From a virus, in the IMG/VR virus record IMGVR_UViG_3300047321_000238, positions 48,297-112,296 of that record: a stretch of 64,000 nt of DNA. The stretch is one strand, 5' to 3'. A model generated the notes under the pieces. It saw nothing but the letters and a program-made list of their open reading frames with translations. It searched no databases and was not told the origin of the DNA. The position numbers and the translations under genes are program-made. How positions within the stretch are numbered: position 1 is the stretch's first letter; each line of letters starts with the position of its first letter. Below, piece after piece: positions 1-64,000 of the stretch.

Positions 1-413
1 GCTTTTTCAATTCTATCTTGCATAGTTTTTTCAAACAATTCACATTTAAGTTCTGCTACTTTTAAAGCAGGTAATACAGTTGCTACGTCAAATTGAACTT
101 GAGCTTCTAATTTGCCATCACATTTGAACACTAAAGAACTAGTCTTAGTAAGTTGTACAACATTAGTAGGAGTAGCAAATTTAAATGCAATTGTATCTAC
201 GCCAACTACTCCAGTTAAAGATGCAGAGAAATCTCCACTAACGTCTTTAGTTATAAAACCTGAAAATAAACTTCCTGTATCTACTGATACTGCACCGAAA
301 TCATTTTCCAAACCAGCTTCTATAATATCGTCTGGATCATCTTGTACAAATTTTCTAACAACAGTAGAAGTAAAAGCTTTATTAGTTAAATCTCTTAATA
401 CATCAAATTTCAT
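1..413 (-). CDS. putative virion structural protein, N-terminal 137 aa (gene runs off left window edge)
   Basis: Reverse complement of 1..413 is an uninterrupted frame from ATG at 413..411 (MKFDVLRDLTNKAFTSTVVRKFVQDDPDD...) with an AAAGGA RBS about 11 nt upstream. It is missing from the ORF track because its stop lies off-window. It displaces the +strand ORF 112..531. Confidence 0.5.
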   Translation of the reverse strand, partial: MKFDVLRDLTNKAFTSTVVRKFVQDDPDDIIEAGLENDFGAVSVDTGSLFSGFITKDVSGDFSASLTGVVGVDTIAFKFATPTNVVQLTKTSSLVFKCDGKLEAQVQFDVATVLPALKVAELKCELFEKTMQDRIEK

Positions 414-527
414 TATTAGTCACGTCCTTTATATATATTTCACCATCATCAAGTGCAATCTACACATAATCATTACTTCATATTTTTCTGTTTTTAACAT
501 AGTACTGAAAACGTTAATTACTTTTTT

Positions 528-1097
528 TTAGTTATACATTATATTGTATGTCTCTATGCCTGCTAGGAAGAAATGTACATGAGTAGGAAAAGTAGAAGTT
601 ACTACATTAAGCATCTCATCATTAGTAGAATCATTTGTGTTATAATCATCAAAGAACACTTCTGGATTCATTCTAAATCCTAATAAGTTTTGTGAGTTGT
701 TATTATAGAAGTATATAATTGTACCAAAATTAAATTCGATACTATATCTATTATGTCTAACAACTTGTCCCATAAGATCTGAACGATTTAATAGTTCTAT
801 CATTGCTTCTTTCATATAACGACATTGATTATTTGTTCTACTTATAATAAGCTTAGTGTTATGTGTTTGATTTAAGAATATGCTTTGATATACTTTTAAG
901 AGCAAGGCAGTAGATGTACCACTTTGTCTTGGTTGAGCCGCATACATTGTTTGTGAATTACTAGCAGTCTCAGCTATCAAAACATCTAATTGATAATCAT
1001 TTAAATAATACCCACATAAACGTCTTAGGTTTTCCCTTCTTCTGTTATATCTATATTCCTCAGTTTGCATATCTTGTACTAATTTTAATATCTCCAT
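528..1097 (-). CDS. hypothetical protein (189 aa from second ATG; N-terminus MEILKLVQD)
   Basis: Track ORF 528..1118. The internal ATG at 1097 is preceded by GGAGGA, so it is the likelier start. Contains AAQPRQSGTST, a degenerate P-loop-like string. Confidence 0.5.
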   Translation of the reverse strand: MEILKLVQDMQTEEYRYNRRRENLRRLCGYYLNDYQLDVLIAETASNSQTMYAAQPRQSGTSTALLLKVYQSIFLNQTHNTKLIISRTNNQCRYMKEAMIELLNRSDLMGQVVRHNRYSIEFNFGTIIYFYNNNSQNLLGFRMNPEVFFDDYNTNDSTNDEMLNVVTSTFPTHVHFFLAGIETYNIMYN

Positions 1098-1133
1098 AAC
1101 GTAACATCCTCCAAACATTTAATTAATAGCTAT

Positions 1134-1961
1134 TTATTGACCATATGCTTTTTGTTGACCATATAATTCTGAGTTACTCATTTGGCCGCCTCTACCAAAC
1201 ATCGAGAATATTAATCCCCCACCAACTGCTATAGGTATAGCTTGTTTCAAGAACGAATCCATTTTACCTTGAGTCTGTTTTTGCTCTTCCTTTTTTGTAC
1301 TTTTTATTTGATTCTTTAATTGATCGTTATTTTCTGCATACATTTTTCTTAAAACTTCAGGATCTTTTATATTTACAGGACCATGATCTGGTATTTTTGG
1401 GCCAAAATGCTCTTTTGGAATTGTATTATTAAATTCATTCATAAAATTAACTCTGCCAGTTCTCATAGTGTCAGCAATATTTTCTGAAGATCTTCCATTT
1501 AAATAACTTAATGCATTACCTAATTTAGTATCAGTAGCTGCAACGTTGTTTCTTGTTTTATTAGCTCTTAACTTACTAATTTGATAATCTAAATCAGGAT
1601 CTGCCTTACTAACTTTTAAAGTTTGTCCCATATCAGCAGCTCTTTGATTCCACATTTTTTCGTTATTTATAGTTTTTTGTTTTTTCATTGCATCATCATA
1701 AAAAGCATTTGGTCCTTTTGAATTCCTAAAAATACTTAAATCAGGTTCTTCAGTAACATTATCTAGAACATTTTTAACATACTTACTTTCATTTTGTTCA
1801 AATTTTCTTCCTTGTGACATTATAGTATGTTCTAAAGAATTTGCTTCGAATTTTTTACCCTGATTAAGTATTAATTCGCGAACTGATTTTGCTGTTCCTC
1901 TTTTTAATTCAAGATTTATTCCTTTAGTTGCAAGTTGTTCTGCAATATTTCCAAAACCCAT
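1134..1961 (-). CDS. hypothetical protein, 275 aa, Gly-rich C-terminal tail
   Basis: Track ORF with AAAGGAAG RBS. Lys/Asn-rich with a GGGLIFSMFGRGG tail. Lies in the minus-strand operon. Confidence 0.55.
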   Translation of the reverse strand: MGFGNIAEQLATKGINLELKRGTAKSVRELILNQGKKFEANSLEHTIMSQGRKFEQNESKYVKNVLDNVTEEPDLSIFRNSKGPNAFYDDAMKKQKTINNEKMWNQRAADMGQTLKVSKADPDLDYQISKLRANKTRNNVAATDTKLGNALSYLNGRSSENIADTMRTGRVNFMNEFNNTIPKEHFGPKIPDHGPVNIKDPEVLRKMYAENNDQLKNQIKSTKKEEQKQTQGKMDSFLKQAIPIAVGGGLIFSMFGRGGQMSNSELYGQQKAYGQ

Positions 1962-1990
1962 TATATTTCACTTCCTTTCTTAGCTATTAA

Positions 1991-2425
1991 TTACCTATTT
2001 AAATAAGCAGCTTCATTTCCCATTAATGTTTGTTGTAAATTGTATTGACTTGCTTTAGCCATTTGCATTCCTGCTTGTCTCATTGTGAAAGCTTGATTGT
2101 AATCATTAAAGCTAGAATTAACAAAAGGAACTTGTTTTCCTTGTTGATTCATTTGTCTTGTTAATTTACCTAATGATTCATATCCTTCTACGGCCATCTT
2201 AGGAAGTGCTGGTAGTAATTGCATTGCCATCGTTGGTACAAAACCTAATGATTGATACAATGCGAAATTTCCTACACCAGCAACTGTTGCTCCTAATCTA
2301 CTTGAACCACCTTCTCTTGCAGTCTTGTAGTCAGATGCAGCAAAAGCAACGTCCATACCAACACCAATCATTGAACCAAGACCTATCTTTTCTAAAGCAC
2401 CTTTTGCAAAAGGGATCTTCGCCAT
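1991..2425 (-). CDS. hypothetical Gly/Ala/Met/Gln-rich protein, 144 aa
   Basis: Track ORF with AGGAGG RBS 8 nt upstream. Composition resembles small virion or internal proteins. Confidence 0.55.
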   Translation of the reverse strand: MAKIPFAKGALEKIGLGSMIGVGMDVAFAASDYKTAREGGSSRLGATVAGVGNFALYQSLGFVPTMAMQLLPALPKMAVEGYESLGKLTRQMNQQGKQVPFVNSSFNDYNQAFTMRQAGMQMAKASQYNLQQTLMGNEAAYLNR

Positions 2426-2436
2426 ATTATTTCCTC

Positions 2437-3066
2437 CTATCTATTTTTGAACATAGAGAATACTAAGTCTCCAGTTGCACCTGCATTGTTTGAATAACTT
2501 CCTCCACTAGATTGTTGTTGTACTGGAACTATTGGTGTAGCATTTCTTATTATTCCATCATTAGTTCCCATTCTACTTTTCTCAAAAGCACTTACTCCAT
2601 CAGCAAGACCTTTAAATGCAGATGCTCCAAGTATTAATGGAATAGCAGTTGCTTTATTTAATTTAAATTCTCCTAAGTCTCCTAAGCCAACTGGACCTTT
2701 TGGAGCTTTTATCATTCCTCTACCAACAGTGCCTAATGCGTTTACACCAATCATTGCAGCACCAGCTACACCCAAAGCAGCACCTGAAGCTACAGTTGCT
2801 CCACCAAATGCTGCAAGTCCTGCTCCCCATGCTGCTCCTCTACCAGCAGCTTTTCTTGGATCAACTTGACCATCTTGATCTGCAAGTACTGCACCAGCAG
2901 TAGCTCCAGCTAACACTGTTCCTACTACGGCAGCAGCACGATTATCAAATTGATGCATTAGAGATTTTCCTGGTACTTTAGCTATATCCATACTAATCTC
3001 TCCAACAGCACGAGCAGAACCTAAACCTAATTTACCTATACCTTTTAATATACCACCTAAGCCCAT
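2437..3066 (-). CDS. hypothetical Gly/Ala-rich protein, 209 aa
   Basis: Track ORF with AAGGAG RBS. Long Ala/Gly stretches (AVVGTVLAGATAGAVLA...GAALGVAGAAMIG), possibly membrane-active or structural. Confidence 0.55.
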   Translation of the reverse strand: MGLGGILKGIGKLGLGSARAVGEISMDIAKVPGKSLMHQFDNRAAAVVGTVLAGATAGAVLADQDGQVDPRKAAGRGAAWGAGLAAFGGATVASGAALGVAGAAMIGVNALGTVGRGMIKAPKGPVGLGDLGEFKLNKATAIPLILGASAFKGLADGVSAFEKSRMGTNDGIIRNATPIVPVQQQSSGGSYSNNAGATGDLVFSMFKNR

Positions 3067-3082
3067 AAGCTATTTCATCTCC

Positions 3083-3427
3083 TTATACAAATGGAACTCC
3101 TACTAAATTAGTACTACCGTTACCATCTTTATATATTCCACCACCAGTTAATACTCGTCCTGCGGCAGCTGCTCCTAAATAAGATCCAGCTATTTTACCA
3201 GCATCCCACTTAGTAACTTTACCTTCTGTATCGAAATTTTTACCGAAGGTCTTTGTTAATGATTCCATTCCTTCTCCTCGTAAGGCTCTGCCTGCAGCTT
3301 CTAATCCACCAAAGCCATTGTTAGCTATAGCATTAATAGCTTTATTAGATCCATTTCTTTTTGTACCATTATATGCTGCTTTAACTAGTGCGGCAGCTTC
3401 TTTAGCAGCATCATCGTATAAACCCAT
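3083..3427 (-). CDS. hypothetical Gly/Ala-rich protein, 114 aa
   Basis: Track ORF with AAGGAG RBS. Composition similar to 2437..3066. Confidence 0.55.
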   Translation of the reverse strand: MGLYDDAAKEAAALVKAAYNGTKRNGSNKAINAIANNGFGGLEAAGRALRGEGMESLTKTFGKNFDTEGKVTKWDAGKIAGSYLGAAAAGRVLTGGGIYKDGNGSTNLVGVPFV

Positions 3428-3447
3428 ATTAATTCACTCCTTCTTTA

Positions 3448-4149
3448 TTAATTTTGTTCTTTGACATCTACAAACTCTGCAGGAGCTTCATCGATTATGA
3501 ATTCTGCATTACCTGACATAACTGTATTAATCATATCAGTTAACGAATCCTTATCACTAATCTCACCTTTCTTATTCTTTCTAGTAGCAAGCATTAAATC
3601 ATATATCTCATTTCTTTTTCTTTCTGTTCTTTCTAATGCTTCCCAATGTTTTGATATCTCAGGTTTGAAATAAACCTCACCTTGTTCACTAACACCAGCA
3701 AATACATCTTCTACTAGAACGCCTGCTTTATTAAGTAAGGCTTTGCATCTCTCAATCATAATGTCGTGATTAATTAATGATATAACTAAATTCTTATCAG
3801 TGAAACTTGCATCTTCTAGATCAAAGTCATTTTCATATCCAGCATATCGTAACTCAATTTGGGCCGTCTCTACTGGACACGGTTCACCAAGTGGTGCCAA
3901 ATTATATGGAAGCAAACTACAAGTTTCTGCATACGGACATCCGTCAGCTTTACAACTAAGCGGTATTCTAGCATACATTCCCGTTTTTGTAGATAACATA
4001 CTCATAGCAGCTCTTTTAGCTTCAACTCCTACAGCAGAGTAACCCCACATATTTTCTAAGTTCTTTTCAAAGTTTTCTCTATTTATCATAGCCTCACACT
4101 GAGTATCATCTACAGCTAAATCAGATTGTAATACTTCTTCTTCATCCAT
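3448..4149 (-). CDS. hypothetical acidic protein with Cys4 cluster, 233 aa
   Basis: Track ORF. Its ATG overlaps the stop of the upstream gene (ATGA at 4149). Contains CKADGCPYAETC...CPVE, a putative Zn-binding cluster. Confidence 0.55.
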   Translation of the reverse strand: MDEEEVLQSDLAVDDTQCEAMINRENFEKNLENMWGYSAVGVEAKRAAMSMLSTKTGMYARIPLSCKADGCPYAETCSLLPYNLAPLGEPCPVETAQIELRYAGYENDFDLEDASFTDKNLVISLINHDIMIERCKALLNKAGVLVEDVFAGVSEQGEVYFKPEISKHWEALERTERKRNEIYDLMLATRKNKKGEISDKDSLTDMINTVMSGNAEFIIDEAPAEFVDVKEQN

Positions 4150-4565
4150 TATTTATCACCACCAGTCTCTTCTTCTATTTCCTCTACCTTGACCATACCC
4201 TTATACTGTGGTCCGATATCTCCCATAATAGGATGTTCATCTTTATACATTTCATCTTCGATCATTTTCATCTCAGAAGGATATAGTATAAATTTAGCAC
4301 CATCTTCTTCAATTCCTAAGATTTCTAATTTAGTACAAGTGAAATAATATCCTATATTATAATCATCACTTCCGAAACTTTCTTGATATACTTCTACTCC
4401 AGTCAATTTAAATCTCTTTGTTTGTATTGAAGTAATGTCATCAAAGTACAGATGTGTCAAAATAATACCTTGAATCTTAAATCCTGATCTATCCTCATTA
4501 GGTACTCTATCAAATGTCACTTTTCCATTTACAGAAAGATCATTGTTTATTATTATGTTTGCCAT
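4149..4565 (-). CDS. hypothetical acidic protein, 138 aa
   Basis: Track ORF with AAGGGGGA RBS. First gene of the minus-strand operon. Confidence 0.55.
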   Translation of the reverse strand: MANIIINNDLSVNGKVTFDRVPNEDRSGFKIQGIILTHLYFDDITSIQTKRFKLTGVEVYQESFGSDDYNIGYYFTCTKLEILGIEEDGAKFILYPSEMKMIEDEMYKDEHPIMGDIGPQYKGMVKVEEIEEETGGDK

Positions 4566-5098
4566 GTTAAATTCCCCCTTGTTCTTTTCTTTTCTCTATA
4601 TATTACTATCTATATCTCATATATTAATAACGTCTTGCCATATATTACTTATTCTAAATATTCTATTTAATTTCCAAATATTACCTTATATAGAGATGAA
4701 AAATTTATAAAAAATAATTTTAAAAAATAGAAAAGTTGAACTTTTAAAAAAAGCCTATAGGGAAAAACGAAAAATATAAAAAATTTCTAGGGGAAGTAGG
4801 TATATATATATATGTATATATGTTGAAAATGTAGCCCCATGGGTATCATTATCATTATCAAGTTGAACTGTTTCAGTAACCGAGTTGAATGGAATAACAT
4901 GCAACGTCATGCCACAACTCATGGAGGATCATGAAAAACTTATCTCTATCTGTCAAGATAACCTTAACTTTAAAAGACTTATTAATAACTAGTACAGTAA
5001 AGGCTTATATATGTGCATACATATATAGGTCTTATAGTGTACTAGATACACAAGCAATAGACTACATATAGTAGGTGAGCATAAGGAGGACAACTAGT
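4566..5098. promoter_or_regulatory. divergent AT-rich control region between the minus-strand and plus-strand gene blocks
   Basis: 533 bp with no ORFs. Contains ATATATTAC direct repeats and a (TA)n tract at about 4800-4830. Genes diverge from it on both strands. Confidence 0.4.
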
Positions 5099-5554
5099 AT
5101 GACAACTTTATCAATGGAGGCTTTAATGAGCTTAAGCAAAGAAGAATTAGCAAGAATGGTTATGGACTTACACAAAGACACATTAACAGGATGTTATAAA
5201 AGAGAAGTATTAGATACAGTGAAACAAGACTTATACACTGTAGCGTTTGTTGATGTTAATGGATTAAAGGCTATTAATGATACACAAGGTCATGAGTATG
5301 GAGATAAGCACATACTAAGTGTAGTAGATAGTATCAATGCTAATGTAAGGAAACAAGATACTGTAGTTAGGTATGGTGGAGATGAATTCATAATCATATT
5401 CAATGACTGTAGTATAGACAATGCTAAAGGTGCTATATCTAGGATAACATCTGCATCAGTGGGTATAGCACAACATACAGACTTAGATATGGCAATTAAA
5501 CTAGCTGATATGGACATGTATAAGAACAAAAGAAACTACTATGATGTAGTATAG
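5099..5554 (+). CDS. GGDEF-domain diguanylate cyclase-like protein (no sensor domain)
   Basis: Start taken at the ATG 9 nt after AAGGAGG. Motifs FVDVNGLKAINDTQGHEYGDKHIL and RYGGDEFIIIF match the GGDEF active-site region. Confidence 0.7.
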   Translation: MTTLSMEALMSLSKEELARMVMDLHKDTLTGCYKREVLDTVKQDLYTVAFVDVNGLKAINDTQGHEYGDKHILSVVDSINANVRKQDTVVRYGGDEFIIIFNDCSIDNAKGAISRITSASVGIAQHTDLDMAIKLADMDMYKNKRNYYDVV

Positions 5555-5582
5555 ATACTCATATACGAAAGGATGAATAAAC

Positions 5583-5840
5583 ATGAAAACAACAAAGAAT
5601 GAAGCATTACTTATACTAGCACAAAGGATAATGGATCAACGTATTAAGCCTATGATAGATAAGGCTATTAGTATGGACCATGATAGTAAGCCTATAGCAT
5701 ATAGACCTGAATTAGACAATAACGATTATGCTGAATACATAGCATCTAAGGACAAGACATTAGTACACATAAATAAACACACACGAAAGGATGATGAAAC
5801 ATGCATTACTACGAATACAACGATACAGAGGACAAGATAA
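5583..5840 (+). CDS. hypothetical protein, 85 aa
   Basis: Track ORF with AGGATG RBS-like sequence upstream. Confidence 0.4.
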   Translation: MKTTKNEALLILAQRIMDQRIKPMIDKAISMDHDSKPIAYRPELDNNDYAEYIASKDKTLVHINKHTRKDDETCITTNTTIQRTR

Positions 5841-5992
5841 TCCACTTACTAGTAGCAGCAATAGGAGAAGGCTTATATAAACAAGCTATATCAGAATGTG
5901 CTATAGAGTATGGACAAGCAACAACAGATAAAGCAGTAACAGTATTTAATGAACAATACGCTAACTTAATCAGATTAATAGGAGGAAGATAA
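5801..5992 (+). CDS. hypothetical protein, 63 aa
   Basis: Track ORF with AAAGGATGA upstream. Overlaps the previous ORF by 40 nt, so one of the two starts is probably misplaced. Confidence 0.35.
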   Translation: MHYYEYNDTEDKIIHLLVAAIGEGLYKQAISECAIEYGQATTDKAVTVFNEQYANLIRLIGGR

Positions 5993-5993
5993 C

Positions 5994-6263
5994 ATGGAAA
6001 ACAGAAGAATAGAGGCAATCATGTATATGAAATTCAACAATAACGATAAAAGAGGTGCTTTATTACAAGCTAATAAGAAAGGGGTAGTAGTAGTGGACAA
6101 GCCATTTAAAGAAGTACTAAAACAAGTAGTTATAGAAAGTGCCCATATAGTAGAGGTAGCACCTATAGTAACTCATACAGAAGAAGTAGAAATAACGTTA
6201 TTATGGCAATCTCAAATACATGCTAATTACCTAAAACAAAGAGGAGGAAAACAAAATGATTAG
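5994..6263 (+). CDS. hypothetical protein, 89 aa
   Basis: Track ORF with GGAGGAAG RBS at 5982. Confidence 0.45.
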   Translation: MENRRIEAIMYMKFNNNDKRGALLQANKKGVVVVDKPFKEVLKQVVIESAHIVEVAPIVTHTEEVEITLLWQSQIHANYLKQRGGKQND

Positions 6264-6576
6264 GAAGAGCAAAACAATATTCAAATTCTTTATGAACAAG
6301 TACAATTTAGACTTATCAACTACAAAAATCTATATAATTGATCTTGTAGGAAAGAATGGTGCTTATGATTATATAGAAGATGAAGTCTATATAGATCATA
6401 CTTTAAATGCAATAACTAGAGAACTAACATTAGTACATGAACTTACTCATAAGATTGTTTATGTACTAGAGTTAGATGTTATAGATGAAGAAGCATATTG
6501 TAAAGAAGTTACATTAGAATACGTCAAACAAGAATTTAATGAAGTAGCTGTAACTTTAGTAAAAAATGAAATATAG
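6256..6576 (+). CDS. small HExxH zinc-metallopeptidase-like protein (ImmA/IrrE-like motif)
   Basis: GAGGAGG RBS. HELTH at LTLVHELTHKIV. Confidence 0.4.
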   Translation: MIRKSKTIFKFFMNKYNLDLSTTKIYIIDLVGKNGAYDYIEDEVYIDHTLNAITRELTLVHELTHKIVYVLELDVIDEEAYCKEVTLEYVKQEFNEVAVTLVKNEI

Positions 6577-6588
6577 GAGGAATTAATA

Positions 6589-6789
6589 ATGATGAAAGTA
6601 AAAGAAATAAAAACAGAACGCGTATCAAGAGAATATGTAGTTGAACAATTTGGTGAAGAAGAAGTAGCCAGAATGGAAAGAGATTGGATGTTAGGTGTCA
6701 AAAGAAAATTAGTTAAACATTCTCTTAGCACAAGAATAAAAAGAAAAGTAGTTGATTTAATTAATAGCTTATTAAACAAATTAATTTAA
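6589..6789 (+). CDS. hypothetical protein, 66 aa
   Basis: Track ORF with AGGAGG RBS. Confidence 0.4.
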   Translation: MMKVKEIKTERVSREYVVEQFGEEEVARMERDWMLGVKRKLVKHSLSTRIKRKVVDLINSLLNKLI

Positions 6790-6892
6790 TGTAGGGAATA
6801 AGGAATATGGAGAGATCTGTATTCCTTTTATCGTGCATTAAAGCACATTGGTTAGCTGTAATCCTTAATATAGCAAGAAAAGGAGAACAATT

Positions 6893-7183
6893 ATGATAAA
6901 GTACAAGGACCTAGATTCATTGGAAGGAGTTGAACTTGAGAAGGCTATTTTTGAAGTAAATCTAAATAGCATTAATGAGTTAACTCAAGAACAAAAAGCA
7001 ATCTTGTGTAAAATCAATTACAAGAAAGCAGAAGCTCAAGAACCAGAATCAGAAGTAATGTCATTGGTTGATCTAATCAGCAGTAAGTTATTCAAAAAGA
7101 AAAAGTTCAATCAAAAGAAAACAGACCTTAAAGACAGGTTACAAGGTTGTATTAAACCAATAAAAAAAGAAGGAGAGATGTAA
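6893..7183 (+). CDS. hypothetical protein, 96 aa
   Basis: Track ORF with AAAGGAG RBS. Confidence 0.45.
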   Translation: MIKYKDLDSLEGVELEKAIFEVNLNSINELTQEQKAILCKINYKKAEAQEPESEVMSLVDLISSKLFKKKKFNQKKTDLKDRLQGCIKPIKKEGEM

Positions 7184-7184
7184 T

Positions 7185-7721
7185 ATGTCAATATTAATCG
7201 TGCTAGCTATGATATGCATTATTATGGCTACAAAAGAAATCAGGAAAGAAAAAGCTCATAATAAAAAAAGAAAGGAAATCAGAAGTAAAAAACAATTAAC
7301 TTCAGTTCCAGTAGATGCTGTAGATAAGTTAAATGCATTCTTAGAAGTAGATAAGTCTAAGGATAAAGAATTTAAATTAGCTGCACTGTTTATAGAAGAC
7401 GAATCAGGACACATATCTATTGAAGATGTAGATCTTAGAGGAGATTCAGCTGAAAACATTAAGTTATCAGATTATGCTATTAATAAAAAGAAATATATAG
7501 CTGATCAAATACTATTTAATAGTAATGCTGTTAAGTTAATAGCTAATAAAGTTAATAGTATGGTAGCTGACACTGAAAGATACTATGCATTCGAAATAAC
7601 TAAAGAGAATGTGGAAGCAGGAAGACATGGAAAAACAAAGAAGAAGATAGTAAATGATTTTGTTATGTTATTAGATTTAAATGAAAAGGAACTTAAGAGA
7701 ATTGCTAATCTAAGTTTCTAA
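7185..7721 (+). CDS. hypothetical membrane-anchored protein, 178 aa
   Basis: N-terminal hydrophobic helix ILIVLAMICIIMA. GGAGAG RBS. Confidence 0.5.
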   Translation: MSILIVLAMICIIMATKEIRKEKAHNKKRKEIRSKKQLTSVPVDAVDKLNAFLEVDKSKDKEFKLAALFIEDESGHISIEDVDLRGDSAENIKLSDYAINKKKYIADQILFNSNAVKLIANKVNSMVADTERYYAFEITKENVEAGRHGKTKKKIVNDFVMLLDLNEKELKRIANLSF

Positions 7722-7749
7722 TGTAAAAGGTGAAAGGTGGATAAACAAA

Positions 7750-8367
7750 ATGGAAAACATCAATAAGAATTTAGACTTCATGGACTTAACAGGAAACGTA
7801 AAGGATATGAGAATTATCAATAATACACAAGTTGGTATATTCTCTGTTGTGCAAAAGCATTTAACAGAATCATATTTTCACACATCAAGAGGATATATCA
7901 AAGTTGATCCTGTTGTATCTATAATATGTGTTGAACATGCTAAAGGTAAAATGGAACTATTAGCTGGAATCAAGATGTTAGAAACAGTCCAAATGATTAA
8001 CTATTTGATTGAAAAGAATTTCACAATTGCTGAACTTCCTACAGAAGTTGCAAAGATCAGAAACTACAGAGCTATTATAAGAACTGTAGAAAATAAGTTG
8101 AAGTTCGAAGCTAAACAATTATTAGTAGCTAAAGAAGCAGAGAATAAAGAAATAGAGAATAAAGAAATAGAAACTACTGTAGTTGTTGAACCAATCAAAA
8201 AACAACTTCCTAAGATGAAGACTCTTTCTGATATACCTTCATATAGAGAAGTTGCTTTAACAGTTGAAGAAAAGAAGATAATGCAAAGCATTGTTCACAC
8301 TAAAGATATAGCATCATCTTTCTTCAACAAAAGTAAAATAATCAATATCTTTAGCAAAACTAAATGA
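7750..8367 (+). CDS. hypothetical protein, 205 aa
   Basis: Track ORF with GGTGAAAGGTGG RBS. Internal ENKEIENKEIE repeat. Confidence 0.5.
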   Translation: MENINKNLDFMDLTGNVKDMRIINNTQVGIFSVVQKHLTESYFHTSRGYIKVDPVVSIICVEHAKGKMELLAGIKMLETVQMINYLIEKNFTIAELPTEVAKIRNYRAIIRTVENKLKFEAKQLLVAKEAENKEIENKEIETTVVVEPIKKQLPKMKTLSDIPSYREVALTVEEKKIMQSIVHTKDIASSFFNKSKIINIFSKTK

Positions 8368-8419
8368 TAGATTATATACGTACTAAAGACAAATAAACTC
8401 CACCAGACCTTAGCAAGCA

Positions 8420-8900
8420 AATTCGCTTGAAAGGAGGTGATGCCTGGCAAGATATACGAACTTGGGTAGGCTGCTTGAACATGTTGTGCTTTTGATGCAG
8501 CAACAGTTGGTTGGGTGGGACAGAAACACAACAATGGGGGATGAAATAAACAGATTTCACTAACGAAAGGAAGAAACAAACAGAATGATATTTTCAAAAC
8601 TAAAGACGCTAAAGGAAGACTCGGCAAATTACCAACAACTATTCAGCCTGGAGGTTGATGAATTAAATTTTCTTCAATCTCTAGAAAGGAGGTTGATAAT
8701 CTAAATTTTTATCAGCCACCGAAAAGGAGGTTGGTAAGGATTATGACGTAACTTTACACATATCATTTAAGGAGGTTGATACTCACACATGGACTAATAT
8801 TAAAGGAGATGATGCTTGGCAAGAAATAGAAATGACTATAAATATGAAAGGAGGTGATGCTAAATCTAAGACTAATAAGACTACTGAAGGATTGTTCGTA
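8420..8900 (+). repeat. cluster of seven Shine-Dalgarno-like repeats (AAAGGAGGTGATGC x3, AAGGAGGTTGAT x4) with mini-ORFs
   Basis: Direct reading: 8431, 8800 and 8845 carry the GGAGGTGATGC type. 8645, 8686, 8721 and 8768 carry the GGAGGTTGR type. No ORF longer than 30 codons on the + strand. Local GC is elevated. Confidence 0.5.
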
Positions 8901-8927
8901 ATCTTTCAATGCATGGGCCTATAGTAT

Positions 8928-11900
8928 TTGAACTTAGGCACTATGAGTGACAGGGATAATGGGGTACAAATAAAAATATATGATGAAAAGGATGGATACA
9001 AAATGATAAACACAAACACATTAACTAATGGAACTACTACAACAAACACAAATGAAGGGATGGATGTACAAATGGTAAATATCAATGTAACAAACGTAGC
9101 TAAAATAGTAGGGGTATCAAATGAAGAAGTTGTAGCATTAGCTATAAGATTAGGTTTAGAAGTTTCAACATCAGGTAAGAAAATAAACAATGTTATTTCT
9201 ACTGCAATTGTAGTTGAAGCTGTTAATGATTTAATAGCTAAAGATGAAGTTGCAGTTACAAATATAGTAAACAATAATGAAGGGATGGATGTAAAAATGG
9301 TTAACAAGATTAAAGAGGAAATAATGGAAATGGTTTATTCTGAAATGAACAAGGAAATAGCTAAACAAGAAATTAGAGACGAATACTTAAACAGAGTTGC
9401 AACTGTTGCAGCTATAGTTGATGAATCTAATAAAAAGTACAAAAGAAATACTTTAAGCAAAGTAGAATTAGTTGATTATGTAGTAGCTAACAATATCGAA
9501 GTTAATGACAAAGAATTAAGAGCACTATATTCTCAATTAAATGCTGCAAGAGATAAAGAAGCTAAATCAGAATTAGTTCACAAGATCATAGATCAAATGA
9601 ATGAAGGTAAATTCACTTATAAAATGTATGCAACTGCTAATAAGTACAAGCACCTTTTATCTGAAGATGATACAATTACTTTTGAATTAGCATTAGATGT
9701 AGCTCTTAATAAGGCTTCTATGAAGAACTACAAGAACCTATTAGCTGTTAAAAGATGGACTAAAGATATCACTGTTGCATTATTAAGAAGAGTTGTTTGC
9801 TATACTGGTAATCAATATGAAACAGAAGTAGCTCCTCAAATGTTCAGTTCTCTAATCAGAGCTTGTGATGTTACAGTTAAAGATGTTGCAGATTCTAAGA
9901 TGACTTTAAATGGATACACTACTGATGAGTTACTATTATTCTCATTCGATAAAGATGTATTAAAATTAACTGGAAATAATGACAGAGAAGTATTAGCTAA
10001 AAAAGATTACCTAGCTAAAGTATTCTATATCATTGCTGGATTATCTGAACAAAAGGTTTATATAGTTGAAAGAAAATCAGGTATTGCAGATGTTTATACT
10101 AATATCAACAAGATCAAATTAAATGAAGGTGAAGTTATAAAACAATATGAATTCTTAGGAATAACTCCATCTGGTTTAAGATCTGGAACTATGACATTAG
10201 CTATCACTAAAGAAATTCACGCTGATGGAACTGTTGTTGAAAGAGATAGAAGAGTTGAAATCATGGACAAAGCTTCTGATAATTCATTCAGCATTAACTT
10301 TATCGTAGGTGCGAATGAAAATGGACAAGCTATATTCAAAGATTGCGAATCAGTACTTGATGCATTTAAAGAAATGTCTAGAATGATGTTATGTGCTACA
10401 TCTTCAAAAGTGCTTGGTAAATTAGACTCTTATGTTGTATTAGATAATTTATCTTTTGGTGCAGGATATAATGCTAAAGATACTAACTCTCCTGCTAAAA
10501 TGGGTGAAGAAAATTTCGTAGATTGTCAAGATACTACTGATGGTTTAGGATTAATATCTAATGATATGTTAAAAGAAAATCTTCAAGCTATGAACATTCC
10601 ATGCTCAATTAAAGACTTATTAGGAATGACATTCCAAGCTAGAGGTGGCGGATTAAAGATTGCTGCAATGTCAAGATCTAAAGAAGCTATTAGACTAGAA
10701 GCAAAAGCATCATTAAGCAGAGGAGCATCTGTATTAAGAGCTGTATTCAAAGGACAAGAAGTTAAAGCTAAAGATCTAACTGATGAAATGTTAGATAACA
10801 TGCAAGGATTGTTTGATGGTAATGGTATGAAGTTAATCGATCACAATGCTGAAATCGAATTAGTAATGCTTAAGAAAGCTTATTCATCTGACTCTAAATT
10901 ATCTGATGTTGTTAATATTATAATGATGGTTAATGATGAACAAGCTACTACAGCATTATTATCTTCTAAAATAAAAAGTCAAATCTTAGACAAATTAAAA
11001 GACATTGGTATAAACGTAGATTACAATGCAGAAACTGATGAAGTTATCAGCGTAAAATGTGATCTTAAGAACTTAAAAAGAATCAACAATGACAGTCAAA
11101 CAGTTGAATGGATGTTTAGATCTCTTCCTGAAACTATGATTGCATTAGCTCCTGGTGTTCAAAAGACAAACTTTAATAGCTTATTGAAAGGTTTAGCTAA
11201 CCTAATCAACGAGCTTAATGTTGAAGTTAATTGTGAATATACTGTTGTTCAATCAGATCCAGCAGTTAGATTTGGTGTAAGAATAATAAAAGAAGATGAA
11301 GTATTCTGCCCAAGCTTAATAGAAGTAAATAAAGTATCAGGTGTTAGACATCCAGTATCAAACTTATTTGCTGTTTCTACATTCAAGACACTTACTCTAA
11401 AAACTATCTTAAAGAGAATTGATAAATTGAATGTATCTCTTGAAGTTAAAAACATGTTATTTGAATTCTACAAAGGAGTAGAAGGTTATGCTATAATACC
11501 AGCATCTCACTACTACATGGAAAAACATGATGGAATGGATTTCGATATCGATGCTATGCAATTTTTCTTAGATCAAGAAGTAGTAGCAATACTTGAAAAG
11601 ACTTCTGATATAGGAACAATAATTGATAGATCTATTGATGAAGAAATGGATTGTTCTATTAAGGAATCTAATGATGACCATGCTATCAAAGCTTTCTACA
11701 AAGATATTAACAAGAAAGATTTCCACCCTATAGCTTATGATGTAAAAGTATCTGAAGAAAAGATAGCACCAGTTAAAGCATTAAAAGGAATGGTTATGCC
11801 TAAGAAGATTAATGTTGCTTCTACTGAAGATAATCATTACAAGAAAAATGCAAATGGAAGATACTCATTAGACTTCTCTTCAGTTGCTATGATGGTATTA

Positions 11901-13946
11901 GATTATTTCTTAAACCCAATAGATTCAGTTGGTATCATGGCAACAAACTTCTATAATAATGCTAAAATACTTATGGCATTAAAATCAATTAACACTGAAA
12001 TCACTAAAGAAATGAAACAATTCATAGTTCAAGGAATGAGAACAATGTTTTCTTGTAGTGGTTTAAAGAAGTATTCTTCTCCAATCAGAAAGAACAATGA
12101 CGGAACAAAATTTAACTACAACGATAGAAATAAAGTTGTTCTATGCAAAGATGTTTGTCACAAAATAATCAAAACATTTATCAACTCTAAAGGAGATTTT
12201 GCAGATTGTATTCAATTCTTAATTGATGTATGTATTTGTAGTAGATATCCAGCTGAAACTTCTATTGATAGTGCTAAGAAAATGTATAAAGTTATAAACA
12301 TGTTTGCATTATCTGGTTGTATTAAAGCTATGGGTTGTAAAAATGCTGTTAAATTCTTAAACTTTGATCCATATATGTTAGATGACCAAGGTAACTCTAT
12401 TGAAGAAGTAGAAACTACAAAAGCATTCACTAACATTATTGACATCTTTAATGCAGCTCAACCAAAAAATGCTCTACAATATTCAACAAACAATTTCTTT
12501 GGATTAAAATTAATAAAAGAAGAAATGTCATGTGTTGGTTGGGAAGATGCTGATAAGGCTATGTTAGCTTTCAATACAGAGAAAAAAGTAGCAGGTATTA
12601 AAGATCCTACTTATCTATTAAAAGAAAGACTAATGAACTTTGCTAATTCAGTTATAGTATTTGCAGCTAAAGAATTAGAAGCATTTGTTAAATCAGATGA
12701 AGCTAATGCTATCAGAAAAGAATTCAAAGGTTTCTACAATTCAGAAGATAATTATTTCAGAGTTGATAAAGTAGTATCTAACATCGTTGGTACTTATATC
12801 ACATTAACTGAATCAATCAAAGCTTCAGAAAATGATGAAATAGATGATATAACTGCAAAGAAATATCTTAAGACAAATGCATTACAAGCTCTAATGAACA
12901 CAGCTAAACTTTCATTTAAAACAGCTAGAAAACCAGTATCTGATGAAGAAATTGGAGCAGGTGTGTTCTATTATATGATTACTTCTTTTGAAAAAGAAAA
13001 AGACAATGTATGTACTTCAGTTAACTCTAAGATTCTTGATATCTTCCAAAAAGAGATATTAGCATTCTTAAAATCTAAAGGATATGATATGCTTGCTGCT
13101 GAAGAAATATTATATGCTGTTAATCCTGTAACTAACAGACAAGTTAAATTAAATACAACAGAAGGATTAACATGTTCTGCATATAATGGTCATGGTACAA
13201 TTGAATTAGAAGATGGTTCAATCTATTTATTAACTCTAAAGAATAAGAAAGCATCTTTTGATAATGGTACTATTTCTATAGTAGATGATAAGTATGTTGT
13301 TGTTCAACAAAGAAAAACTTTAGAAGAAAATATACAATCAGGATTCTACTTTGGTGCTAAAATGGAAAAAGGAATATTCAACAAAGCTAATCTTCTAATG
13401 CAAGATATTAAAAAGACTACTGGTGATTACAATGAATACAAAGCAGCATTAGCAGAAATAAATCCTAATAACATTTTAGCTGAGACACAATATGATGAAA
13501 TTCTTTTCAGAACAAGAAGAGAAATGGACGAAAGAGGAAAATCATATACAGCTAATCTTTTAATTGGTATGAAAGATGATCAAGAATGTTTAATAGCTGA
13601 GTTATACCTTAATACAATCGTTGCTCAATTATTACAAACTGCTGAGTTATCTGAAAGCAATGTAAGATTATTCATGACTGAAAATAGTTGTACTGTTAAC
13701 ATTATTGAAGACTCTCTATTAGCTGAAGTTGAATCAGTTAGCACTCCTGACACTATAAGTGATTCATTTGGATTAGATGACTTAGAAGGATTCAGTAACT
13801 CAATAATAGATTATTCTTGTTATGATGTTACTCCAGTTCAAGAAAACTATGATGAAAAACAATTCGTTGCAATTACAACAAACTACGATATTCCTCAAGT
13901 TGACATGTGCAATGACGAAAACTATTTAAATGGTTTAACTCAATAA
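8928..13946 (+). CDS. giant protein, 1672 aa, with a DFDID (DxDxD) motif; candidate two-barrel RNA polymerase-like enzyme
   Basis: Single uninterrupted ORF, track start TTG at 8928 (alternative ATGs at 8943 and 9004). Motif HDGMDFDIDAMQ resembles the beta-prime NADFDGDQM Mg-binding loop. Direct repeat NEGMDV[QK]MVN near the N-terminus. Confidence 0.8.
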   Translation: MNLGTMSDRDNGVQIKIYDEKDGYKMINTNTLTNGTTTTNTNEGMDVQMVNINVTNVAKIVGVSNEEVVALAIRLGLEVSTSGKKINNVISTAIVVEAVNDLIAKDEVAVTNIVNNNEGMDVKMVNKIKEEIMEMVYSEMNKEIAKQEIRDEYLNRVATVAAIVDESNKKYKRNTLSKVELVDYVVANNIEVNDKELRALYSQLNAARDKEAKSELVHKIIDQMNEGKFTYKMYATANKYKHLLSEDDTITFELALDVALNKASMKNYKNLLAVKRWTKDITVALLRRVVCYTGNQYETEVAPQMFSSLIRACDVTVKDVADSKMTLNGYTTDELLLFSFDKDVLKLTGNNDREVLAKKDYLAKVFYIIAGLSEQKVYIVERKSGIADVYTNINKIKLNEGEVIKQYEFLGITPSGLRSGTMTLAITKEIHADGTVVERDRRVEIMDKASDNSFSINFIVGANENGQAIFKDCESVLDAFKEMSRMMLCATSSKVLGKLDSYVVLDNLSFGAGYNAKDTNSPAKMGEENFVDCQDTTDGLGLISNDMLKENLQAMNIPCSIKDLLGMTFQARGGGLKIAAMSRSKEAIRLEAKASLSRGASVLRAVFKGQEVKAKDLTDEMLDNMQGLFDGNGMKLIDHNAEIELVMLKKAYSSDSKLSDVVNIIMMVNDEQATTALLSSKIKSQILDKLKDIGINVDYNAETDEVISVKCDLKNLKRINNDSQTVEWMFRSLPETMIALAPGVQKTNFNSLLKGLANLINELNVEVNCEYTVVQSDPAVRFGVRIIKEDEVFCPSLIEVNKVSGVRHPVSNLFAVSTFKTLTLKTILKRIDKLNVSLEVKNMLFEFYKGVEGYAIIPASHYYMEKHDGMDFDIDAMQFFLDQEVVAILEKTSDIGTIIDRSIDEEMDCSIKESNDDHAIKAFYKDINKKDFHPIAYDVKVSEEKIAPVKALKGMVMPKKINVASTEDNHYKKNANGRYSLDFSSVAMMVLDYFLNPIDSVGIMATNFYNNAKILMALKSINTEITKEMKQFIVQGMRTMFSCSGLKKYSSPIRKNNDGTKFNYNDRNKVVLCKDVCHKIIKTFINSKGDFADCIQFLIDVCICSRYPAETSIDSAKKMYKVINMFALSGCIKAMGCKNAVKFLNFDPYMLDDQGNSIEEVETTKAFTNIIDIFNAAQPKNALQYSTNNFFGLKLIKEEMSCVGWEDADKAMLAFNTEKKVAGIKDPTYLLKERLMNFANSVIVFAAKELEAFVKSDEANAIRKEFKGFYNSEDNYFRVDKVVSNIVGTYITLTESIKASENDEIDDITAKKYLKTNALQALMNTAKLSFKTARKPVSDEEIGAGVFYYMITSFEKEKDNVCTSVNSKILDIFQKEILAFLKSKGYDMLAAEEILYAVNPVTNRQVKLNTTEGLTCSAYNGHGTIELEDGSIYLLTLKNKKASFDNGTISIVDDKYVVVQQRKTLEENIQSGFYFGAKMEKGIFNKANLLMQDIKKTTGDYNEYKAALAEINPNNILAETQYDEILFRTRREMDERGKSYTANLLIGMKDDQECLIAELYLNTIVAQLLQTAELSESNVRLFMTENSCTVNIIEDSLLAEVESVSTPDTISDSFGLDDLEGFSNSIIDYSCYDVTPVQENYDEKQFVAITTNYDIPQVDMCNDENYLNGLTQ

Positions 13947-13956
13947 TATCAACATT

Positions 13957-13993
13957 AGAGTCTCATTAATTTGAGGCTCTTTTTATTTTAAAT
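13957..13993 (+). terminator. rho-independent terminator downstream of the giant gene
   Basis: AGAGUCUCA-UUAAUU-UGAGGCUCU forms a 9-bp stem (one G-U pair) followed by UUUUUAUUUU. Confidence 0.55.
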
Positions 13994-14010
13994 TTGAAAG
14001 GATGATTATA

Positions 14011-15102
14011 ATGAAAACAATTAATAACAAACAATTAGAAACAGGAAAGAAAATAGTAAATCAATTAGGAGTTAACAAAACTGCTATAGCACTAACTCAT
14101 TATAATGTAGAAAAGAACAATATTGATATCAGAATGTTTTTGTACTCAGATGAAGACATTACAATATATACAACTGGTAGATTGTTTTTAGGAACATATA
14201 AAAAGGAAGATAAAAAGTTCTCATTCGATCCTGCTACTAAACTACCTTATGTTGTAGGATGCAATAACATTAAGACTCGTAGAGAAGTTAAGGATGCTAT
14301 TAAGAAAGTATTATCTACTCATGCAGATGTATTAAAAATGAGTAATGGATACAAAAACTTAATTAATGATGTAGAGGATGTTTTACTTTATGTTATCAAG
14401 AGTGGAATTATTAAAGGCAGCTACTTACCACTTGAGGCACAACTAAAACATAATTGGATCATGAATCCAGACACAATAATTGTAGAGGGTGAGTCAGTAG
14501 CTAAACATGAAATAGCAGTAACAACAGATACTAATACAAAAACAGAAGGAGAAGTCAAAATGAATATAATGAGTGCGGCACATAAACTAAGAAAAGAAAT
14601 GGAAATAGAAGATAAAGAATATGCATCTTACAGCTATAAACTTAAAATGAAGATTGCATTAAAGTATGCATGGGATACATGTCATATTAATAAAGTAGTA
14701 GCTATTAAAGAAGTAGCTATTACTGTAGATAAAGTGATAAACATAAATACACGTAGACCAGAGCCAACAGCTAAGGATGAAGTTATGGCAAGTAAGCTTG
14801 AACCATTAACAGCTAAGTGCGACAATGGCAAGAAAAGAATCAAAGGAGAAACTTATATTGTATCCACACCAGGACACGTTAATATAGAAGATCACATTGG
14901 AACAGTGATTAAGGCTTTTGATATATCCACTCAAATATTAGGCAGAAAAACATTAGCTGAGTTAAATGTGAAATTCACTGAAAGAAAGTTTGCAGAGAGC
15001 AGATTTTACAGAGAGAATGCACATAAGTTAATTATTGTTACTAGCCATAAAGATGAATATGAACAAATTAAAAACCCAAGAGGATTTATACTTGTTAAAT
15101 AG
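14011..15102 (+). CDS. hypothetical protein, 363 aa
   Basis: Track ORF 14002. The ATG at 14011 follows AAAGGA, so it is the likelier start. Confidence 0.55.
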   Translation: MKTINNKQLETGKKIVNQLGVNKTAIALTHYNVEKNNIDIRMFLYSDEDITIYTTGRLFLGTYKKEDKKFSFDPATKLPYVVGCNNIKTRREVKDAIKKVLSTHADVLKMSNGYKNLINDVEDVLLYVIKSGIIKGSYLPLEAQLKHNWIMNPDTIIVEGESVAKHEIAVTTDTNTKTEGEVKMNIMSAAHKLRKEMEIEDKEYASYSYKLKMKIALKYAWDTCHINKVVAIKEVAITVDKVININTRRPEPTAKDEVMASKLEPLTAKCDNGKKRIKGETYIVSTPGHVNIEDHIGTVIKAFDISTQILGRKTLAELNVKFTERKFAESRFYRENAHKLIIVTSHKDEYEQIKNPRGFILVK

Positions 15103-15104
15103 TA

Positions 15105-15190
15105 TTGCCCCCTTCGGGGATAGATCAGTGCCATTCCTTCGGATAAATATAAATAAGCTCCCTCCGCTCGCAGTCCCTTCGGGAACAAAT
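15105..15190 (+). ncRNA. three C-rich UUCG-loop mini-hairpins (CC-UUCG-GG x3) in non-coding DNA
   Basis: cccccttcgggg, tccttcgga and tcccttcggga fall within 80 nt in a 28% GC genome. No long ORF fits here. Confidence 0.25.
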
Positions 15191-15213
15191 AAACTAACTT
15201 CGTTAGTAGAAAT

Positions 15214-15240
15214 AAGCTTCGCAGACTAATCGTGCGGATT
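15214..15240 (+). promoter_or_regulatory. conserved intergenic motif copy a (AAGCTTCGCAGACTAATCGTGCGGATT)
   Basis: Member of a 5-copy motif family with core TAATCATGCG flanked by CGCA/TGCG inverted repeats. Confidence 0.35.
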
Positions 15241-15296
15241 CTATGAGAGCTATATTGAAACTAAGTTCTTATTGAACTATTTAGTTCTCATAATAA

Positions 15297-15336
15297 ATTC
15301 GCTACACTCATAGTCTTAGTCATGCGTGTTATCTGA
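15297..15336 (+). promoter_or_regulatory. conserved intergenic motif copy b (degenerate)
   Basis: CGCTACACTCATAGTCTTAGTCATGCGTGTTATCTGAG. Confidence 0.3.
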
Positions 15337-15374
15337 GATTATCCTTAATCCCAAATCTCATCTTATCCCAATAA

Positions 15375-15415
15375 ACTCACTACGTTCGTAGTTTTAATCA
15401 TGCGGATATCTTGAG
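15375..15415 (+). promoter_or_regulatory. conserved intergenic motif copy c
   Basis: CACTACGTTCGTAGTTTTAATCATGCGGATATCTTGAG. Confidence 0.35.
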
Positions 15416-15580
15416 ACATTTATATGCTTACTCATAGTTATAAACTTACTTACGAGTGACATTATAAATTCAATTAGCTATTAATTAGCTACTACATACA
15501 TACAACAAGGGGGAAATAATAGGAGACTTGCGTTTAATCCATTTCTCAGGTTAAATCTATATGCTCTGTATGTATAAAAT

Positions 15581-15620
15581 AAGCTACGCAGTTTAATCAT
15601 GCGTATTATTCGTGTAACTC
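15581..15620 (+). promoter_or_regulatory. conserved intergenic motif copy d
   Basis: AAGCTACGCAGTTTAATCATGCGTATTATTCGTGTAACTC. About 90% identical to copy e at 19029. Lies 265 bp upstream of gene 15885. Confidence 0.4.
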
Positions 15621-15884
15621 TAATGCTGAAAATAGAGTGTAGACTTAGCAGGTTCTTCTATTGCTTGCTATATGTTGAACGTATAAATGGAATCCTTATA
15701 TATTATTTATGTCTGTAATAATATAAGAAGTTAGCCCAAGACATGTTGTATATATATGAGAGTGCACGCTTATGTATATATTCCTAATTAAATTATTAAA
15801 TATGTATACATCCCTACTTACGAGTGAATGTATATATATAAGAATGATTTAAGCGAAAACGAAAAAATCAAAATTTGAAAGGAA

Positions 15885-16445
15885 ATGATTAAAATGGAAA
15901 AGAGAATATTTTTAGCAACAAAGAAAGAACACACAGTAGGAGTAGTGTTTAATGTAACAGAGAATAAATGTAACAGAATTCCTACAATCGTATATGAACA
16001 CGCTGGACAAATGAATGGCTTCAGTGACACAAGACTTAGTGCAATGAGTGCATTAATAAAAGTAATTGAAGAAAATAATAGTACTGAACTTACAAATGTA
16101 GTACCAGTATTTGTTAATGAAGCATTAGCAAAGTTTATAACTGATGAAACATATAAGTTCTGGATTAAGACTGGTGCAAAAAGTACTGGTGAAGTAATTA
16201 GTGAAAATGAAATGACAATACTAAAGAAGTTCGTAGAAGTTTGGAAAGAAAAAGGAGATGACTTTGTAATCAGAGATATATTTACTTGTCGTATTAATGA
16301 TAAAGTAAAAGCTGACCCTGCAAAGATATCTAAATTCAAACCATACAGCAGACAAAATGACGCATACTGCAGATACTGTTGGGACGAAATTGCTAAACTA
16401 TATAATGAAACAGTTGAAGCATCTATAGCATCAGTTGCAGTTTAA
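15885..16445 (+). CDS. hypothetical protein, 186 aa
   Basis: Track ORF with AAAGGAAATGA RBS-like sequence. C-terminal CRYCWDE. Confidence 0.55.
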   Translation: MIKMEKRIFLATKKEHTVGVVFNVTENKCNRIPTIVYEHAGQMNGFSDTRLSAMSALIKVIEENNSTELTNVVPVFVNEALAKFITDETYKFWIKTGAKSTGEVISENEMTILKKFVEVWKEKGDDFVIRDIFTCRINDKVKADPAKISKFKPYSRQNDAYCRYCWDEIAKLYNETVEASIASVAV

Positions 16446-16547
16446 ATAAATAGATATATGAGATTGATTACTTATCGTAGTCTTTCTCATATTTTTTATG
16501 TTATTTATGTGAAAATAATAAAACAATAAGAGGAGAGAATAAATAAA

Positions 16548-16742
16548 ATGAAAATTAATCAATCAAGAAAGTCAACACATTCAATCATGGCTCATCAAAG
16601 TTTCGAAGGAGTATTACTAATTAAAGATGGTATCAAAATGTATATACCTAAAGAATGGATTACTCAAAAAGGTAAGATAAAGAAGTATGCATTAAAAGCA
16701 TTTGATAAGTTACAAAAGGAAGAACTAAGAAAGGCAATTTAA
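16548..16742 (+). CDS. hypothetical protein, 64 aa
   Basis: Track ORF with AGAGGAGAG RBS. Confidence 0.45.
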   Translation: MKINQSRKSTHSIMAHQSFEGVLLIKDGIKMYIPKEWITQKGKIKKYALKAFDKLQKEELRKAI

Positions 16743-16906
16743 ATTATGTTCAGAATAAAATATGTAGTAAGTGGTTTGGTTAAAGAACAATTATATGAAG
16801 ACACATTCTATGCAGTCAGTTTAAGACAAGCATGGTATTACTTTGGTAAGAAGTACGGCTTCAATATTAGGGACTTTAAGAGACTGAATAGTGGGGGAAT
16901 AGCATC

Positions 16907-17389
16907 ATGAAGAAACTTAATGTGTTCATAGATGGAGCATGTAAAGATGTAAAGAACAAAGAAAAAGCAATTGGTGGTTGGGGATACATAATCACTGATG
17001 AATATTTTAATGTTATCAAACAAGATAATGGCAAAATAAGAGAAGGCATCCAAGATAGTAATCGTGCAGAACTTGAAGGACTGTATCAAGCATTACTTAA
17101 GATGAAGACGTTTAAAGGAAATAATAAGTTCCATATCTATACTGATTGTGAAAGCATAGCAGATAGTTTAAATGGATATTCAGAACGTAGAGCCAATAGA
17201 GATTATTGGGATAATATAGAACCTATATGTAAAAGGTTAGCAGGACACTTTAGAATATCTCACATCGTAAGTCATCAAGTAAATGATAACGATGATAAAT
17301 TTATTGAGTATAATAATAAAGTAGACAAGCTAGCAAGAATTGGAGCAAATAGTCTAACTAAAGCACCAGTAACAAACATAGCAATATAA
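16907..17389 (+). CDS. rnh: ribonuclease H (RNase HI-like)
   Basis: VFIDGAC...IGGWGYII...SNRAELEGLYQAL...IYTDCESIA...DYW match the RNase H catalytic D-E-D-D layout. Confidence 0.75.
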   Translation: MKKLNVFIDGACKDVKNKEKAIGGWGYIITDEYFNVIKQDNGKIREGIQDSNRAELEGLYQALLKMKTFKGNNKFHIYTDCESIADSLNGYSERRANRDYWDNIEPICKRLAGHFRISHIVSHQVNDNDDKFIEYNNKVDKLARIGANSLTKAPVTNIAI

Positions 17390-17418
17390 AAATTTATGAG
17401 ATGAAAGAGGTAATCATT

Positions 17419-17724
17419 ATGAAACTAGGATTTAAATTAGGAAATATAGAATATAACGAAATCAAATTAAGCAATGTAGAATTAAACGTACAATTCTCAG
17501 CAGAAGAATTAGTAGCAGAATATGATTTATTAAAAAGAATAGCTAAAGAACTTCCAGAGATATGTACAGATTTAGCTAATGGAGCAGTAGCATTTGCAGA
17601 AATAGATAAAGCATTTACTAAGTATACAACTGCAGTAGTAGCAGAAGATTCAACAGAAGAAACAAAAACAACTGCAATGGATCTAGTTAAGTCAGCTATT
17701 AATAAAATCAATCAAGCAGTATAA
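17419..17724 (+). CDS. hypothetical protein, 101 aa
   Basis: Track ORF 17401. The ATG at 17419 follows AAAGAGG, so it is the likelier start. Confidence 0.5.
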   Translation: MKLGFKLGNIEYNEIKLSNVELNVQFSAEELVAEYDLLKRIAKELPEICTDLANGAVAFAEIDKAFTKYTTAVVAEDSTEETKTTAMDLVKSAINKINQAV

Positions 17725-17754
17725 TTAAAACAATAAGAAGGAAGTGTAATTAAT

Positions 17755-18579
17755 ATGTCAAAAATAGATATAGATATGAATTCAACAGTAAAAATAAACG
17801 GTGGAAAGTCTTTAAATATGGCAGAGTTTGCAGATAAGTTTGGAGTAGATTTAGCTAATCCTCAATTAGTAGTATCAACAGCTAATATATTAGAGAAACA
17901 AGGCAAGTTAATAGTAGTTGAAACTAAATCTAAAGAAGAACAAATCGTAGACCAAGCAATGGGACAAGAAGTATTCCAAAGTGTTGTAGAAAATTTAGAT
18001 AATGAAGAACAAGCTTATAAAGAACAACTAAGAGAAGCTAAGAAAGCAGAATCAGATGTATTAAAAATAACATTAGCATTTATAACAACATTAGATGCAA
18101 CAAAGTTTAATATGTGGTTAACTAGCTTAGGAGTAACTGAAGTATCTCAAATAATAAAGAATGGTTGTATTAAACTATTAATAGAAGATATAACTCCGCA
18201 AGAATATACTAAGATATCAGCTAAGTATAAAGCAGAGAAAGCTATTAATGCAACAGTTAATACAACAAGTAAAGTAATGAATGGAACTACTAATGCTGTA
18301 AACTATGGTTTAAGTGAAGTAGTCGCACCTGTAGCTAAAATAGCAGGAGAAGCTGGTATGAATTTAGGTAAAGGATTATTCCATACTCTAATTAAAACAG
18401 GAGCAGGTTTAATCAATAGTGGAGCTAAAGCAGTTACAGATACTAAAATAGCTTTAATGACAGATCCTGAATGTTTAAGAGCAACTAGTCAATTAATCGA
18501 TGCAAAGAATAATATAACTAGAGGCGTTAATAAACAAATGAATAATAGAGGATTTGGATCAGGAATCGAAATACTATAA
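17755..18579 (+). CDS. hypothetical protein, 274 aa, Gly/Ala-rich C-terminal third
   Basis: Track ORF with AGAAGGAAG RBS. Confidence 0.55.
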   Translation: MSKIDIDMNSTVKINGGKSLNMAEFADKFGVDLANPQLVVSTANILEKQGKLIVVETKSKEEQIVDQAMGQEVFQSVVENLDNEEQAYKEQLREAKKAESDVLKITLAFITTLDATKFNMWLTSLGVTEVSQIIKNGCIKLLIEDITPQEYTKISAKYKAEKAINATVNTTSKVMNGTTNAVNYGLSEVVAPVAKIAGEAGMNLGKGLFHTLIKTGAGLINSGAKAVTDTKIALMTDPECLRATSQLIDAKNNITRGVNKQMNNRGFGSGIEIL

Positions 18580-18726
18580 TAGATAGGAGTTGTTGTAATG
18601 GGACAATTAATAGCTAAAGTACTATTTAATCAGAAGGTGATGAGCAGTATTGTTCCGCCTTCTCTACTTAGTAATTTAGGAAACATAATAACAAAAGCAG
18701 TATTAAAATAATAGGAGTGATATATA

Positions 18727-18963
18727 ATGTTAGAACATCAACCAATCTTGAGAGCATTAATAGAACAAGGATATAGTAGCAAGATGTTAGGTGCAGTTAT
18801 TAATGAGAAGACTCAAAGAGGAACTGCATTAATCAAACTAGACTCTATAGAAAAACCATTTAATATATACTGGAATAAACATAAATCACAATGGCAAGAC
18901 GTAAAACCAGCAGAAGAAGTATCACCTGCAATAGTAGAAAGATACTACGCATCAGCAATATAA
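18727..18963 (+). CDS. hypothetical protein, 78 aa
   Basis: Track ORF with AGGAGTGA RBS. Confidence 0.45.
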   Translation: MLEHQPILRALIEQGYSSKMLGAVINEKTQRGTALIKLDSIEKPFNIYWNKHKSQWQDVKPAEEVSPAIVERYYASAI

Positions 18964-19028
18964 GATTAAAATAGCTATTGGTAATCTACTTAATCTAATA
19001 TATAAATAATAAAATCCTATATATAAAT

Positions 19029-19065
19029 AAGCTTCGCAGTTTTAATCATGCGTATTATTTGTATA
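19029..19065 (+). promoter_or_regulatory. conserved intergenic motif copy e
   Basis: AAGCTTCGCAGTTTTAATCATGCGTATTATTTGTATA, immediately after gene 18727..18963. Confidence 0.4.
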
Positions 19066-19511
19066 TAGGTTGGACCCTTAATCCATGAAAAGACGATTGG
19101 AGCATCTACGTATGTTGGGTATCGCAAAGTTTTCATTAATCCATCCCGTTCCTTATAGTATTATGCAGGATTTAGAATTCATTCTTGCATTCCTACTATA
19201 GGGAATACCCCTAAAAAGACTCAATCTTGCAAGAAAAAGAAAACCAACTTTCAGAATTACTATTATTGTGGAATAGATTATAATATATGCAAATATATTT
19301 TTAAGCTATCTTAACACAATTATGGTTAATTTTTTTCAGAGTTGGACACTAGTGTAATATATATAACACCAATTAACAGCTAACGCAGTTATGGAAATAA
19401 CACTTTGATATAGCTTAAAGTATATTTGCTGTTAATACACAATTCGTACTTACGAGTGCCGTAGATGCATATGCGACATAAAGTTAAGATGGATTTGTGC
19501 TTCCGAGTGCG

Positions 19512-19693
19512 AGCGTTAGCGAGCACGTATAATTAAATAGCGTTAGCGTCAATTATATAATAGCGTTAGCGTCAAAATTAAATAAAGCGTTAGCGTAGAT
19601 TTATAAATAGATATAATCTTCTATAGTATACCCATACTATTATGAAGTATATCGTCCTACAATTCCATTCAGTGACAGTTATAGCGTTAGCGT
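19512..19693 (+). repeat. iteron-like array: 5 direct copies of AGCGTTAGCG(T/A) spaced 13-26 bp apart, with a more distant fifth copy
   Basis: Copies at 19512, 19539, 19562, 19586 and 19683, embedded in AT-rich DNA inside a 1.1-kb ORF-free region (18964..20055). Confidence 0.5.
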
Positions 19694-20055
19694 TTAATAA
19701 CAAGCGTAGAATCGATTGTATCATCTATTAAGAGTAGCCATGTGTATACATACTACTAAACTTTAATAGATGCAACGTTGAACACGTAGTGCGAAACACA
19801 ATAAAATTATAATAATTTCTCTATACCTACCTAGCAGAATGTAAGTGATGTGGTAGTAGAGGATTAGGAGTCATATCTCCGTTTTAAAGAAATGGCACTC
19901 GTAGACCTGAACCAAGACGGTTTTGGGACGTAATCGGTGCTTTCACGTTATAATGGATATAAGCGTAGTGAGTAGTCTAAAAACGAACGGATTACTATTA
20001 CAGTAGTATATATACTTATATACACACATGGAATAAAAATAAAGGAGATTATAAT

Positions 20056-20286
20056 ATGCCTAATTATAATAGAATAAAACAAGAATTAATTAATAAAAGA
20101 ATTGAAGAAAGATATGATGGAGTAGATATGTTAACATCACGTCTTACTAATGGAGATATAGCTATTAAATGTAATGATATAGATAATAAGTGTAACCATC
20201 CTAATGGTTGTTGTATATTAAGTTTACAAGAATTTCAAGAATGGAATTGTAAATGTGCATATCAAAATAAGTATTACTTTAGGTAA
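20056..20286 (+). CDS. small Cys-rich protein, 76 aa
   Basis: Track ORF with AAAGGAG RBS. Contains CNHPNGCC and CKC cysteine clusters. Confidence 0.5.
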   Translation: MPNYNRIKQELINKRIEERYDGVDMLTSRLTNGDIAIKCNDIDNKCNHPNGCCILSLQEFQEWNCKCAYQNKYYFR

Positions 20287-20303
20287 GAAAGGATATATAA
20301 TAG

Positions 20304-20636
20304 ATGGAAGTATTAAAGTATATTAATGATACGTTAGTATCATATACATTAGCTGAACTATATGATAATAGAATAGGAATATCTGTAAGTAACGTAGAAG
20401 AGTTTATAGACATAATCGATAAATTAGATGCAACAGGTTTAGTGTATATGCCTACCGATGTAAAACGAGATAAGGTAGCATTGTACAATAGAGGTACAAG
20501 TAAAAATAGTTGTATATTAATAGAAAGAAGACCTGACCTAGGTAAATGTGAATATATATTAAGGTATTATTCAGAAGACTATGTAACTATGTATGCTGGC
20601 ACTATAAAGAAGTATAGTGAGGTGACATTAGTATAA
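20304..20636 (+). CDS. MELLKYIN-leader family small protein (MEVLKYIND)
   Basis: Conserved N-terminus. AAAGGA RBS. Tandem with the following family members. Confidence 0.65.
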   Translation: MEVLKYINDTLVSYTLAELYDNRIGISVSNVEEFIDIIDKLDATGLVYMPTDVKRDKVALYNRGTSKNSCILIERRPDLGKCEYILRYYSEDYVTMYAGTIKKYSEVTLV

Positions 20637-20956
20637 TGGAGTTGTTAAAGCATATTAATGATATGGCAAATACGTATACTATAAGTAAGCTGTTAAATAC
20701 AAACGCTATAGTACAGTGTGATAGTAAAGAAGAGTTTATGCAGTTAATATATAAGATAAACTGTACATCGTATCTACATACAACCCTTAGTGGTAGTACA
20801 TGGGATATTTATAATAACCAGGATAGATATAATGGAAGTATGGCAATATACTTTAACAGTAGACATCTAGAGTTTTGTTACGTAGATTATTATAAAACAT
20901 ATAGACGTAAGAACCCTAAGTATAAGTATAGTGAAGTAAATATAGTAACTATATAG
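20636..20956 (+). CDS. MELLKYIN-leader family small protein (MELLKHIND)
   Basis: Conserved N-terminus. TAATG overlap with the upstream gene. Confidence 0.65.
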   Translation: MELLKHINDMANTYTISKLLNTNAIVQCDSKEEFMQLIYKINCTSYLHTTLSGSTWDIYNNQDRYNGSMAIYFNSRHLEFCYVDYYKTYRRKNPKYKYSEVNIVTI

Positions 20957-20965
20957 AGTATGCAG

Positions 20966-20996
20966 AGTTTTTCTTCTGCACGCGAACATATGTTTA
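20966..20996 (+). promoter_or_regulatory. palindrome-containing intergenic element copy 1 (GTTTTTCTTCTGCACGCGAACATATGTTTAT)
   Basis: Contains the perfect palindrome AAACATATGTTT. Repeats at 23149 and 23498. Confidence 0.4.
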
Positions 20997-21023
20997 TTAT
21001 ATGAAAGGAGATTAAGCAAGTCT

Positions 21024-21371
21024 ATGAGTATAGAGTTATTAGATTATATAAATAAGAATAGTAAAAAGTCTTATACTATACAACAGATGATAGATGATAA
21101 GATAGCAATTCAAGTATGTAGTAGAGAAGAGTTGCAAAATCTTATAGATATAAGAAGTAGTCATGGTTGTATTGGGTGTACAGTAGAATCATGGGATACG
21201 TATGTAATAAAATATAACAAAAAGAGATATAATGGTCGGATGTGTTTAGCATTTCAAAGACCAGGATTTCTTGATTTCTGTGATACAGGATATTATCTAA
21301 ACCAAGGATATACTATAGTGCCTTATACAAGTCTAGTTATAATAGATAGTGATAAGGTGGTGTTAATATAA
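21024..21371 (+). CDS. MELLKYIN-leader family small protein (MSIELLDYINK)
   Basis: Family N-terminus shifted by 2 aa. C-terminal Y-L-N-Q-G-Y-T-I motif shared with other members. Confidence 0.6.
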   Translation: MSIELLDYINKNSKKSYTIQQMIDDKIAIQVCSREELQNLIDIRSSHGCIGCTVESWDTYVIKYNKKRYNGRMCLAFQRPGFLDFCDTGYYLNQGYTIVPYTSLVIIDSDKVVLI

Positions 21372-21688
21372 TGGAAGTATTAAGTCATATTAATAATATA
21401 CAAAGGTTTAGTATGTCAGACTTTATAGATAAAGGATATGTAATAAAGGTATGTCATAGAGCTGGACTAGAAGCTATAGTAGAGTATTTAGATAATCATG
21501 GTGTAGAAGTTAACGATGATATACGTGGAGCTGATGATAGAAGATGTGAATACTTATGTTTAAGACTAGGAGGATGGACAGATAAGAGTGGTAACATAAC
21601 AGGTTATTGTGCATGGCAAGCAAACTATGAACACTATAAGAGTAGAGGATGTACTATGTACGATTATGATGAGGTGGTGTTAGTATAA
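21371..21688 (+). CDS. MELLKYIN-leader family small protein (MEVLSHINN)
   Basis: Conserved N-terminus. TAATG overlap with the upstream gene. Confidence 0.65.
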   Translation: MEVLSHINNIQRFSMSDFIDKGYVIKVCHRAGLEAIVEYLDNHGVEVNDDIRGADDRRCEYLCLRLGGWTDKSGNITGYCAWQANYEHYKSRGCTMYDYDEVVLV

Positions 21689-21689
21689 T

Positions 21690-22022
21690 ATGGAGTTATT
21701 AAAAGAAGTAAATGAATTTAATAAGTATAGAATACGAGATATAATACGTAATAGCATGGATATATTAATACATACACCTAAGGAAGAAGACTTAATTATA
21801 TTATATAACAAGTTAATTGAATTAGGATATATAATAAGTGATCACATGTTGCATATATATAGTTCGTATAAAGAAGAGACATGTATAAGATTCTATAAGT
21901 ATACTAGTCAAAGTAGTGTAGCAAATGAATTAGGAATGAGTTATGCTGATAAACCATGGTATATCGAGAATGAAAAACAAATGAAGATAATAAACATGGG
22001 GGACATAGTATGGAAGTATTAA
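21690..22022 (+). CDS. MELLKYIN-leader family small protein (MELLKEVNE)
   Basis: Conserved N-terminus. Confidence 0.6.
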   Translation: MELLKEVNEFNKYRIRDIIRNSMDILIHTPKEEDLIILYNKLIELGYIISDHMLHIYSSYKEETCIRFYKYTSQSSVANELGMSYADKPWYIENEKQMKIINMGDIVWKY

Positions 22023-22324
22023 GATATATTAATGATGTAGTATATGGTATGTATACTATAGAAGAATTAATAAATAAGAAGATAGCAGTACATGTACCTA
22101 CAAAAGAAAAATTTAATAATATGCAAGATATGCTTATATTATTATATGGCAATAAAATAAAAACATTATCTTATGATAAAATAGGTAGGTATGCAAAGTT
22201 AATGTGTATTAACGTAGAGAGTAGTACAGGACCATATCAATATGACATGGTTATAAGTTATTGCGATAAACAATGGTATCTGGATAATGGTTATACTGTT
22301 ATAAGTATGGATAGTATAAGATGA
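22010..22324 (+). CDS. MELLKYIN-leader family small protein (MEVLRYIND), CDKQWYLDNGY C-terminus
   Basis: Conserved N- and C-terminal motifs. Confidence 0.65.
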   Translation: MEVLRYINDVVYGMYTIEELINKKIAVHVPTKEKFNNMQDMLILLYGNKIKTLSYDKIGRYAKLMCINVESSTGPYQYDMVISYCDKQWYLDNGYTVISMDSIR

Positions 22325-22512
22325 GTAAAGAATTATTAAGTTATATAATAGTAATGTTTATTACGGGTTTCTTAATAGGAATAATGGGAAACCTAATGGG
22401 CTCACCAAGTAAAAATAATATATTTATAGATGCTATATTATTTGGAATATTCATGATATTTTATCCATTTTATATTATTATATATGAAATAAGAAACAAT
22501 AGAAAGAAGTGA
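22321..22512 (+). CDS. small membrane protein with related N-terminus (MSKELLSYI), 63 aa
   Basis: Two predicted TM helices. ATGA overlap with the upstream gene. Confidence 0.5.
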   Translation: MSKELLSYIIVMFITGFLIGIMGNLMGSPSKNNIFIDAILFGIFMIFYPFYIIIYEIRNNRKK

Positions 22513-22519
22513 AAATATC

Positions 22520-22831
22520 ATGGAGATATTAAGTTATATAAATGATATAGCCTTTAACACGTATACTATAAAACAGTTAATAGGTAATAAGATAGCAGTG
22601 CATGTACCCACGCTTAAAGAATTCAAAGATATGCAAGAGATAGTTAAAGCACACAATAAAGATGTATATATAATGGATGATAGTATATATAATTGTATGA
22701 AAGAGGAGACATGTCTTAATATAGAAAATTGGAGCGGAGATTGTATATGTGATATACAAATAGAATATTGCGATAAACAATGGTATATAGATAATGGTTA
22801 TAAGATTATAAGTATGGAGGATATAAGATGA
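22520..22831 (+). CDS. MELLKYIN-leader family small protein (MEILSYIND), CDKQWYIDNGY C-terminus
   Basis: Conserved N- and C-terminal motifs. Confidence 0.65.
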   Translation: MEILSYINDIAFNTYTIKQLIGNKIAVHVPTLKEFKDMQEIVKAHNKDVYIMDDSIYNCMKEETCLNIENWSGDCICDIQIEYCDKQWYIDNGYKIISMEDIR

Positions 22832-23142
22832 GTGTAGAACTATTAAATTATATAAACAAAGAAATGTTTAAGATTATAATAACAGTAGATGAACTAGTTA
22901 ATAATGGAGTAGTTATACATGTAAATAATAGAGAAGAACAGGAAGAGTTTTTCACCGCAGTATGTAATGTGGATATACATGTACCTGCTGATACTAGAAT
23001 ACATTCATATAAAACACATGGAGATAAGCTGTTACACTTAATACAAAATCATAATGGTTTATATAGAGTAATGTATGGCACTAAGATGTCATTAGGTAAG
23101 TATAGAGTATTAGAGTATAAAGATATAAGTATAGTTAAGTAA
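22828..23142 (+). CDS. MELLKYIN-leader family small protein (MSVELLNYINK)
   Basis: Family N-terminus shifted by 2 aa. ATGA overlap with the upstream gene. Confidence 0.6.
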   Translation: MSVELLNYINKEMFKIIITVDELVNNGVVIHVNNREEQEEFFTAVCNVDIHVPADTRIHSYKTHGDKLLHLIQNHNGLYRVMYGTKMSLGKYRVLEYKDISIVK

Positions 23143-23148
23143 ACAACG

Positions 23149-23170
23149 GTTTTTTCTTTGCACGCGTAAT
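23149..23170 (+). promoter_or_regulatory. intergenic element copy 2 (GTTTTTTCTTTGCACGCGTAAT)
   Basis: Shares TTTTTCTTTGCACGCG with copies 1 and 3. The palindrome half is missing. Confidence 0.35.
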
Positions 23171-23187
23171 AAGAAGGAGTGAACGTA

Positions 23188-23487
23188 GTGATTGAGTTAT
23201 TAAAGTATATTAACAATGACTTCGTAAAAGAAGAAACTGTTGAAGCTATTAATAAAAGAAATAAGTTATTCAACGAACATGTATTAACATTAAGAAAAGA
23301 TATAGAAGAACTTAATGATAGAATAGAACTAGATAATAAAAGAAAAAGTAAAGCATTATTTATTATAGTATCTTCTACTATAGTTAATCTTATAATACAA
23401 TTAATATCTATAAGTCTTTATATTAAAGTATCATCAGCTATAGTATATGTATTGCTATTACAATTAGTTATATGGAAGAAAGATTAA
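23188..23487 (+). CDS. MELLKYIN-leader family protein with membrane C-terminus (V/MIELLKYINND)
   Basis: GTG start 8 nt after AAGGAG. The track ORF starts 9 nt earlier, inside the RBS. C-terminal hydrophobic helices. Confidence 0.55.
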   Translation: MIELLKYINNDFVKEETVEAINKRNKLFNEHVLTLRKDIEELNDRIELDNKRKSKALFIIVSSTIVNLIIQLISISLYIKVSSAIVYVLLLQLVIWKKD

Positions 23488-23497
23488 GTAGAAAAAG

Positions 23498-23528
23498 GTT
23501 TTTCTTTGCACGCAAACATATGTTTATA
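23498..23528 (+). promoter_or_regulatory. palindrome-containing intergenic element copy 3 (GGTTTTTCTTTGCACGCAAACATATGTTTAT)
   Basis: Near-identical to copy 1 and includes AAACATATGTTT. Confidence 0.4.
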
Positions 23529-23548
23529 TTAAGAAGGAGTGATAAGTC

Positions 23549-24016
23549 ATGGAAGAATTGTTAGAATTATTGGGAGATAGAAGAATACCTAAGTATGAGG
23601 AGACGACAGCATTTAATAACATACCTATTACAGATGAGTATGTAAAACATCAAATTATAAGTGAAGATAAAAAAGAAGTGAAGGCAATATTAAAAAGAAT
23701 AAGGACTAGCGGATTTCATTGCAATAGTACGAACAATTTAATAACTGTCATATTAGAGAACAAAGCTCTCTTAGATAAAATTAGTTTAGTAAAGGATGGT
23801 AGTTATTTAAATACAAAGATACTTTTAAAACGTAATAGCAAACCATATATACTTATATATAGTGGAATTAAAACTGTATTAGGTGATAAAGTATTCGATT
23901 TGAAATTTGATTATAGTGAAATAGAAATGTTAAATCTTATTACTGATAGAAGTGAAAGAGTATATATTAATATAAGAGATTATATAGATAGAGATAGATA
24001 TAGATGGAACTATTAA
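23549..24016 (+). CDS. hypothetical protein, 155 aa (N-terminus MEELLELL)
   Basis: Track ORF with AAGGAGTGA RBS. Loosely related leader. Confidence 0.55.
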   Translation: MEELLELLGDRRIPKYEETTAFNNIPITDEYVKHQIISEDKKEVKAILKRIRTSGFHCNSTNNLITVILENKALLDKISLVKDGSYLNTKILLKRNSKPYILIYSGIKTVLGDKVFDLKFDYSEIEMLNLITDRSERVYINIRDYIDRDRYRWNY

Positions 24017-24333
24017 ATTATATAAACAACGTGTTAAATAAGTATAACTTTGATTATCTATATGATAATAAAGTAGCAATAAGAGTACCAACAGCAGACG
24101 ATTATTATATATTAGAGAAGATGATAAATGATTATTGTAAGAGAAAATATATATCAGTAAGATTATTACCATTCTTAAGGAATAGTAATTATATAAAAAT
24201 ACATGCTACATGTATTAATATAGGACCAGAAACTATAACAAATCATTATGATATAAATATAAACTATTGTGATCAAGAATATTATATACAACAAGGATAT
24301 ACTATAGTTAATATATCTGACTGTTGTATATAG
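24004..24333 (+). CDS. MELLKYIN-leader family small protein (MELLNYINN), CDQEYYIQQGY C-terminus
   Basis: Conserved N- and C-terminal motifs. Confidence 0.65.
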   Translation: MELLNYINNVLNKYNFDYLYDNKVAIRVPTADDYYILEKMINDYCKRKYISVRLLPFLRNSNYIKIHATCINIGPETITNHYDININYCDQEYYIQQGYTIVNISDCCI

Positions 24334-24345
24334 GAGAGTAGTATA

Positions 24346-24558
24346 ATGGAACTATTAAAGTATATAAACAATTATAAACACAAGATGATGTGTGGCAGTA
24401 CTAGTAGACAAAAAAGAGGATGTGACAATATCGATATAAAAGCATGTTGTATAACATGTAATAAGAGAGACGATTGTTACTTTGAATGTGCAGGCTCACA
24501 GACAGAAAGACATTATCGAAATATAGATGAGCCATGTGATAAAGGAGTAGTACTATGA
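24346..24558 (+). CDS. MELLKYIN-leader family, short Cys-rich form (10 Cys in 70 aa)
   Basis: MELLKYINN leader followed by a CxxxxxCC...C..C...C Cys-rich body. Confidence 0.6.
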   Translation: MELLKYINNYKHKMMCGSTSRQKRGCDNIDIKACCITCNKRDDCYFECAGSQTERHYRNIDEPCDKGVVL

Positions 24559-24686
24559 TGGAATTATTACAAGCAGTTAATAAAATGAATATGTATACTT
24601 TAACAGATGTAGTCTATGCATTTACAAGAGGAAAGAAAATAGCAATAGAAATAAAAGATATTATAATAAAGAAGGAGTATTTATGA
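24555..24686 (+). CDS. MELLKYIN-leader family mini-protein, 43 aa (MMELLQAVNK)
   Basis: Not in track (under 60 aa). ATGA overlaps on both sides. Related leader. Confidence 0.4.
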   Translation: MMELLQAVNKMNMYTLTDVVYAFTRGKKIAIEIKDIIIKKEYL

Positions 24687-25051
24687 CCGAACTATTAAGT
24701 ATGATTAATAATTATTCTATAGGATATAGTTTAAACGATTTATATAATAAACATATAATAATTAGAATATTAAACAAAAAAGATTTATGTGATTTCATTG
24801 AAATTTCTAATTATAATAATACAGTTAGAACCTTTAATGCAGAAAAAGTATGGAATAAATATGTAGAACCACTTAATAATTGTAATAAAATTATATGCAT
24901 AGAATTAGAAGTAAATGACGAAGAAGATAATTATGATTTTATGTTTACATTTGGAAGTATAAGTTATTATACTGATCCAATACTACATCGTGAAAATAAA
25001 TATGAAATAGTAGATTATCATAAAGATATAATAAATAATTGGGAGATATAA
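24683..25051 (+). CDS. MELLKYIN-leader family small protein (MTELLSMINN)
   Basis: Conserved N-terminus. Confidence 0.6.
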   Translation: MTELLSMINNYSIGYSLNDLYNKHIIIRILNKKDLCDFIEISNYNNTVRTFNAEKVWNKYVEPLNNCNKIICIELEVNDEEDNYDFMFTFGSISYYTDPILHRENKYEIVDYHKDIINNWEI

Positions 25052-25054
25052 TTT

Positions 25055-25402
25055 ATGATTGAATTATTAAGTTTTGTTAATGATGAAACAAACATAAAAG
25101 AAACAGTATATGTAGACGACATAGCTGGAAACAAAATAACATTAGAATTTTCTACTAAAGAAAGTTATATGATATTTTGTAAAGCTATGGACGAAACATA
25201 TGATACTTATACTGAATATACAAAGAATGATGCATGGGAAGACTATATAGAAGATGAAGAGCAGAACAAAGATTTTAAAGGTAAGCTTGGTTTGAATCTA
25301 CATGATAATAAAAAAGGTTGGAACTATTGTGAAATTGATTGGTATAAAGATAATGGCTATAAAGTATATAAGTACGATGATATTATATTAAAGTACAATT
25401 AA
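25055..25402 (+). CDS. MELLKYIN-leader family small protein (MIELLSFVND), CEIDWYKDNGY C-terminus
   Basis: Conserved N- and C-terminal motifs. Confidence 0.65.
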   Translation: MIELLSFVNDETNIKETVYVDDIAGNKITLEFSTKESYMIFCKAMDETYDTYTEYTKNDAWEDYIEDEEQNKDFKGKLGLNLHDNKKGWNYCEIDWYKDNGYKVYKYDDIILKYN

Positions 25403-25419
25403 AAAGGAAATGAAGAATA

Positions 25420-25746
25420 ATGAGGGAATTATTAAAACATATACAAGAGAATCAATATAAAATAGAAGATATTATAAAAGATAATGTAGCGTTGTATATT
25501 GATAATAGAAAAGATTTAGATACTATAATAGAAGTAGCAAATAGACATAATATATTTATTGGGCCATTTATAAGAACATCATTAACGGATTCATATTGTA
25601 AAAAAGGAATCTTTATAAAGATAATACACATTAAAGAAAATGATTATTATGTGAAAGGATATAAATATAGATTAGGATGGAATTTCGATGATAATGATAA
25701 ATCACTCTTAACTGTATATAGTAGAGAGGATTATATATTAGTATAA
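25420..25746 (+). CDS. MELLKYIN-leader family small protein (MRELLKHIQE)
   Basis: Conserved N-terminus. Confidence 0.6.
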   Translation: MRELLKHIQENQYKIEDIIKDNVALYIDNRKDLDTIIEVANRHNIFIGPFIRTSLTDSYCKKGIFIKIIHIKENDYYVKGYKYRLGWNFDDNDKSLLTVYSREDYILV

Positions 25747-25758
25747 GGAGAGATTAAT

Positions 25759-26070
25759 ATGGCCGAGCTATTAAAATATGTAAATGAAAATATTAAAGAC
25801 AAATATACCGTAAAGATGATTATAGACAAAAGATTAGTAGTTAATGTAAAAACTAAAGAAGCGTTTAATGATATGCAGGATAAAATATGGGATTATAATC
25901 ATAAAGTATGCTTTATAGATAATGATGTTTATTCCATACACAAATCACAAACATGCATTAAAGTAGAAAGAATAAATACATCGGAATATGATTTAAATAT
26001 AGAATTTTGTGACAAACAATGGTATATAGATGAAGGCTATCAAATAATTGATATAGGAAAAGTAATATAA
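25759..26070 (+). CDS. MELLKYIN-leader family small protein (MAELLKYVNE), CDKQWYIDEGY C-terminus
   Basis: Conserved N- and C-terminal motifs. Confidence 0.65.
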   Translation: MAELLKYVNENIKDKYTVKMIIDKRLVVNVKTKEAFNDMQDKIWDYNHKVCFIDNDVYSIHKSQTCIKVERINTSEYDLNIEFCDKQWYIDEGYQIIDIGKVI

Positions 26071-26249
26071 TGGAGCTATTAAAATACATTAATACTCACA
26101 TATATAAAAGAAAATGTAAGTATGGATGTAGATATAAAGAAGATGAAGATGAACATATATGTTGTCATGATTGTGATCGTATAGATATATGTGACGCAGT
26201 CTGTTTCTCTTTAGATGAAAAGGAATGTGACTTCACTATTAAGGAATAA
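26070..26249 (+). CDS. MELLKYIN-leader family, short Cys-rich form, 59 aa
   Basis: Not in track. TAATG overlap with the upstream gene. MELLKYINTHIYKRKCKYGCRYK...CCHDCDRIDICDAVC. Confidence 0.5.
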   Translation: MELLKYINTHIYKRKCKYGCRYKEDEDEHICCHDCDRIDICDAVCFSLDEKECDFTIKE

Positions 26250-26263
26250 GAAGGAGATGTATT

Positions 26264-26788
26264 ATGAGCGTTAAAGATGATTTACTACAAGAATTAAATA
26301 AAGTTTTAGCATTACAAGAAGAAATGGCTAAAAGAGTAGAAATAGTAAAAACTAAAATATTAGAGGAAGAAAATAAGAAAGTATTTTGGACACCAACTCA
26401 TGGGCAACAATATTACTATATAAATAACGAAGTGATCGTTCTAGGCTGTCCTTATGACAATAACTGGCGTAGTGATAAAGTAAGAATAAAAAATCTTAAC
26501 TATTACGAAACAGAAAAAAAATGTGAAAGAGCCATATTTGAACAAATTTTAAACAGAAAATTGAATAAATTTGCTCATGAAAACAATGAAGAAGAAATTG
26601 ATTGGAGTAATCCAGTGCAAGCTAAATATATGATAATATATGACAATGATTCAAAAAAGCTTGAAGCTAGTATCTATAGTCATATTCAATCTTTTGGACA
26701 AGTATATTTCACATCAAAAGAAATAGCAGAACGAGCAATTAAAAATTTTAAAGATGATTTAATAAGATCTTTTACTACTAAGGAGTAA
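26264..26788 (+). CDS. hypothetical protein, 174 aa
   Basis: Track ORF with AAGGAGATG RBS. Confidence 0.55.
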   Translation: MSVKDDLLQELNKVLALQEEMAKRVEIVKTKILEEENKKVFWTPTHGQQYYYINNEVIVLGCPYDNNWRSDKVRIKNLNYYETEKKCERAIFEQILNRKLNKFAHENNEEEIDWSNPVQAKYMIIYDNDSKKLEASIYSHIQSFGQVYFTSKEIAERAIKNFKDDLIRSFTTKE

Positions 26789-26794
26789 TAATCT

Positions 26795-27421
26795 ATGGAA
26801 ATATTAAAACATATAAATGAATTAAAAACTAAAGGAATAGCATATATATGTTACGATACTGGAGGTAGTGGAGAAGATGGTAGAAGATTATACGCACGCA
26901 ATATATATGATTATTATAAAGAATTATACTTCGATGTAGTAGTATTAAGCTATAGTACTCACGCAAAATATAATAATATAGATAATATTCTACCACAAGG
27001 AACTGGTGGCACTTATATGTCATCGCCATTAACTTTATTAATGCAAGATGCAGAGAGAGTTAAAAACGATAAAGAACTATGTCATTATGCTTACAACTTC
27101 AATCCTAATAATATAATTGTATTAGTAGGGGATGGAGATAACTGGAGTGAAGATAATGATAGATTCTGTAGATGTATAGAAGAGATAACAAAAACTAATA
27201 GTGTTGTATATCATGAAATATTAGGAGGTTCACATCATGATAATACAATGTACAAGCGGTTAAAAGCTAAAAGATATTCAAAGGTTCATCTCTATAAAGT
27301 AGAGAAAGAACAAGATATATTTGGCAATAAGAAAAAACAAATAAAAGGTGCCGATTATTATACTGCTATAACTGAAGATTTAGTAGATAGTATATTTGAT
27401 TGGGATGTATCATATGAATAA
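26795..27421 (+). CDS. MELLKYIN-leader family, long member, 208 aa (MEILKHINE)
   Basis: Conserved N-terminus on a larger body that is unrelated to the other members. Confidence 0.6.
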   Translation: MEILKHINELKTKGIAYICYDTGGSGEDGRRLYARNIYDYYKELYFDVVVLSYSTHAKYNNIDNILPQGTGGTYMSSPLTLLMQDAERVKNDKELCHYAYNFNPNNIIVLVGDGDNWSEDNDRFCRCIEEITKTNSVVYHEILGGSHHDNTMYKRLKAKRYSKVHLYKVEKEQDIFGNKKKQIKGADYYTAITEDLVDSIFDWDVSYE

Positions 27422-27454
27422 TAAAGAATAAATAATATAAAGGAGATGATTGCC

Positions 27455-27529
27455 ATGAGTATATTACCGATGATATTAGTATTAGTAATTGGTTATATTT
27501 TAGGCAAAAATAACGCACACTTAAAATAA
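27455..27529 (+). CDS. hydrophobic micro-protein, 24 aa (MSILPMILVLVIGYILGKNNAHLK)
   Basis: AAAGGAG RBS 7 nt upstream. Single TM helix. Not in track. Confidence 0.35.
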   Translation: MSILPMILVLVIGYILGKNNAHLK

Positions 27530-27554
27530 GAAAGGAGTATAAAGATTAAATGTC

Positions 27555-27731
27555 ATGAAACTCAATTTGAAAACAGACTTAATAAAAGCATTTATATTAA
27601 TAGGGATTTTTACCGCTATATATTTAGTATGGTGGTTTTTTGAATTGTTTATTAATTATAAAATAATGGAGATGGTAGTAAATGGAGGTTTAACTTATTG
27701 TATATACTACATATTAAGAAGTAATAAGTAG
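27555..27731 (+). CDS. small membrane protein, 58 aa
   Basis: AAAGGAG RBS. Two hydrophobic segments. Not in track. Confidence 0.4.
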   Translation: MKLNLKTDLIKAFILIGIFTAIYLVWWFFELFINYKIMEMVVNGGLTYCIYYILRSNK

Positions 27732-27758
27732 GAATAAGCAAGAAAGGAGTAAATTATT

Positions 27759-27950
27759 ATGGCTGATGCAACTTTAATAAATACACCACCAACAGGAACA
27801 CCACCGCCAGGACCAACAGGTATGCCACCAAATCCTGCACAAGGACTAGGAATGGGATCATGTTTAAATTCTCATATGAATGGTTATTTTATAAATTCAT
27901 TTGGCAGTGGACATAAAACTACTGCAAAGAAAAAGAAGAAGAAAAAATAA
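27759..27950 (+). CDS. hypothetical Pro/Gly-rich protein with poly-Lys tail, 63 aa
   Basis: AAAGGAG RBS. PPTGTPPPGPTGMPPNP followed by a KKKKKKK tail. Confidence 0.4.
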   Translation: MADATLINTPPTGTPPPGPTGMPPNPAQGLGMGSCLNSHMNGYFINSFGSGHKTTAKKKKKKK

Positions 27951-27962
27951 GGAGGATTTTAT

Positions 27963-28109
27963 ATGGATTCAAATATGTACAATTACTTATATGGAATTGG
28001 AGATAGAACCTCCTTATCTAGTCAAAATAAGAAAAGTACTAAAAAATCTACTAAGAAAACGGCAGTTAAAAAAACAACAGCTAAGAAGACTGCAACTAAA
28101 AAGAAATAA
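27963..28109 (+). CDS. small basic KKT-repeat protein, 48 aa (histone-H1-tail-like composition)
   Basis: AAGGAGG RBS 7 nt upstream. STKKSTKKTAVKKTTAKKTATKKK. Preferred over the track ORF 27901..28119, which is in another frame. Confidence 0.45.
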   Translation: MDSNMYNYLYGIGDRTSLSSQNKKSTKKSTKKTAVKKTTAKKTATKKK

Positions 28110-28295
28110 CATATCGTGAAAGAATGTATTTGTTTAATATAGATACATTCTTTTTTGTTATATACAAATAATAAGGAGAAATGAATATGTATATAAGCAC
28201 AGGAGCAAGTATTGCAATAATTATTTTTTTATCTACATCACTTATTTGTAATGTAGTGTCATTAATTATTCAAATAAACCAACATAATAAAGGAA

Positions 28296-28571
28296 ATGAA
28301 AATTATGATAAGAAAGAATGAGAAGAAAAAAGCTTTAAAAGTTAATTTAATCTGTATAACATATTGTATTGTAATGGGAATACCTATAGGTATTTTACTT
28401 GAACATGTTAACAATGAAAATATAGCAACTGCAATATTTATGTTTTTTAGTATTAGTGTAGTATTATTATCTATTTATTTAGACAATAAAGGCAAAACTA
28501 CTATCTATAAAAGTATTCCTTATAATGAAGAGTATGAAAAATTTATGAAACAAATAGAAATGATACATTAA
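28296..28571 (+). CDS. small membrane protein, 91 aa
   Basis: Track ORF. Two TM helices. Confidence 0.5.
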   Translation: MKIMIRKNEKKKALKVNLICITYCIVMGIPIGILLEHVNNENIATAIFMFFSISVVLLSIYLDNKGKTTIYKSIPYNEEYEKFMKQIEMIH

Positions 28572-28572
28572 T

Positions 28573-28836
28573 ATGGAGATATTAAATCATATCAATAATG
28601 CTATGAGTATAAACTTTCATGAAGATTCATTGCTTATAGCTAATATATTAGTAAACTACACGCTTGAATATCAAGATTATAGTGAGAATAAAAAAGCTGC
28701 AGACTATATGGTAAAGGGAGTAAGTTATGTTATGGGAGATAGTCATTGGTCAATCAAAAATGTATATAACTTAGCAGAAACCGTTAAAGGATTGTATGTA
28801 GCAGGAGTTCCACTACATCAATATAGGAAGGGATAA
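28573..28836 (+). CDS. MELLKYIN-leader family small protein (MEILNHINN)
   Basis: Conserved N-terminus. TAATATG junction with the upstream gene. Confidence 0.6.
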   Translation: MEILNHINNAMSINFHEDSLLIANILVNYTLEYQDYSENKKAADYMVKGVSYVMGDSHWSIKNVYNLAETVKGLYVAGVPLHQYRKG

Positions 28837-28840
28837 TTGT

Positions 28841-29338
28841 ATGGAATATCATGTATTTGGAAAAGTAGTTCAAAGAAATTATGTATTAGAAGTAGATAAC
28901 TTCTTTTTGTGTGACACAGTTAAATTACCAATAACAGTAGAGCAATATTTAAAAAAGAATTTAGCATGGGAGAAATATAATGAATCAAATGCATATATAG
29001 GCGGCAGCCATCCTAATAACAAATTCTTAAATGATTGCATATTAATACACAAAGATACTATTATTGAGCATAAAGAATTATTTGTAATAGATGTATGCAG
29101 AACGTTTATGGATGGAGATATATACGTATATAAGAATAAAGAATACAAAGCAAAATATAAATACAATGGCGATTTGAATCGACATGAATTATATATAGAC
29201 TATATATTAAAGTTACGTGAGAATGACTTGCAAAAAGCATCTAGCGAAATAATATTAAACTATATTAAGGAATACAATAAATCAATTAAGAATAAAAAAG
29301 AAACTAAAAAAAAGAAACCCTGGTATAAAATATTTTGA
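28841..29338 (+). CDS. hypothetical protein, 165 aa
   Basis: Track ORF with AGGAAGGGA RBS. Confidence 0.5.
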   Translation: MEYHVFGKVVQRNYVLEVDNFFLCDTVKLPITVEQYLKKNLAWEKYNESNAYIGGSHPNNKFLNDCILIHKDTIIEHKELFVIDVCRTFMDGDIYVYKNKEYKAKYKYNGDLNRHELYIDYILKLRENDLQKASSEIILNYIKEYNKSIKNKKETKKKKPWYKIF

Positions 29339-29368
29339 AAATAACGAACAAGGAAAGGAGATGACAAT

Positions 29369-29473
29369 ATGTTAGCAATAATTGGAGCATTTTTATTAAA
29401 AGCAATAGGTGTATTTAATATGGTATGTTCAACAGTTTCAAACTTAAGAATGATAGCATGCATAGGATACTAA
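29369..29473 (+). CDS. hydrophobic micro-protein, 34 aa
   Basis: AAGGAAAGGAG RBS. MLAIIGAFLLKAIGVFNMVCSTVSNLRMIACIGY. Not in track. Confidence 0.35.
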   Translation: MLAIIGAFLLKAIGVFNMVCSTVSNLRMIACIGY

Positions 29474-29499
29474 TATAAATAAAAAGAGAGGCAATATAT

Positions 29500-29706
29500 A
29501 TGAAAGTAACAACAGGATTAAAACCAATTATAAAAGCATTAAAACCAGTAACAAAAAATGTTACAAAAAAGGTGACAACAACTGTAACACAAATAGCTGG
29601 AACAGTTAATAAGAAATCAATAGATAGAGTAAAAGCACAAGTATCTTTAGTAGTAGCTCAAAAAGCAGTCGAAATTGCGAAAGTTGCATTAAAAGGATTT
29701 CTATAA
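29500..29706 (+). CDS. small basic protein, 68 aa
   Basis: Track ORF with AGAGAGG RBS. Lys/Val/Thr-rich. Confidence 0.45.
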   Translation: MKVTTGLKPIIKALKPVTKNVTKKVTTTVTQIAGTVNKKSIDRVKAQVSLVVAQKAVEIAKVALKGFL

Positions 29707-29729
29707 AATAATCTAAGGGGTGATTAAAT

Positions 29730-30074
29730 ATGTTAAAAAGATATTATCAAAATAAAGAAAAAAGTTTCAGAATACAAAGTGAAGAAATACATGCATTTTT
29801 AGAAGATTATCGATATATATGTAAAGGAATAAGAGAAGGCAAAAAGATTTCAAAAGCAATGGAGGAACGTATGGATAGTACATTTAAAACCATAGCTTGT
29901 AAAATAAGAAATGATGCAAAGATTAAAAACGTTATGTCGTTAATACCTATGTACAATGATATGGTATTAGTAGAAGTTTATGATTATGAATTACCAGATC
30001 CAAATTGGAATGCATTTTGCGAACCAAAATTAGATGAAGATAAAGAGTTATGGTATTTTGAAATAGAAGAGTAA
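29730..30074 (+). CDS. hypothetical protein, 114 aa
   Basis: Track ORF with AAGGGGTGA RBS. Confidence 0.5.
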   Translation: MLKRYYQNKEKSFRIQSEEIHAFLEDYRYICKGIREGKKISKAMEERMDSTFKTIACKIRNDAKIKNVMSLIPMYNDMVLVEVYDYELPDPNWNAFCEPKLDEDKELWYFEIEE

Positions 30075-30096
30075 AAATAATCTTAGGGGGATTATT

Positions 30097-30336
30097 ATGG
30101 AATACAGACGCAAAAGAGACGAAGAAACAAAGAAAATGCTTAAGAGTATAATACGTGAGATGGCTACAGTTGGAATTGTATTTATCTTATTGGGACTAAT
30201 AGGTTTTGTAGTGTTTCATTACACTGGTAAATATCTAATACATCCTGCAGTATATTTTGTAGCAGTAGCTGGAGGTACTTTTACATCATTAACAGCTGGT
30301 ATTATGTATTTAAATTTAGTAGTAAGGAAAAGGTAA
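30097..30336 (+). CDS. small membrane protein, 79 aa
   Basis: Track ORF with AGGGGGA RBS. Two TM helices. Confidence 0.5.
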   Translation: MEYRRKRDEETKKMLKSIIREMATVGIVFILLGLIGFVVFHYTGKYLIHPAVYFVAVAGGTFTSLTAGIMYLNLVVRKR

Positions 30337-30341
30337 ATAAT

Positions 30342-30536
30342 ATGAAGAAGATACAAGCTTTTAATCAAATGATAAATGGCAATAGAATTAGACACGAATA
30401 TTTCGGATCATCAGAGTATTTGTATATGGAGTATGGTATAATATATTCCGAAGAAGGATACAACTTCGAAGACGCATGGGATAATAGAAATGGCCCAGAA
30501 TGGGAAGAAGGTTGGAGCTTATATGGAGCTGCTTAG
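30342..30536 (+). CDS. hypothetical protein, 64 aa
   Basis: Track ORF. Trp-rich C-terminus. Confidence 0.4.
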   Translation: MKKIQAFNQMINGNRIRHEYFGSSEYLYMEYGIIYSEEGYNFEDAWDNRNGPEWEEGWSLYGAA

Positions 30537-30765
30537 TTTTATTAATAAATTAAGTGAAAGATATACTGAATATAGTATGGTATGTTCAAGAATAGATAAT
30601 CTTGCTGACAATAAATACTATCCATTATTATTAGTTAGTGATAAAGATAATATAAAAGAAGCAATTAAAAAATGGTTTAATATTTATTGTTATGTAGATG
30701 AAACTCAAATACTACAAGCTATAGATATTTATCTTGAAGTAAGAAAAGAAATAACAGGAGATTAA
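30523..30765 (+). CDS. MELLKYIN-leader family small protein (MELLSFINK)
   Basis: Internal ATG of track ORF 30490. Chosen because it restores the family leader. GGAG 6 nt upstream. Confidence 0.5.
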   Translation: MELLSFINKLSERYTEYSMVCSRIDNLADNKYYPLLLVSDKDNIKEAIKKWFNIYCYVDETQILQAIDIYLEVRKEITGD

Positions 30766-30787
30766 TTTTATCGGGGGATAGATATAT

Positions 30788-31222
30788 ATGAGTAAACATG
30801 AGAAAGAAATAGCAAATAAAATTGCATTATATGTTAGTTCAACATATGAAATAATAGACAAGGAAATAATGAAAATGGGCAAAGGACTTTTTAATCGAAA
30901 ATGCCACTTGAATTCAGTTCAATGTCTTAAAGATGAATATAACAATGCAACAGAGGTTTATGCTTGTATAACATTAGATGCAGGTTGTATCTCTAATCCT
31001 GTACTTCACTTCATAAATAAAACAAGTGAAGGATTCTATGTAGATAATACATTAGGATGGGAATATGCTTTATATGATTATTACATTATAAAGAAATTAA
31101 ATGAAGATGAATGTAATCATGTGTGGGATTCATTACAAAACATAAGAGACTCGTTAGTTAACTTACAATGTGGTAAGTTATATCAAAAGATATTTTGTAT
31201 CCAAAGTTATAATGTATTATAA
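30788..31222 (+). CDS. hypothetical protein, 144 aa
   Basis: Track ORF with GGGGGATAG upstream. Confidence 0.5.
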   Translation: MSKHEKEIANKIALYVSSTYEIIDKEIMKMGKGLFNRKCHLNSVQCLKDEYNNATEVYACITLDAGCISNPVLHFINKTSEGFYVDNTLGWEYALYDYYIIKKLNEDECNHVWDSLQNIRDSLVNLQCGKLYQKIFCIQSYNVL

Positions 31223-31255
31223 ATATGTACAAGCCTAAACAATGGGAGGAAAGAT

Positions 31256-31531
31256 ATGAAGACAGTATTAAAAATCGTTGCTGTATGTACTTTAGGTATG
31301 TTTGATAGTTTTTTAGCACGAACTTATGAAGCTATACAAACCTTAATTAACAGTCGTTCAGCTGTACAAGCTTTAAAGAACTCCAATGAAGGATATGTAG
31401 TAAGTCAAGTATTTCAATTTGATGGAACTGTATTCTATGGAGTAATGATATTAATAAATGTATTAATCCTTTATTTGATGTTTAGAACATCATTTAAAGT
31501 TAATAAAGATAAAAATGAAGAAACAAAATAA
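31256..31531 (+). CDS. small membrane protein, 91 aa
   Basis: Track ORF with GGGAGGAAAG RBS. Confidence 0.5.
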   Translation: MKTVLKIVAVCTLGMFDSFLARTYEAIQTLINSRSAVQALKNSNEGYVVSQVFQFDGTVFYGVMILINVLILYLMFRTSFKVNKDKNEETK

Positions 31532-31556
31532 TAAATATGATGGGGGAAAAATAATT

Positions 31557-32525
31557 ATGAAAAACGTAAATAAAAAAGTGTTAGCAGCAATCTTACTAGT
31601 AGGAATATCTTCAACAGGACTTATGGCATGTAAGCCATATAACACTCCTGAATTTGTAGATATATCACCATCTCAAACAGCATTTGCTATTCCATTAAAG
31701 GGAAATGGAGCAGATCAAGTTAAGTTAGATTCAGAAGAAGCTGTTAAAGCAAACTTAGTTACATCTAAAAGAGTACCAATCAGTAAAGAATGGTTACAAA
31801 CAGGTAGAGCATTTATATTTGAAGAAGGTAAATGGATTGCAAATGAAGTAGTTATAGTAGTTGAGCGTAAGCCAGAAACTAGAGCTTGGACAGAAGCATC
31901 AGGAACTGGAACTTCTGTAACAAATGAAGGAATAGAAGCAGAGACTAAAGGCTCAATAGCTTTTATAGCTGGCATGAATTGTACAGCTAGTATTCAAGAG
32001 TCTGATGCTGCTAAGTATTTATTTAACTATAATGAAAAACCTTTAAAAGATGTAATGGATACAGAAATTAGAGCAGCAGTAGAATCTAAGTTTGGCGAAG
32101 AAATAGCTAAACGTGATTTAGAAGTAGTTCTTGTTGAGAAAGAACAAATTATGACTGCAGTTAGAACTTATGTTGATGACATGTTTTCTAAGAAAGGAAT
32201 CACTATAAACCAATTAGGTTTAAAAGGTGAGTTCACATATAAAGATCCTAAAGTTCAAGCATCTTTAAATGCTAAATTTACAGCAGCTAAAGACCAAGAA
32301 TCTCAAACAATTGTAAATGAAACAAATAAAGCTAAAGCAATTGCTGATGCAGAAGTTATTAGAACTCAAGCATCTACAATGTCTGACACTATTAAACTTA
32401 AACAAGCAGAAGCAGCAATCATTGAAGCAAATGCTAAATTAGAAATGGCTAAATCTATAGGTAACATGAAAGATGTAAAAGTATTAGGAAACAATCCTTT
32501 GTTTGGATCAGACATGTTAAAATAA
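31557..32525 (+). CDS. lipoprotein with SPFH/band-7-like C-terminal domain
   Basis: Signal peptide with lipobox LMAC. C-terminal Ala/Glu-rich coiled region (AKAIADAEVIRTQA...AEAAIIEANAK) typical of SPFH proteins. Start taken at the ATG after GGGGGAAAA. Confidence 0.45.
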   Translation: MKNVNKKVLAAILLVGISSTGLMACKPYNTPEFVDISPSQTAFAIPLKGNGADQVKLDSEEAVKANLVTSKRVPISKEWLQTGRAFIFEEGKWIANEVVIVVERKPETRAWTEASGTGTSVTNEGIEAETKGSIAFIAGMNCTASIQESDAAKYLFNYNEKPLKDVMDTEIRAAVESKFGEEIAKRDLEVVLVEKEQIMTAVRTYVDDMFSKKGITINQLGLKGEFTYKDPKVQASLNAKFTAAKDQESQTIVNETNKAKAIADAEVIRTQASTMSDTIKLKQAEAAIIEANAKLEMAKSIGNMKDVKVLGNNPLFGSDMLK

Positions 32526-32667
32526 TAAATACATGCCAGTGTGAATACTTTTCACTCTGGTATTTTAAAACACATAAACACATAAATACAGTAAATACTT
32601 TAAGGAAACATATAGCAGCAAAATTAAGCTCAGTAAGAACTAGACGAAAGAAACGAGGTGTAGCTTA

Positions 32668-33084
32668 GTGCTTAAAAACAAAGAAAGAAGAGACTATACA
32701 AAAAAACATAATAAAGCATATACGATTGTAGAAGGAATGTTATTAGGTAAAAATACAATACATGGTCTTCTTCATGATGTAGATAAAATAATTTTATATT
32801 GTTTTTTTAATTATAAAACAGTGCATGAATTTCATAGGAAACATTCGAAGCATCATGAGAAAGCTAAGACATTTGAAGATTATTTATCAATGGTAATAGA
32901 TTGGGAATGTGCCCGATTTACTAAGCCAGATAAAGGTCTAAATGCATATGATACATTGTATAAATATTATCCAGAACTTGAAAGCAGGATCTTACCTATA
33001 TTAGACGCATTTAATTTAGCTAAGAGTGAAAGCAACTGGTTAGATCATTATAAAGACTATATAGAAGAAAGGTTGGCTGTCTAG
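32668..33084 (+). CDS. hypothetical His-rich protein, 138 aa
   Basis: GTG start (track). LLHDVDK and HRKHSKHHEK motifs suggest possible metal binding. Confidence 0.45.
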   Translation: MLKNKERRDYTKKHNKAYTIVEGMLLGKNTIHGLLHDVDKIILYCFFNYKTVHEFHRKHSKHHEKAKTFEDYLSMVIDWECARFTKPDKGLNAYDTLYKYYPELESRILPILDAFNLAKSESNWLDHYKDYIEERLAV

Positions 33085-33299
33085 TGAGATGGAAAAAGAT
33101 AATCAAGAAATTTCCTAAGATAGGAGATACAAGAGTAATTAGTTATTTCGCATTACTTTTAGTAGAAATAGATAAAGAAGTAAGATGGCTTGAAAAAGTA
33201 ACAGTAAAACAAATAAGAGCATATAAGTACTATGGTCCTTGTGGTCAATACGGTCCACATTGGAAGAATATAAAATTTATAGATGAAGAGGTGAAATAA
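33084..33299 (+). CDS. hypothetical protein, 71 aa
   Basis: Track ORF. Overlapping start and stop with neighbours. Confidence 0.45.
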   Translation: MRWKKIIKKFPKIGDTRVISYFALLLVEIDKEVRWLEKVTVKQIRAYKYYGPCGQYGPHWKNIKFIDEEVK

Positions 33300-34075
33300 T
33301 GTTAAAGTTTATTGGAAGAGGATCTTGTTTTAATTCAAAAGAAGGAAACAATTCAGCTTATATAAAAAAAGGTGAAAGTTTCTTATTAATAGATTGTGGT
33401 TGTCTAACTGCAAATAAGATAATTGAATCAAATTTATTAGATGGAGTAAAGAAAGTTCATATATTAATAACGCATTTCCACGATGATCATGTTGGTAGCT
33501 TGGGAAGCTTACTATTATATTGTCGTTATGCATTAGATATAATACCAGATATATATTTTGAAGACAAACAGTATTTAGTTGATTTCTTAGCTATGCAAGG
33601 ACTATTAGAACATGAAGTTTATACGTATATGACAAATAGATATGTTGACGATATGAAATTAACTTATTCTCCAGTTCCAACAAAACATTATGAATTTTAT
33701 AAGCCAATTCAAGAGACTGTTTATTCAAGTGAAATAACAAAGACTGTAGTCATGACAAATTACTTTAAATGCTATGGATATTATCTTGTAAAAAATAATA
33801 TTGAAAGAACAAATCAACATGCATATTATTCTGGAGACAGCAATTCAATTCCAAAAAATATGTTAGATATATTAGAATTTTATGATTCAGCAATTTTATA
33901 TCAAGATGTATGCTTATCAGATGAACATGGATATGCTCATTTACCTCTAAGTAAGTTATGTGAATTAATACCTAAAGAATTAAGACATAAAGTATATTGT
34001 ATGCATTTGAACTCAGATGAATTAATAACTAAATGTAAAGAAGAAGGATTCAACGTTGTTGAAGTGGAGGTTTAA
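33299..34075 (+). CDS. metallo-beta-lactamase-fold hydrolase
   Basis: HxHxDH motif at ITHFHDDHVGSLGS. Confidence 0.6.
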   Translation: MLKFIGRGSCFNSKEGNNSAYIKKGESFLLIDCGCLTANKIIESNLLDGVKKVHILITHFHDDHVGSLGSLLLYCRYALDIIPDIYFEDKQYLVDFLAMQGLLEHEVYTYMTNRYVDDMKLTYSPVPTKHYEFYKPIQETVYSSEITKTVVMTNYFKCYGYYLVKNNIERTNQHAYYSGDSNSIPKNMLDILEFYDSAILYQDVCLSDEHGYAHLPLSKLCELIPKELRHKVYCMHLNSDELITKCKEEGFNVVEVEV

Positions 34076-34077
34076 AA

Positions 34078-34308
34078 ATGGAACATGAACATTTATGTAC
34101 AATACAAATTGTAGAAAAATTTCAAGCACTGATTTCAGAAGTAAAAGATTTTGAATCAGCACTTAAAAGCCTTAGAGGAAACGGACCAGATTGGAACGTT
34201 GGTATAGAAAAAGACGAAAGACCAGCTGTTAAAACTTTATATTTAGCTTATAAAGAAGCAAAAGAAAGAGCTAATGATTTCAATCAAATTATTTGGAAAG
34301 AGGCGTAA
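34078..34308 (+). CDS. hypothetical protein, 76 aa
   Basis: Track ORF. Confidence 0.45.
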   Translation: MEHEHLCTIQIVEKFQALISEVKDFESALKSLRGNGPDWNVGIEKDERPAVKTLYLAYKEAKERANDFNQIIWKEA

Positions 34309-34309
34309 G

Positions 34310-35071
34310 ATGAATAAGATATTAAAAAACAGTATAGTAATTATTGTTCTTCTTATGGCATATTCTTTTATAAGTAATTTTGCAAATATAAATGCTTTGT
34401 TTATGCCAAAAGTAGATACAATATTCGAAGACTTTAAAACATTATTTGCTAATGGAATGCTAACAGAATCTATATTAAAATCATTTTTAAGGATAACAAT
34501 AGCTACAAGTATATCTTGTGCAATAAGTGTTCCTTTAGCATTACTTATATATAGTTCTAAAACATTAGATGATATTATATCACCTATAGCAAATATGTTT
34601 AGATATGTACCAATAACTGCTTTCGGCCCATTATTAATATTATGGGTTGGAATAGGCGAAGATATGAAGATAACATTCTTATTTTGTGCAACATTCTTTT
34701 ATTTCTTACCAACATTGGTAATGAACATGAAAGAAATAGACATAAGACTTATAGAAACAGGTTACACAATGGGAATGAGTAAGTTCCAAGTAATAACTAA
34801 AATTGTAGTACCTTATACGTTACCAAGTATATGCCAAAGCATTCTTATGATGTATGGAATAGGTTGGTCGTATATAGTTGTAGCAGAAGCTACAAATGCA
34901 ACAAGAGGCTTAGGGTATTTAATCAATATAGGTTCTGCAAGAGGTAGAACTGATATGGTATTTATGTCTATGATAACTATAATGGCAATAAGCTTTATAG
35001 TAGACACAATTGGTAATAAATTAATAGCTAAATGTTTTAGCTGGAAGTTTAAAAAAATAGAGGAAAATTAA
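34310..35071 (+). CDS. ABC transporter permease-like protein (NitT/TauT-type)
   Basis: Six predicted TM segments. EATNATRGLGYLIN occupies the position of the EAA loop. Start taken at the ATG after AAAGAGG. Confidence 0.5.
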   Translation: MNKILKNSIVIIVLLMAYSFISNFANINALFMPKVDTIFEDFKTLFANGMLTESILKSFLRITIATSISCAISVPLALLIYSSKTLDDIISPIANMFRYVPITAFGPLLILWVGIGEDMKITFLFCATFFYFLPTLVMNMKEIDIRLIETGYTMGMSKFQVITKIVVPYTLPSICQSILMMYGIGWSYIVVAEATNATRGLGYLINIGSARGRTDMVFMSMITIMAISFIVDTIGNKLIAKCFSWKFKKIEEN

Positions 35072-35072
35072 T

Positions 35073-35336
35073 ATGGATTCAAATAAATTTAGTAAAATAT
35101 TATTAGAAAAAAACGATAAAGATTATGGCTTATGCCCACCACCTATAAATGCTCAAGAAGGATTAAATATCTTAATTGAGCATTTTTTAGGAGAAGATTG
35201 GTTTGTAACAATGCCAATGTGTCAAGAACAGGTAAATACAGCAGCCATTTATACAATATTAAATAAATATCAAAAAAAAGAATCATTAATCGAAATCGTT
35301 AAGAACATGATAATAAGTAGAGGAAAAATGATATAA
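35073..35336 (+). CDS. hypothetical protein, 87 aa
   Basis: Track ORF. Confidence 0.45.
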   Translation: MDSNKFSKILLEKNDKDYGLCPPPINAQEGLNILIEHFLGEDWFVTMPMCQEQVNTAAIYTILNKYQKKESLIEIVKNMIISRGKMI

Positions 35337-35367
35337 TAAATAATATAATTTGAGGAGGAAATAACAA

Positions 35368-37422
35368 ATGGGATTAGCATTTAGAAATTTTAAAAAAATA
35401 TTTCAAGGAAATTTTGAGGGACTAGTAAAAGATGAAAGTAAATTATTTGAGGTAACAGTAGATAAAGATGAATTATGGTATTTATATCTTAATTCATTCC
35501 CAGCTGGCACTAATGAAATGTATAGAAACAGAAGAGAATTTGATTGTTCTTGCTGTAGACAATTCATGAGAGCTGTAGCTAGTGCCGTTACTATAAAAAA
35601 TAATAAAATAGTTACTATGTGGGACTTTGACGCACAAAGTACTACGTTCCAACCAGTAATTGATGCATTAGATGCTTATATCAAATCTAAAGCTATCAAT
35701 AGTGTTTATGTTAGTAAGCTTAAGAAAATAGGTACTGACAGCAATAGAGAATTAGTAGATGGAAATGCAAACACTTGGGAACATTTCTTTTTAGAACTTC
35801 CAGATAAGTTTGTTGATAGAAGTGATAAGTCTGAAGGAGATATCCAAGGAACTTATAGATCTACTAAAGATGTATTTAAAAGATCTTTAGAAGAATTAAC
35901 AGTAGAATCAGTTGAAACATTATTGGAATTAATTGCTTCTAATTCTTTGTATAAAGGTGAAGAATGGAAAGCTGCATTAACAGAATTCTTAAAGCTTAAA
36001 AAAGAATATGAAAAATTACCAGAAGAAGAAAAAGATTTATACGCTTGGGTTAAATCAGTTGATGTCAATATGGCTGTTGGTAGAATAAGAAATCATTCTA
36101 TCGGAGTACTTCTTGTTGATCTAAGTGAAGGTATGGATCTAGAAAAAGCTATTAATAAATATGAAACTGTAATTGTAGCACCAGAAAACTTCAAGAGAAA
36201 GAGAGTGTTATATACTTCTAGACAATTAGAAGAAGGTAAAACAAAATTAACTGAAGGAGGATATATGCCAGCACTTCCAAGAAGACATGCTAATCTTGAT
36301 GATATAAGTGTTAACAACATTTTATTTAGCAACAAAGATTCAGCTAAAAGAATGAAAGGAACTGACATATTTGATGAAATGGCAAGTGCTGTTCCAGTTA
36401 ATCCTAAGAAGTTCAATAAAGTTGAAGAAATTGCTATAGAAGACTTTGTTAAAAATGTGCTTCCATTAACAAGAGAAGTTGAAGTATATTTAGAAAATAA
36501 ACATTCTAATAACATGATGTCATTGATAACTGCACAAGATGCAGAAGCACCATCTATGTTTAAATGGAATAATCCTTTCTCATGGGCATACTCAGGTAAT
36601 ATCACTGACTCTTCTATGAAAGAAAGAGTAAAAGCAGCTGGTGGTGGTGTAGACGGTGTATTAAGATTTAGTATACAATGGAATTCAGGAACTGCCCATG
36701 ATAGAAATGATTTAGATGCACATTGTAAAGAACCAGAAAATTATGAAATTTATTTCAACAATAGACACAAGATTAGTCCAACTGGAGGAAAATTAGATGT
36801 AGATATTACTAATCCTAGAATTGGAATTCCTGCAGTAGAAAATATAACATGGGCAAATACAAGCAGTATGAAAGAAGGAACTTATAGATTCTTCGTTGAT
36901 GGTTTTGCTAATAGAGGAGGTCGTGATGGCTTTACTGCTGAAATAGAATTCAACGGTCAAATCTTCTCATTCGAATACAATAAAGAAGTAAGAGATAAAG
37001 AAAAAGTCATGGTTGCTGAAGTCACTTATAGCAAAGAAAATGGATTCAGTATTAAAGAATTATTACCATCTACTGTGTCTTCGAAAGAAGTATGGGGATT
37101 AAATACTAATCAATTTGTACCAGCAAGTGTTGTTATGTTCTCACCAAATTTTTGGGATGAACAAGAAGGAATTGGACATAAGCACTATTTCTTCATGTTG
37201 AAGAATTGCGTTAACCCAGAGAAACCAAACGGTTTCTATAACGAATTCTTAAACAATGATTTAACACCTATTGCAAGAGTTACTGAATTCTTAGGAAGTA
37301 AAATGGCTGTGCAAGATGTTAAGGATCAATTATCAGGAGTAGGATTCTCTTCTACTAAGAGGAACAATCTTATAGTAAAAGTAAAAGGTCAAACTGAAAG
37401 AGTATTAAAAATAATATTTTAA
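35368..37422 (+). CDS. large hypothetical protein, 684 aa
   Basis: Track ORF with GAGGAGGAAA RBS. N-terminal CSCC cluster. No recognised motif. Confidence 0.6.
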
Positions 37423-37443
37423 TTAAGAGAGGAAAGATGTAAA

Positions 37444-37824
37444 ATGGAAAAAAATTTATTTGAATTAGCAACAAGAATGAGATTGAGGTTCCCACACAAT
37501 GGGATTGTAGATGTTGAAGGATTGTGGCAATTACCAGTCACTAAATTAGATGCAATATACAAGGTTTTAAATTCTGAAGCAAAGCAAACAAAAGAAGAAA
37601 GTCTTCTTGATACAAAAACAGCTAAAGATGAAGAACTTGAACTTAAAATTGAAATAGTAAAACACATTGTAAAGACAAAGCAAGATGAAGCTAAAACTTT
37701 AAAAAATGCTGCGGCTAAGAAAGAAGAAAAGGAAAAGCTTCTTAGTGTATTAGATAGAAAAGAAAATGAAGCTTTAGAATCTTTATCAGCTGAAGAACTT
37801 AAGAAAAGAATAGCAGAACTATAA
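37444..37824 (+). CDS. coiled-coil protein, 126 aa
   Basis: Track ORF. Lys/Glu-rich heptad character. Confidence 0.5.
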   Translation: MEKNLFELATRMRLRFPHNGIVDVEGLWQLPVTKLDAIYKVLNSEAKQTKEESLLDTKTAKDEELELKIEIVKHIVKTKQDEAKTLKNAAAKKEEKEKLLSVLDRKENEALESLSAEELKKRIAEL

Positions 37825-37901
37825 TTTTAACGAATTCATTATTTGATATGTAATGTATTGAATAATGAATTCATATTAATGAAAACTAGGAGGAATTTAG
37901 T

Positions 37902-38084
37902 ATGAAGAAAATAGTATCAAGTGATTTAATAGTATATGATGACATGCAAGAGTTTATGGATGAATATCAAAAACTAATAGATATTAAACAACTAAATGGA
38001 GAAGAAGTCGAAACACATTATGCTCATACCCCACAAGGTAATTTCTTTTCAGCATTAGTATTAGGTAGAAAGGATAGATATTAA
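37902..38084 (+). CDS. hypothetical protein, 60 aa
   Basis: Track ORF with AGGAGGAA RBS. Confidence 0.45.
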   Translation: MKKIVSSDLIVYDDMQEFMDEYQKLIDIKQLNGEEVETHYAHTPQGNFFSALVLGRKDRY

Positions 38085-38190
38085 TATGGAACAGAGCAAA
38101 ACGTTAGACCAAATATGTACAAAAAAAGGCTTTAAGCCTAATAAAATATATCTATTCAATACTAAATTAATTAAATAGAAGGGTGATAAT

Positions 38191-38409
38191 ATGGATTTGT
38201 ATATAAACATAATAAAAGCTCAGTTAGATAACATAATACAATCTAATAAACATTATGTCGCAGCTAAGGGCGATAAAGGTAAGAAACAGTCAGCTTTAGT
38301 ACTGGCTACTAATATATGCAAACTAGAAAAAATTATAGAAGAATCATTAAAAGAGATTGAAAAAGCAGGAGTAGATGTAGATAGAGTAAGAATGAGGTTA
38401 GATTTATGA
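38191..38409 (+). CDS. hypothetical protein, 72 aa
   Basis: Track ORF with AAGGGTGA RBS. Confidence 0.45.
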   Translation: MDLYINIIKAQLDNIIQSNKHYVAAKGDKGKKQSALVLATNICKLEKIIEESLKEIEKAGVDVDRVRMRLDL

Positions 38410-39035
38410 TAGAATGTACTGGTTTATCTATGAAATATGGAAAACAAGAAATCTTTAAAAACTTTAATCATACCTTTAAAGATAACTCAATAACAGCAAT
38501 TATGGGTGAGTCAGGTAAAGGCAAGACTACATTAATTAAATGTATAGCAGGGCTTAATAAAGCTTATGAAGGACAGATTCTATATAAGAAGTCAAAGGAG
38601 GATGCCGCAGGAGATACCATCACTAAACCACATAAGGATATATTTATGATGCATCAAAGCTATACTAATTTTCCTTGGAAAAATTGTTTAGAAAATGTAT
38701 TGTTTCCATTAGAAATTAATGGTAAGATAAGTGAAGCAGATATACTAGAAGCAAAAGAGATTTTGGCTTCTGTTAATCTAAATGGATATGAAGATAAACA
38801 TCCTAGTGAATTATCTGGAGGAATGAATCAAAGGTTAGCAATGGCAAGAATGCTAATGGCCAAGCCTAGAGTTCTTTTGATGGACGAGCCTATGAGTGCG
38901 TTAGATAGCGTAACTAGAGGTAAAGTACAGGATTTATTGATGAATTTCCAAAGGAAACTAAAAAATACAATCATATTAATAACACATGATGAAAGCGAAG
39001 CTAAGAGAATATCAAGTGAGATAATAAATTTTTAG
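38406..39035 (+). CDS. ABC transporter ATP-binding protein
   Basis: Walker A GESGKGKTTL, ABC signature LSGGMNQR, Walker B VLLMDEP, H-loop ITHD. Confidence 0.8.
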   Translation: MIECTGLSMKYGKQEIFKNFNHTFKDNSITAIMGESGKGKTTLIKCIAGLNKAYEGQILYKKSKEDAAGDTITKPHKDIFMMHQSYTNFPWKNCLENVLFPLEINGKISEADILEAKEILASVNLNGYEDKHPSELSGGMNQRLAMARMLMAKPRVLLMDEPMSALDSVTRGKVQDLLMNFQRKLKNTIILITHDESEAKRISSEIINF

Positions 39036-39047
39036 GAGGAAAAAATT

Positions 39048-39584
39048 ATGGGATTTATGGACAAAATTAAAAACGCATTAATAGAAGAGGACGTTACTTC
39101 GGTAAACGTAGGGCCTGCAGGGAGAGTAAATGTAACTCCAGTAGCAACGTATGAACCAATTATAGAAGTAGATACTACAAATGTATTAAGTATTGACAAT
39201 ATCTATGAAGCTGGCTGTATTACAGACAGAGAAAGATCAATCTATAAAGTAGAAGAAATTAGAAAGATACTTCCAGATAGTCTTACAAAAGAAGCAAAGA
39301 AAGCTTCAGTTGTTGGAATGTTAAGTGTTTCAAAGATAACTGTAGAAGAAGTATGTTTAGATGCAGATAAGAGAACTGAATTGCTATTAAATACATTAGA
39401 ACAATTCACTCAAGAAACTGTAGCTATTAGACAACAAGCTCAAGTAGAAATTGATGAGTTAGAAGCTCAAGTTGAAGCAAAGAAAGCAGAAGTAACTGCA
39501 AGAAACTTAGAACAAGAAAAACAAGGTGAAATTATAACTACAGAATTAGAAGCAATTAGAACAATAAATGAATTTATTAAATAA
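39048..39584 (+). CDS. hypothetical protein with C-terminal coiled coil, 178 aa
   Basis: Track ORF with AGGAGGAAAA RBS. Confidence 0.5.
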   Translation: MGFMDKIKNALIEEDVTSVNVGPAGRVNVTPVATYEPIIEVDTTNVLSIDNIYEAGCITDRERSIYKVEEIRKILPDSLTKEAKKASVVGMLSVSKITVEEVCLDADKRTELLLNTLEQFTQETVAIRQQAQVEIDELEAQVEAKKAEVTARNLEQEKQGEIITTELEAIRTINEFIK

Positions 39585-39600
39585 GAGAGGATGATGTAAA

Positions 39601-40329
39601 ATGATAACTTTAATCGTTGGAGCATTAATTGTATTCGGAGGTATTTTAGTAGTATTTCCAAAGTCTAGAGTATTGTTAAAAGGAATGGTCAATGTCTTCA
39701 TAGAAGATGCAGCTAAAACTCCTGAAGGAGCTAAAGCAGTATATAATGAAGCTATTGATCAAAAGAAGAAAGATTATACTAGAGCAGCTGATACATTACA
39801 AAAGTTCACGGGAGCTCTTGAAACAGCTAAGAATAATCAAATTAGAGCAGAAAAAGATTTAAAGAATGCTGAACATCAATGTGATGTATTAATGAGTCAA
39901 AACAATGAAGCTGATGCACAAATCATGGTGCAAGAAGTAATGCTTCATAGAAAAGAAATCGAAACTTATTCAGCTCAAGTTGCTAAGTTAACACCAGCAG
40001 TTGAAGAAGCTAGAAATATAGCTACAACATTCCAAAAAGATGTTAAAGAACTTCAAGTCAAGAGAGAAATGAATGTTAAAGATCTTGAACTTAATATTCA
40101 AAATAAAGAGTTATATGATAGTTTAGATGAGTTAAGACATTCTAAACCAATCAATAATCTTCTTAAATCAGTTGAAGAAGGTATTGTTGAAAAGAGAGAA
40201 ATAGCTGTTGGAGCTAGAGAAGTTCATGAAAACAAACTTACAACAAAGATCGATAGAATTAACACTAAAGTAGCTGATGTCGAAAGTGATAATTATTTAG
40301 CTAGTTTAAGAGATAAATATAAGAAATAA
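39601..40329 (+). CDS. PspA/IM30 (ESCRT-III-like)-family-like coiled-coil protein with N-terminal TM helix
   Basis: After the TM helix, MVNVFIEDAAKTPEGAKAVYNEAIDQ resembles the PspA N-terminal helix (LLDKAEDPEKMLRQ...). The rest is a long coiled coil. Confidence 0.35.
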   Translation: MITLIVGALIVFGGILVVFPKSRVLLKGMVNVFIEDAAKTPEGAKAVYNEAIDQKKKDYTRAADTLQKFTGALETAKNNQIRAEKDLKNAEHQCDVLMSQNNEADAQIMVQEVMLHRKEIETYSAQVAKLTPAVEEARNIATTFQKDVKELQVKREMNVKDLELNIQNKELYDSLDELRHSKPINNLLKSVEEGIVEKREIAVGAREVHENKLTTKIDRINTKVADVESDNYLASLRDKYKK

Positions 40330-40359
40330 TTGTAACAAATATGAGGAGGATGTAATAAA

Positions 40360-41928
40360 ATGAAAAGATTTAAATTTACAAAAACAGCGAGGATTTTATT
40401 AGTAATACTAGCTTTAGCTATAATAGGTGTGTTAGGTTGGAAAACTGGAGCAGCTAAAAAAGTAGTAACATTTGCAAAGAACGATGTATCTTCAGTATTT
40501 AGTAAAAATGATAGTACTGATGAAATGTATGCAAAAGCAGAAGCAATTAAAAAAGAAGATGGAGCTATTAATATATCATTAGATGAATGGGTTGGTTGGA
40601 AACCTATTATAGATGCTAACGGTGGTTTACAAACTGCTAAAGGAAGTATCTTAGATAAAAAAGGAATTAAATTAAACATTTCAGTAATTAATGATTATAC
40701 TCAATCAAGTAATGCTTTAATCAAAGGTGATCTTAATGCCGCTGGTTATACAGTAAATAGATATGCTTTTCTTTATGACAAATTTAAATCAGCTAATGTT
40801 GAAACTAATATGGGTATCATAATTGATAACTCCAATGGTGGTAACGGAATTATAGCTAAAAAAGGTATTAATAGTTTAAGAGATTTAATAGGTAAGAAGA
40901 TTGGTATTCCAAGATTCTCTGAATGTCAAGCAATGGTAGAATTCTTAATCCAAAAATCAGATTTAACAGCTGATGAAGCTACAAAATTAAGAGCAGGATT
41001 CGTTCCATTTGACTCTCCAGATGATACAGCTAAAGCATTCTATGCTGGAGAATTAGATGCAGCATCAACTTGGCAACCATATCTAACACAAGCAACATCT
41101 ACAGTAGATGCACATATATTGTTCTCTACAAAAGATGCTCCAAACTTAATTATGGATGGTCTTGTGTTTAGAAAAGATTTCGCAGATAAGAATAAAGAAA
41201 CTATCGAAAAATTATTAGAAGGTATTTTAGAAGCACAAGCAATATATTCTACAGATGCAAAAGCTATATCTCAATCTTTCCCAATGTTTGCAACTCAAAC
41301 AGATAAAGAAACTTTAGATATGACTGGTGATTCACAACCAACTAATAGTGCAAGTATGTTAAATTATATGGATAAAAACGGAGCTGCTGTCAACTTATTC
41401 AGAGATATGGCTAACATATGGTCTGGATTAGGAGAAAAATCAGATCCAGCAAATGCAGCAGTTGCATTTGATAACACTTATATTAAAGATGTTGCACCTA
41501 AATATACTGATGCTAAGGTAGCAAAGCCAACATTTACTGCAGAACAAAAACAAACTGCACAATCTCAAGATAATAAACAAGCTTTATTAAGTCAAAAATT
41601 ATCTATTAGTTTTGATGTTGGTAGTGCAAGTATATCTTCAGATAGTTATGCATCATTAAAAGAATTCTTTAACACAGCGAATATATTAAACGGTACTGTT
41701 ATCCAAATTGAGGGTAACACAGATAATACTGGAGATGCAACAGCTAACCAAGCATTATCTGAAAAGAGAGCACAAAGTATTGCAAAATACTTACAAGCTC
41801 AAGGTTTAGATGCAAGTAGATTCGTAGTTATTGGTAATGGACCTAATAAACCAGTTGCAGATAATAATTCTGCCGAAGGTCAAGCTGCTAATAGAAGAAC
41901 AGATATGTACTTCAAAGTAGTTAAATAA
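40360..41928 (+). CDS. membrane-anchored substrate-binding-like protein with C-terminal OmpA/MotB peptidoglycan-binding domain
   Basis: N-terminal TM or signal segment. C-terminal GNTDNTGDATANQALSEKRAQSIAKYL...GNGPNKPVADNNSAEGQAANRRTDM matches the OmpA-C pattern. Confidence 0.6.
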   Translation: MKRFKFTKTARILLVILALAIIGVLGWKTGAAKKVVTFAKNDVSSVFSKNDSTDEMYAKAEAIKKEDGAINISLDEWVGWKPIIDANGGLQTAKGSILDKKGIKLNISVINDYTQSSNALIKGDLNAAGYTVNRYAFLYDKFKSANVETNMGIIIDNSNGGNGIIAKKGINSLRDLIGKKIGIPRFSECQAMVEFLIQKSDLTADEATKLRAGFVPFDSPDDTAKAFYAGELDAASTWQPYLTQATSTVDAHILFSTKDAPNLIMDGLVFRKDFADKNKETIEKLLEGILEAQAIYSTDAKAISQSFPMFATQTDKETLDMTGDSQPTNSASMLNYMDKNGAAVNLFRDMANIWSGLGEKSDPANAAVAFDNTYIKDVAPKYTDAKVAKPTFTAEQKQTAQSQDNKQALLSQKLSISFDVGSASISSDSYASLKEFFNTANILNGTVIQIEGNTDNTGDATANQALSEKRAQSIAKYLQAQGLDASRFVVIGNGPNKPVADNNSAEGQAANRRTDMYFKVVK

Positions 41929-41940
41929 TAAAGATAATTG

Positions 41941-41975
41941 GGCTCATATAAATGGGCCCTTTGTTTTATTAATAT
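41941..41975 (+). terminator. rho-independent terminator
   Basis: GGGCUCAUAUAAAUGGGCCC stem-loop followed by UUUGUUUUAUU. Confidence 0.5.
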
Positions 41976-42029
41976 ATGTATTCAGTAATATGAATATAAA
42001 TATTAGTAAAAATAAAAGGAGTTATTATT

Positions 42030-42293
42030 ATGATATTGTTAAATATTTTTATCACTTTTTGCGTTTGGGCAATTGGTTGTTATGTTGTTCAAGAATATGA
42101 GTTTTTTAATGAATTTGCTGAAAAATTTCCAAGACCGATAGAATTATTCATTAAAATTTTGTATATGACTCCCTATGTAGGTCTTATAATAGTTGTTACT
42201 ACTATTTGTCTTTTGTTATGTGGATGTATAATTGGAATAATTATATTATATCCTATAAGTTGTATTACAAGTATATTTGAAAAAGATAAATAA
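42030..42293 (+). CDS. small membrane protein, 87 aa
   Basis: Track ORF with AAAGGAG RBS. Cys-rich TM segments. Confidence 0.5.
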   Translation: MILLNIFITFCVWAIGCYVVQEYEFFNEFAEKFPRPIELFIKILYMTPYVGLIIVVTTICLLLCGCIIGIIILYPISCITSIFEKDK

Positions 42294-42308
42294 TAAGGTG
42301 GATGATAG

Positions 42309-42650
42309 ATGGAATTATTAAAGTATATCAATAATCTAAATAACATTAGTAAACCTCGAACAGTTATAAAAATTAAAAGAGGAGTAATAAATAACTTACC
42401 TAATAGATTAGAACCAAATGAAATATTTTATGTAACAGATGCCCATATATTAGGAGTAGCTGATAGCACAGGAAATCCTAATTTATTAGTAGCAGTCGAA
42501 GAACTACCTTATATAGAAGATTTTCCTGTATATCCCGATAGAAATAAATTATACTATTCAATATTGAATGAGCAAGTATATTATTATGATTATCAGACTC
42601 AGAGATATGAACCTGTTAGATTAAATACATTTAATTTAGATATTAGATAA
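42309..42650 (+). CDS. MELLKYIN-leader family small protein (MELLKYINNL), isolated copy
   Basis: Perfect family N-terminus 16 kb away from the main array. Confidence 0.6.
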   Translation: MELLKYINNLNNISKPRTVIKIKRGVINNLPNRLEPNEIFYVTDAHILGVADSTGNPNLLVAVEELPYIEDFPVYPDRNKLYYSILNEQVYYYDYQTQRYEPVRLNTFNLDIR

Positions 42651-42661
42651 GGAGGAGTATT

Positions 42662-42871
42662 ATGGTAGAAAAGAAAATAGTTAATGTAAATTACTATAGA
42701 AGTTGGTTTGGTATAATTCATAAATGCACAATCATAGGACATGAAACCTTTTATCCTATAATATGTGATACGTATACAAGATATCTTATAAAAATAGAAA
42801 GTAACGGCAAATTAAAATATGTTCATGAGAAAAGAATAGTCAGTGGAAAGGAAGAAGTTTATGATATCTAA
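42662..42871 (+). CDS. hypothetical protein, 69 aa
   Basis: Track ORF with AAGGAGGAG RBS. Confidence 0.45.
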   Translation: MVEKKIVNVNYYRSWFGIIHKCTIIGHETFYPIICDTYTRYLIKIESNGKLKYVHEKRIVSGKEEVYDI

Positions 42872-43176
42872 ATTGATATAGCAACTTCTCCAGTTCCTAC
42901 TATTACAATTGTATCACCAACATGAATAATCCCTAAATTTATAACTTCATCTTTATTATCAAATTTTTTTTGTACCCTTTCATTTCCATTAGAATCAAAT
43001 ATTGATAAATACATAGTATTTGAAGACATTAGTTTGGCGGTAGCATTATATTCTTTTACAGCATCTATAGTATAGATGCCTTGTTTATATGTATTTGATA
43101 TAAAAACTGCTTTTGCAGGACAAGCTAAAAAGAATACTGATAATGTAAGAATTATTAAAGGAATTTTAAATTTCAT
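42868..43176 (-). CDS. secreted small protein (signal peptide), lone minus-strand gene
   Basis: Start at MKFKIPLIILTLSVFFLACPAKA after a GAGGTG RBS. The track ORF is 3 codons longer. Confidence 0.5.
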   Translation of the reverse strand: MKFKIPLIILTLSVFFLACPAKAVFISNTYKQGIYTIDAVKEYNATAKLMSSNTMYLSIFDSNGNERVQKKFDNKDEVINLGIIHVGDTIVIVGTGEVAISI

Positions 43177-43261
43177 AGTATGCACCTCATTTCATTATAT
43201 TTTGTTTAATTTTAATAAGATGTATACATTTAAAATTATATGAGTTAAGGAGAAACAACTT

Positions 43262-43417
43262 ATGAATAAATTTAAAGAAGGATCTATTAAAACATATGGG
43301 TGGGAATTATCTTACTCTAATGAACTAGGTAAGAATAAATTACCTAAAGACGAAAAGAAATATATTAGAAGATTATCAAGAAATAAATTGAAAAGAATTA
43401 AAAATGAGGAGGAATAA
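43262..43417 (+). CDS. small basic protein, 51 aa
   Basis: AAGGAGAAA RBS. Not in track. Confidence 0.35.
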   Translation: MNKFKEGSIKTYGWELSYSNELGKNKLPKDEKKYIRRLSRNKLKRIKNEEE

Positions 43418-43420
43418 ATC

Positions 43421-43831
43421 ATGGCCATTAAAAAAGATTACTATTGTAAAGACTGCGGACATAACAATAATGGATGGTGTCCTAAGAAAAAGAAGAATGG
43501 ATTAAAAGACATTACAGCAAAAGATTGTAATGAAAAGACATTAGAGAAGAACATAGACGGAATAGAAATAGAAATAGAAGTAGAAGACGACATATTAAGT
43601 AAAGCAAATAAAGAAATGGCTTGTACTAAACAATCTCTTTGTGATGACATAGACAAAGTAAACGATGTAGCTCAATCATTAAAAAATAAAGAGATGCTTG
43701 ATTTCTTAAAAGAACATTTACGTTTAGACAGCGATACTAGATCAGGATTAATTCCAGGAAGTAAAATAGTAACGGTCACTTTAATGATTGACGATGAGCC
43801 AATCAGTGATATAGATTTTTTAACAAGATAA
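43421..43831 (+). CDS. hypothetical protein with N-terminal CxxC...C Zn-ribbon-like motif, 136 aa
   Basis: Track ORF with GAGGAGGAA RBS. Confidence 0.5.
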   Translation: MAIKKDYYCKDCGHNNNGWCPKKKKNGLKDITAKDCNEKTLEKNIDGIEIEIEVEDDILSKANKEMACTKQSLCDDIDKVNDVAQSLKNKEMLDFLKEHLRLDSDTRSGLIPGSKIVTVTLMIDDEPISDIDFLTR

Positions 43832-43875
43832 TACGTAATATGTAGATATGGCGACTTAACTAAAAGGGGAATATC

Positions 43876-44133
43876 GTGATGAAAATTAACACAATAGCAG
43901 AGATTGTCTTAAAATACAAAGAAAAGGAATATAAATTTAATTTTGATTTTGGGAGTTATATTCCAAGTGAAAATGCAGAATATTTGTTTGAAGATGGTAA
44001 TTATGCTTGTGATTGTAATAGGTCAATGTTTATAAAGAAATATTGTAATAAGGATTTTTTGGAATTACAATGCGGTGGAGATGAAATAGATTTAATAAGC
44101 TTCACAATAATACAAGAGGGGCAAAAAGAATAA
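43876..44133 (+). CDS. hypothetical protein, 85 aa
   Basis: Track ORF with AAAGGGGAA RBS. Confidence 0.45.
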   Translation: MMKINTIAEIVLKYKEKEYKFNFDFGSYIPSENAEYLFEDGNYACDCNRSMFIKKYCNKDFLELQCGGDEIDLISFTIIQEGQKE

Positions 44134-44186
44134 TGAGACGCAATACTAAAATATTACGCATAAAAAATAAGGAGGAAATTATTATG

Positions 44187-44861
44187 AAAATTATCGCATT
44201 TATAGGGCCTACAGGCACAGGAAAGAGTTCTATACAAAAAGGAGTACAAGAATACTACAGAGATAGAGCAAGCTATACAAATGACAGCATGAATGACTAC
44301 TTGCGAGTTAAAACAGTTGTTACAACTACAGACAGAGCAATAAGACATGGAGAAAAGAATGGAAAGGATTATCACTTCGTTATACCTGAAACATTTAAAA
44401 CTGGAGTAGTCAATGACCACTTTATTGAAGTAAAGACAGTTAAAGATTATGAAGAGAAAGAAATTCATTATGGATTAAAAAAAGATGCTTTAGGTATCTT
44501 AAGTAATAATAATGACATATTATTGTTATCACTAGATATTGGTGGATTAATTAATCTACAACAGTATCTACAAGAACAAGAATTAGATTCAAATGAAATA
44601 TTATTCCCAATCTTCATTGAAACATCTGCTGAAAGAAGAATGAGAAGATGTATGATTAGAGCTACAGGAGATACTGGACAAGGGCCTCATATAAAATGTC
44701 CAGATGAAACTGTATATAAGATTTGTGAAAGAATGATTCATGATGCAGAAGAAAACGAAGAAGCTAAAGATTATTGTATTTTAACAATTAAAAATGAAAT
44801 GGATTGTGATAAGCAAGAATGTGTTAGCTTTGTTATTAAGTTAATTCAAGGCATGCTTTAA
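44187..44861 (+). CDS. guanylate kinase-like P-loop nucleotide kinase
   Basis: Start after AAGGAGG. Walker A IGPTGTGKSS. TTTDRAIRHGEKNGKDYHFV matches the guanylate kinase TTRxxRxGExxGxDYxFV motif. Confidence 0.6.
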   Translation, partial: KIIAFIGPTGTGKSSIQKGVQEYYRDRASYTNDSMNDYLRVKTVVTTTDRAIRHGEKNGKDYHFVIPETFKTGVVNDHFIEVKTVKDYEEKEIHYGLKKDALGILSNNNDILLLSLDIGGLINLQQYLQEQELDSNEILFPIFIETSAERRMRRCMIRATGDTGQGPHIKCPDETVYKICERMIHDAEENEEAKDYCILTIKNEMDCDKQECVSFVIKLIQGML

Positions 44862-44868
44862 TTAGGAG

Positions 44869-45081
44869 GTGCAAACCATGAAAAAAATAACAGAAGAACA
44901 GTTAACAGAAATATCAGCACAAATATGCGACATATTTGAAGATGTTCTTGAAGAAAATGATGTTACTATTCCAGATGATGAAAGAGATGATAATCAAGAA
45001 GATCAAGCAAGATTATTTGGAGCTACTTATTATGAAGTAGAAGACAAAGTAAAAGAAATATTAAGAAAATTAGGGGAGTAA
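44869..45081 (+). CDS. hypothetical acidic protein, 70 aa
   Basis: Track ORF with AGGAGGTG RBS. Confidence 0.45.
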   Translation: MQTMKKITEEQLTEISAQICDIFEDVLEENDVTIPDDERDDNQEDQARLFGATYYEVEDKVKEILRKLGE

Positions 45082-45084
45082 ACT

Positions 45085-45726
45085 ATGAAAAAATTTAAAA
45101 GTTCACTACTTATAGCTATAGTATTATGTTTTTTAATGTCAATGCCAGCGATTAGTGCACAAGCAGTAGGCACTTCGGTAGGAAGTAGTAGCAAGACTAC
45201 AACAACTACTAAGACACCTACAACAACGACTAAGACGCCACAAACAAGTACAAACAGTACAGGATTTAAAAGTGGTAGTTATTCAGGTACAGGTAGTCAG
45301 ACTCAAACAAGTAAAACTGCTCCTGCACCAACTACACCTAAAACACAAACAGGTAGTACAGGAAGTACATCTACTAAAACACAAACAAGTGGAACTAGTG
45401 GTACTCAAACAGGAAGTGTTAGTAAGAAGTCAATAGACACTAGCAGTCCTGCTTTAAAGAGTATTCCTTCAGATTATAGTGGTCATTCTACAAGCAACAA
45501 TTATTATTATCATGATAGCAGTAGTGGCTTTTATAATGCAATGAGTAGCTATTATTTCTGGAGAGCATTACATCCACAAGATAGAGTATATTATGTAGAT
45601 GGACATGAGCAAATTGCACCAGCTAGCACTGGAGTAAGATCTATGTTTGCTGATATCTTTACGCTTATATTTTTAATAGCTTTAGGTTATGGAATATATT
45701 ATTTTGGATTTAAAAAAAGGAGGTAA
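45085..45726 (+). CDS. secreted Thr/Ser-rich (mucin-like) protein with C-terminal membrane anchor
   Basis: Signal peptide. Long T/S/K/Q low-complexity region. C-terminal hydrophobic helix followed by basic residues. Confidence 0.55.
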   Translation: MKKFKSSLLIAIVLCFLMSMPAISAQAVGTSVGSSSKTTTTTKTPTTTTKTPQTSTNSTGFKSGSYSGTGSQTQTSKTAPAPTTPKTQTGSTGSTSTKTQTSGTSGTQTGSVSKKSIDTSSPALKSIPSDYSGHSTSNNYYYHDSSSGFYNAMSSYYFWRALHPQDRVYYVDGHEQIAPASTGVRSMFADIFTLIFLIALGYGIYYFGFKKRR

Positions 45727-45728
45727 TT

Positions 45729-45893
45729 ATGAAAAGATTAATTGATTTTTTTGTTGGAGCAGGTATCCTGTTTATGATTAGTTATTCTGCATTTGAATGG
45801 AAGAGTCCAATATTAGTAATGGCTTTCTCATTAATCTTTGGAGTAAGAGGTTATTGGGAAGGATATTCAAAAGGAATGAATAATAGAAAATGA
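45729..45893 (+). CDS. small membrane protein, 54 aa
   Basis: AGGAGG RBS. Not in track. ATGA overlap with the next gene. Confidence 0.4.
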   Translation: MKRLIDFFVGAGILFMISYSAFEWKSPILVMAFSLIFGVRGYWEGYSKGMNNRK

Positions 45894-46312
45894 ATTTAGA
45901 ATGTAGTTCTAAGGGTGATACTGATTATTCCGCTCTATTTGCAAAAGTAGACGGGGTATCCATTGAACATAGATATCAGTTATCTAAACGATTTCTATTT
46001 AATCAATGCATAGTTCACCCTGAGACATATAAACAAGCAAAGTATTGGCAAAGAAGAAATGAGTACTTCTTATTAGATTTTGTAGTAGACTCACATATAT
46101 ACTCATTAGAATACCTTAGTATGTTTTATAACAGTCTATGGTATAAATACTTAATCAAGAATTCTAAGCTTATAAAGAACTTAGAGAAGTATGACACATT
46201 CACTGACTGCTTTAAAAACAGTAACACAATCAATAGTCAATGTGATATAATTGCTTTAGTAGCAAACAAAGGCATTGATGAATTAAAAAGACAAAGTGGA
46301 ATATTTATATAA
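45890..46312 (+). CDS. hypothetical protein, 140 aa
   Basis: Track ORF. Confidence 0.5.
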   Translation: MNLECSSKGDTDYSALFAKVDGVSIEHRYQLSKRFLFNQCIVHPETYKQAKYWQRRNEYFLLDFVVDSHIYSLEYLSMFYNSLWYKYLIKNSKLIKNLEKYDTFTDCFKNSNTINSQCDIIALVANKGIDELKRQSGIFI

Positions 46313-46323
46313 GGAGGAATCAC

Positions 46324-46785
46324 ATGGTAAAACAAGTTGAATCTAAATCAATGATTGATGCAATAGCAGCTGTTAAAGATGATGAAATAACTTTTGCTAA
46401 ATTGAATAACTTCATAATTAAAAAGAATTCAAGTGGCGAAGTTAGAATATATCATGGAAAGCCAGCTCCAGTATCATTTCCTGTAGATCATGACTTTGCA
46501 TGTTTTATTGAAACATTTGAAAAGAGTGATTTAAAAACAGGAATGATTGTTAGAACTAGAGATGGTTACAAATATATAGTTATAGATAATCGTTTAATGC
46601 ATGATACTGAAAATTTAGACTTAAGATATTATAAAGATGATTTAACTCATTCAGATATCAATAATAAAAAGATGGATATTATTAAAATATATAAATCAAA
46701 GCCAGACGAAGTGGAAGGTTTGGATGATTATTTTGATACTAAAAATCTTAATATTATAGCTTCAATAAATGTAATTAAAGACTAA
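46324..46785 (+). CDS. hypothetical protein, 153 aa
   Basis: Track ORF with AGGAGGAA RBS. Confidence 0.5.
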   Translation: MVKQVESKSMIDAIAAVKDDEITFAKLNNFIIKKNSSGEVRIYHGKPAPVSFPVDHDFACFIETFEKSDLKTGMIVRTRDGYKYIVIDNRLMHDTENLDLRYYKDDLTHSDINNKKMDIIKIYKSKPDEVEGLDDYFDTKNLNIIASINVIKD

Positions 46786-46806
46786 ACACTAAAGGTGGGA
46801 AGAGAG

Positions 46807-47787
46807 ATGAACTTAAAAAATATACTGGATAAGTATACGAAAGCAAGCTTAGTTGAGGCTTTTTTACACTTGTATCCACATCAGAAAACTTCAATATCTG
46901 GTTACGAATATATAATAGATGAATTAAAAGATAAAGTTCAAGAAGAAACTGATACTATACTTCATATAGATATGTATATGAAAGATGGTAAAGATTCTTA
47001 TGAAGTTTATGGACTTAACCAGAATAAAAGAATAGATCTTTCTTTTATGCCATGGAATAAATGGGTAACCATGGAGATAGATCCCGAAATACTTGAATAT
47101 ATAGATGAGAAGGTTATATTTGGACATGCTCTATATGAAATATCATTTAATAGTTGCACCGAAGATATGGTACATGGATTAGGAATAGATATATCAGATG
47201 TAATTGAAACTTTATTATCTAATCCTAACACTAAAGTTACTGCAGTTTCTTCTATGGAAGACTTATTTAAAGAAATGGATAAGTGGAAAGAAGAGTTAAT
47301 GAATAGCTTTACAATAGAAGAGCTAGGAACTTTTGAACTTCAATCTGATGAATTAGTATTAAGTGATGCAAATTGTTTTGATGATAAAATAATATTAGGC
47401 AATATGAAACAAGGGACCTGGCATGCTTCTGTAGTTAATTGTAGTGCAAGTGATGAAATAGAAAATGATTATATTGAATTGGCAATTAAACATGAAGATA
47501 TAAAAGATGTTGATATCTATGATTTATATTATACTGGACCTGTAGATCTGCATGAAGATAAATTAATTACAGACAATAAAAAAATTGTAGTTATGGATGC
47601 AAGCAAGTTGGATGAGAATAAAACGTTTAACATAGAAGACTTTGAGCCTTGTATATTAGAAAGTGGAGTTCTAGCAATTGCTGGCGTAGAGGAAGGGCCT
47701 TATGAAATCTATTTATTTAAAGATGAAGAAGGTAAAATAGTAGGCTTAAGAATAGCATTCATGCAAGAAGAAGATGATGAATATTAG
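46807..47787 (+). CDS. hypothetical acidic protein, 326 aa
   Basis: Start taken at the ATG after AAAGGTGGGAAGAGAG. Track start is 46795. Confidence 0.55.
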   Translation: MNLKNILDKYTKASLVEAFLHLYPHQKTSISGYEYIIDELKDKVQEETDTILHIDMYMKDGKDSYEVYGLNQNKRIDLSFMPWNKWVTMEIDPEILEYIDEKVIFGHALYEISFNSCTEDMVHGLGIDISDVIETLLSNPNTKVTAVSSMEDLFKEMDKWKEELMNSFTIEELGTFELQSDELVLSDANCFDDKIILGNMKQGTWHASVVNCSASDEIENDYIELAIKHEDIKDVDIYDLYYTGPVDLHEDKLITDNKKIVVMDASKLDENKTFNIEDFEPCILESGVLAIAGVEEGPYEIYLFKDEEGKIVGLRIAFMQEEDDEY

Positions 47788-48134
47788 AAATAATATAGCT
47801 TTGAGAATTTATTTTTCAAGGCTTCATTTTTGTATGGACAAGTACTAAATATTATTGTAAAATGTAAACAAGCATTAAATTTATACTGCATTGAGAAGTG
47901 CTCAATATGGAGCATTGTTGTACAGGTACGAAGTGAGAAGAGAAGAATATACAGCAGTATTAAGATTAGTGCTTTTTTGACCAAAAAATTAAATATATTA
48001 ATATAAGAGTTGACATGGACAATCTCTATAAAATAACCTGTCGTAAAAGGCGTACCTCCCCACGTATTGAAAAAAGTATACAAAGGGCTAGGGATTATTC
48101 TATACTTTTTGACTATATCCAAGAAGTATAAACC

Positions 48135-48171
48135 CCTCGTGTGAATAGTAGGGTGAGACTCCCAGACGAGG
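48135..48171 (+). other. nested GC-rich hairpin in a 760-bp ORF-free region (47790..48549)
   Basis: CCTCGT...ACGAGG outer stem enclosing an inner GGG-TGAGACT-CCC hairpin. No U-tract follows. Confidence 0.25.
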
Positions 48172-48549
48172 TTAAATAATAATATTAGGCGATAAGAACT
48201 GACGAACTTATCAATTGGATGTCCTAGTGATTGATTTCACGGCATTGTTATAGTAATACATTTATGTAGTTGTTTTAGGGTTAGGAATGGAACAATTAAA
48301 GCTATAATGCTGATATAGATATGAAGACACAATTCAGAATATACTTAGCGTATATTTCATATGAAAACCTTTTTTGCTGATTATGCATTAAGGGTTTTTA
48401 TATTCATCTGTGTCCACAGGAATTCCTTAGCATATATTCTGAAGAGCAACACGCAAGCAATATGACTTATAAATTTAGATATAAGCTATTAAATAAACGT
48501 TTAATGGTTGATATGTAAATTTTATATTTTATAAGGGAGGATTATTAAG

Positions 48550-48828
48550 ATGAGTAATAATAACAGTAGTAGTTCCAGTTCTTCTGGACTAGGTTTCTTA
48601 GGAGCGTTAACATTACTATTCGTAGGGCTAAAGCTAACACACTTCATTGATTGGAGCTGGTGGTGGATAACTGTACCTATATGGGGACCAGTATTAGCAG
48701 TTATAGCTTTCCTAGTTATAACATTCGTTTGTGCAATTCTTAAGAGCATGTATGATGATCATCGTCATGAAAAAAGAATGAAGATACTAAAAGAACAAAT
48801 GGAAAAGTTAAAAGAAAAGACAAGATAG
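48550..48828 (+). CDS. membrane protein with poly-Ser N-terminus and Trp-rich TM helices, 92 aa (holin-like topology)
   Basis: Track ORF with GGGAGGA RBS. Two TM helices and a charged C-terminal tail. Confidence 0.5.
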   Translation: MSNNNSSSSSSSGLGFLGALTLLFVGLKLTHFIDWSWWWITVPIWGPVLAVIAFLVITFVCAILKSMYDDHRHEKRMKILKEQMEKLKEKTR

Positions 48829-48841
48829 GGGAAACATACGA

Positions 48842-48997
48842 ATGACAAATTACAGAGTAATGAAAGTAAAAGTAAAATGTTCTTGTTGTGAAACACCAAC
48901 GATATTATATCATTATTTAGATAAAGTAAGAAAGAAAGAACCATTAAAGCCTATGTACTGTTTTGTATGTAGAAAAAAGAAAGTATATATTTACTAA
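48842..48997 (+). CDS. Zn-ribbon-like small protein, 51 aa
   Basis: CSCC...CFVC. Not in track. Confidence 0.35.
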   Translation: MTNYRVMKVKVKCSCCETPTILYHYLDKVRKKEPLKPMYCFVCRKKKVYIY

Positions 48998-49020
48998 AAC
49001 ATAATAAGGAGGAATATGGC

Positions 49021-49521
49021 ATGAGAACATATGATAGATTTATAAAGGACGAGAAAGATATACACGTACAATGTTATGATGATTTCGGAGGTTCCATGTC
49101 ATCATTCAAAATAGGAGAAAAAGTACCACAAGCTAAAATGAATAATGACTTTCAAATTTCAGCAACTTACGGTGAACATTATAATATATTTGACTACATG
49201 ACATCAGATACCATAATCTTAATTAGATATGGTATTTTTGTTGGCCTAAAATCGACTAAAACCATTGTAGAAACTGAAGTTAAAGATATTTTATGTATTG
49301 ATAAATATGGTAGTGAATTAGAATTAAATACCCAATCCGAGTATATTGAATTTAGAAATGAACAAAATTTAGAGCAACATATAAGAGTAGACTTTTATAA
49401 AAGAATATGTGATAATTTTGATTCATCTGTAGACAAACCAAATACAAAACTTAATCGCCAAGGCATCTTAGATAGTATCGTAGCTAAACTTAGTGGTTTT
49501 AAGCATGGGAGGACTAAATAG
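49021..49521 (+). CDS. hypothetical protein, 166 aa
   Basis: Track ORF with AAGGAGGAA RBS. Confidence 0.5.
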   Translation: MRTYDRFIKDEKDIHVQCYDDFGGSMSSFKIGEKVPQAKMNNDFQISATYGEHYNIFDYMTSDTIILIRYGIFVGLKSTKTIVETEVKDILCIDKYGSELELNTQSEYIEFRNEQNLEQHIRVDFYKRICDNFDSSVDKPNTKLNRQGILDSIVAKLSGFKHGRTK

Positions 49522-49539
49522 TAAAAGAAGGTGATAATA

Positions 49540-49758
49540 ATGGAAGAATTCAAACAAGAATTAAAAAATGCTTTAAAAATTAATAGTTCAGACAGTGTAG
49601 ATGTTATAATAGATACTGAAAAGAAAACTGTATATGGAAGTTTTCATAGCAGGCATGATTCACATCCAGTTACAGAAACTTATACATTAACTGAAGAAGA
49701 ATTAGAAGAATTAATTAGTTATTGCGAAACAAATGACATATGCTATTGTGAAGATTAA
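49540..49758 (+). CDS. hypothetical acidic protein, about 72 aa
   Basis: Track ORF 49531 (GTG). ATG at 49540 after AAGGTGA. Confidence 0.45.
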   Translation: MEEFKQELKNALKINSSDSVDVIIDTEKKTVYGSFHSRHDSHPVTETYTLTEEELEELISYCETNDICYCED

Positions 49759-49783
49759 ATAAATAAATAAATAAATAAATAAA
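49756..49783 (+). repeat. (TAAA)7 microsatellite
   Basis: Seven perfect tandem TAAA units. The first unit contains the stop of the upstream gene. Confidence 0.9.
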
Positions 49784-49797
49784 AAGGTGGAGATATT

Positions 49798-51228
49798 ATG
49801 TTAAAAGATATTAGAAAAAATCCAATTAAGTTAACTGATTGCTATAACTTATCACATGAGGAATTAAAATGTAATACAGACTTTGAAGTTTCTCATATGT
49901 ATAATAGAGCAGACGGAATGTTATTATATGGCTTTAAAGAAATTGCATTAGGTATTCTTAGTATAAAGATTACAGAAGAAATGGTTGAAGATGCAGCAGT
50001 TGATGCTGAAGAATTAAACTTAACTTTCCCTAAAGATTTATGGATGAGAGTAGTTACAGAATGTAGAGGATATGTTCCATTAGAAGTTCAATCAGTTCCA
50101 GAAGGAACATGGTGCCCTAAAGGAACTCCATTTGCTCAAGTAAGAAATACCGTAGAAGGTTTCGGAGAAATGGTTACATGGTTTGAAGGCGTGTTTATGA
50201 TGGCGTATTTCCCATCTACATGTGCAACTAGAGCATTTGAAATGAGAAACTATTTAGAAGAAAAGAAAGAACAATACGGATACGATGATAGCTTTCTATG
50301 GAGATTTCATAGTTTTGGATTCAGAGGACATAAAAGCTTGGAAGATGCGTACTTCGCAGGAACTGCATGGTCAACATTCTTATTAGGAACAGATGATTTC
50401 CATATAAGACAACACATGTCAGAAGATACTGTTATGGGAAGTATTGCAGCGTTAGCTCATAAAGTTACGCAACAATATGATAATGAATATGATTGTTTCA
50501 TTCGTTCAATAGATTATGCAGCTGCAAGCGGTAAGAATATCGTAGCTTTAGTTATAGATACTTACAATGCATATAGAGTTATTCAAGAATATGTGTTAAA
50601 ATTAGCTGAGTATGCTAAAGGAAAAGGAGTTCATATTGTATTTAGACCAGATAGTGGAGACATTTTTGGACAAGCAATGGCTATATATACAAGAGTTTCA
50701 ACTGCAGGTTATAAAAATGTAAGTGTAATAATTGGAGAAGGTATGAGTTTTAATAATGCTAAATCAATGGATAAAAAATTTGAGTTAATGGGAGTGCCAT
50801 TAACATTTATTGCTTATGGTATAGGAGCAGGATTCTATAAAGATATAGAAAGAGATACTTTAGGATGGGCAATGAAGACTGGTTATTCTAATGGAGCTCC
50901 AAGAATGAAAGTAGTTAAGTCGGATCCATTTAAGCAATCAATACCTGGGATTGTAGATTTAATGTACGATGAAGATGATTTAATGACAGTATATATAGAA
51001 AAAGAAGATAATGCTGCTGATTCAATATATGAATGTATATATAGATATGATCTTGATCAAAATACAACACCTTCTATGAAAGACTTATCTTATATTCCTG
51101 CACAAGCTATTAAGGATAGAGCATACAATACTACAGGATATAGAGTTGGAGAAAAAATACAAGAAAGAATAATCATATCTAATGAAATTAAAGAACTTAT
51201 AAATGTAATAACAAAAAAATATGAATAA
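49798..51228 (+). CDS. nadV: nicotinamide phosphoribosyltransferase (NadV/NAMPT family)
   Basis: Blocks EVQSVPEGTWCPKGTPF, FHSFGFRGHKS...GTDDFH, FRPDSGD, IIGEGM, IAYGIGAG align with the NAMPT conserved regions (EIKAVPEG, HDFGYRG, RPDSG, IQGDG, IAFGSGGG). Confidence 0.8.
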   Translation: MLKDIRKNPIKLTDCYNLSHEELKCNTDFEVSHMYNRADGMLLYGFKEIALGILSIKITEEMVEDAAVDAEELNLTFPKDLWMRVVTECRGYVPLEVQSVPEGTWCPKGTPFAQVRNTVEGFGEMVTWFEGVFMMAYFPSTCATRAFEMRNYLEEKKEQYGYDDSFLWRFHSFGFRGHKSLEDAYFAGTAWSTFLLGTDDFHIRQHMSEDTVMGSIAALAHKVTQQYDNEYDCFIRSIDYAAASGKNIVALVIDTYNAYRVIQEYVLKLAEYAKGKGVHIVFRPDSGDIFGQAMAIYTRVSTAGYKNVSVIIGEGMSFNNAKSMDKKFELMGVPLTFIAYGIGAGFYKDIERDTLGWAMKTGYSNGAPRMKVVKSDPFKQSIPGIVDLMYDEDDLMTVYIEKEDNAADSIYECIYRYDLDQNTTPSMKDLSYIPAQAIKDRAYNTTGYRVGEKIQERIIISNEIKELINVITKKYE

Positions 51229-51949
51229 AACAGGAGATAAAACAATGGACATATATTTAATCTGTGAAAATAACAAAGACGTTGAAGATTACTTAACGGT
51301 TGGTAAAGAATATAAAGTAATAAGCATGTTTCCTAAAACTGGACTAATTCTAGTAAAAAGCGATACAGGATTAGTTGAACATGTAAAAGAAAGTAGATTC
51401 AAAGTAAGAAAGGATGATAGTATGAAAACATGTTATAAACCATTTATTATCGAGATAAACGTAGAAGGTAAAGAAGCTTCAGGACATATATCATATGTAG
51501 ATGAAAATTTACCAACAATGGATTCAATGAATGAATTCTTAAATATACCATCACCATTTGGAATAGATTTAAAATTAACAAAAACAGGTAGAGGTACTAG
51601 AGTATTCTTCTTTGATAAAGATGGATCAGATAAAGCTTTAGCTAACAATATGGAAGCTTTAGAGTTTGCTTATTTAATTAAGAAGACAATAGTATTGTAT
51701 AATATATTGCTACAAAACAAAGAATATGTAGTAAAGACAGTTTATGATGTACAATTTCAACCTGAAGGAAAACTATATACATTCAGAAGTACTGATAGCC
51801 CAATAATTGGACAACTTGTAGTATGCAATAGTTGTAATGGTAAAGATTATGGTATGGTAGTAGCAATTAAAGAAGAATCAGAACATGAATATAATTCAAG
51901 AGCATATTGTACAACATCTAATATTCTGTCACGAAGAGCACCATTTTAA
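51221..51949 (+). CDS. hypothetical protein, 242 aa
   Basis: Track ORF. Confidence 0.5.
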   Translation: MNKTGDKTMDIYLICENNKDVEDYLTVGKEYKVISMFPKTGLILVKSDTGLVEHVKESRFKVRKDDSMKTCYKPFIIEINVEGKEASGHISYVDENLPTMDSMNEFLNIPSPFGIDLKLTKTGRGTRVFFFDKDGSDKALANNMEALEFAYLIKKTIVLYNILLQNKEYVVKTVYDVQFQPEGKLYTFRSTDSPIIGQLVVCNSCNGKDYGMVVAIKEESEHEYNSRAYCTTSNILSRRAPF

Positions 51950-51964
51950 TTTAAATAGAATAGC

Positions 51965-51995
51965 TGGAGACTTAAAACCTCTGGCTTTTTTATAA
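51965..51995 (+). terminator. putative rho-independent terminator
   Basis: GCUGGAGACUUAAAACCUCUGGC (7-bp stem with G-U pairs) followed by UUUUUUAU. Confidence 0.4.
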
Positions 51996-52025
51996 AATAA
52001 ATAGATGAATAGGAGTGAATGTAAA

Positions 52026-52328
52026 ATGAATAAAAAGAAAAAATTTAGAGAAAACATAATAGTAAGAGCACAGGATTGTGGCAAACATATAACAGAGACA
52101 GGCGATACTTTAAGAACAACAGCGAAATTATTTGGTTGTTCAAAATCAACAGTACACAAAGACATAAATGATAGATTATTATTCATCAATAAAAGATTGT
52201 ATAATAAAGCTAGAAAGGTACTAGAAAAGAATTTAGCTGAGAGAAATTTAAGAGGAGGATTAGCTACTAAGAATAAATATGCTAATTCAGGCAAAGACAA
52301 TAACATATTAGATAAAAGCAAAAGCTAA
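52026..52328 (+). CDS. spoIIID: SpoIIID-like sporulation transcriptional regulator
   Basis: AKLFGCSKSTVHKDINDRL and RNLRGGLATKNKY match B. subtilis SpoIIID (AKEFGVSKSTVHKDLTERL...RHLRGGEATKLKY) along the whole length. Start after AGGAGTG. Confidence 0.75.
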   Translation: MNKKKKFRENIIVRAQDCGKHITETGDTLRTTAKLFGCSKSTVHKDINDRLLFINKRLYNKARKVLEKNLAERNLRGGLATKNKYANSGKDNNILDKSKS

Positions 52329-52654
52329 TGGAACTATTGGCATACGTAAGGAAAATTTGGTTAAGAAAACATTCTAAAGGAAAGTGGGAGACTAAAGATG
52401 GATCAGAACAGTATGTTGAAGAACTTACTGATGACCATCTAATGAGGATCCCACATTTCATTTGGAAACAATATCGTAGCTATTCAAAAACAATGATTTC
52501 AGATGTGATCAAAGAAGAAATAGAAGAAAGAAATATGTATATTGACTATGATAACGAATGTAAAGTAAGACGTAATCATCCAGCTCTTAAAGCAATTTCC
52601 TCTAAATCTAATGTCGCTAAAAAGAAAACACATAATAAAATATTTTATAAATAA
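52328..52654 (+). CDS. hypothetical protein, 108 aa
   Basis: Track ORF. TAATG overlap with the upstream gene. Confidence 0.5.
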   Translation: MELLAYVRKIWLRKHSKGKWETKDGSEQYVEELTDDHLMRIPHFIWKQYRSYSKTMISDVIKEEIEERNMYIDYDNECKVRRNHPALKAISSKSNVAKKKTHNKIFYK

Positions 52655-52675
52655 GAAATTAAATGAGGAAGCAAT

Positions 52676-53224
52676 ATGACAAAAGAAGAGTTTAAAGCGA
52701 TGATAATAGAAAACTATATAAAAGGGAAAAAAATAGTTTTTGTTAACATTGGAACAGAAAAATATATAGGAGATAGTTTTGCACCATTATTAGGTTCTAT
52801 GCTACAATGTAAACTAGATATTATTAAGATATATGGAACATTAGATGAAACAATTAATGGCAGAAACATGATAGAAGAATTAGAACATATTAATAAGAAA
52901 TATAAGAATGATTTTATAATAGGAGTTGACGCAGCGTTTTCTGATGATTACGATAATTGTAATGAAGATTTTATAATACGTAAAGAATCTTTTAAGCCAG
53001 GCGAAGGAGTTGGTAAAAACCATCTACCACACATTGGAAATGCATGTATTAAATTTTGTATCAGAAATGACGAAGAAGATCATTTTGATTCATTAAAAAA
53101 ACCAAACATCAAAGAAATATATAATAGAACAAAGAAAGCAGCAGACTTCATATTTGAAATAGATGAAGAACTAAAAGCGTTGGAGGTGCAATATGAAGAC
53201 AGAGATAGTCATTACACTGAGTAA
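52676..53224 (+). CDS. YyaC-like putative sporulation protease (DUF1256/GPR-like)
   Basis: VFVNIGTEKYIGDSFAPLLGSML parallels the YyaC signature CIGTDRSTGDSLGPLVG. Confidence 0.55.
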   Translation: MTKEEFKAMIIENYIKGKKIVFVNIGTEKYIGDSFAPLLGSMLQCKLDIIKIYGTLDETINGRNMIEELEHINKKYKNDFIIGVDAAFSDDYDNCNEDFIIRKESFKPGEGVGKNHLPHIGNACIKFCIRNDEEDHFDSLKKPNIKEIYNRTKKAADFIFEIDEELKALEVQYEDRDSHYTE

Positions 53225-53396
53225 AGATGAATATGATCAAAAAATAGCAGAGCTTGAAGCATTAATAGCTGATCTTGATGTGCAGTATAATTTTATATTA
53301 AATCACACAAACGATAGTGAAATCATACATGCTTTAATAAATATCAAGAAGGCTTTTATTAAGATGCGTGAAGAATTAATTATTTATGAAATTTAA
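53193..53396 (+). CDS. hypothetical protein, 67 aa
   Basis: Track ORF. Overlaps the previous gene by 32 nt. Confidence 0.4.
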   Translation: MKTEIVITLSKDEYDQKIAELEALIADLDVQYNFILNHTNDSEIIHALINIKKAFIKMREELIIYEI

Positions 53397-53763
53397 AGTA
53401 ATAGTAGCTGGAGGTAGACTTTTTGATGACTATGAGCTATTAAAAGAATGTTTGGACATGTTACTTACTTTATACGTAATGTACGGGTATGAAATAGTTA
53501 TAGTATCTGGCACAGCAAAAGGTGCAGATACACTAGGTGAAAGATATGCTAAAGAAAGAGGCTACGAAATTATACGAATGCCTGCAGACTGGAGTATCGG
53601 TAAAAGTGCTGGTTATAGACGCAATGCGGATATGGCTGACATAGCTGATGCTTCAGTTTGTTTTTGGTCAGGTTCTAAAGGAACGGGCCATATGATAGAT
53701 TTATCAAAAAGTAAAGGATTAGATTATAGAATAATAGAGTACGAGGAGGAAGAGTATGAATAG
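53386..53763 (+). CDS. SLOG/DUF2493 (DprA-like Rossmann) family protein
   Basis: IVSGTAKGADTLGERYA...ADWSIGKSAGYRRNADMADIADASVCFWSGSKGTGHMI fits the SLOG nucleotide-binding pattern. Confidence 0.5.
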   Translation: MKFKVIVAGGRLFDDYELLKECLDMLLTLYVMYGYEIVIVSGTAKGADTLGERYAKERGYEIIRMPADWSIGKSAGYRRNADMADIADASVCFWSGSKGTGHMIDLSKSKGLDYRIIEYEEEEYE

Positions 53764-53974
53764 CATGGATATATATAGCGAAGAAGGAACTAAAGTAAGA
53801 TTTAGAAATAAAGGTGGATATGATAGTGAACCAAAAAATGCAGTTAAAGCAAGATTAGTTGAAGGAGAAATATATACTGTAAATTTTACTAATGTTGGTG
53901 GTTGGTCAAGTGACGTTATATTAAAAGAATTTCCAGGTAGAAGATTTAATACTGTAATGTTTGAGGAGGTATAA
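53756..53974 (+). CDS. hypothetical protein, 72 aa
   Basis: Track ORF. Confidence 0.45.
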   Translation: MNSMDIYSEEGTKVRFRNKGGYDSEPKNAVKARLVEGEIYTVNFTNVGGWSSDVILKEFPGRRFNTVMFEEV

Positions 53975-53975
53975 T

Positions 53976-54266
53976 ATGCAATATGAATTATCTGATGAAG
54001 AAAAACTAGAAGTAGTAAAAAAAAGATTAAATGCTCTTAATTTAAATGTAACCAGAAGTGGATCTAATTTAACTTTATTTAACATGGACAATGGAGAAAT
54101 CAATCTAAGTATCTTTGATGAAGTAAACGATAGAGCTTATGCTATGTCATTAAATGATGAAGCTTTAGATGAAATGTATAAATATTTAAAACAAAGACAT
54201 GAATTAAAAAAAGAATTAGATTACTTAGAAAAACCTAGAGTAACAAGAAAAAGAGGACCTTTTTAA
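53976..54266 (+). CDS. hypothetical protein, 96 aa
   Basis: ATG after GAGGAGG. Track start is 53961. Confidence 0.5.
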   Translation: MQYELSDEEKLEVVKKRLNALNLNVTRSGSNLTLFNMDNGEINLSIFDEVNDRAYAMSLNDEALDEMYKYLKQRHELKKELDYLEKPRVTRKRGPF

Positions 54267-54292
54267 ATAAAATAATTATGGGGGAAAATAAA

Positions 54293-54760
54293 ATGAATCA
54301 CTTGATTGTATATTTAGATGAAAACAAAAATATGATAAATGAGATACATGATAGTGCAGCAATAAGCCTATCAATAATACACGCAAATCTAATAGCATAT
54401 AGGAATAATAGACAAGTCTTAAATGTTAAGATGTTTAATGCAAAAGAACTTATACTTAAAGCAATTAAAGAAGAAAAAATAGATACTGTAATAAACACGA
54501 TTATAGCGTATAATGAAGATAATAAGTATATATTAAACAAGGTAGCAGATTTAGCTGTTAATGATGGAATAATATTTAAACAAGAAGAATTCGAAAATAG
54601 CGTGATACAATTTTTAGAACTTGATGAGTATCTTATAGCTTTGTATGGAATATATAATGCGTATGGAATTATTGATTTCAAAAGTATCCATGTTAAGAAT
54701 AAAAATTTAGTAATAATAATGGACAAGGAGATAGATAATGGAGAGAAAAGAGCTGTTTAG
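54293..54760 (+). CDS. hypothetical protein, 155 aa
   Basis: ATG after GGGGGAAAA. Track start is 54278. Confidence 0.5.
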   Translation: MNHLIVYLDENKNMINEIHDSAAISLSIIHANLIAYRNNRQVLNVKMFNAKELILKAIKEEKIDTVINTIIAYNEDNKYILNKVADLAVNDGIIFKQEEFENSVIQFLELDEYLIALYGIYNAYGIIDFKSIHVKNKNLVIIMDKEIDNGEKRAV

Positions 54761-55499
54761 AGCATTGTTTGGTTCAGATAATTATGATCTTTCAATGAAA
54801 GCAAATGAAAAGTTAAAGATACCAGCTAGCGATAAAGACTATAAGGTATTCTTAGTGCCATCATTTGATGACCTATATACAAAAAAGGAATATTCTTTTG
54901 ATGAAATTACCGAGACTGTAGATCTTGTATATAGTGATATAAGAAAGTTAGAAAGAGTTTCTACAAATCTTAATTGGTTAGAAATATTCTTTAGTAAAGA
55001 GATAATATATAATCCAACTTTATCTATAAGAGAAAGACAATTATTAAATTTAATATTTAATATGAGACATGATATAGTACGTATGAATTTAGCATATTTC
55101 TTTGATTCATGTATGGGAATGCATATAGAACGTGTAAAAAGATTACACAAATATTCTGCTTCATGTTTATATATGAAAGACTTATACGGATATAATATCA
55201 AAGAAGCATTACATGCTTATAGGGTGCCAGATACTGCAATTAGATTTGCAGATGGTGGATTTAAAGATTTAGGTGCTGCGTTGAGATATGAAGGTGAATC
55301 AAAAGACTTTATGATGAAGATCAGACACGGAGAGATATCTGAAGAAGTAATGATTAAAACATTAGATGGTATAAAAAATTATGCTAATGAAAAATATCAA
55401 GAAGCATATCATGCATTTGCTAAAAATGAAGAAGTTGAAGTAAAATTAAAAGCAATAATATATGAGTTAGTTAAAATAAATGTAGTTAAGGGGGAATAA
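54738..55499 (+). CDS. hypothetical protein, 253 aa
   Basis: Track ORF. Confidence 0.55.
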   Translation: MERKELFRALFGSDNYDLSMKANEKLKIPASDKDYKVFLVPSFDDLYTKKEYSFDEITETVDLVYSDIRKLERVSTNLNWLEIFFSKEIIYNPTLSIRERQLLNLIFNMRHDIVRMNLAYFFDSCMGMHIERVKRLHKYSASCLYMKDLYGYNIKEALHAYRVPDTAIRFADGGFKDLGAALRYEGESKDFMMKIRHGEISEEVMIKTLDGIKNYANEKYQEAYHAFAKNEEVEVKLKAIIYELVKINVVKGE

Positions 55500-55501
55500 C
55501 A

Positions 55502-56068
55502 TTGAGAGAATGTAATATATGCAAAAAGGAATTAAAAGAATCAGAGTACCAATTATGTGAAGGTTGTAAGACTGTTGGCAATGAATTTTTTAAAGTAAAA
55601 GGATCTGTAAGTAAACCTACAAAGAAATTAAATAGAGAAGAATATTACTTAGGAATAGCTAAAGCTGTTTCAGTAGGTGGTACATGCCTTAGACGTAACT
55701 ATGGTGCCATTATAGTAAACAACGATGAGATTATATCTACTGGTTATACAGGAGCTCCTAGAGGTAACGCTAACTGTTGTGACTTAGGAGTTTGTGAAAG
55801 GCAAAGATTAAAGATTGCTCCTGGAGAAAGATATGAATTATGCAAATCAGTTCATGCTGAACAAAATGCAATAATATCAGCATCTAGACAAGAAATGCTT
55901 GGAGCTACATTATATCTATATGGATATGATAAAGAAAAGGATTGTGAAATACTTGTAGCTCAACCGTGTGATTTATGTAGTAGAATGATTATAAATGCTG
56001 GAATATCTAAAGTAGTAGCAGCAAATTATATATGGTATCCATCAGCTAATAGAAAGTATATAGAATAG
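55502..56068 (+). CDS. dCMP/cytidine deaminase-family protein with N-terminal Zn-ribbon
   Basis: TTG start after AAGGGGGAA. HAEQNAI and PCDLC zinc-ligand motifs. Confidence 0.75.
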   Translation: MRECNICKKELKESEYQLCEGCKTVGNEFFKVKGSVSKPTKKLNREEYYLGIAKAVSVGGTCLRRNYGAIIVNNDEIISTGYTGAPRGNANCCDLGVCERQRLKIAPGERYELCKSVHAEQNAIISASRQEMLGATLYLYGYDKEKDCEILVAQPCDLCSRMIINAGISKVVAANYIWYPSANRKYIE

Positions 56069-56078
56069 AGGTGATTGC

Positions 56079-56327
56079 ATGGATATAGAAATGAGAAGTC
56101 CTTATCTTGAAGTAATTGAAATTAAAAGAAAGATTACTGCAGAATTATTTAAAGATTTAAAAGTCGGACATAAAATTAGATTATCTCAAATAATCGAAAA
56201 AGGAAGATCAGGATATGTAGCAAAAATAACAGTTACTAACGATGAAAACGGTAAAAAAATAACTAAAACTATGCATGAATTGTGCAATATTTTAGATAGT
56301 TTTAGATTAGTATCAGTAAATAGATAG
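56079..56327 (+). CDS. hypothetical protein, 82 aa
   Basis: Track ORF with GAGGTGA RBS. Confidence 0.45.
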   Translation: MDIEMRSPYLEVIEIKRKITAELFKDLKVGHKIRLSQIIEKGRSGYVAKITVTNDENGKKITKTMHELCNILDSFRLVSVNR

Positions 56328-56339
56328 GAGATGTTTATA

Positions 56340-56510
56340 ATGAGTAATAAATTTCAAAGAGCTGTGAGTAAAGAAGTATTAAGAAGAGTGAGTAAAGAAC
56401 TTGATGTTGAAGGTTATGGTGTTAATAAGATTAGATCAATAATTAATCTTGATATTGGAAAAATTCAAAGAGAAGTTCGTAAAGAAATTAGAAAAGGTCC
56501 AAGGTTATAA
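56340..56510 (+). CDS. small basic protein, 56 aa (MSNKFQR N-terminus)
   Basis: AGGAGATG upstream. Shares its N-terminus with 58180..58368. Not in track. Confidence 0.4.
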   Translation: MSNKFQRAVSKEVLRRVSKELDVEGYGVNKIRSIINLDIGKIQREVRKEIRKGPRL

Positions 56511-56530
56511 AATATTAGGGGGAAATAATA

Positions 56531-56824
56531 TTGAACAAATATCAAAATAATATTAAGAAATTAACATTAAAAAAAATGGCAGATATATATAAAAATTTTA
56601 TTAAAGAGCATGGAACTTATAGAGAAATGTTAAATAGTGTTACTACTGAAAAAGAATATGTATTTCATATTGATATGAAAAATCCAGTAGTAAGTAAATA
56701 TTGTGACGCTGCTGATATTGCATTTAAATCTTTTGAAGTAACAAGAAAAGAAGTTCGTAAAGGTCTAAAAGATAACAAAAAGGCATTAAATTTATTAAAA
56801 AAAATGGAGCCTGTAAATTATTAA
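56531..56824 (+). CDS. hypothetical basic protein, 97 aa
   Basis: TTG start after GGGGGAAA. EVRKGLKDN motif related to 56340..56510. Confidence 0.45.
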   Translation: MNKYQNNIKKLTLKKMADIYKNFIKEHGTYREMLNSVTTEKEYVFHIDMKNPVVSKYCDAADIAFKSFEVTRKEVRKGLKDNKKALNLLKKMEPVNY

Positions 56825-56845
56825 TAAATAAGACATTAGGGGGAA

Positions 56846-57535
56846 ATGATATTGAATAAAATAAATGATTTTTTTAAAGGATGGACAAAGCTAGATTTTG
56901 CTTGGCTATTAATAGCTAATGCAATCATGTTAGGATTATCTATCAGAAATGGTGATACAGTAGTATCTATGATATGTGCTGTAACAGGAATAGTTAGTGT
57001 TATATTTGCAAGTAAGCAAATGACAGCTAATTATGTAGTAGGACTTATAAATGTAGCGTTATATGCTTATCTTTCATATCAAGCCAAATTATATGGAGAT
57101 TTTCAATTAAATGCTTTCTTCTATGTACCAATGCAATTCATAGGATATTATATGTGGAATAAAGCTAAAAACAAATCATCAGAACATAAAGTTGAAGCTA
57201 AAAGACTAACTGGAGAGCAAGCTATATTTATATCAGTAGGAACAATAGGAACTATATTGGTATACGCTAAAATATTAGATATGCTTAGAGGAAATATAAC
57301 TTTAATCGATTCAGCCTCTACAGTACTATCAGTGATAGCTATGATATTAATGGTTAAACAATATACTGAACAATGGTATATGTGGGTTCTTGTTAATATA
57401 GTATCTATAGTAATGTGGGTAGTATCTTTATCACAAGGCACAGGAGATTTGGCTACATTATTAATGTGGGTAGTTTTCTTAATTAATTCTATATTTGGAT
57501 TAGTTAATTGGAGAAAGGCTAGTAAGAAGGCTTAA
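56846..57535 (+). CDS. pnuC: nicotinamide riboside transporter PnuC
   Basis: Seven TM helices. LSVIAMILMVKQYTEQWYMWVLVNIVSIV aligns closely with PnuC (LSIVAMILMTRKYVENWLLWVIINVISVV). GLINVALYAYL matches GLINVTLFG. Confidence 0.8.
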   Translation: MILNKINDFFKGWTKLDFAWLLIANAIMLGLSIRNGDTVVSMICAVTGIVSVIFASKQMTANYVVGLINVALYAYLSYQAKLYGDFQLNAFFYVPMQFIGYYMWNKAKNKSSEHKVEAKRLTGEQAIFISVGTIGTILVYAKILDMLRGNITLIDSASTVLSVIAMILMVKQYTEQWYMWVLVNIVSIVMWVVSLSQGTGDLATLLMWVVFLINSIFGLVNWRKASKKA

Positions 57536-57782
57536 ATGATAATTATTAAGATTATAGTAGCTGTCTTTATTGTTTCTTGGATATTAGCTAAGGATTCTGT
57601 AGAGAAATAGGAAGAAGGTTAAATTATGATCAAATTAATAATTGTAATATTTATTGTATTGTATGTAGTAAGTATTATGAATGAATAAGATGGAGCTCTA
57701 ATAGGCTCCTACTTTATATGAGCTATTAATAATATAATGGTTGATATAAAGTATTACGTAATAAAGAAAGGGTGGAGTAATT

Positions 57783-57863
57783 ATGGCATATGAAATTAAG
57801 TGTCTTCATTGTGGACAGGAATATGATGGCCTGGATTATGTTGAAACAGGAGGTATGATATGA
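57783..57863 (+). CDS. micro-ORF, 26 aa, CxxC-containing
   Basis: GGTGGAG RBS. MAYEIKCLHCGQEYDGLDYVETGGMI. Confidence 0.3.
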   Translation: MAYEIKCLHCGQEYDGLDYVETGGMI

Positions 57864-58036
57864 ATAATAAAAATGAGATATATGTTTGTAATGCTAATTG
57901 TCCCGAATTAGATAGTGATAATAGTAAGCACTGTACCTGTACCGTTAAAAATGAAGAAGATAAGTTTAATATGTTAAATAATGAATGTCCATGTGGAAAT
58001 AATTCAAAATGGGCATTAAAAGAAAAGTTACAATAA
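57860..58036 (+). CDS. small Cys-rich protein, 58 aa (8 Cys)
   Basis: AGGAGG RBS. CNANCP, CTC and CPCG motifs. Not in track. Confidence 0.4.
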   Translation: MNNKNEIYVCNANCPELDSDNSKHCTCTVKNEEDKFNMLNNECPCGNNSKWALKEKLQ

Positions 58037-58054
58037 ACATGGAGGAATAAAATT

Positions 58055-58168
58055 ATGAAGCTTGAATTAGCAATATGTAAAGAATGTAAACACAAATCCT
58101 TCTGTAAAAAGAAAAAAGTTCAATGTGAAGAGTATTCAATTTTAATAAGAGCATTAGAAAGCAAATAA
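58055..58168 (+). CDS. small Cys-rich protein, 37 aa
   Basis: GGAGGAATAA RBS. CKECKHKSFC...C. Confidence 0.35.
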   Translation: MKLELAICKECKHKSFCKKKKVQCEEYSILIRALESK

Positions 58169-58179
58169 GGAGGTTTAAT

Positions 58180-58368
58180 ATGTCAAATAAATTTCAAAGA
58201 TTAGCTATTCAAGTGGCTAAAGATGATTCTAAAAAGGAGTATTATATAAATAGAAAGTTTAATATTAGAGAAACTAAGTCTTTAGTATTGGCAGGATTTA
58301 GAGAAGAACTAAGAACATATGAAGATGCAAGAAGATATAAAAATTGGAATAAAAATATAGAATTTTAA
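58180..58368 (+). CDS. small basic protein, 62 aa (MSNKFQR N-terminus)
   Basis: Track ORF with AAGGAGG RBS. Confidence 0.5.
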   Translation: MSNKFQRLAIQVAKDDSKKEYYINRKFNIRETKSLVLAGFREELRTYEDARRYKNWNKNIEF

Positions 58369-58379
58369 GGAGGATTAAT

Positions 58380-58646
58380 ATGGACGAAGATAATAGAGTT
58401 TATTACAAGATTTTTAAGTCTCCAGGGATAAACAATAAATTAACTATTATTACTATGCAATGGTTTGACGAAAATCAATATGAACAAAAGAGATTTTTTA
58501 AAGATAAGCAAGGAAATCAATTAGAATTCGAAGACAAAGAGAAAGCAGTTGAATGGTTATTAGACAATATTAAAGAAGAACTTATAGATGAAGAGTATCT
58601 AAAATGCAAAATAATGAAAGACGAAGATTATTTATTAAGTAAATAA
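58380..58646 (+). CDS. hypothetical protein, 88 aa
   Basis: Track ORF with AAGGAGGA RBS. Confidence 0.5.
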   Translation: MDEDNRVYYKIFKSPGINNKLTIITMQWFDENQYEQKRFFKDKQGNQLEFEDKEKAVEWLLDNIKEELIDEEYLKCKIMKDEDYLLSK

Positions 58647-58673
58647 ATTATATTAAAGATGGGGGAATAAGAA

Positions 58674-59552
58674 ATGAAAGTTCAAAGTTTAAGTATTAGT
58701 GTACCAGCAAAGTGTACAAATAATTGCTATTTTTGTGTAGCACACATGCACAGGGAGGACTATTGTAATCAAATAGAAAACAATACAAGATTTATCGATT
58801 TATATACTAAGGATTATAAAAAGAGATTAATGTTTGCAAGAGACAATGGATGCAATACAGTTATGTTAACTGGAAATGGTGAACCATTATTAAATAAAAG
58901 ATTCTTAGAAAGATTTGCATTATGGAATGAATCATTGCCAAAGCCTTTTGTATGGATTGAAATTCAAACTTCAGGAACATTGTTAGATGATGAATATCTA
59001 AGATACTTAAGAAATACAGTAGGAGTTAATACTATTAGTTTATCATTATCGAATATTTTTGATTCAGATAAAAATGCAGAATATAATAGAACTCAAGCAG
59101 GAGTTAAAATTGATATCGATAAATTATGTGATGAAATAAAGAAATATGATTTCAATTTAAGATTATCACTTAATATGACAGACTATTATAATGACACTGA
59201 AATTAAGAGTATTTTTGAAAGAGCAAAACAATTAGGAGCAGATCAAATCACATTTAGAAAGCTATATACTAGTAGTATAAATGGAGAGAATGAACAAAAT
59301 AAGTGGATTGAAAAGCATGCTTGTGCGTCTTCTAAGTATGAAGAATTAACACAGTATGTTAAAAAGAATAGTACACCTTTAGAAGTATTACCTTTTGGAG
59401 CAATCAAGTATTCATTAGGCTCTTTTGCAGTAGTAGTTGATGATGATTCAATGAGTACTCAAATAAAAGATGATACAGTTAAATATTTAATACTTAGAGA
59501 AAATTGCAAATTATATTCAAAATGGGAAGATAAAAATTCATTAATATTCTAG
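58674..59552 (+). CDS. radical SAM superfamily enzyme
   Basis: CTNNCYFC (CxxxCxxC) cluster at residues 14-21. GNGEPLL glycine-rich SAM-binding motif. No SPASM-type C-terminal Cys cluster. Confidence 0.65.
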   Translation: MKVQSLSISVPAKCTNNCYFCVAHMHREDYCNQIENNTRFIDLYTKDYKKRLMFARDNGCNTVMLTGNGEPLLNKRFLERFALWNESLPKPFVWIEIQTSGTLLDDEYLRYLRNTVGVNTISLSLSNIFDSDKNAEYNRTQAGVKIDIDKLCDEIKKYDFNLRLSLNMTDYYNDTEIKSIFERAKQLGADQITFRKLYTSSINGENEQNKWIEKHACASSKYEELTQYVKKNSTPLEVLPFGAIKYSLGSFAVVVDDDSMSTQIKDDTVKYLILRENCKLYSKWEDKNSLIF

Positions 59553-59564
59553 GAGGAATAATAA

Positions 59565-60005
59565 ATGAAAAGAGTACAATTTCTAAAAACAGAAGAAGAT
59601 TTTAAGACATTAAAAATTGGAGATAATATCTTATTAAAATATAAAGATGGAAAGATATTTATGTTAAAAATAACTAAAATAGAGGAAAATCAATTAATTG
59701 TAAAAGAAGATGTTAGTTTTCTTCAAGAAACATACATAAATATTTCTTCTGTGATTAATAACGGATTAAATAAATATTTAGAATACATCATTGTAGAAAG
59801 AAATATAAAAAGTCCATATAGTACTCAACTTGATGGACTTATAAAGAGTATGAAAGAGCTTAGAGTAAGGTTAATGAAAGCTTATTATAGTAAGCAATTT
59901 TGTGATAATAAAACAATATTACTTGATTTAAAGGCGATGTCAAAAGGAATTGCAACAATGATGAATGATAAGCTATTATATAACATATTAAAAGGAGCTA
60001 AATGA
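59565..60005 (+). CDS. hypothetical protein, 146 aa
   Basis: Track ORF with AGGAGGAA RBS. Confidence 0.5.
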   Translation: MKRVQFLKTEEDFKTLKIGDNILLKYKDGKIFMLKITKIEENQLIVKEDVSFLQETYINISSVINNGLNKYLEYIIVERNIKSPYSTQLDGLIKSMKELRVRLMKAYYSKQFCDNKTILLDLKAMSKGIATMMNDKLLYNILKGAK

Positions 60006-60006
60006 T

Positions 60007-60177
60007 ATGGTAGATAATAAAAAAGATAATGCATTTATTGAAAAAATTGCTAAAGAAATTGATGAAAATAAAATACACATAGGAATTGAAAATATATTAG
60101 AACTAGTTTATGATATGGGAGTTAAAGAAGGAAAAGCATTGGTAGTAAAAAATGCTGTTGAATTCATAAGTAAGTAA
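60007..60177 (+). CDS. hypothetical protein, 56 aa
   Basis: Not in track. Starts 1 nt after the upstream stop. Confidence 0.3.
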   Translation: MVDNKKDNAFIEKIAKEIDENKIHIGIENILELVYDMGVKEGKALVVKNAVEFISK

Positions 60178-60198
60178 ATAATCTTGAGGGGGATTAAA

Positions 60199-61257
60199 AT
60201 GAATAAAATATCAGACATGCCAAAGAAAGGTGTATGGTTTGCTAAAGCATTACCACCACATAGAGGTCATTTAAGTACAATATTACAAGCTGCTACACAA
60301 GTACAACAATTAGATGTAATTGTATCAGAGCATGAAGAAGGAAATGGTAAACTGTGTAGAAATGTCGGAATACCATATATGCCAGGAGCAAAAAGAGTAC
60401 AATGGCTTAGTCAGGAATTAATGGACATGCCTCATATTACCGTTAAGTTACTTAATGAAAATAATATGCCTGTATATCCTAATGGATGGGATATGTGGAC
60501 TCAAGAATTACAAAAAGTTGCAGGAGAAAAAATAGATATGTTTTTCTGCGGTAAAAAAGATATAGATGTATATGGACCAAAATTAAAGAGTTATTTTCCA
60601 GGAGTTAAAGTTACAGCGTATGATACAGATACTTGTTACTTTAATATATCAGCTACAGAGATCAGAAGTAATCCAATTAAGCATTGGGACTATATATTAG
60701 GACCAGCAAGACCATTCTTTGCTAAGAAAATATTAATAGCTGGAACTGAAAGCACAGGTAAGACTACTTTAACTAAAACTTTAGCTAAGATGTATCATAC
60801 ATCATGGAGTGAAGAAGTAGGAAGATATTATGCAACGCAATATCTAGGAGGTAATGAAAATTACTTTACTGATGAAGACTTTACAAGAATAGCTCATTTG
60901 CAAGTTGAACAAGATCATCAAGCATTAAGAAACTGTAATAGAGTTTGTTTCTTTGATACAGACGCTACAGCAACAGATTACTTCAGTCAATTATATATGG
61001 GACATAGCAATAGCATAGTTAGAAGCTATATAGATCCTGATAAGTATGACATAGTGTTCATGTTGAAGCCTGATGTTGAATGGGTAGATGATGGCATGAG
61101 ATTAAATGGATCACAAGAGCAAAGAATTAAACTTCATAATAAATTAAAAGATATGTATGATAATTTAGGATTTAAAGTAGTTGAAGTAGGTGGAACATAC
61201 CAAGAAAGACTTAAATTTATATTATCAAAAATAGATGAAATGATTGGGGGAAAATAA
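60199..61257 (+). CDS. nadR: NadR-like bifunctional NMN adenylyltransferase / ribosylnicotinamide kinase (no HTH domain)
   Basis: HxGH-type motif PPHRGH in the N-terminal nucleotidyltransferase half. Walker A GTESTGKTTL in the C-terminal kinase half, as in NadR GGESSGKS. Start after GAGGGGGA. Confidence 0.75.
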   Translation: MNKISDMPKKGVWFAKALPPHRGHLSTILQAATQVQQLDVIVSEHEEGNGKLCRNVGIPYMPGAKRVQWLSQELMDMPHITVKLLNENNMPVYPNGWDMWTQELQKVAGEKIDMFFCGKKDIDVYGPKLKSYFPGVKVTAYDTDTCYFNISATEIRSNPIKHWDYILGPARPFFAKKILIAGTESTGKTTLTKTLAKMYHTSWSEEVGRYYATQYLGGNENYFTDEDFTRIAHLQVEQDHQALRNCNRVCFFDTDATATDYFSQLYMGHSNSIVRSYIDPDKYDIVFMLKPDVEWVDDGMRLNGSQEQRIKLHNKLKDMYDNLGFKVVEVGGTYQERLKFILSKIDEMIGGK

Positions 61258-61836
61258 ATGAGAAAGCTATTAAGCGTAGATAAACAAACGGATAATAAAT
61301 TCTTAAACATGTTTGTAGCAAACTATGAAGAAGACGGTGAAGAGTCTAAATACTTTATTGCATCAAGAAAAAAGAATGCAGAAGATTTAGATTGTATGAC
61401 TGGTAAGATGGTAGCTGATGCAGTAATAATCGTTCCTGTATATACTAATGGAGATATATTATTTATTAAGCAATTTAGAAAACCTATAAATGATTATATA
61501 TATGAATTTCCAGCAGGATTAATCGATGCAGGTGAAACTAGTAAACAAGCTGCAATAAGAGAGCTTCATGAAGAAACTGGATTAAGTGTAGTAAGTGCTA
61601 GAGAATTAATCAAGCCTACGTATACATCAGTTGGAATGTCAGATGAAGCTGTAGGAATATATATAGCTGAAGTTCAAGGAGAACTATCTCAAGAATATCA
61701 AGAAAAAAGCGAGGATATAAATTTTGAAATAGTAAAAATAGATGACTTAGCAAAGTTCATTAAAGAAAACAAAGTAGCAATGCAAGCATCAATACTTTCT
61801 TTATTCTTATATAGCATAGAAAAAGGAGAATATTAA
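61258..61836 (+). CDS. Nudix hydrolase (ADP-ribose pyrophosphatase-like)
   Basis: Nudix box GLIDAGETSKQAAIRELHEETGL. Start overlaps the NadR stop (TAAATG). Confidence 0.75.
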   Translation: MRKLLSVDKQTDNKFLNMFVANYEEDGEESKYFIASRKKNAEDLDCMTGKMVADAVIIVPVYTNGDILFIKQFRKPINDYIYEFPAGLIDAGETSKQAAIRELHEETGLSVVSARELIKPTYTSVGMSDEAVGIYIAEVQGELSQEYQEKSEDINFEIVKIDDLAKFIKENKVAMQASILSLFLYSIEKGEY

Positions 61837-62042
61837 TGGATATAGAAAATATTCCTGATGATATTTTTTATACTGAATATGAGAGAAGAAAATCAGAAAG
61901 AAAATCAAACCAAGAAGCCAAAGAAAAACAAGAAGAGCGACAAAGAATTAGATGGTTAGAATCTAATGGAGGAACGTGTGGTAATGATCAATGTGCTACA
62001 TCTTATTGTAGAATAAATTGTTATGGTTGTGATGGTTTTTAA
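61836..62042 (+). CDS. small protein with C-terminal Cys cluster, 68 aa
   Basis: Track ORF. CGNDQC...CRINCYGC. Confidence 0.45.
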   Translation: MDIENIPDDIFYTEYERRKSERKSNQEAKEKQEERQRIRWLESNGGTCGNDQCATSYCRINCYGCDGF

Positions 62043-62060
62043 TTTAAGGAGTGATATACA

Positions 62061-62366
62061 ATGTCATCTAATGTAATAAAATTTAATTTAAAAAAAGAAG
62101 TAGAATTGGATAAAGAATTTCAACCAATAAATGAAGAAAAAATATCTCTTTATGCTAATTGTGATGCAGTATCTTCATGGGTAGCCTATGTTGAAAATTA
62201 TGAACAAGCAAAAGAACTTATTTTACCAGAAAATATAGATGATTTATTTAATAGTTCATTAAGTTGTGATGAATTAGAAATATTTGTTGCAGTTTTAAAT
62301 AATCATTCAGAATATTATTTTTTTAATGAAGTATTTGATTATGAAGATTACAAAAATAAGGAGTGA
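62061..62366 (+). CDS. hypothetical acidic protein, 101 aa
   Basis: Track ORF with AAGGAGTGA RBS. Confidence 0.5.
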   Translation: MSSNVIKFNLKKEVELDKEFQPINEEKISLYANCDAVSSWVAYVENYEQAKELILPENIDDLFNSSLSCDELEIFVAVLNNHSEYYFFNEVFDYEDYKNKE

Positions 62367-62371
62367 TGTAA

Positions 62372-62824
62372 ATGGAAATAAAAGAAGTGAAAGGCAATTT
62401 ATTAGAAGCAAGTGAAGATCTAATATGTCATCAAGTAAACTGCCAAGGTAGAATGGGTAGTGGAGTAGCTTTAGCTATTAAAGAAAAGTATCCACAAGTA
62501 TATAAGCAATATAAAACTATGTGTAAATTAACGAATCCTTTAGGAGAAGCACAAGCAATCCAAGTATCAGAAAAACAAATAGTAATTAATATGTATGCAC
62601 AAGAATTCTATGGATATGATAAAAAGCAATATACTAGTTACGAAGCGTTTGAGAAGTGTTGTAAGAAGATTCGAGATATTGCAATTCAATTTAACTTAAG
62701 TGTAGCAATGCCATATAAGATTGGTAGTGTACGCGGAGGAGCTGAATGGGACGAGATATACAAGATATTAGTAAAGTATTTTGGACCACTAAGTAAAGTA
62801 AATTTAACGCTGTATAAATTATAA
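62372..62824 (+). CDS. macrodomain protein (DarG/TARG1-like)
   Basis: ICHQVNCQGRMGSGVALAIKEKYP parallels DarG VNTVNCVGVMGKGIALQFKRRYP and TARG1 CISEDCRMGAGIA. Confidence 0.65.
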   Translation: MEIKEVKGNLLEASEDLICHQVNCQGRMGSGVALAIKEKYPQVYKQYKTMCKLTNPLGEAQAIQVSEKQIVINMYAQEFYGYDKKQYTSYEAFEKCCKKIRDIAIQFNLSVAMPYKIGSVRGGAEWDEIYKILVKYFGPLSKVNLTLYKL

Positions 62825-62866
62825 AAGAATGAGTTAAGAGAGGAGCATTATATAAACTTAAATAAT

Positions 62867-63154
62867 ATGGATGTATTAAAGCATATAAATCGAATTAGTA
62901 GTAAAAAAATTGCTGTAGTAATGTTCAGTCGTGGTACTATGTGTTATTTTAAAACTACATTAGATGATCTAGAAGAAAATGATATGGTCTTAGTTCACAC
63001 TAAGCAGGGATATGAAATAGCACATTTTTATGAATATACAACCTATGAATTTGATGTTGAAAAAGCTATTCATTGGATAGTACAAAAAATAGATACAACA
63101 GAATATGAAGAAAATAAAAAATTATTTGAGGAGGATAACAATGTTAATAACTAG
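62867..63154 (+). CDS. MELLKYIN-leader family small protein (MDVLKHINR), distal copy
   Basis: Family N-terminus. About 36 kb from the main array. Confidence 0.5.
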   Translation: MDVLKHINRISSKKIAVVMFSRGTMCYFKTTLDDLEENDMVLVHTKQGYEIAHFYEYTTYEFDVEKAIHWIVQKIDTTEYEENKKLFEEDNNVNN

Positions 63155-63404
63155 AATAGGAAATGAAGATATAACAGTTGAAATAACAAACTCTAGCTAT
63201 TGTTCTATACCAAAATATACGATTGCATTAGGAGAAGCTGATGATTTAAGTGCAGTTCCTGAAATTAAATATGAAGATATAGATAAAACTGTAGCTATAA
63301 TGCTAGAAGCTAAAAAAATGATAGAAGATGAAATGGAATTAGACGCTAAAAATAAAGCTGAAGCAGAAAAAGCTAAGGAATTAGCAAACAAAACAATAGA
63401 TTAG
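63141..63404 (+). CDS. hypothetical protein, 87 aa
   Basis: ATG after GAGGAGGA. Track start is 63105. Confidence 0.5.
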   Translation: MLITRIGNEDITVEITNSSYCSIPKYTIALGEADDLSAVPEIKYEDIDKTVAIMLEAKKMIEDEMELDAKNKAEAEKAKELANKTID

Positions 63405-63413
63405 GGGGAATAC

Positions 63414-63908
63414 ATGTTAATAGAAATCGTACAAGCATTCATGACAAAAATTATGGATAATGGCTTAGGGACGTTTAAAAGTATTTATATTAATAAAGAA
63501 CAATACGTTAGAGGATCCTTATTTGCATCAGCTTCTACATTCTTTTATCTTGTAGGAGTCAAACAGGTTGCTACAAGTGGTTGGTTAGTCATTGGAGTAA
63601 TGACATTTGCCACTTTTATAGGGACATTGTTCCCTGGAATTTTCATGAAGAAAATAGAAAAAGATAAAACATGGACTTTTAATGTAATGGCAACATCTTT
63701 TGAAGAAGGTATTGAATTTGCAGATAAAATAAGAGAGCTTGATAATAGTTACAATATAGATATTAATACAACTATAAGTTATGATATTAATTTAAATAAA
63801 GTAGTTAGTTGTTCAATAGATTGTCCAACGAAAGAATCAAGTAAAATAGTATTAAATTTATTACCAGAAGATTTCAGTAAAAAGGTTAATATACCATTAG
63901 AAATATAA
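63414..63908 (+). CDS. membrane protein, 164 aa
   Basis: Track ORF with GGGGGAA RBS. Several hydrophobic segments. Confidence 0.55.
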   Translation: MLIEIVQAFMTKIMDNGLGTFKSIYINKEQYVRGSLFASASTFFYLVGVKQVATSGWLVIGVMTFATFIGTLFPGIFMKKIEKDKTWTFNVMATSFEEGIEFADKIRELDNSYNIDINTTISYDINLNKVVSCSIDCPTKESSKIVLNLLPEDFSKKVNIPLEI

Positions 63909-63922
63909 CAGGAGGAATGTTT

Positions 63923-64000
63923 ATGGGAATTATACACGGAATATATACAAAGTTTATGGATTTATATTGGTGGCAAATGTTATTGTGTGGAGCATATTTT
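63923..64000 (+). CDS. hypothetical protein, N-terminal fragment (runs off right window edge)
   Basis: ATG 8 nt after AGGAGG. Open to the end of the window. Confidence 0.4.
   Translation, partial: MGIIHGIYTKFMDLYWWQMLLCGAYF

Follow-up and report, generated by a model that had tools for sequence, protein, structure and literature searches.

What does a stand-alone macrodomain act upon when its gene lies in a phage genome among genes for NAD+ metabolism? The original prediction for this gene, made from the sequence alone, was of an enzyme closer to DarG and TARG1 than to MacroD, which might strip ADP-ribose (ADPR) from phage DNA or process ADPR-derived defence signals. Here, we have analyzed the gene within a 64,000-nucleotide stretch of viral DNA (the window), and the results partly support that interpretation: the fold and the class stand, the link to ADPR-derived signals is plausible, and the identity with DarG and TARG1 does not stand.

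A single-domain macrodomain of phage origin

The reading frame and the motif quoted in the prediction were found as described (Table 1). The protein matched Pfam PF01661 over residues 20 to 132 (E = 1.3e-8; 35.3 bits against a curated cutoff of 22) and PHROG 335 (E = 1e-39), and its AlphaFold2 model (mean pLDDT, 90.8; pTM, 0.86) has the macro fold; both the profile score and the model place it in the macro superfamily. One domain fills the entire protein, without a fusion partner, and the term "stand-alone" was therefore apt. An identical protein occurs in JGI/Logan, where the longest contig that carries it is 247,883 bp.

The putative ribosome-binding site of the gene overlaps the 3' end of the preceding open reading frame, whose stop codon at positions 62364 to 62366 leaves 5 nt between the two; this overlap suggests that the two genes may be translationally coupled. 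A promoter scan gave nothing above shuffled expectation. Nearby open reading frames matched phage-only families at 592 to 860 bits and were approximately 60% identical to Bacillus phage proteins, matches that support a phage origin for this DNA. The macrodomain itself matched 667 phage records by tblastn at E <= 1e-5, and a nucleotide search of the 60- to 64-kb region against the phage collection gave zero matches.

Table 1. Coordinates of the features discussed, numbered from the first nucleotide of the window
Feature	Position	Strand	Description or basis
Nampt-family phosphoribosyltransferase, divergent	49798..51228	+	phrog_448 1e-59
PnuC-like nicotinamide riboside transporter	56846..57535	+	Pfam NMN_transporter 2.6e-46; phrog_1880 3e-64
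Terminator-like hairpin	57692-57709		After PnuC-like gene; terminator scan
NadR-like bifunctional NMN adenylyltransferase/ribosylnicotinamide kinase	60184..61257	+	No HTH domain; NARP3-type; abuts Nudix gene
Nudix hydrolase, ADP-ribose/ADP-sugar pyrophosphatase type	61258..61836	+	535 nt upstream of macrodomain gene; Pfam NUDIX 5.8e-17
Two small ORFs, 68 aa (61836-62042) and 101 aa (62061-62366)	61836..62366	+	Tightly packed between Nudix and macrodomain genes
GGAG, putative Shine-Dalgarno/ribosome-binding site	62360..62363	+	About 8 nt 5' of macrodomain ATG; sequence reading
Macrodomain CDS, 150 aa, ATG start	62372..62824	+	Adpp family (Gln-type); ALC1-like/TARG1/DarG/Poa1p class
Phosphate/ADPR-binding loop ICHQVNCQGRMGSGVALAIKEKYP	62423..62494	+	Residues 18-41, with His20, Asn23 and MGSG loop; alignments
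Gln77 codon (CAA)	62600..62602	+	At catalytic-Lys position; alignments
Loop after Gln77, EFYGYDKKQ	62603..62629	+	Residues 78-86, with Lys84 and Lys85; MAFFT alignments
Second ADPR-binding loop, GGAEW	62735..62749	+	Residues 122-126; alignments

Glutamine in place of the catalytic lysine

The nearest structural and sequence neighbours of the macrodomain belong to the ALC1-like class (TARG1, DarG, Poa1p and BT1257/SCO6735) and not to the MacroD type, as had been predicted. The narrower assignment to DarG/TARG1 did not survive alignment, since the catalytic lysine of those enzymes (K80 in DarG, K84 in TARG1) is replaced by Gln77, which stands in the local context YAQEFY and also aligns with the catalytic K78 of AdfM. 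In an alignment of 269 homologues, all have glutamine at this position, and lysine appears in the column only in the DarG and TARG1 reference sequences. Of 274 aligned sequences, 265 have His20 and all but one (273) have Asn23. Asn23 is equivalent to the active-site asparagine of DarG (N22 in the Thermus aquaticus protein) and AdfM (N23), the position of His20 is Asn or Thr in DarG and AdfM and corresponds to H23 of Poa1p, and Gly122 aligns with Asp125 of TARG1. The loop that follows Gln77 is 5 residues longer than that of DarG and TARG1, where residues 81 to 85 (GYDKK) stand opposite gaps; these residues align with BT1257, and the longer loop is also seen in phage Adpp proteins (Q..YGYDGK).

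The resemblance to the DarG macrodomain (T. aquaticus, PDB 5M31/5M3E; Mycobacterium tuberculosis, 5M3I) lies in the GNLLEA N terminus, the VNC.G.MG.G.A loop, the Asn22 equivalent and the GG..W loop. DarG differs in having Lys80, Asn19 where the macrodomain has His20, a PTKKHW motif that is absent here, the shorter loop, and both a C-terminal DarT-binding domain and a neighbouring darT gene. The DarG antitoxin profile (NF048014/PADLOC DarG), which has a cutoff of 250 bits, gave the protein 72.4 bits and matched it only through profile positions 1 to 147 of 338; the protein therefore lacks the DarT-binding domain, and the catalytic lysine of the DarG FPTKKHW motif is Gln77. No darT gene was found beside the macrodomain gene, whose neighbours encode NadR, Nudix and small proteins without a significant family match. 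The locus is part of a phage genome and not a toxin-antitoxin locus. TARG1 was rejected on the replacement of its Lys84/Asp125 catalytic dyad by Gln77/Gly122. AdfM (PhiKZ gp104; Cell Rep 2026, PMC13309987) is likewise a stand-alone jumbo-phage macrodomain, shares the structural class and has the conserved asparagine; however, it retains the catalytic Lys78 and a DarG-like FPTK.NW motif, BLASTP aligned the macrodomain with PhiKZ-like AdfM over only the N-terminal 44 residues (9 to 52), and the AdfM family was rejected as well.

A single-sequence search of the PDB returned DarG as the top matches (1e-11); with the family profile, the best match was BT1257 (62 bits) and not DarG. Like the macrodomain, SCO6735 and BT1257 (PDB 5E3B and 2FG1/2AFC) have glutamine at the catalytic-lysine position, that of BT1257 (NMIGQH) aligning with Gln77, and a longer, lysine-bearing "mobile loop," which is the hallmark of their subclass (PMC9411070). 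They differ in being bacterial chromosomal proteins with 25 to 28% identity to the macrodomain in structure-based alignments, and BT1257 has D and W where the macrodomain has its C24/M28 motif. SCO6735 has been shown to act on thymidine-ADPR (T-ADPr) DNA and on Glu/Asp-ADPr proteins. The closest solved structures come from a subclass for which removal of ADP-ribose from DNA and protein has been shown, and this counts against the Adpp role that is proposed below.

These likenesses raise the possibility, which we consider unlikely and which amounts to the original prediction with another chemistry, that the macrodomain is a stand-alone glycohydrolase directed against DarT, removing thymidine ADP-ribose from DarT2-modified phage single-stranded DNA by Gln-dependent, water-mediated chemistry, as in SCO6735, and not by the lysine chemistry of DarG and AdfM. 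Gln77 sits where SCO6735 has Gln85, a residue that T-ADPr hydrolysis requires; the longer loop carries Lys84 and Lys85, and SCO6735 uses loop lysines for DNA binding. SCO6735 also erases DarT marks more rapidly than either DarG or TARG1, and it has been argued that T-ADPr reversal is a unifying activity of the ALC1-like class (PMC9411070). AdfM provides a precedent for a stand-alone phage macrodomain that counters DarTG2 (PMC13309987), and in phage FADO the homologue of our macrodomain is encoded two genes from a NADAR protein, a member of the other DNA-ADPr eraser family. The macrodomain is basic (pI 8.8), as might be expected under this explanation; however, pI varies from 4.8 to 8.8 in the family (4.8 for L005, 4.9 for JG004), and net charge is therefore uninformative as a proxy for DNA binding. 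Moreover, AdfM, the phage macrodomain proven to counter DarT, is of the Lys type and constitutes a family of its own, to whose type of hidden Markov model (HMM) the macrodomain fits about 54 bits worse than to the Adpp HMM, and the nearest relatives of the macrodomain are encoded within operons for NAD+ synthesis and not beside genes of DNA replication or repair. A DNA activity for the phage Gln-type family would be proposed by analogy with SCO6735 and BT1257, which fall outside the phage Gln-type clade in a neighbor-joining tree.

Membership of the Adpp family

Adpp is an ADPR-1''-phosphate (ADPR-1P) phosphatase that counters NAD+ cleavage by RES-domain proteins (Sorek laboratory preprint, Osterman et al., bioRxiv 10.64898/2026.01.28.702374); the Adpp of Vibrio phage Gary converts ADPR-1P to ADPR and is needed for NARP1 to overcome aRES. 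This preprint is the one source for the function, and phosphatase activity and aRES rescue were shown in it for phage Gary only. An HMM of published NARP1-associated Adpp proteins (11 sequences, all from Table S1 of the preprint) gave the macrodomain 117 bits (E 4e-35), compared with 63 bits from a Lys-type HMM of DarG and AdfM. When the profile of the macrodomain family was compared with Gary Adpp by hhalign, the two matched over their full length (probability, 99.1%; E 4e-19), and the neighbor-joining tree placed the macrodomain in a Gln-type clade with all of the Adpp sequences, separate from DarG and AdfM. Both Gary Adpp and the macrodomain are stand-alone phage proteins of approximately 150 to 160 residues that share the signature H-[QV]-x-N-C...M-G-S-G, N-x-[YH]-x-Q..Y-G, G-G-x-x-W, and His20, Asn23, Gln77 and Gly122/Gly123, which vary little or not at all among family members, are present in Gary Adpp as well. 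In pairwise comparison, Gary Adpp scored 46.6 bits and the M. tuberculosis DarG macrodomain scored higher, at 62.8 bits; the 25% identity to Gary Adpp is a point against an Adpp role.

Yeast Poa1p, an ADPR-1''-phosphate phosphatase (PDB 6LFQ), is more distant, with 20 to 24% identity to the macrodomain, Ser/Thr in place of Gln after the central strand and a long insertion; the Poa1p sequence in the alignment and tree was confirmed in part by the single-sequence PDB search.

Judged by these sequence comparisons, the protein is a new member of the Adpp family and not a Lys-type DarG/AdfM enzyme, and since that family has recently been described, it is a fairly ordinary one. Its conservation also bears on whether the protein might be a noncatalytic reader or sponge that binds and sequesters ADPR-based signals. 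Ligand binding without catalysis is known for macrodomains, one example being that of ThsA, which senses His-ADPR, and phages commonly encode sponges for NAD-derived signals. Nevertheless, H20, N23, Q77 and both glycine loops are strictly conserved over hundreds of homologues, the equivalent glutamine of SCO6735 is required for catalysis (PMC9411070), and Gary Adpp loses function when mutated and turns over its substrate as a purified enzyme (10.64898/2026.01.28.702374). We regard a purely binding role as very improbable.

Genomic context of the relatives

The nearest relatives, with 40 to 57% identity to the macrodomain, lie in phage NARP1 NAD+-rebuilding operons (Adps-Namat-macrodomain), that is, in the position of Adpp. 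The arrangement Adps-Namat-macrodomain-NadE was found in 77 of 80 IMG/VR loci with macrodomains of 40 to 49% identity and in all 7 metagenome contigs with homologues of 49 to 56% identity. These counts are not independent events, given that a small number of related gut-phage lineages supply many of the 80 loci, whose macrodomains form about 8 clusters at 70% identity. The gene labelled "NAPRT" in these operons encodes Namat, since it scored 361 bits with 9W5X and 158 bits with Nampt. In Vibrio phage 184E37.1, the macrodomain (39.9% identity) lies in the order Adps-macrodomain-Namat, as in phage Gary. No NAD genes lie near the relatives in Bacillus phages FADO, MrDarsey, PBS1 and SPbetaL8, and a tie to NAD+ rebuilding is therefore not universal in the family.

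The NAD+ island of the window

Whereas Adpp is encoded beside Adps and Namat, the macrodomain in the window follows NadR and Nudix genes in an island with the order Nampt-like enzyme, PnuC, NadR, ADPR-pyrophosphatase Nudix and macrodomain, to which a SLOG/YAcAr protein also belongs. Support for an Adpp role comes from the common orientation of the NadR, Nudix and macrodomain genes and from a terminator scan that gave no terminator-like site from 57.7 to 63.6 kb. The best NCBIfam matches of the Nudix protein, to NudE and ADPR diphosphatase, were below cutoff, and its top approximately 20 PDB matches were all ADPR or ADP-sugar pyrophosphatases. The NadR-like protein matched phrog_3462 (2.1e-93) and NF005988 (237.9 bits; profile positions 57 to 408 of 411); PnuC is the partner of NadR in NARP3 (PMC13464706). 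The Nampt-family gene, 11 kb upstream of the macrodomain gene, is ambiguous between Nampt and Namat on its scores (Nampt 7yqo, 92.7 bits; Namat 9w5x, 87.3 bits; Namat HMM, 88 bits).

Adps and Namat were encoded within two genes of the macrodomain in the nearest relatives, and this context was not found in the window. A tblastn search of the window and an HMM of 58 Adps sequences run over all of its six-frame open reading frames gave nothing below E 0.1; this absence of Adps counts against an Adpp role, as do the distance and the ambiguous identity of the Nampt-family gene. A 242-residue open reading frame (51221 to 51949) located 3' of the Nampt-like gene was rejected as a divergent Adps (hhalign probability, 0.9%; no PDB match). 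The two small open reading frames upstream of the macrodomain gene had no significant Pfam or PHROG family matches, and a Logan contig that extends the locus downstream by approximately 2.5 kb contained only small open reading frames without family matches. A pattern scan of IMG/VR for NadR with the macrodomain gave no relatives with the NadR-Nudix-macrodomain adjacency; among annotated phages with NadR, only CBB was also in the list of macrodomain matches, and its two genes lie 150 kb apart.

Proposed function

The most likely function of the macrodomain, as judged from its sequence and setting, is to hydrolyze soluble derivatives of ADPR and so release ADPR, and the suggestion in the original prediction that it might process ADPR-derived defence signals comes close to the best-supported reading, given its Adpp-type relatives. 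From the fold, class, active-site residues, family and neighbourhoods described above, we infer the substrate, the hand-off to Nudix and the counter-defence role. We postulate that the protein is a catalytically competent, Gln-type Adpp-family macrodomain in an NAD+ counter-defence island and that its likeliest substrate is ADPR-1''-phosphate; the probability of this reading is, in our estimate, approximately one-half. The macrodomain would bind ADP-ribose within a substrate whose distal ribose is modified, most probably ADPR-1''-phosphate from phosphorolytic NAD+ cleavage by an aRES-type RES-domain protein, and would hydrolyze the 1'' substituent to give free ADPR. The ADPR would then pass to the neighbouring Nudix pyrophosphatase to yield AMP and ribose-5-phosphate, and the island's own Nampt-like enzyme, PnuC transporter and NadR-like NMN adenylyltransferase/nicotinamide riboside kinase would restore NAD+. 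The macrodomain would thereby provide the clean-up and feeder step of an island that counters NAD+ depletion. NARP2 by itself already overcomes aRES (10.64898/2026.01.28.702374), so a phage with Nampt and an NMN adenylyltransferase would not strictly need Adpp.

It is doubtful, but conceivable, that the macrodomain is instead a broader or different ADPR-derivative hydrolase that releases free ADPR for the Nudix enzyme. Its activities could include deacetylation of O-acetyl-ADP-ribose, removal of mono-ADP-ribose from protein Glu/Asp residues, or cleavage of Thoeris-type signals (1''-2'/1''-3' gcADPR and His-ADPR). The class is promiscuous, with TARG1 and SCO6735 acting on both proteins and DNA (PMC9411070). 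In the prediction of Iyer et al., soluble signals derived from ADPR are the main targets of phage Macro, NADAR, SLOG and Nudix proteins, which tend to co-occur; a SLOG/YAcAr protein and a Nudix protein are encoded in this island. RyDEP, another accessory enzyme embedded in NARP1, turns cADPR signals into ADPR. The JGI label of the protein is O-acetyl-ADP-ribose deacetylase; however, this name is an automatic COG label, the candidate substrates are suggested by class analogy, and the family's only biochemical datum is ADPR-1P phosphatase activity (10.64898/2026.01.28.702374).

A further proposal, improbable as a whole, is that an Adpp-type macrodomain has been recruited to an NAD+ rescue pathway that lacks NARP1 ("NARP2/3 with associated phosphatase"). 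ADPR-1P, or another 1''-modified ADPR, would be converted to ADPR by the macrodomain and to AMP and ribose-5-phosphate by Nudix; host PRPP synthesis, the Nampt-like enzyme and NadR could then follow, so that both halves of NAD+ would be recycled. Under this proposal, the Gln-type enzyme might double as an eraser of DarT2 thymidine-ADPr marks on phage DNA, like SCO6735.

Significance

Phage macrodomains are now gaining specific counter-defence roles: AdfM against DarTG2 and Adpp against RES-type NAD+ phosphorolysis. A DarG-like motif alone is insufficient to distinguish the AdfM type from the Adpp type; clean separation of the families is provided by Gln or Lys at the catalytic-lysine position, by a switch between His and Asn in the first loop and by the length of the loop that follows the catalytic position. 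These separators should be useful for annotating phage macrodomains that are labelled merely "phosphatase" or "macro domain protein." If the macrodomain described here works with Nudix and NadR/Nampt, and not with Adps and Namat, then the idea of accessory enzymes for NAD+ reconstitution would reach beyond NARP1, and this cooperation would constitute a simple, testable module in a Bacillota jumbo phage.

Results

The original prediction of a stand-alone macrodomain was confirmed. The gene begins with ATG and encodes 150 aa, its GGAG ribosome-binding site overlaps the 3' end of the preceding ORF, which terminates 5 nt upstream of the start codon, and the domain fills the entire protein; the quoted motif, ICHQVNCQGRMGSGVALAIKEKYP, comprises residues 18 to 41. 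The protein is a genuine macrodomain: it matched Pfam PF01661 (35.3 bits; cutoff, 22) and PHROG 335 ("phosphatase"; E 1e-39), and its AlphaFold2 model (69 homologues as input) had a mean pLDDT of 90.8 and a pTM of 0.86. The source is a large phage, probably with a Bacillota host; an identical protein is present in JGI/Logan records (longest contig, 247,883 bp), ORFs around the gene match phage-only PHROGs (592 to 860 bits) and are ~60% identical to Bacillus phage proteins, and the G+C content of the window is ~29%. Auxiliary genes are also present in the window (see the table), among them a DUF1256/YyaC-like (spore-protease-like) gene that hints at a spore-forming Bacillota host. The first 20 kb contains a very large ORF and several ORFs of 270 to 370 aa, all without a PHROG match.

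The catalytic Lys, whose absence would by the original prediction's own account have contradicted a DarG/TARG1-type enzyme, is missing on alignment. Its position (K80 in DarG, K84 in TARG1, and K78 in the phage anti-DarT macrodomain AdfM) is occupied by Gln77, within YAQEFY rather than the PTKKHW of DarG; phmmer, MAFFT with 269 homologues, and L-INS-i with reference sequences were concordant. Gln77 was invariant in the alignment of homologues, and in a 274-sequence alignment the column held Gln 271 times and Lys 3 times, solely in the DarG and TARG1 references. His20, kept in 265 of the 274 sequences, is replaced by Asn, Thr, or Ile in DarG and AdfM; TARG1 Asp125 corresponds to Gly122, and the loop after Gln77, which bears K84/K85, exceeds that of DarG and TARG1 by five residues. 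The DarG NCBIfam model covered the protein only with profile positions 1 to 147 of 338 (72 bits; cutoff, 250), no DarT-binding domain was found, and there was no darT among the neighbors. The narrow DarG/TARG1 identity was therefore rejected on these enzyme-defining residues.

A Gln at the catalytic-Lys site (Q85, essential) and a Lys-bearing "mobile loop" five residues longer are hallmarks of the SCO6735/BT1257 subclass (PMC9411070). Single-sequence searches placed DarG macrodomains first among PDB matches (1.2e-11 and 9.6e-9) and BT1257 next (1.6e-8), and both DarG models, from NCBIfam and PADLOC, align to the protein through their macro portion. With a family profile in place of the single sequence, BT1257 was the top PDB match (62 bits), followed by Mycobacterium tuberculosis DarG (52), TARG1 (45), Taq DarG (43), Poa1p (39), and SCO6735 (38). 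A scored comparison of the query with these enzymes was likewise headed by BT1257 (2AFC; 21.5), above M. tuberculosis DarG (18.5), T. africanus DarG (17.3), Poa1p (17.0), and TARG1 (16.7), and Foldseek TM-scores were consistent with it (BT1257, 0.87; SCO6735, 0.85; DarG, 0.79 to 0.82; Poa1p, 0.78 to 0.82; TARG1, 0.75 to 0.78).

The family comprises 8,694 cluster representatives (50% identity) at an E value of ≤1e-3, and 667 phage genome records matched by tblastn (E ≤ 1e-5); Bacillus phage FADO was the best sequenced-phage match (49.7% identity). The gene neighborhoods of these relatives proved decisive. In all seven metagenome contigs with the closest homologues (49 to 56% identity), isochorismatase/PncA, PRPS-like, and Nampt-like genes precede the macrodomain gene and an NAD synthase gene follows it; the arrangement was identical in 77 of 80 IMG/VR loci (40 to 49% identity). 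The Nampt-like product scored 361 bits against 9W5X/9W5W, the SPbetaL1 Namat structures (PMC12774641), versus 158 bits against true Nampt. This gene thus encodes Namat, the PRPS-like gene accordingly encodes Adps, and the loci are NARP1 (NAD+-rebuilding) operons in which a macrodomain gene is embedded. The order in Vibrio phage 184E37.1 is Adps-macro-Namat (macrodomain, 39.9% identity).

The five-gene cluster (PncA-like isochorismatase/nicotinamidase, Adps, Namat, macrodomain, and NadE) is conserved in metagenomic phages of ~100 to 230 kb (compared loci L003 to L006, most of L008 to L086, and L093 to L096; e.g., L005:3049-7245). In one of these metagenomic phage contigs, L093, an IS605 OrfB/TnpB (Cas12f-like) gene (6656-7786) lies directly downstream of the NARP1-macro-NadE genes. 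NAD genes are not found near the homologues in FADO, MrDarsey, PBS1, and SPbetaL8; in FADO (L001, 5192-6468), a gene for a COG3236/NADAR protein, the other ADP-ribose eraser family, lies two genes upstream of the homologue, which adjoins RecJ, (p)ppGpp synthetase, and exonuclease genes.

In the window, the macrodomain gene sits outside any NARP1 operon, and no Adps was detected across the 64 kb. It ends a tight same-strand run that starts with a NadR-like gene, and the 57.7- to 63.6-kb stretch contained no terminator-like site. The PnuC-like, SLOG/YAcAr, and Nampt-like genes belong to this block as well, farther upstream. Searches of Pfam, PHROGs, and the PDB yielded no homologue of the 242-aa ORF that follows the Nampt-like gene, and this ORF was ruled out as Adps.

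Features of the NAD+ island and other genes in the window
Feature	Position	Strand	Remarks
ORF, TTG start	8928-13946	+	1,672 aa
Guanylate kinase	44133-44861	+	
Divergent Nampt-family enzyme	49798-51228	+	476 aa; near-equal scores to bacterial Nampt and phage Namat structures
Nampt-family gene and 242-aa ORF	49798-51949	+	ORF start overlaps Nampt-family gene end
DUF1256/YyaC-like protein	52676-53224	+	
SLOG/YAcAr protein	53386-53763	+	125 aa; PF10686 on Logan copy; phrog_289, 3e-30
dCMP deaminase	55502-56068	+	
PnuC-like transporter	56846-57535	+	Same block, upstream of run
Radical-SAM gene	58674-59552		Inside 2.6-kb gap between PnuC-like and NadR-like genes
NadR-like NMNAT/NR kinase	60184-61257	+	No HTH; NARP3 type (PMC13464706)
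Nudix	61258-61836	+	~20 top PDB matches all ADP-ribose or ADP-sugar pyrophosphatases
Two small ORFs	61836-62366	+	No assigned family
Macrodomain	62372-62824	+	

Discussion

The relatives' loci match exactly the system of Osterman et al. (bioRxiv 10.64898/2026.01.28.702374), in which aRES (RES-domain) defense cleaves NAD+ phosphorolytically to nicotinamide and ADPR-1''-phosphate, a product that NARP1 cannot use. The macrodomain protein Adpp, found in ~15% of NARP1 phages, restores NAD+ reconstitution ("NARP1-AP"), and purified Vibrio phage Gary Adpp converts ADPR-1P to ADPR (same preprint). Table S1 of that study includes JG004, PAK_P2, VCM, RYC, 1.063.O, and PH357; these or close kin were in our tblastn lists. 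The preprint makes no mention of PncA or NadE; their presence in the cluster suggests a possible deamidated branch of NARP1-AP, running from nicotinic acid through NaAD to NAD+.

An HMM built only from 11 Table S1 Adpp sequences, each ≤40% identical to the query, scored it at 117 bits (E 4e-35), versus 63 bits for an HMM of DarG and AdfM-like sequences, and the query-family profile aligned with Gary Adpp over its full length (hhalign probability, 99.1%; E 4e-19). In a neighbor-joining tree, which is indicative only, the query lay beside NARP1-embedded macrodomains and all Adpp sequences grouped in a single Gln-type clade; DarG, PhiKZ-like AdfM, and Bas90_0030 formed a Lys-type clade apart from it. 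The two phage families are cleanly distinguished by sequence signatures: H-[QV]-x-N-C...M-x-S-G, N-x-[YFH]-x-Q..Y-G, and P-[YF]-K-[IM]-G...G-G-x-x-W for the Adpp type and T-V-N-x-V-G-V-M-G, F-P-T-K-x-x-W-R, and P-P-L-G-x-x-N-G-G-L for the DarG/AdfM type. Pairwise, the query is only 25% identical to Gary Adpp (46.6 bits, below the 62.8 bits for M. tuberculosis DarG), and its connection to this tested enzyme runs through intermediate family members. It is a divergent addition to a known phage macrodomain family, whose function was proposed and tested in 2026 (bioRxiv 10.64898/2026.01.28.702374). A Lys-type, DarG/AdfM-like stand-alone macrodomain with an FPTKKHW motif, annotated only as "phosphatase," is encoded by Escherichia phage SkaterBoy_Bas90 (L090, 580-1020), a non-jumbo E. 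coli phage of 77 kb; AdfM-type enzymes therefore seem to reach beyond nucleus-forming jumbo phages.

From the fold, residues, family, and neighborhoods observed here, we infer that the protein is a hydrolase of the Adpp type that acts on soluble ADP-ribose modified at the 1'' position, the likeliest substrate being ADPR-1''-phosphate, and that it has a role in counterdefense; this is the best-supported reading, with a probability of about one-half. The distal ribose and its substituent would be held by His20, Asn23, two Gly-rich loops, and Gln77; the ADPR freed may be handed to the adjacent Nudix enzyme, yielding AMP and ribose-5-P, and NAD+ would be rebuilt through Nampt/NadR/PnuC. The main rival, DNA de-ADP-ribosylation as originally proposed, would require SCO6735-like chemistry and is unlikely. 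In its favor, SCO6735, with the same Gln and a long Lys-bearing loop, clears DarT thymidine-ADPr faster than DarG does (PMC9411070), and phage stand-alone macrodomains can act as anti-DarTG2 factors, as demonstrated in 2026 in a different, Lys-type family (AdfM). Action on other ADPR derivatives (OAADPr, gcADPR, His-ADPR, or protein MAR) is similarly doubtful, and a noncatalytic binder is very improbable.

PnuC and an HTH-less NadR-like enzyme are the two components of the NARP3 pathway (PMC13464706). With the Nampt-like gene also present, the phage seems to draw on both NARP2-like and NARP3-like routes, whose parts share a single 13-kb island with two predicted ADPR-processing enzymes. The presence of SLOG, Nudix, and macrodomain genes in one island fits the Macro/SLOG/Nudix co-occurrence of Iyer et al. 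2022. No recurrence of the NadR-Nudix-macro arrangement was found in an IMG/VR pattern scan or in annotated NadR-bearing phages. What stands out, in this single occurrence, is that an Adpp-type macrodomain gene sits beside genes for an ADPR pyrophosphatase and for NadR, with no NARP1 in the window; the combination might reflect a variant way of recycling NAD+.
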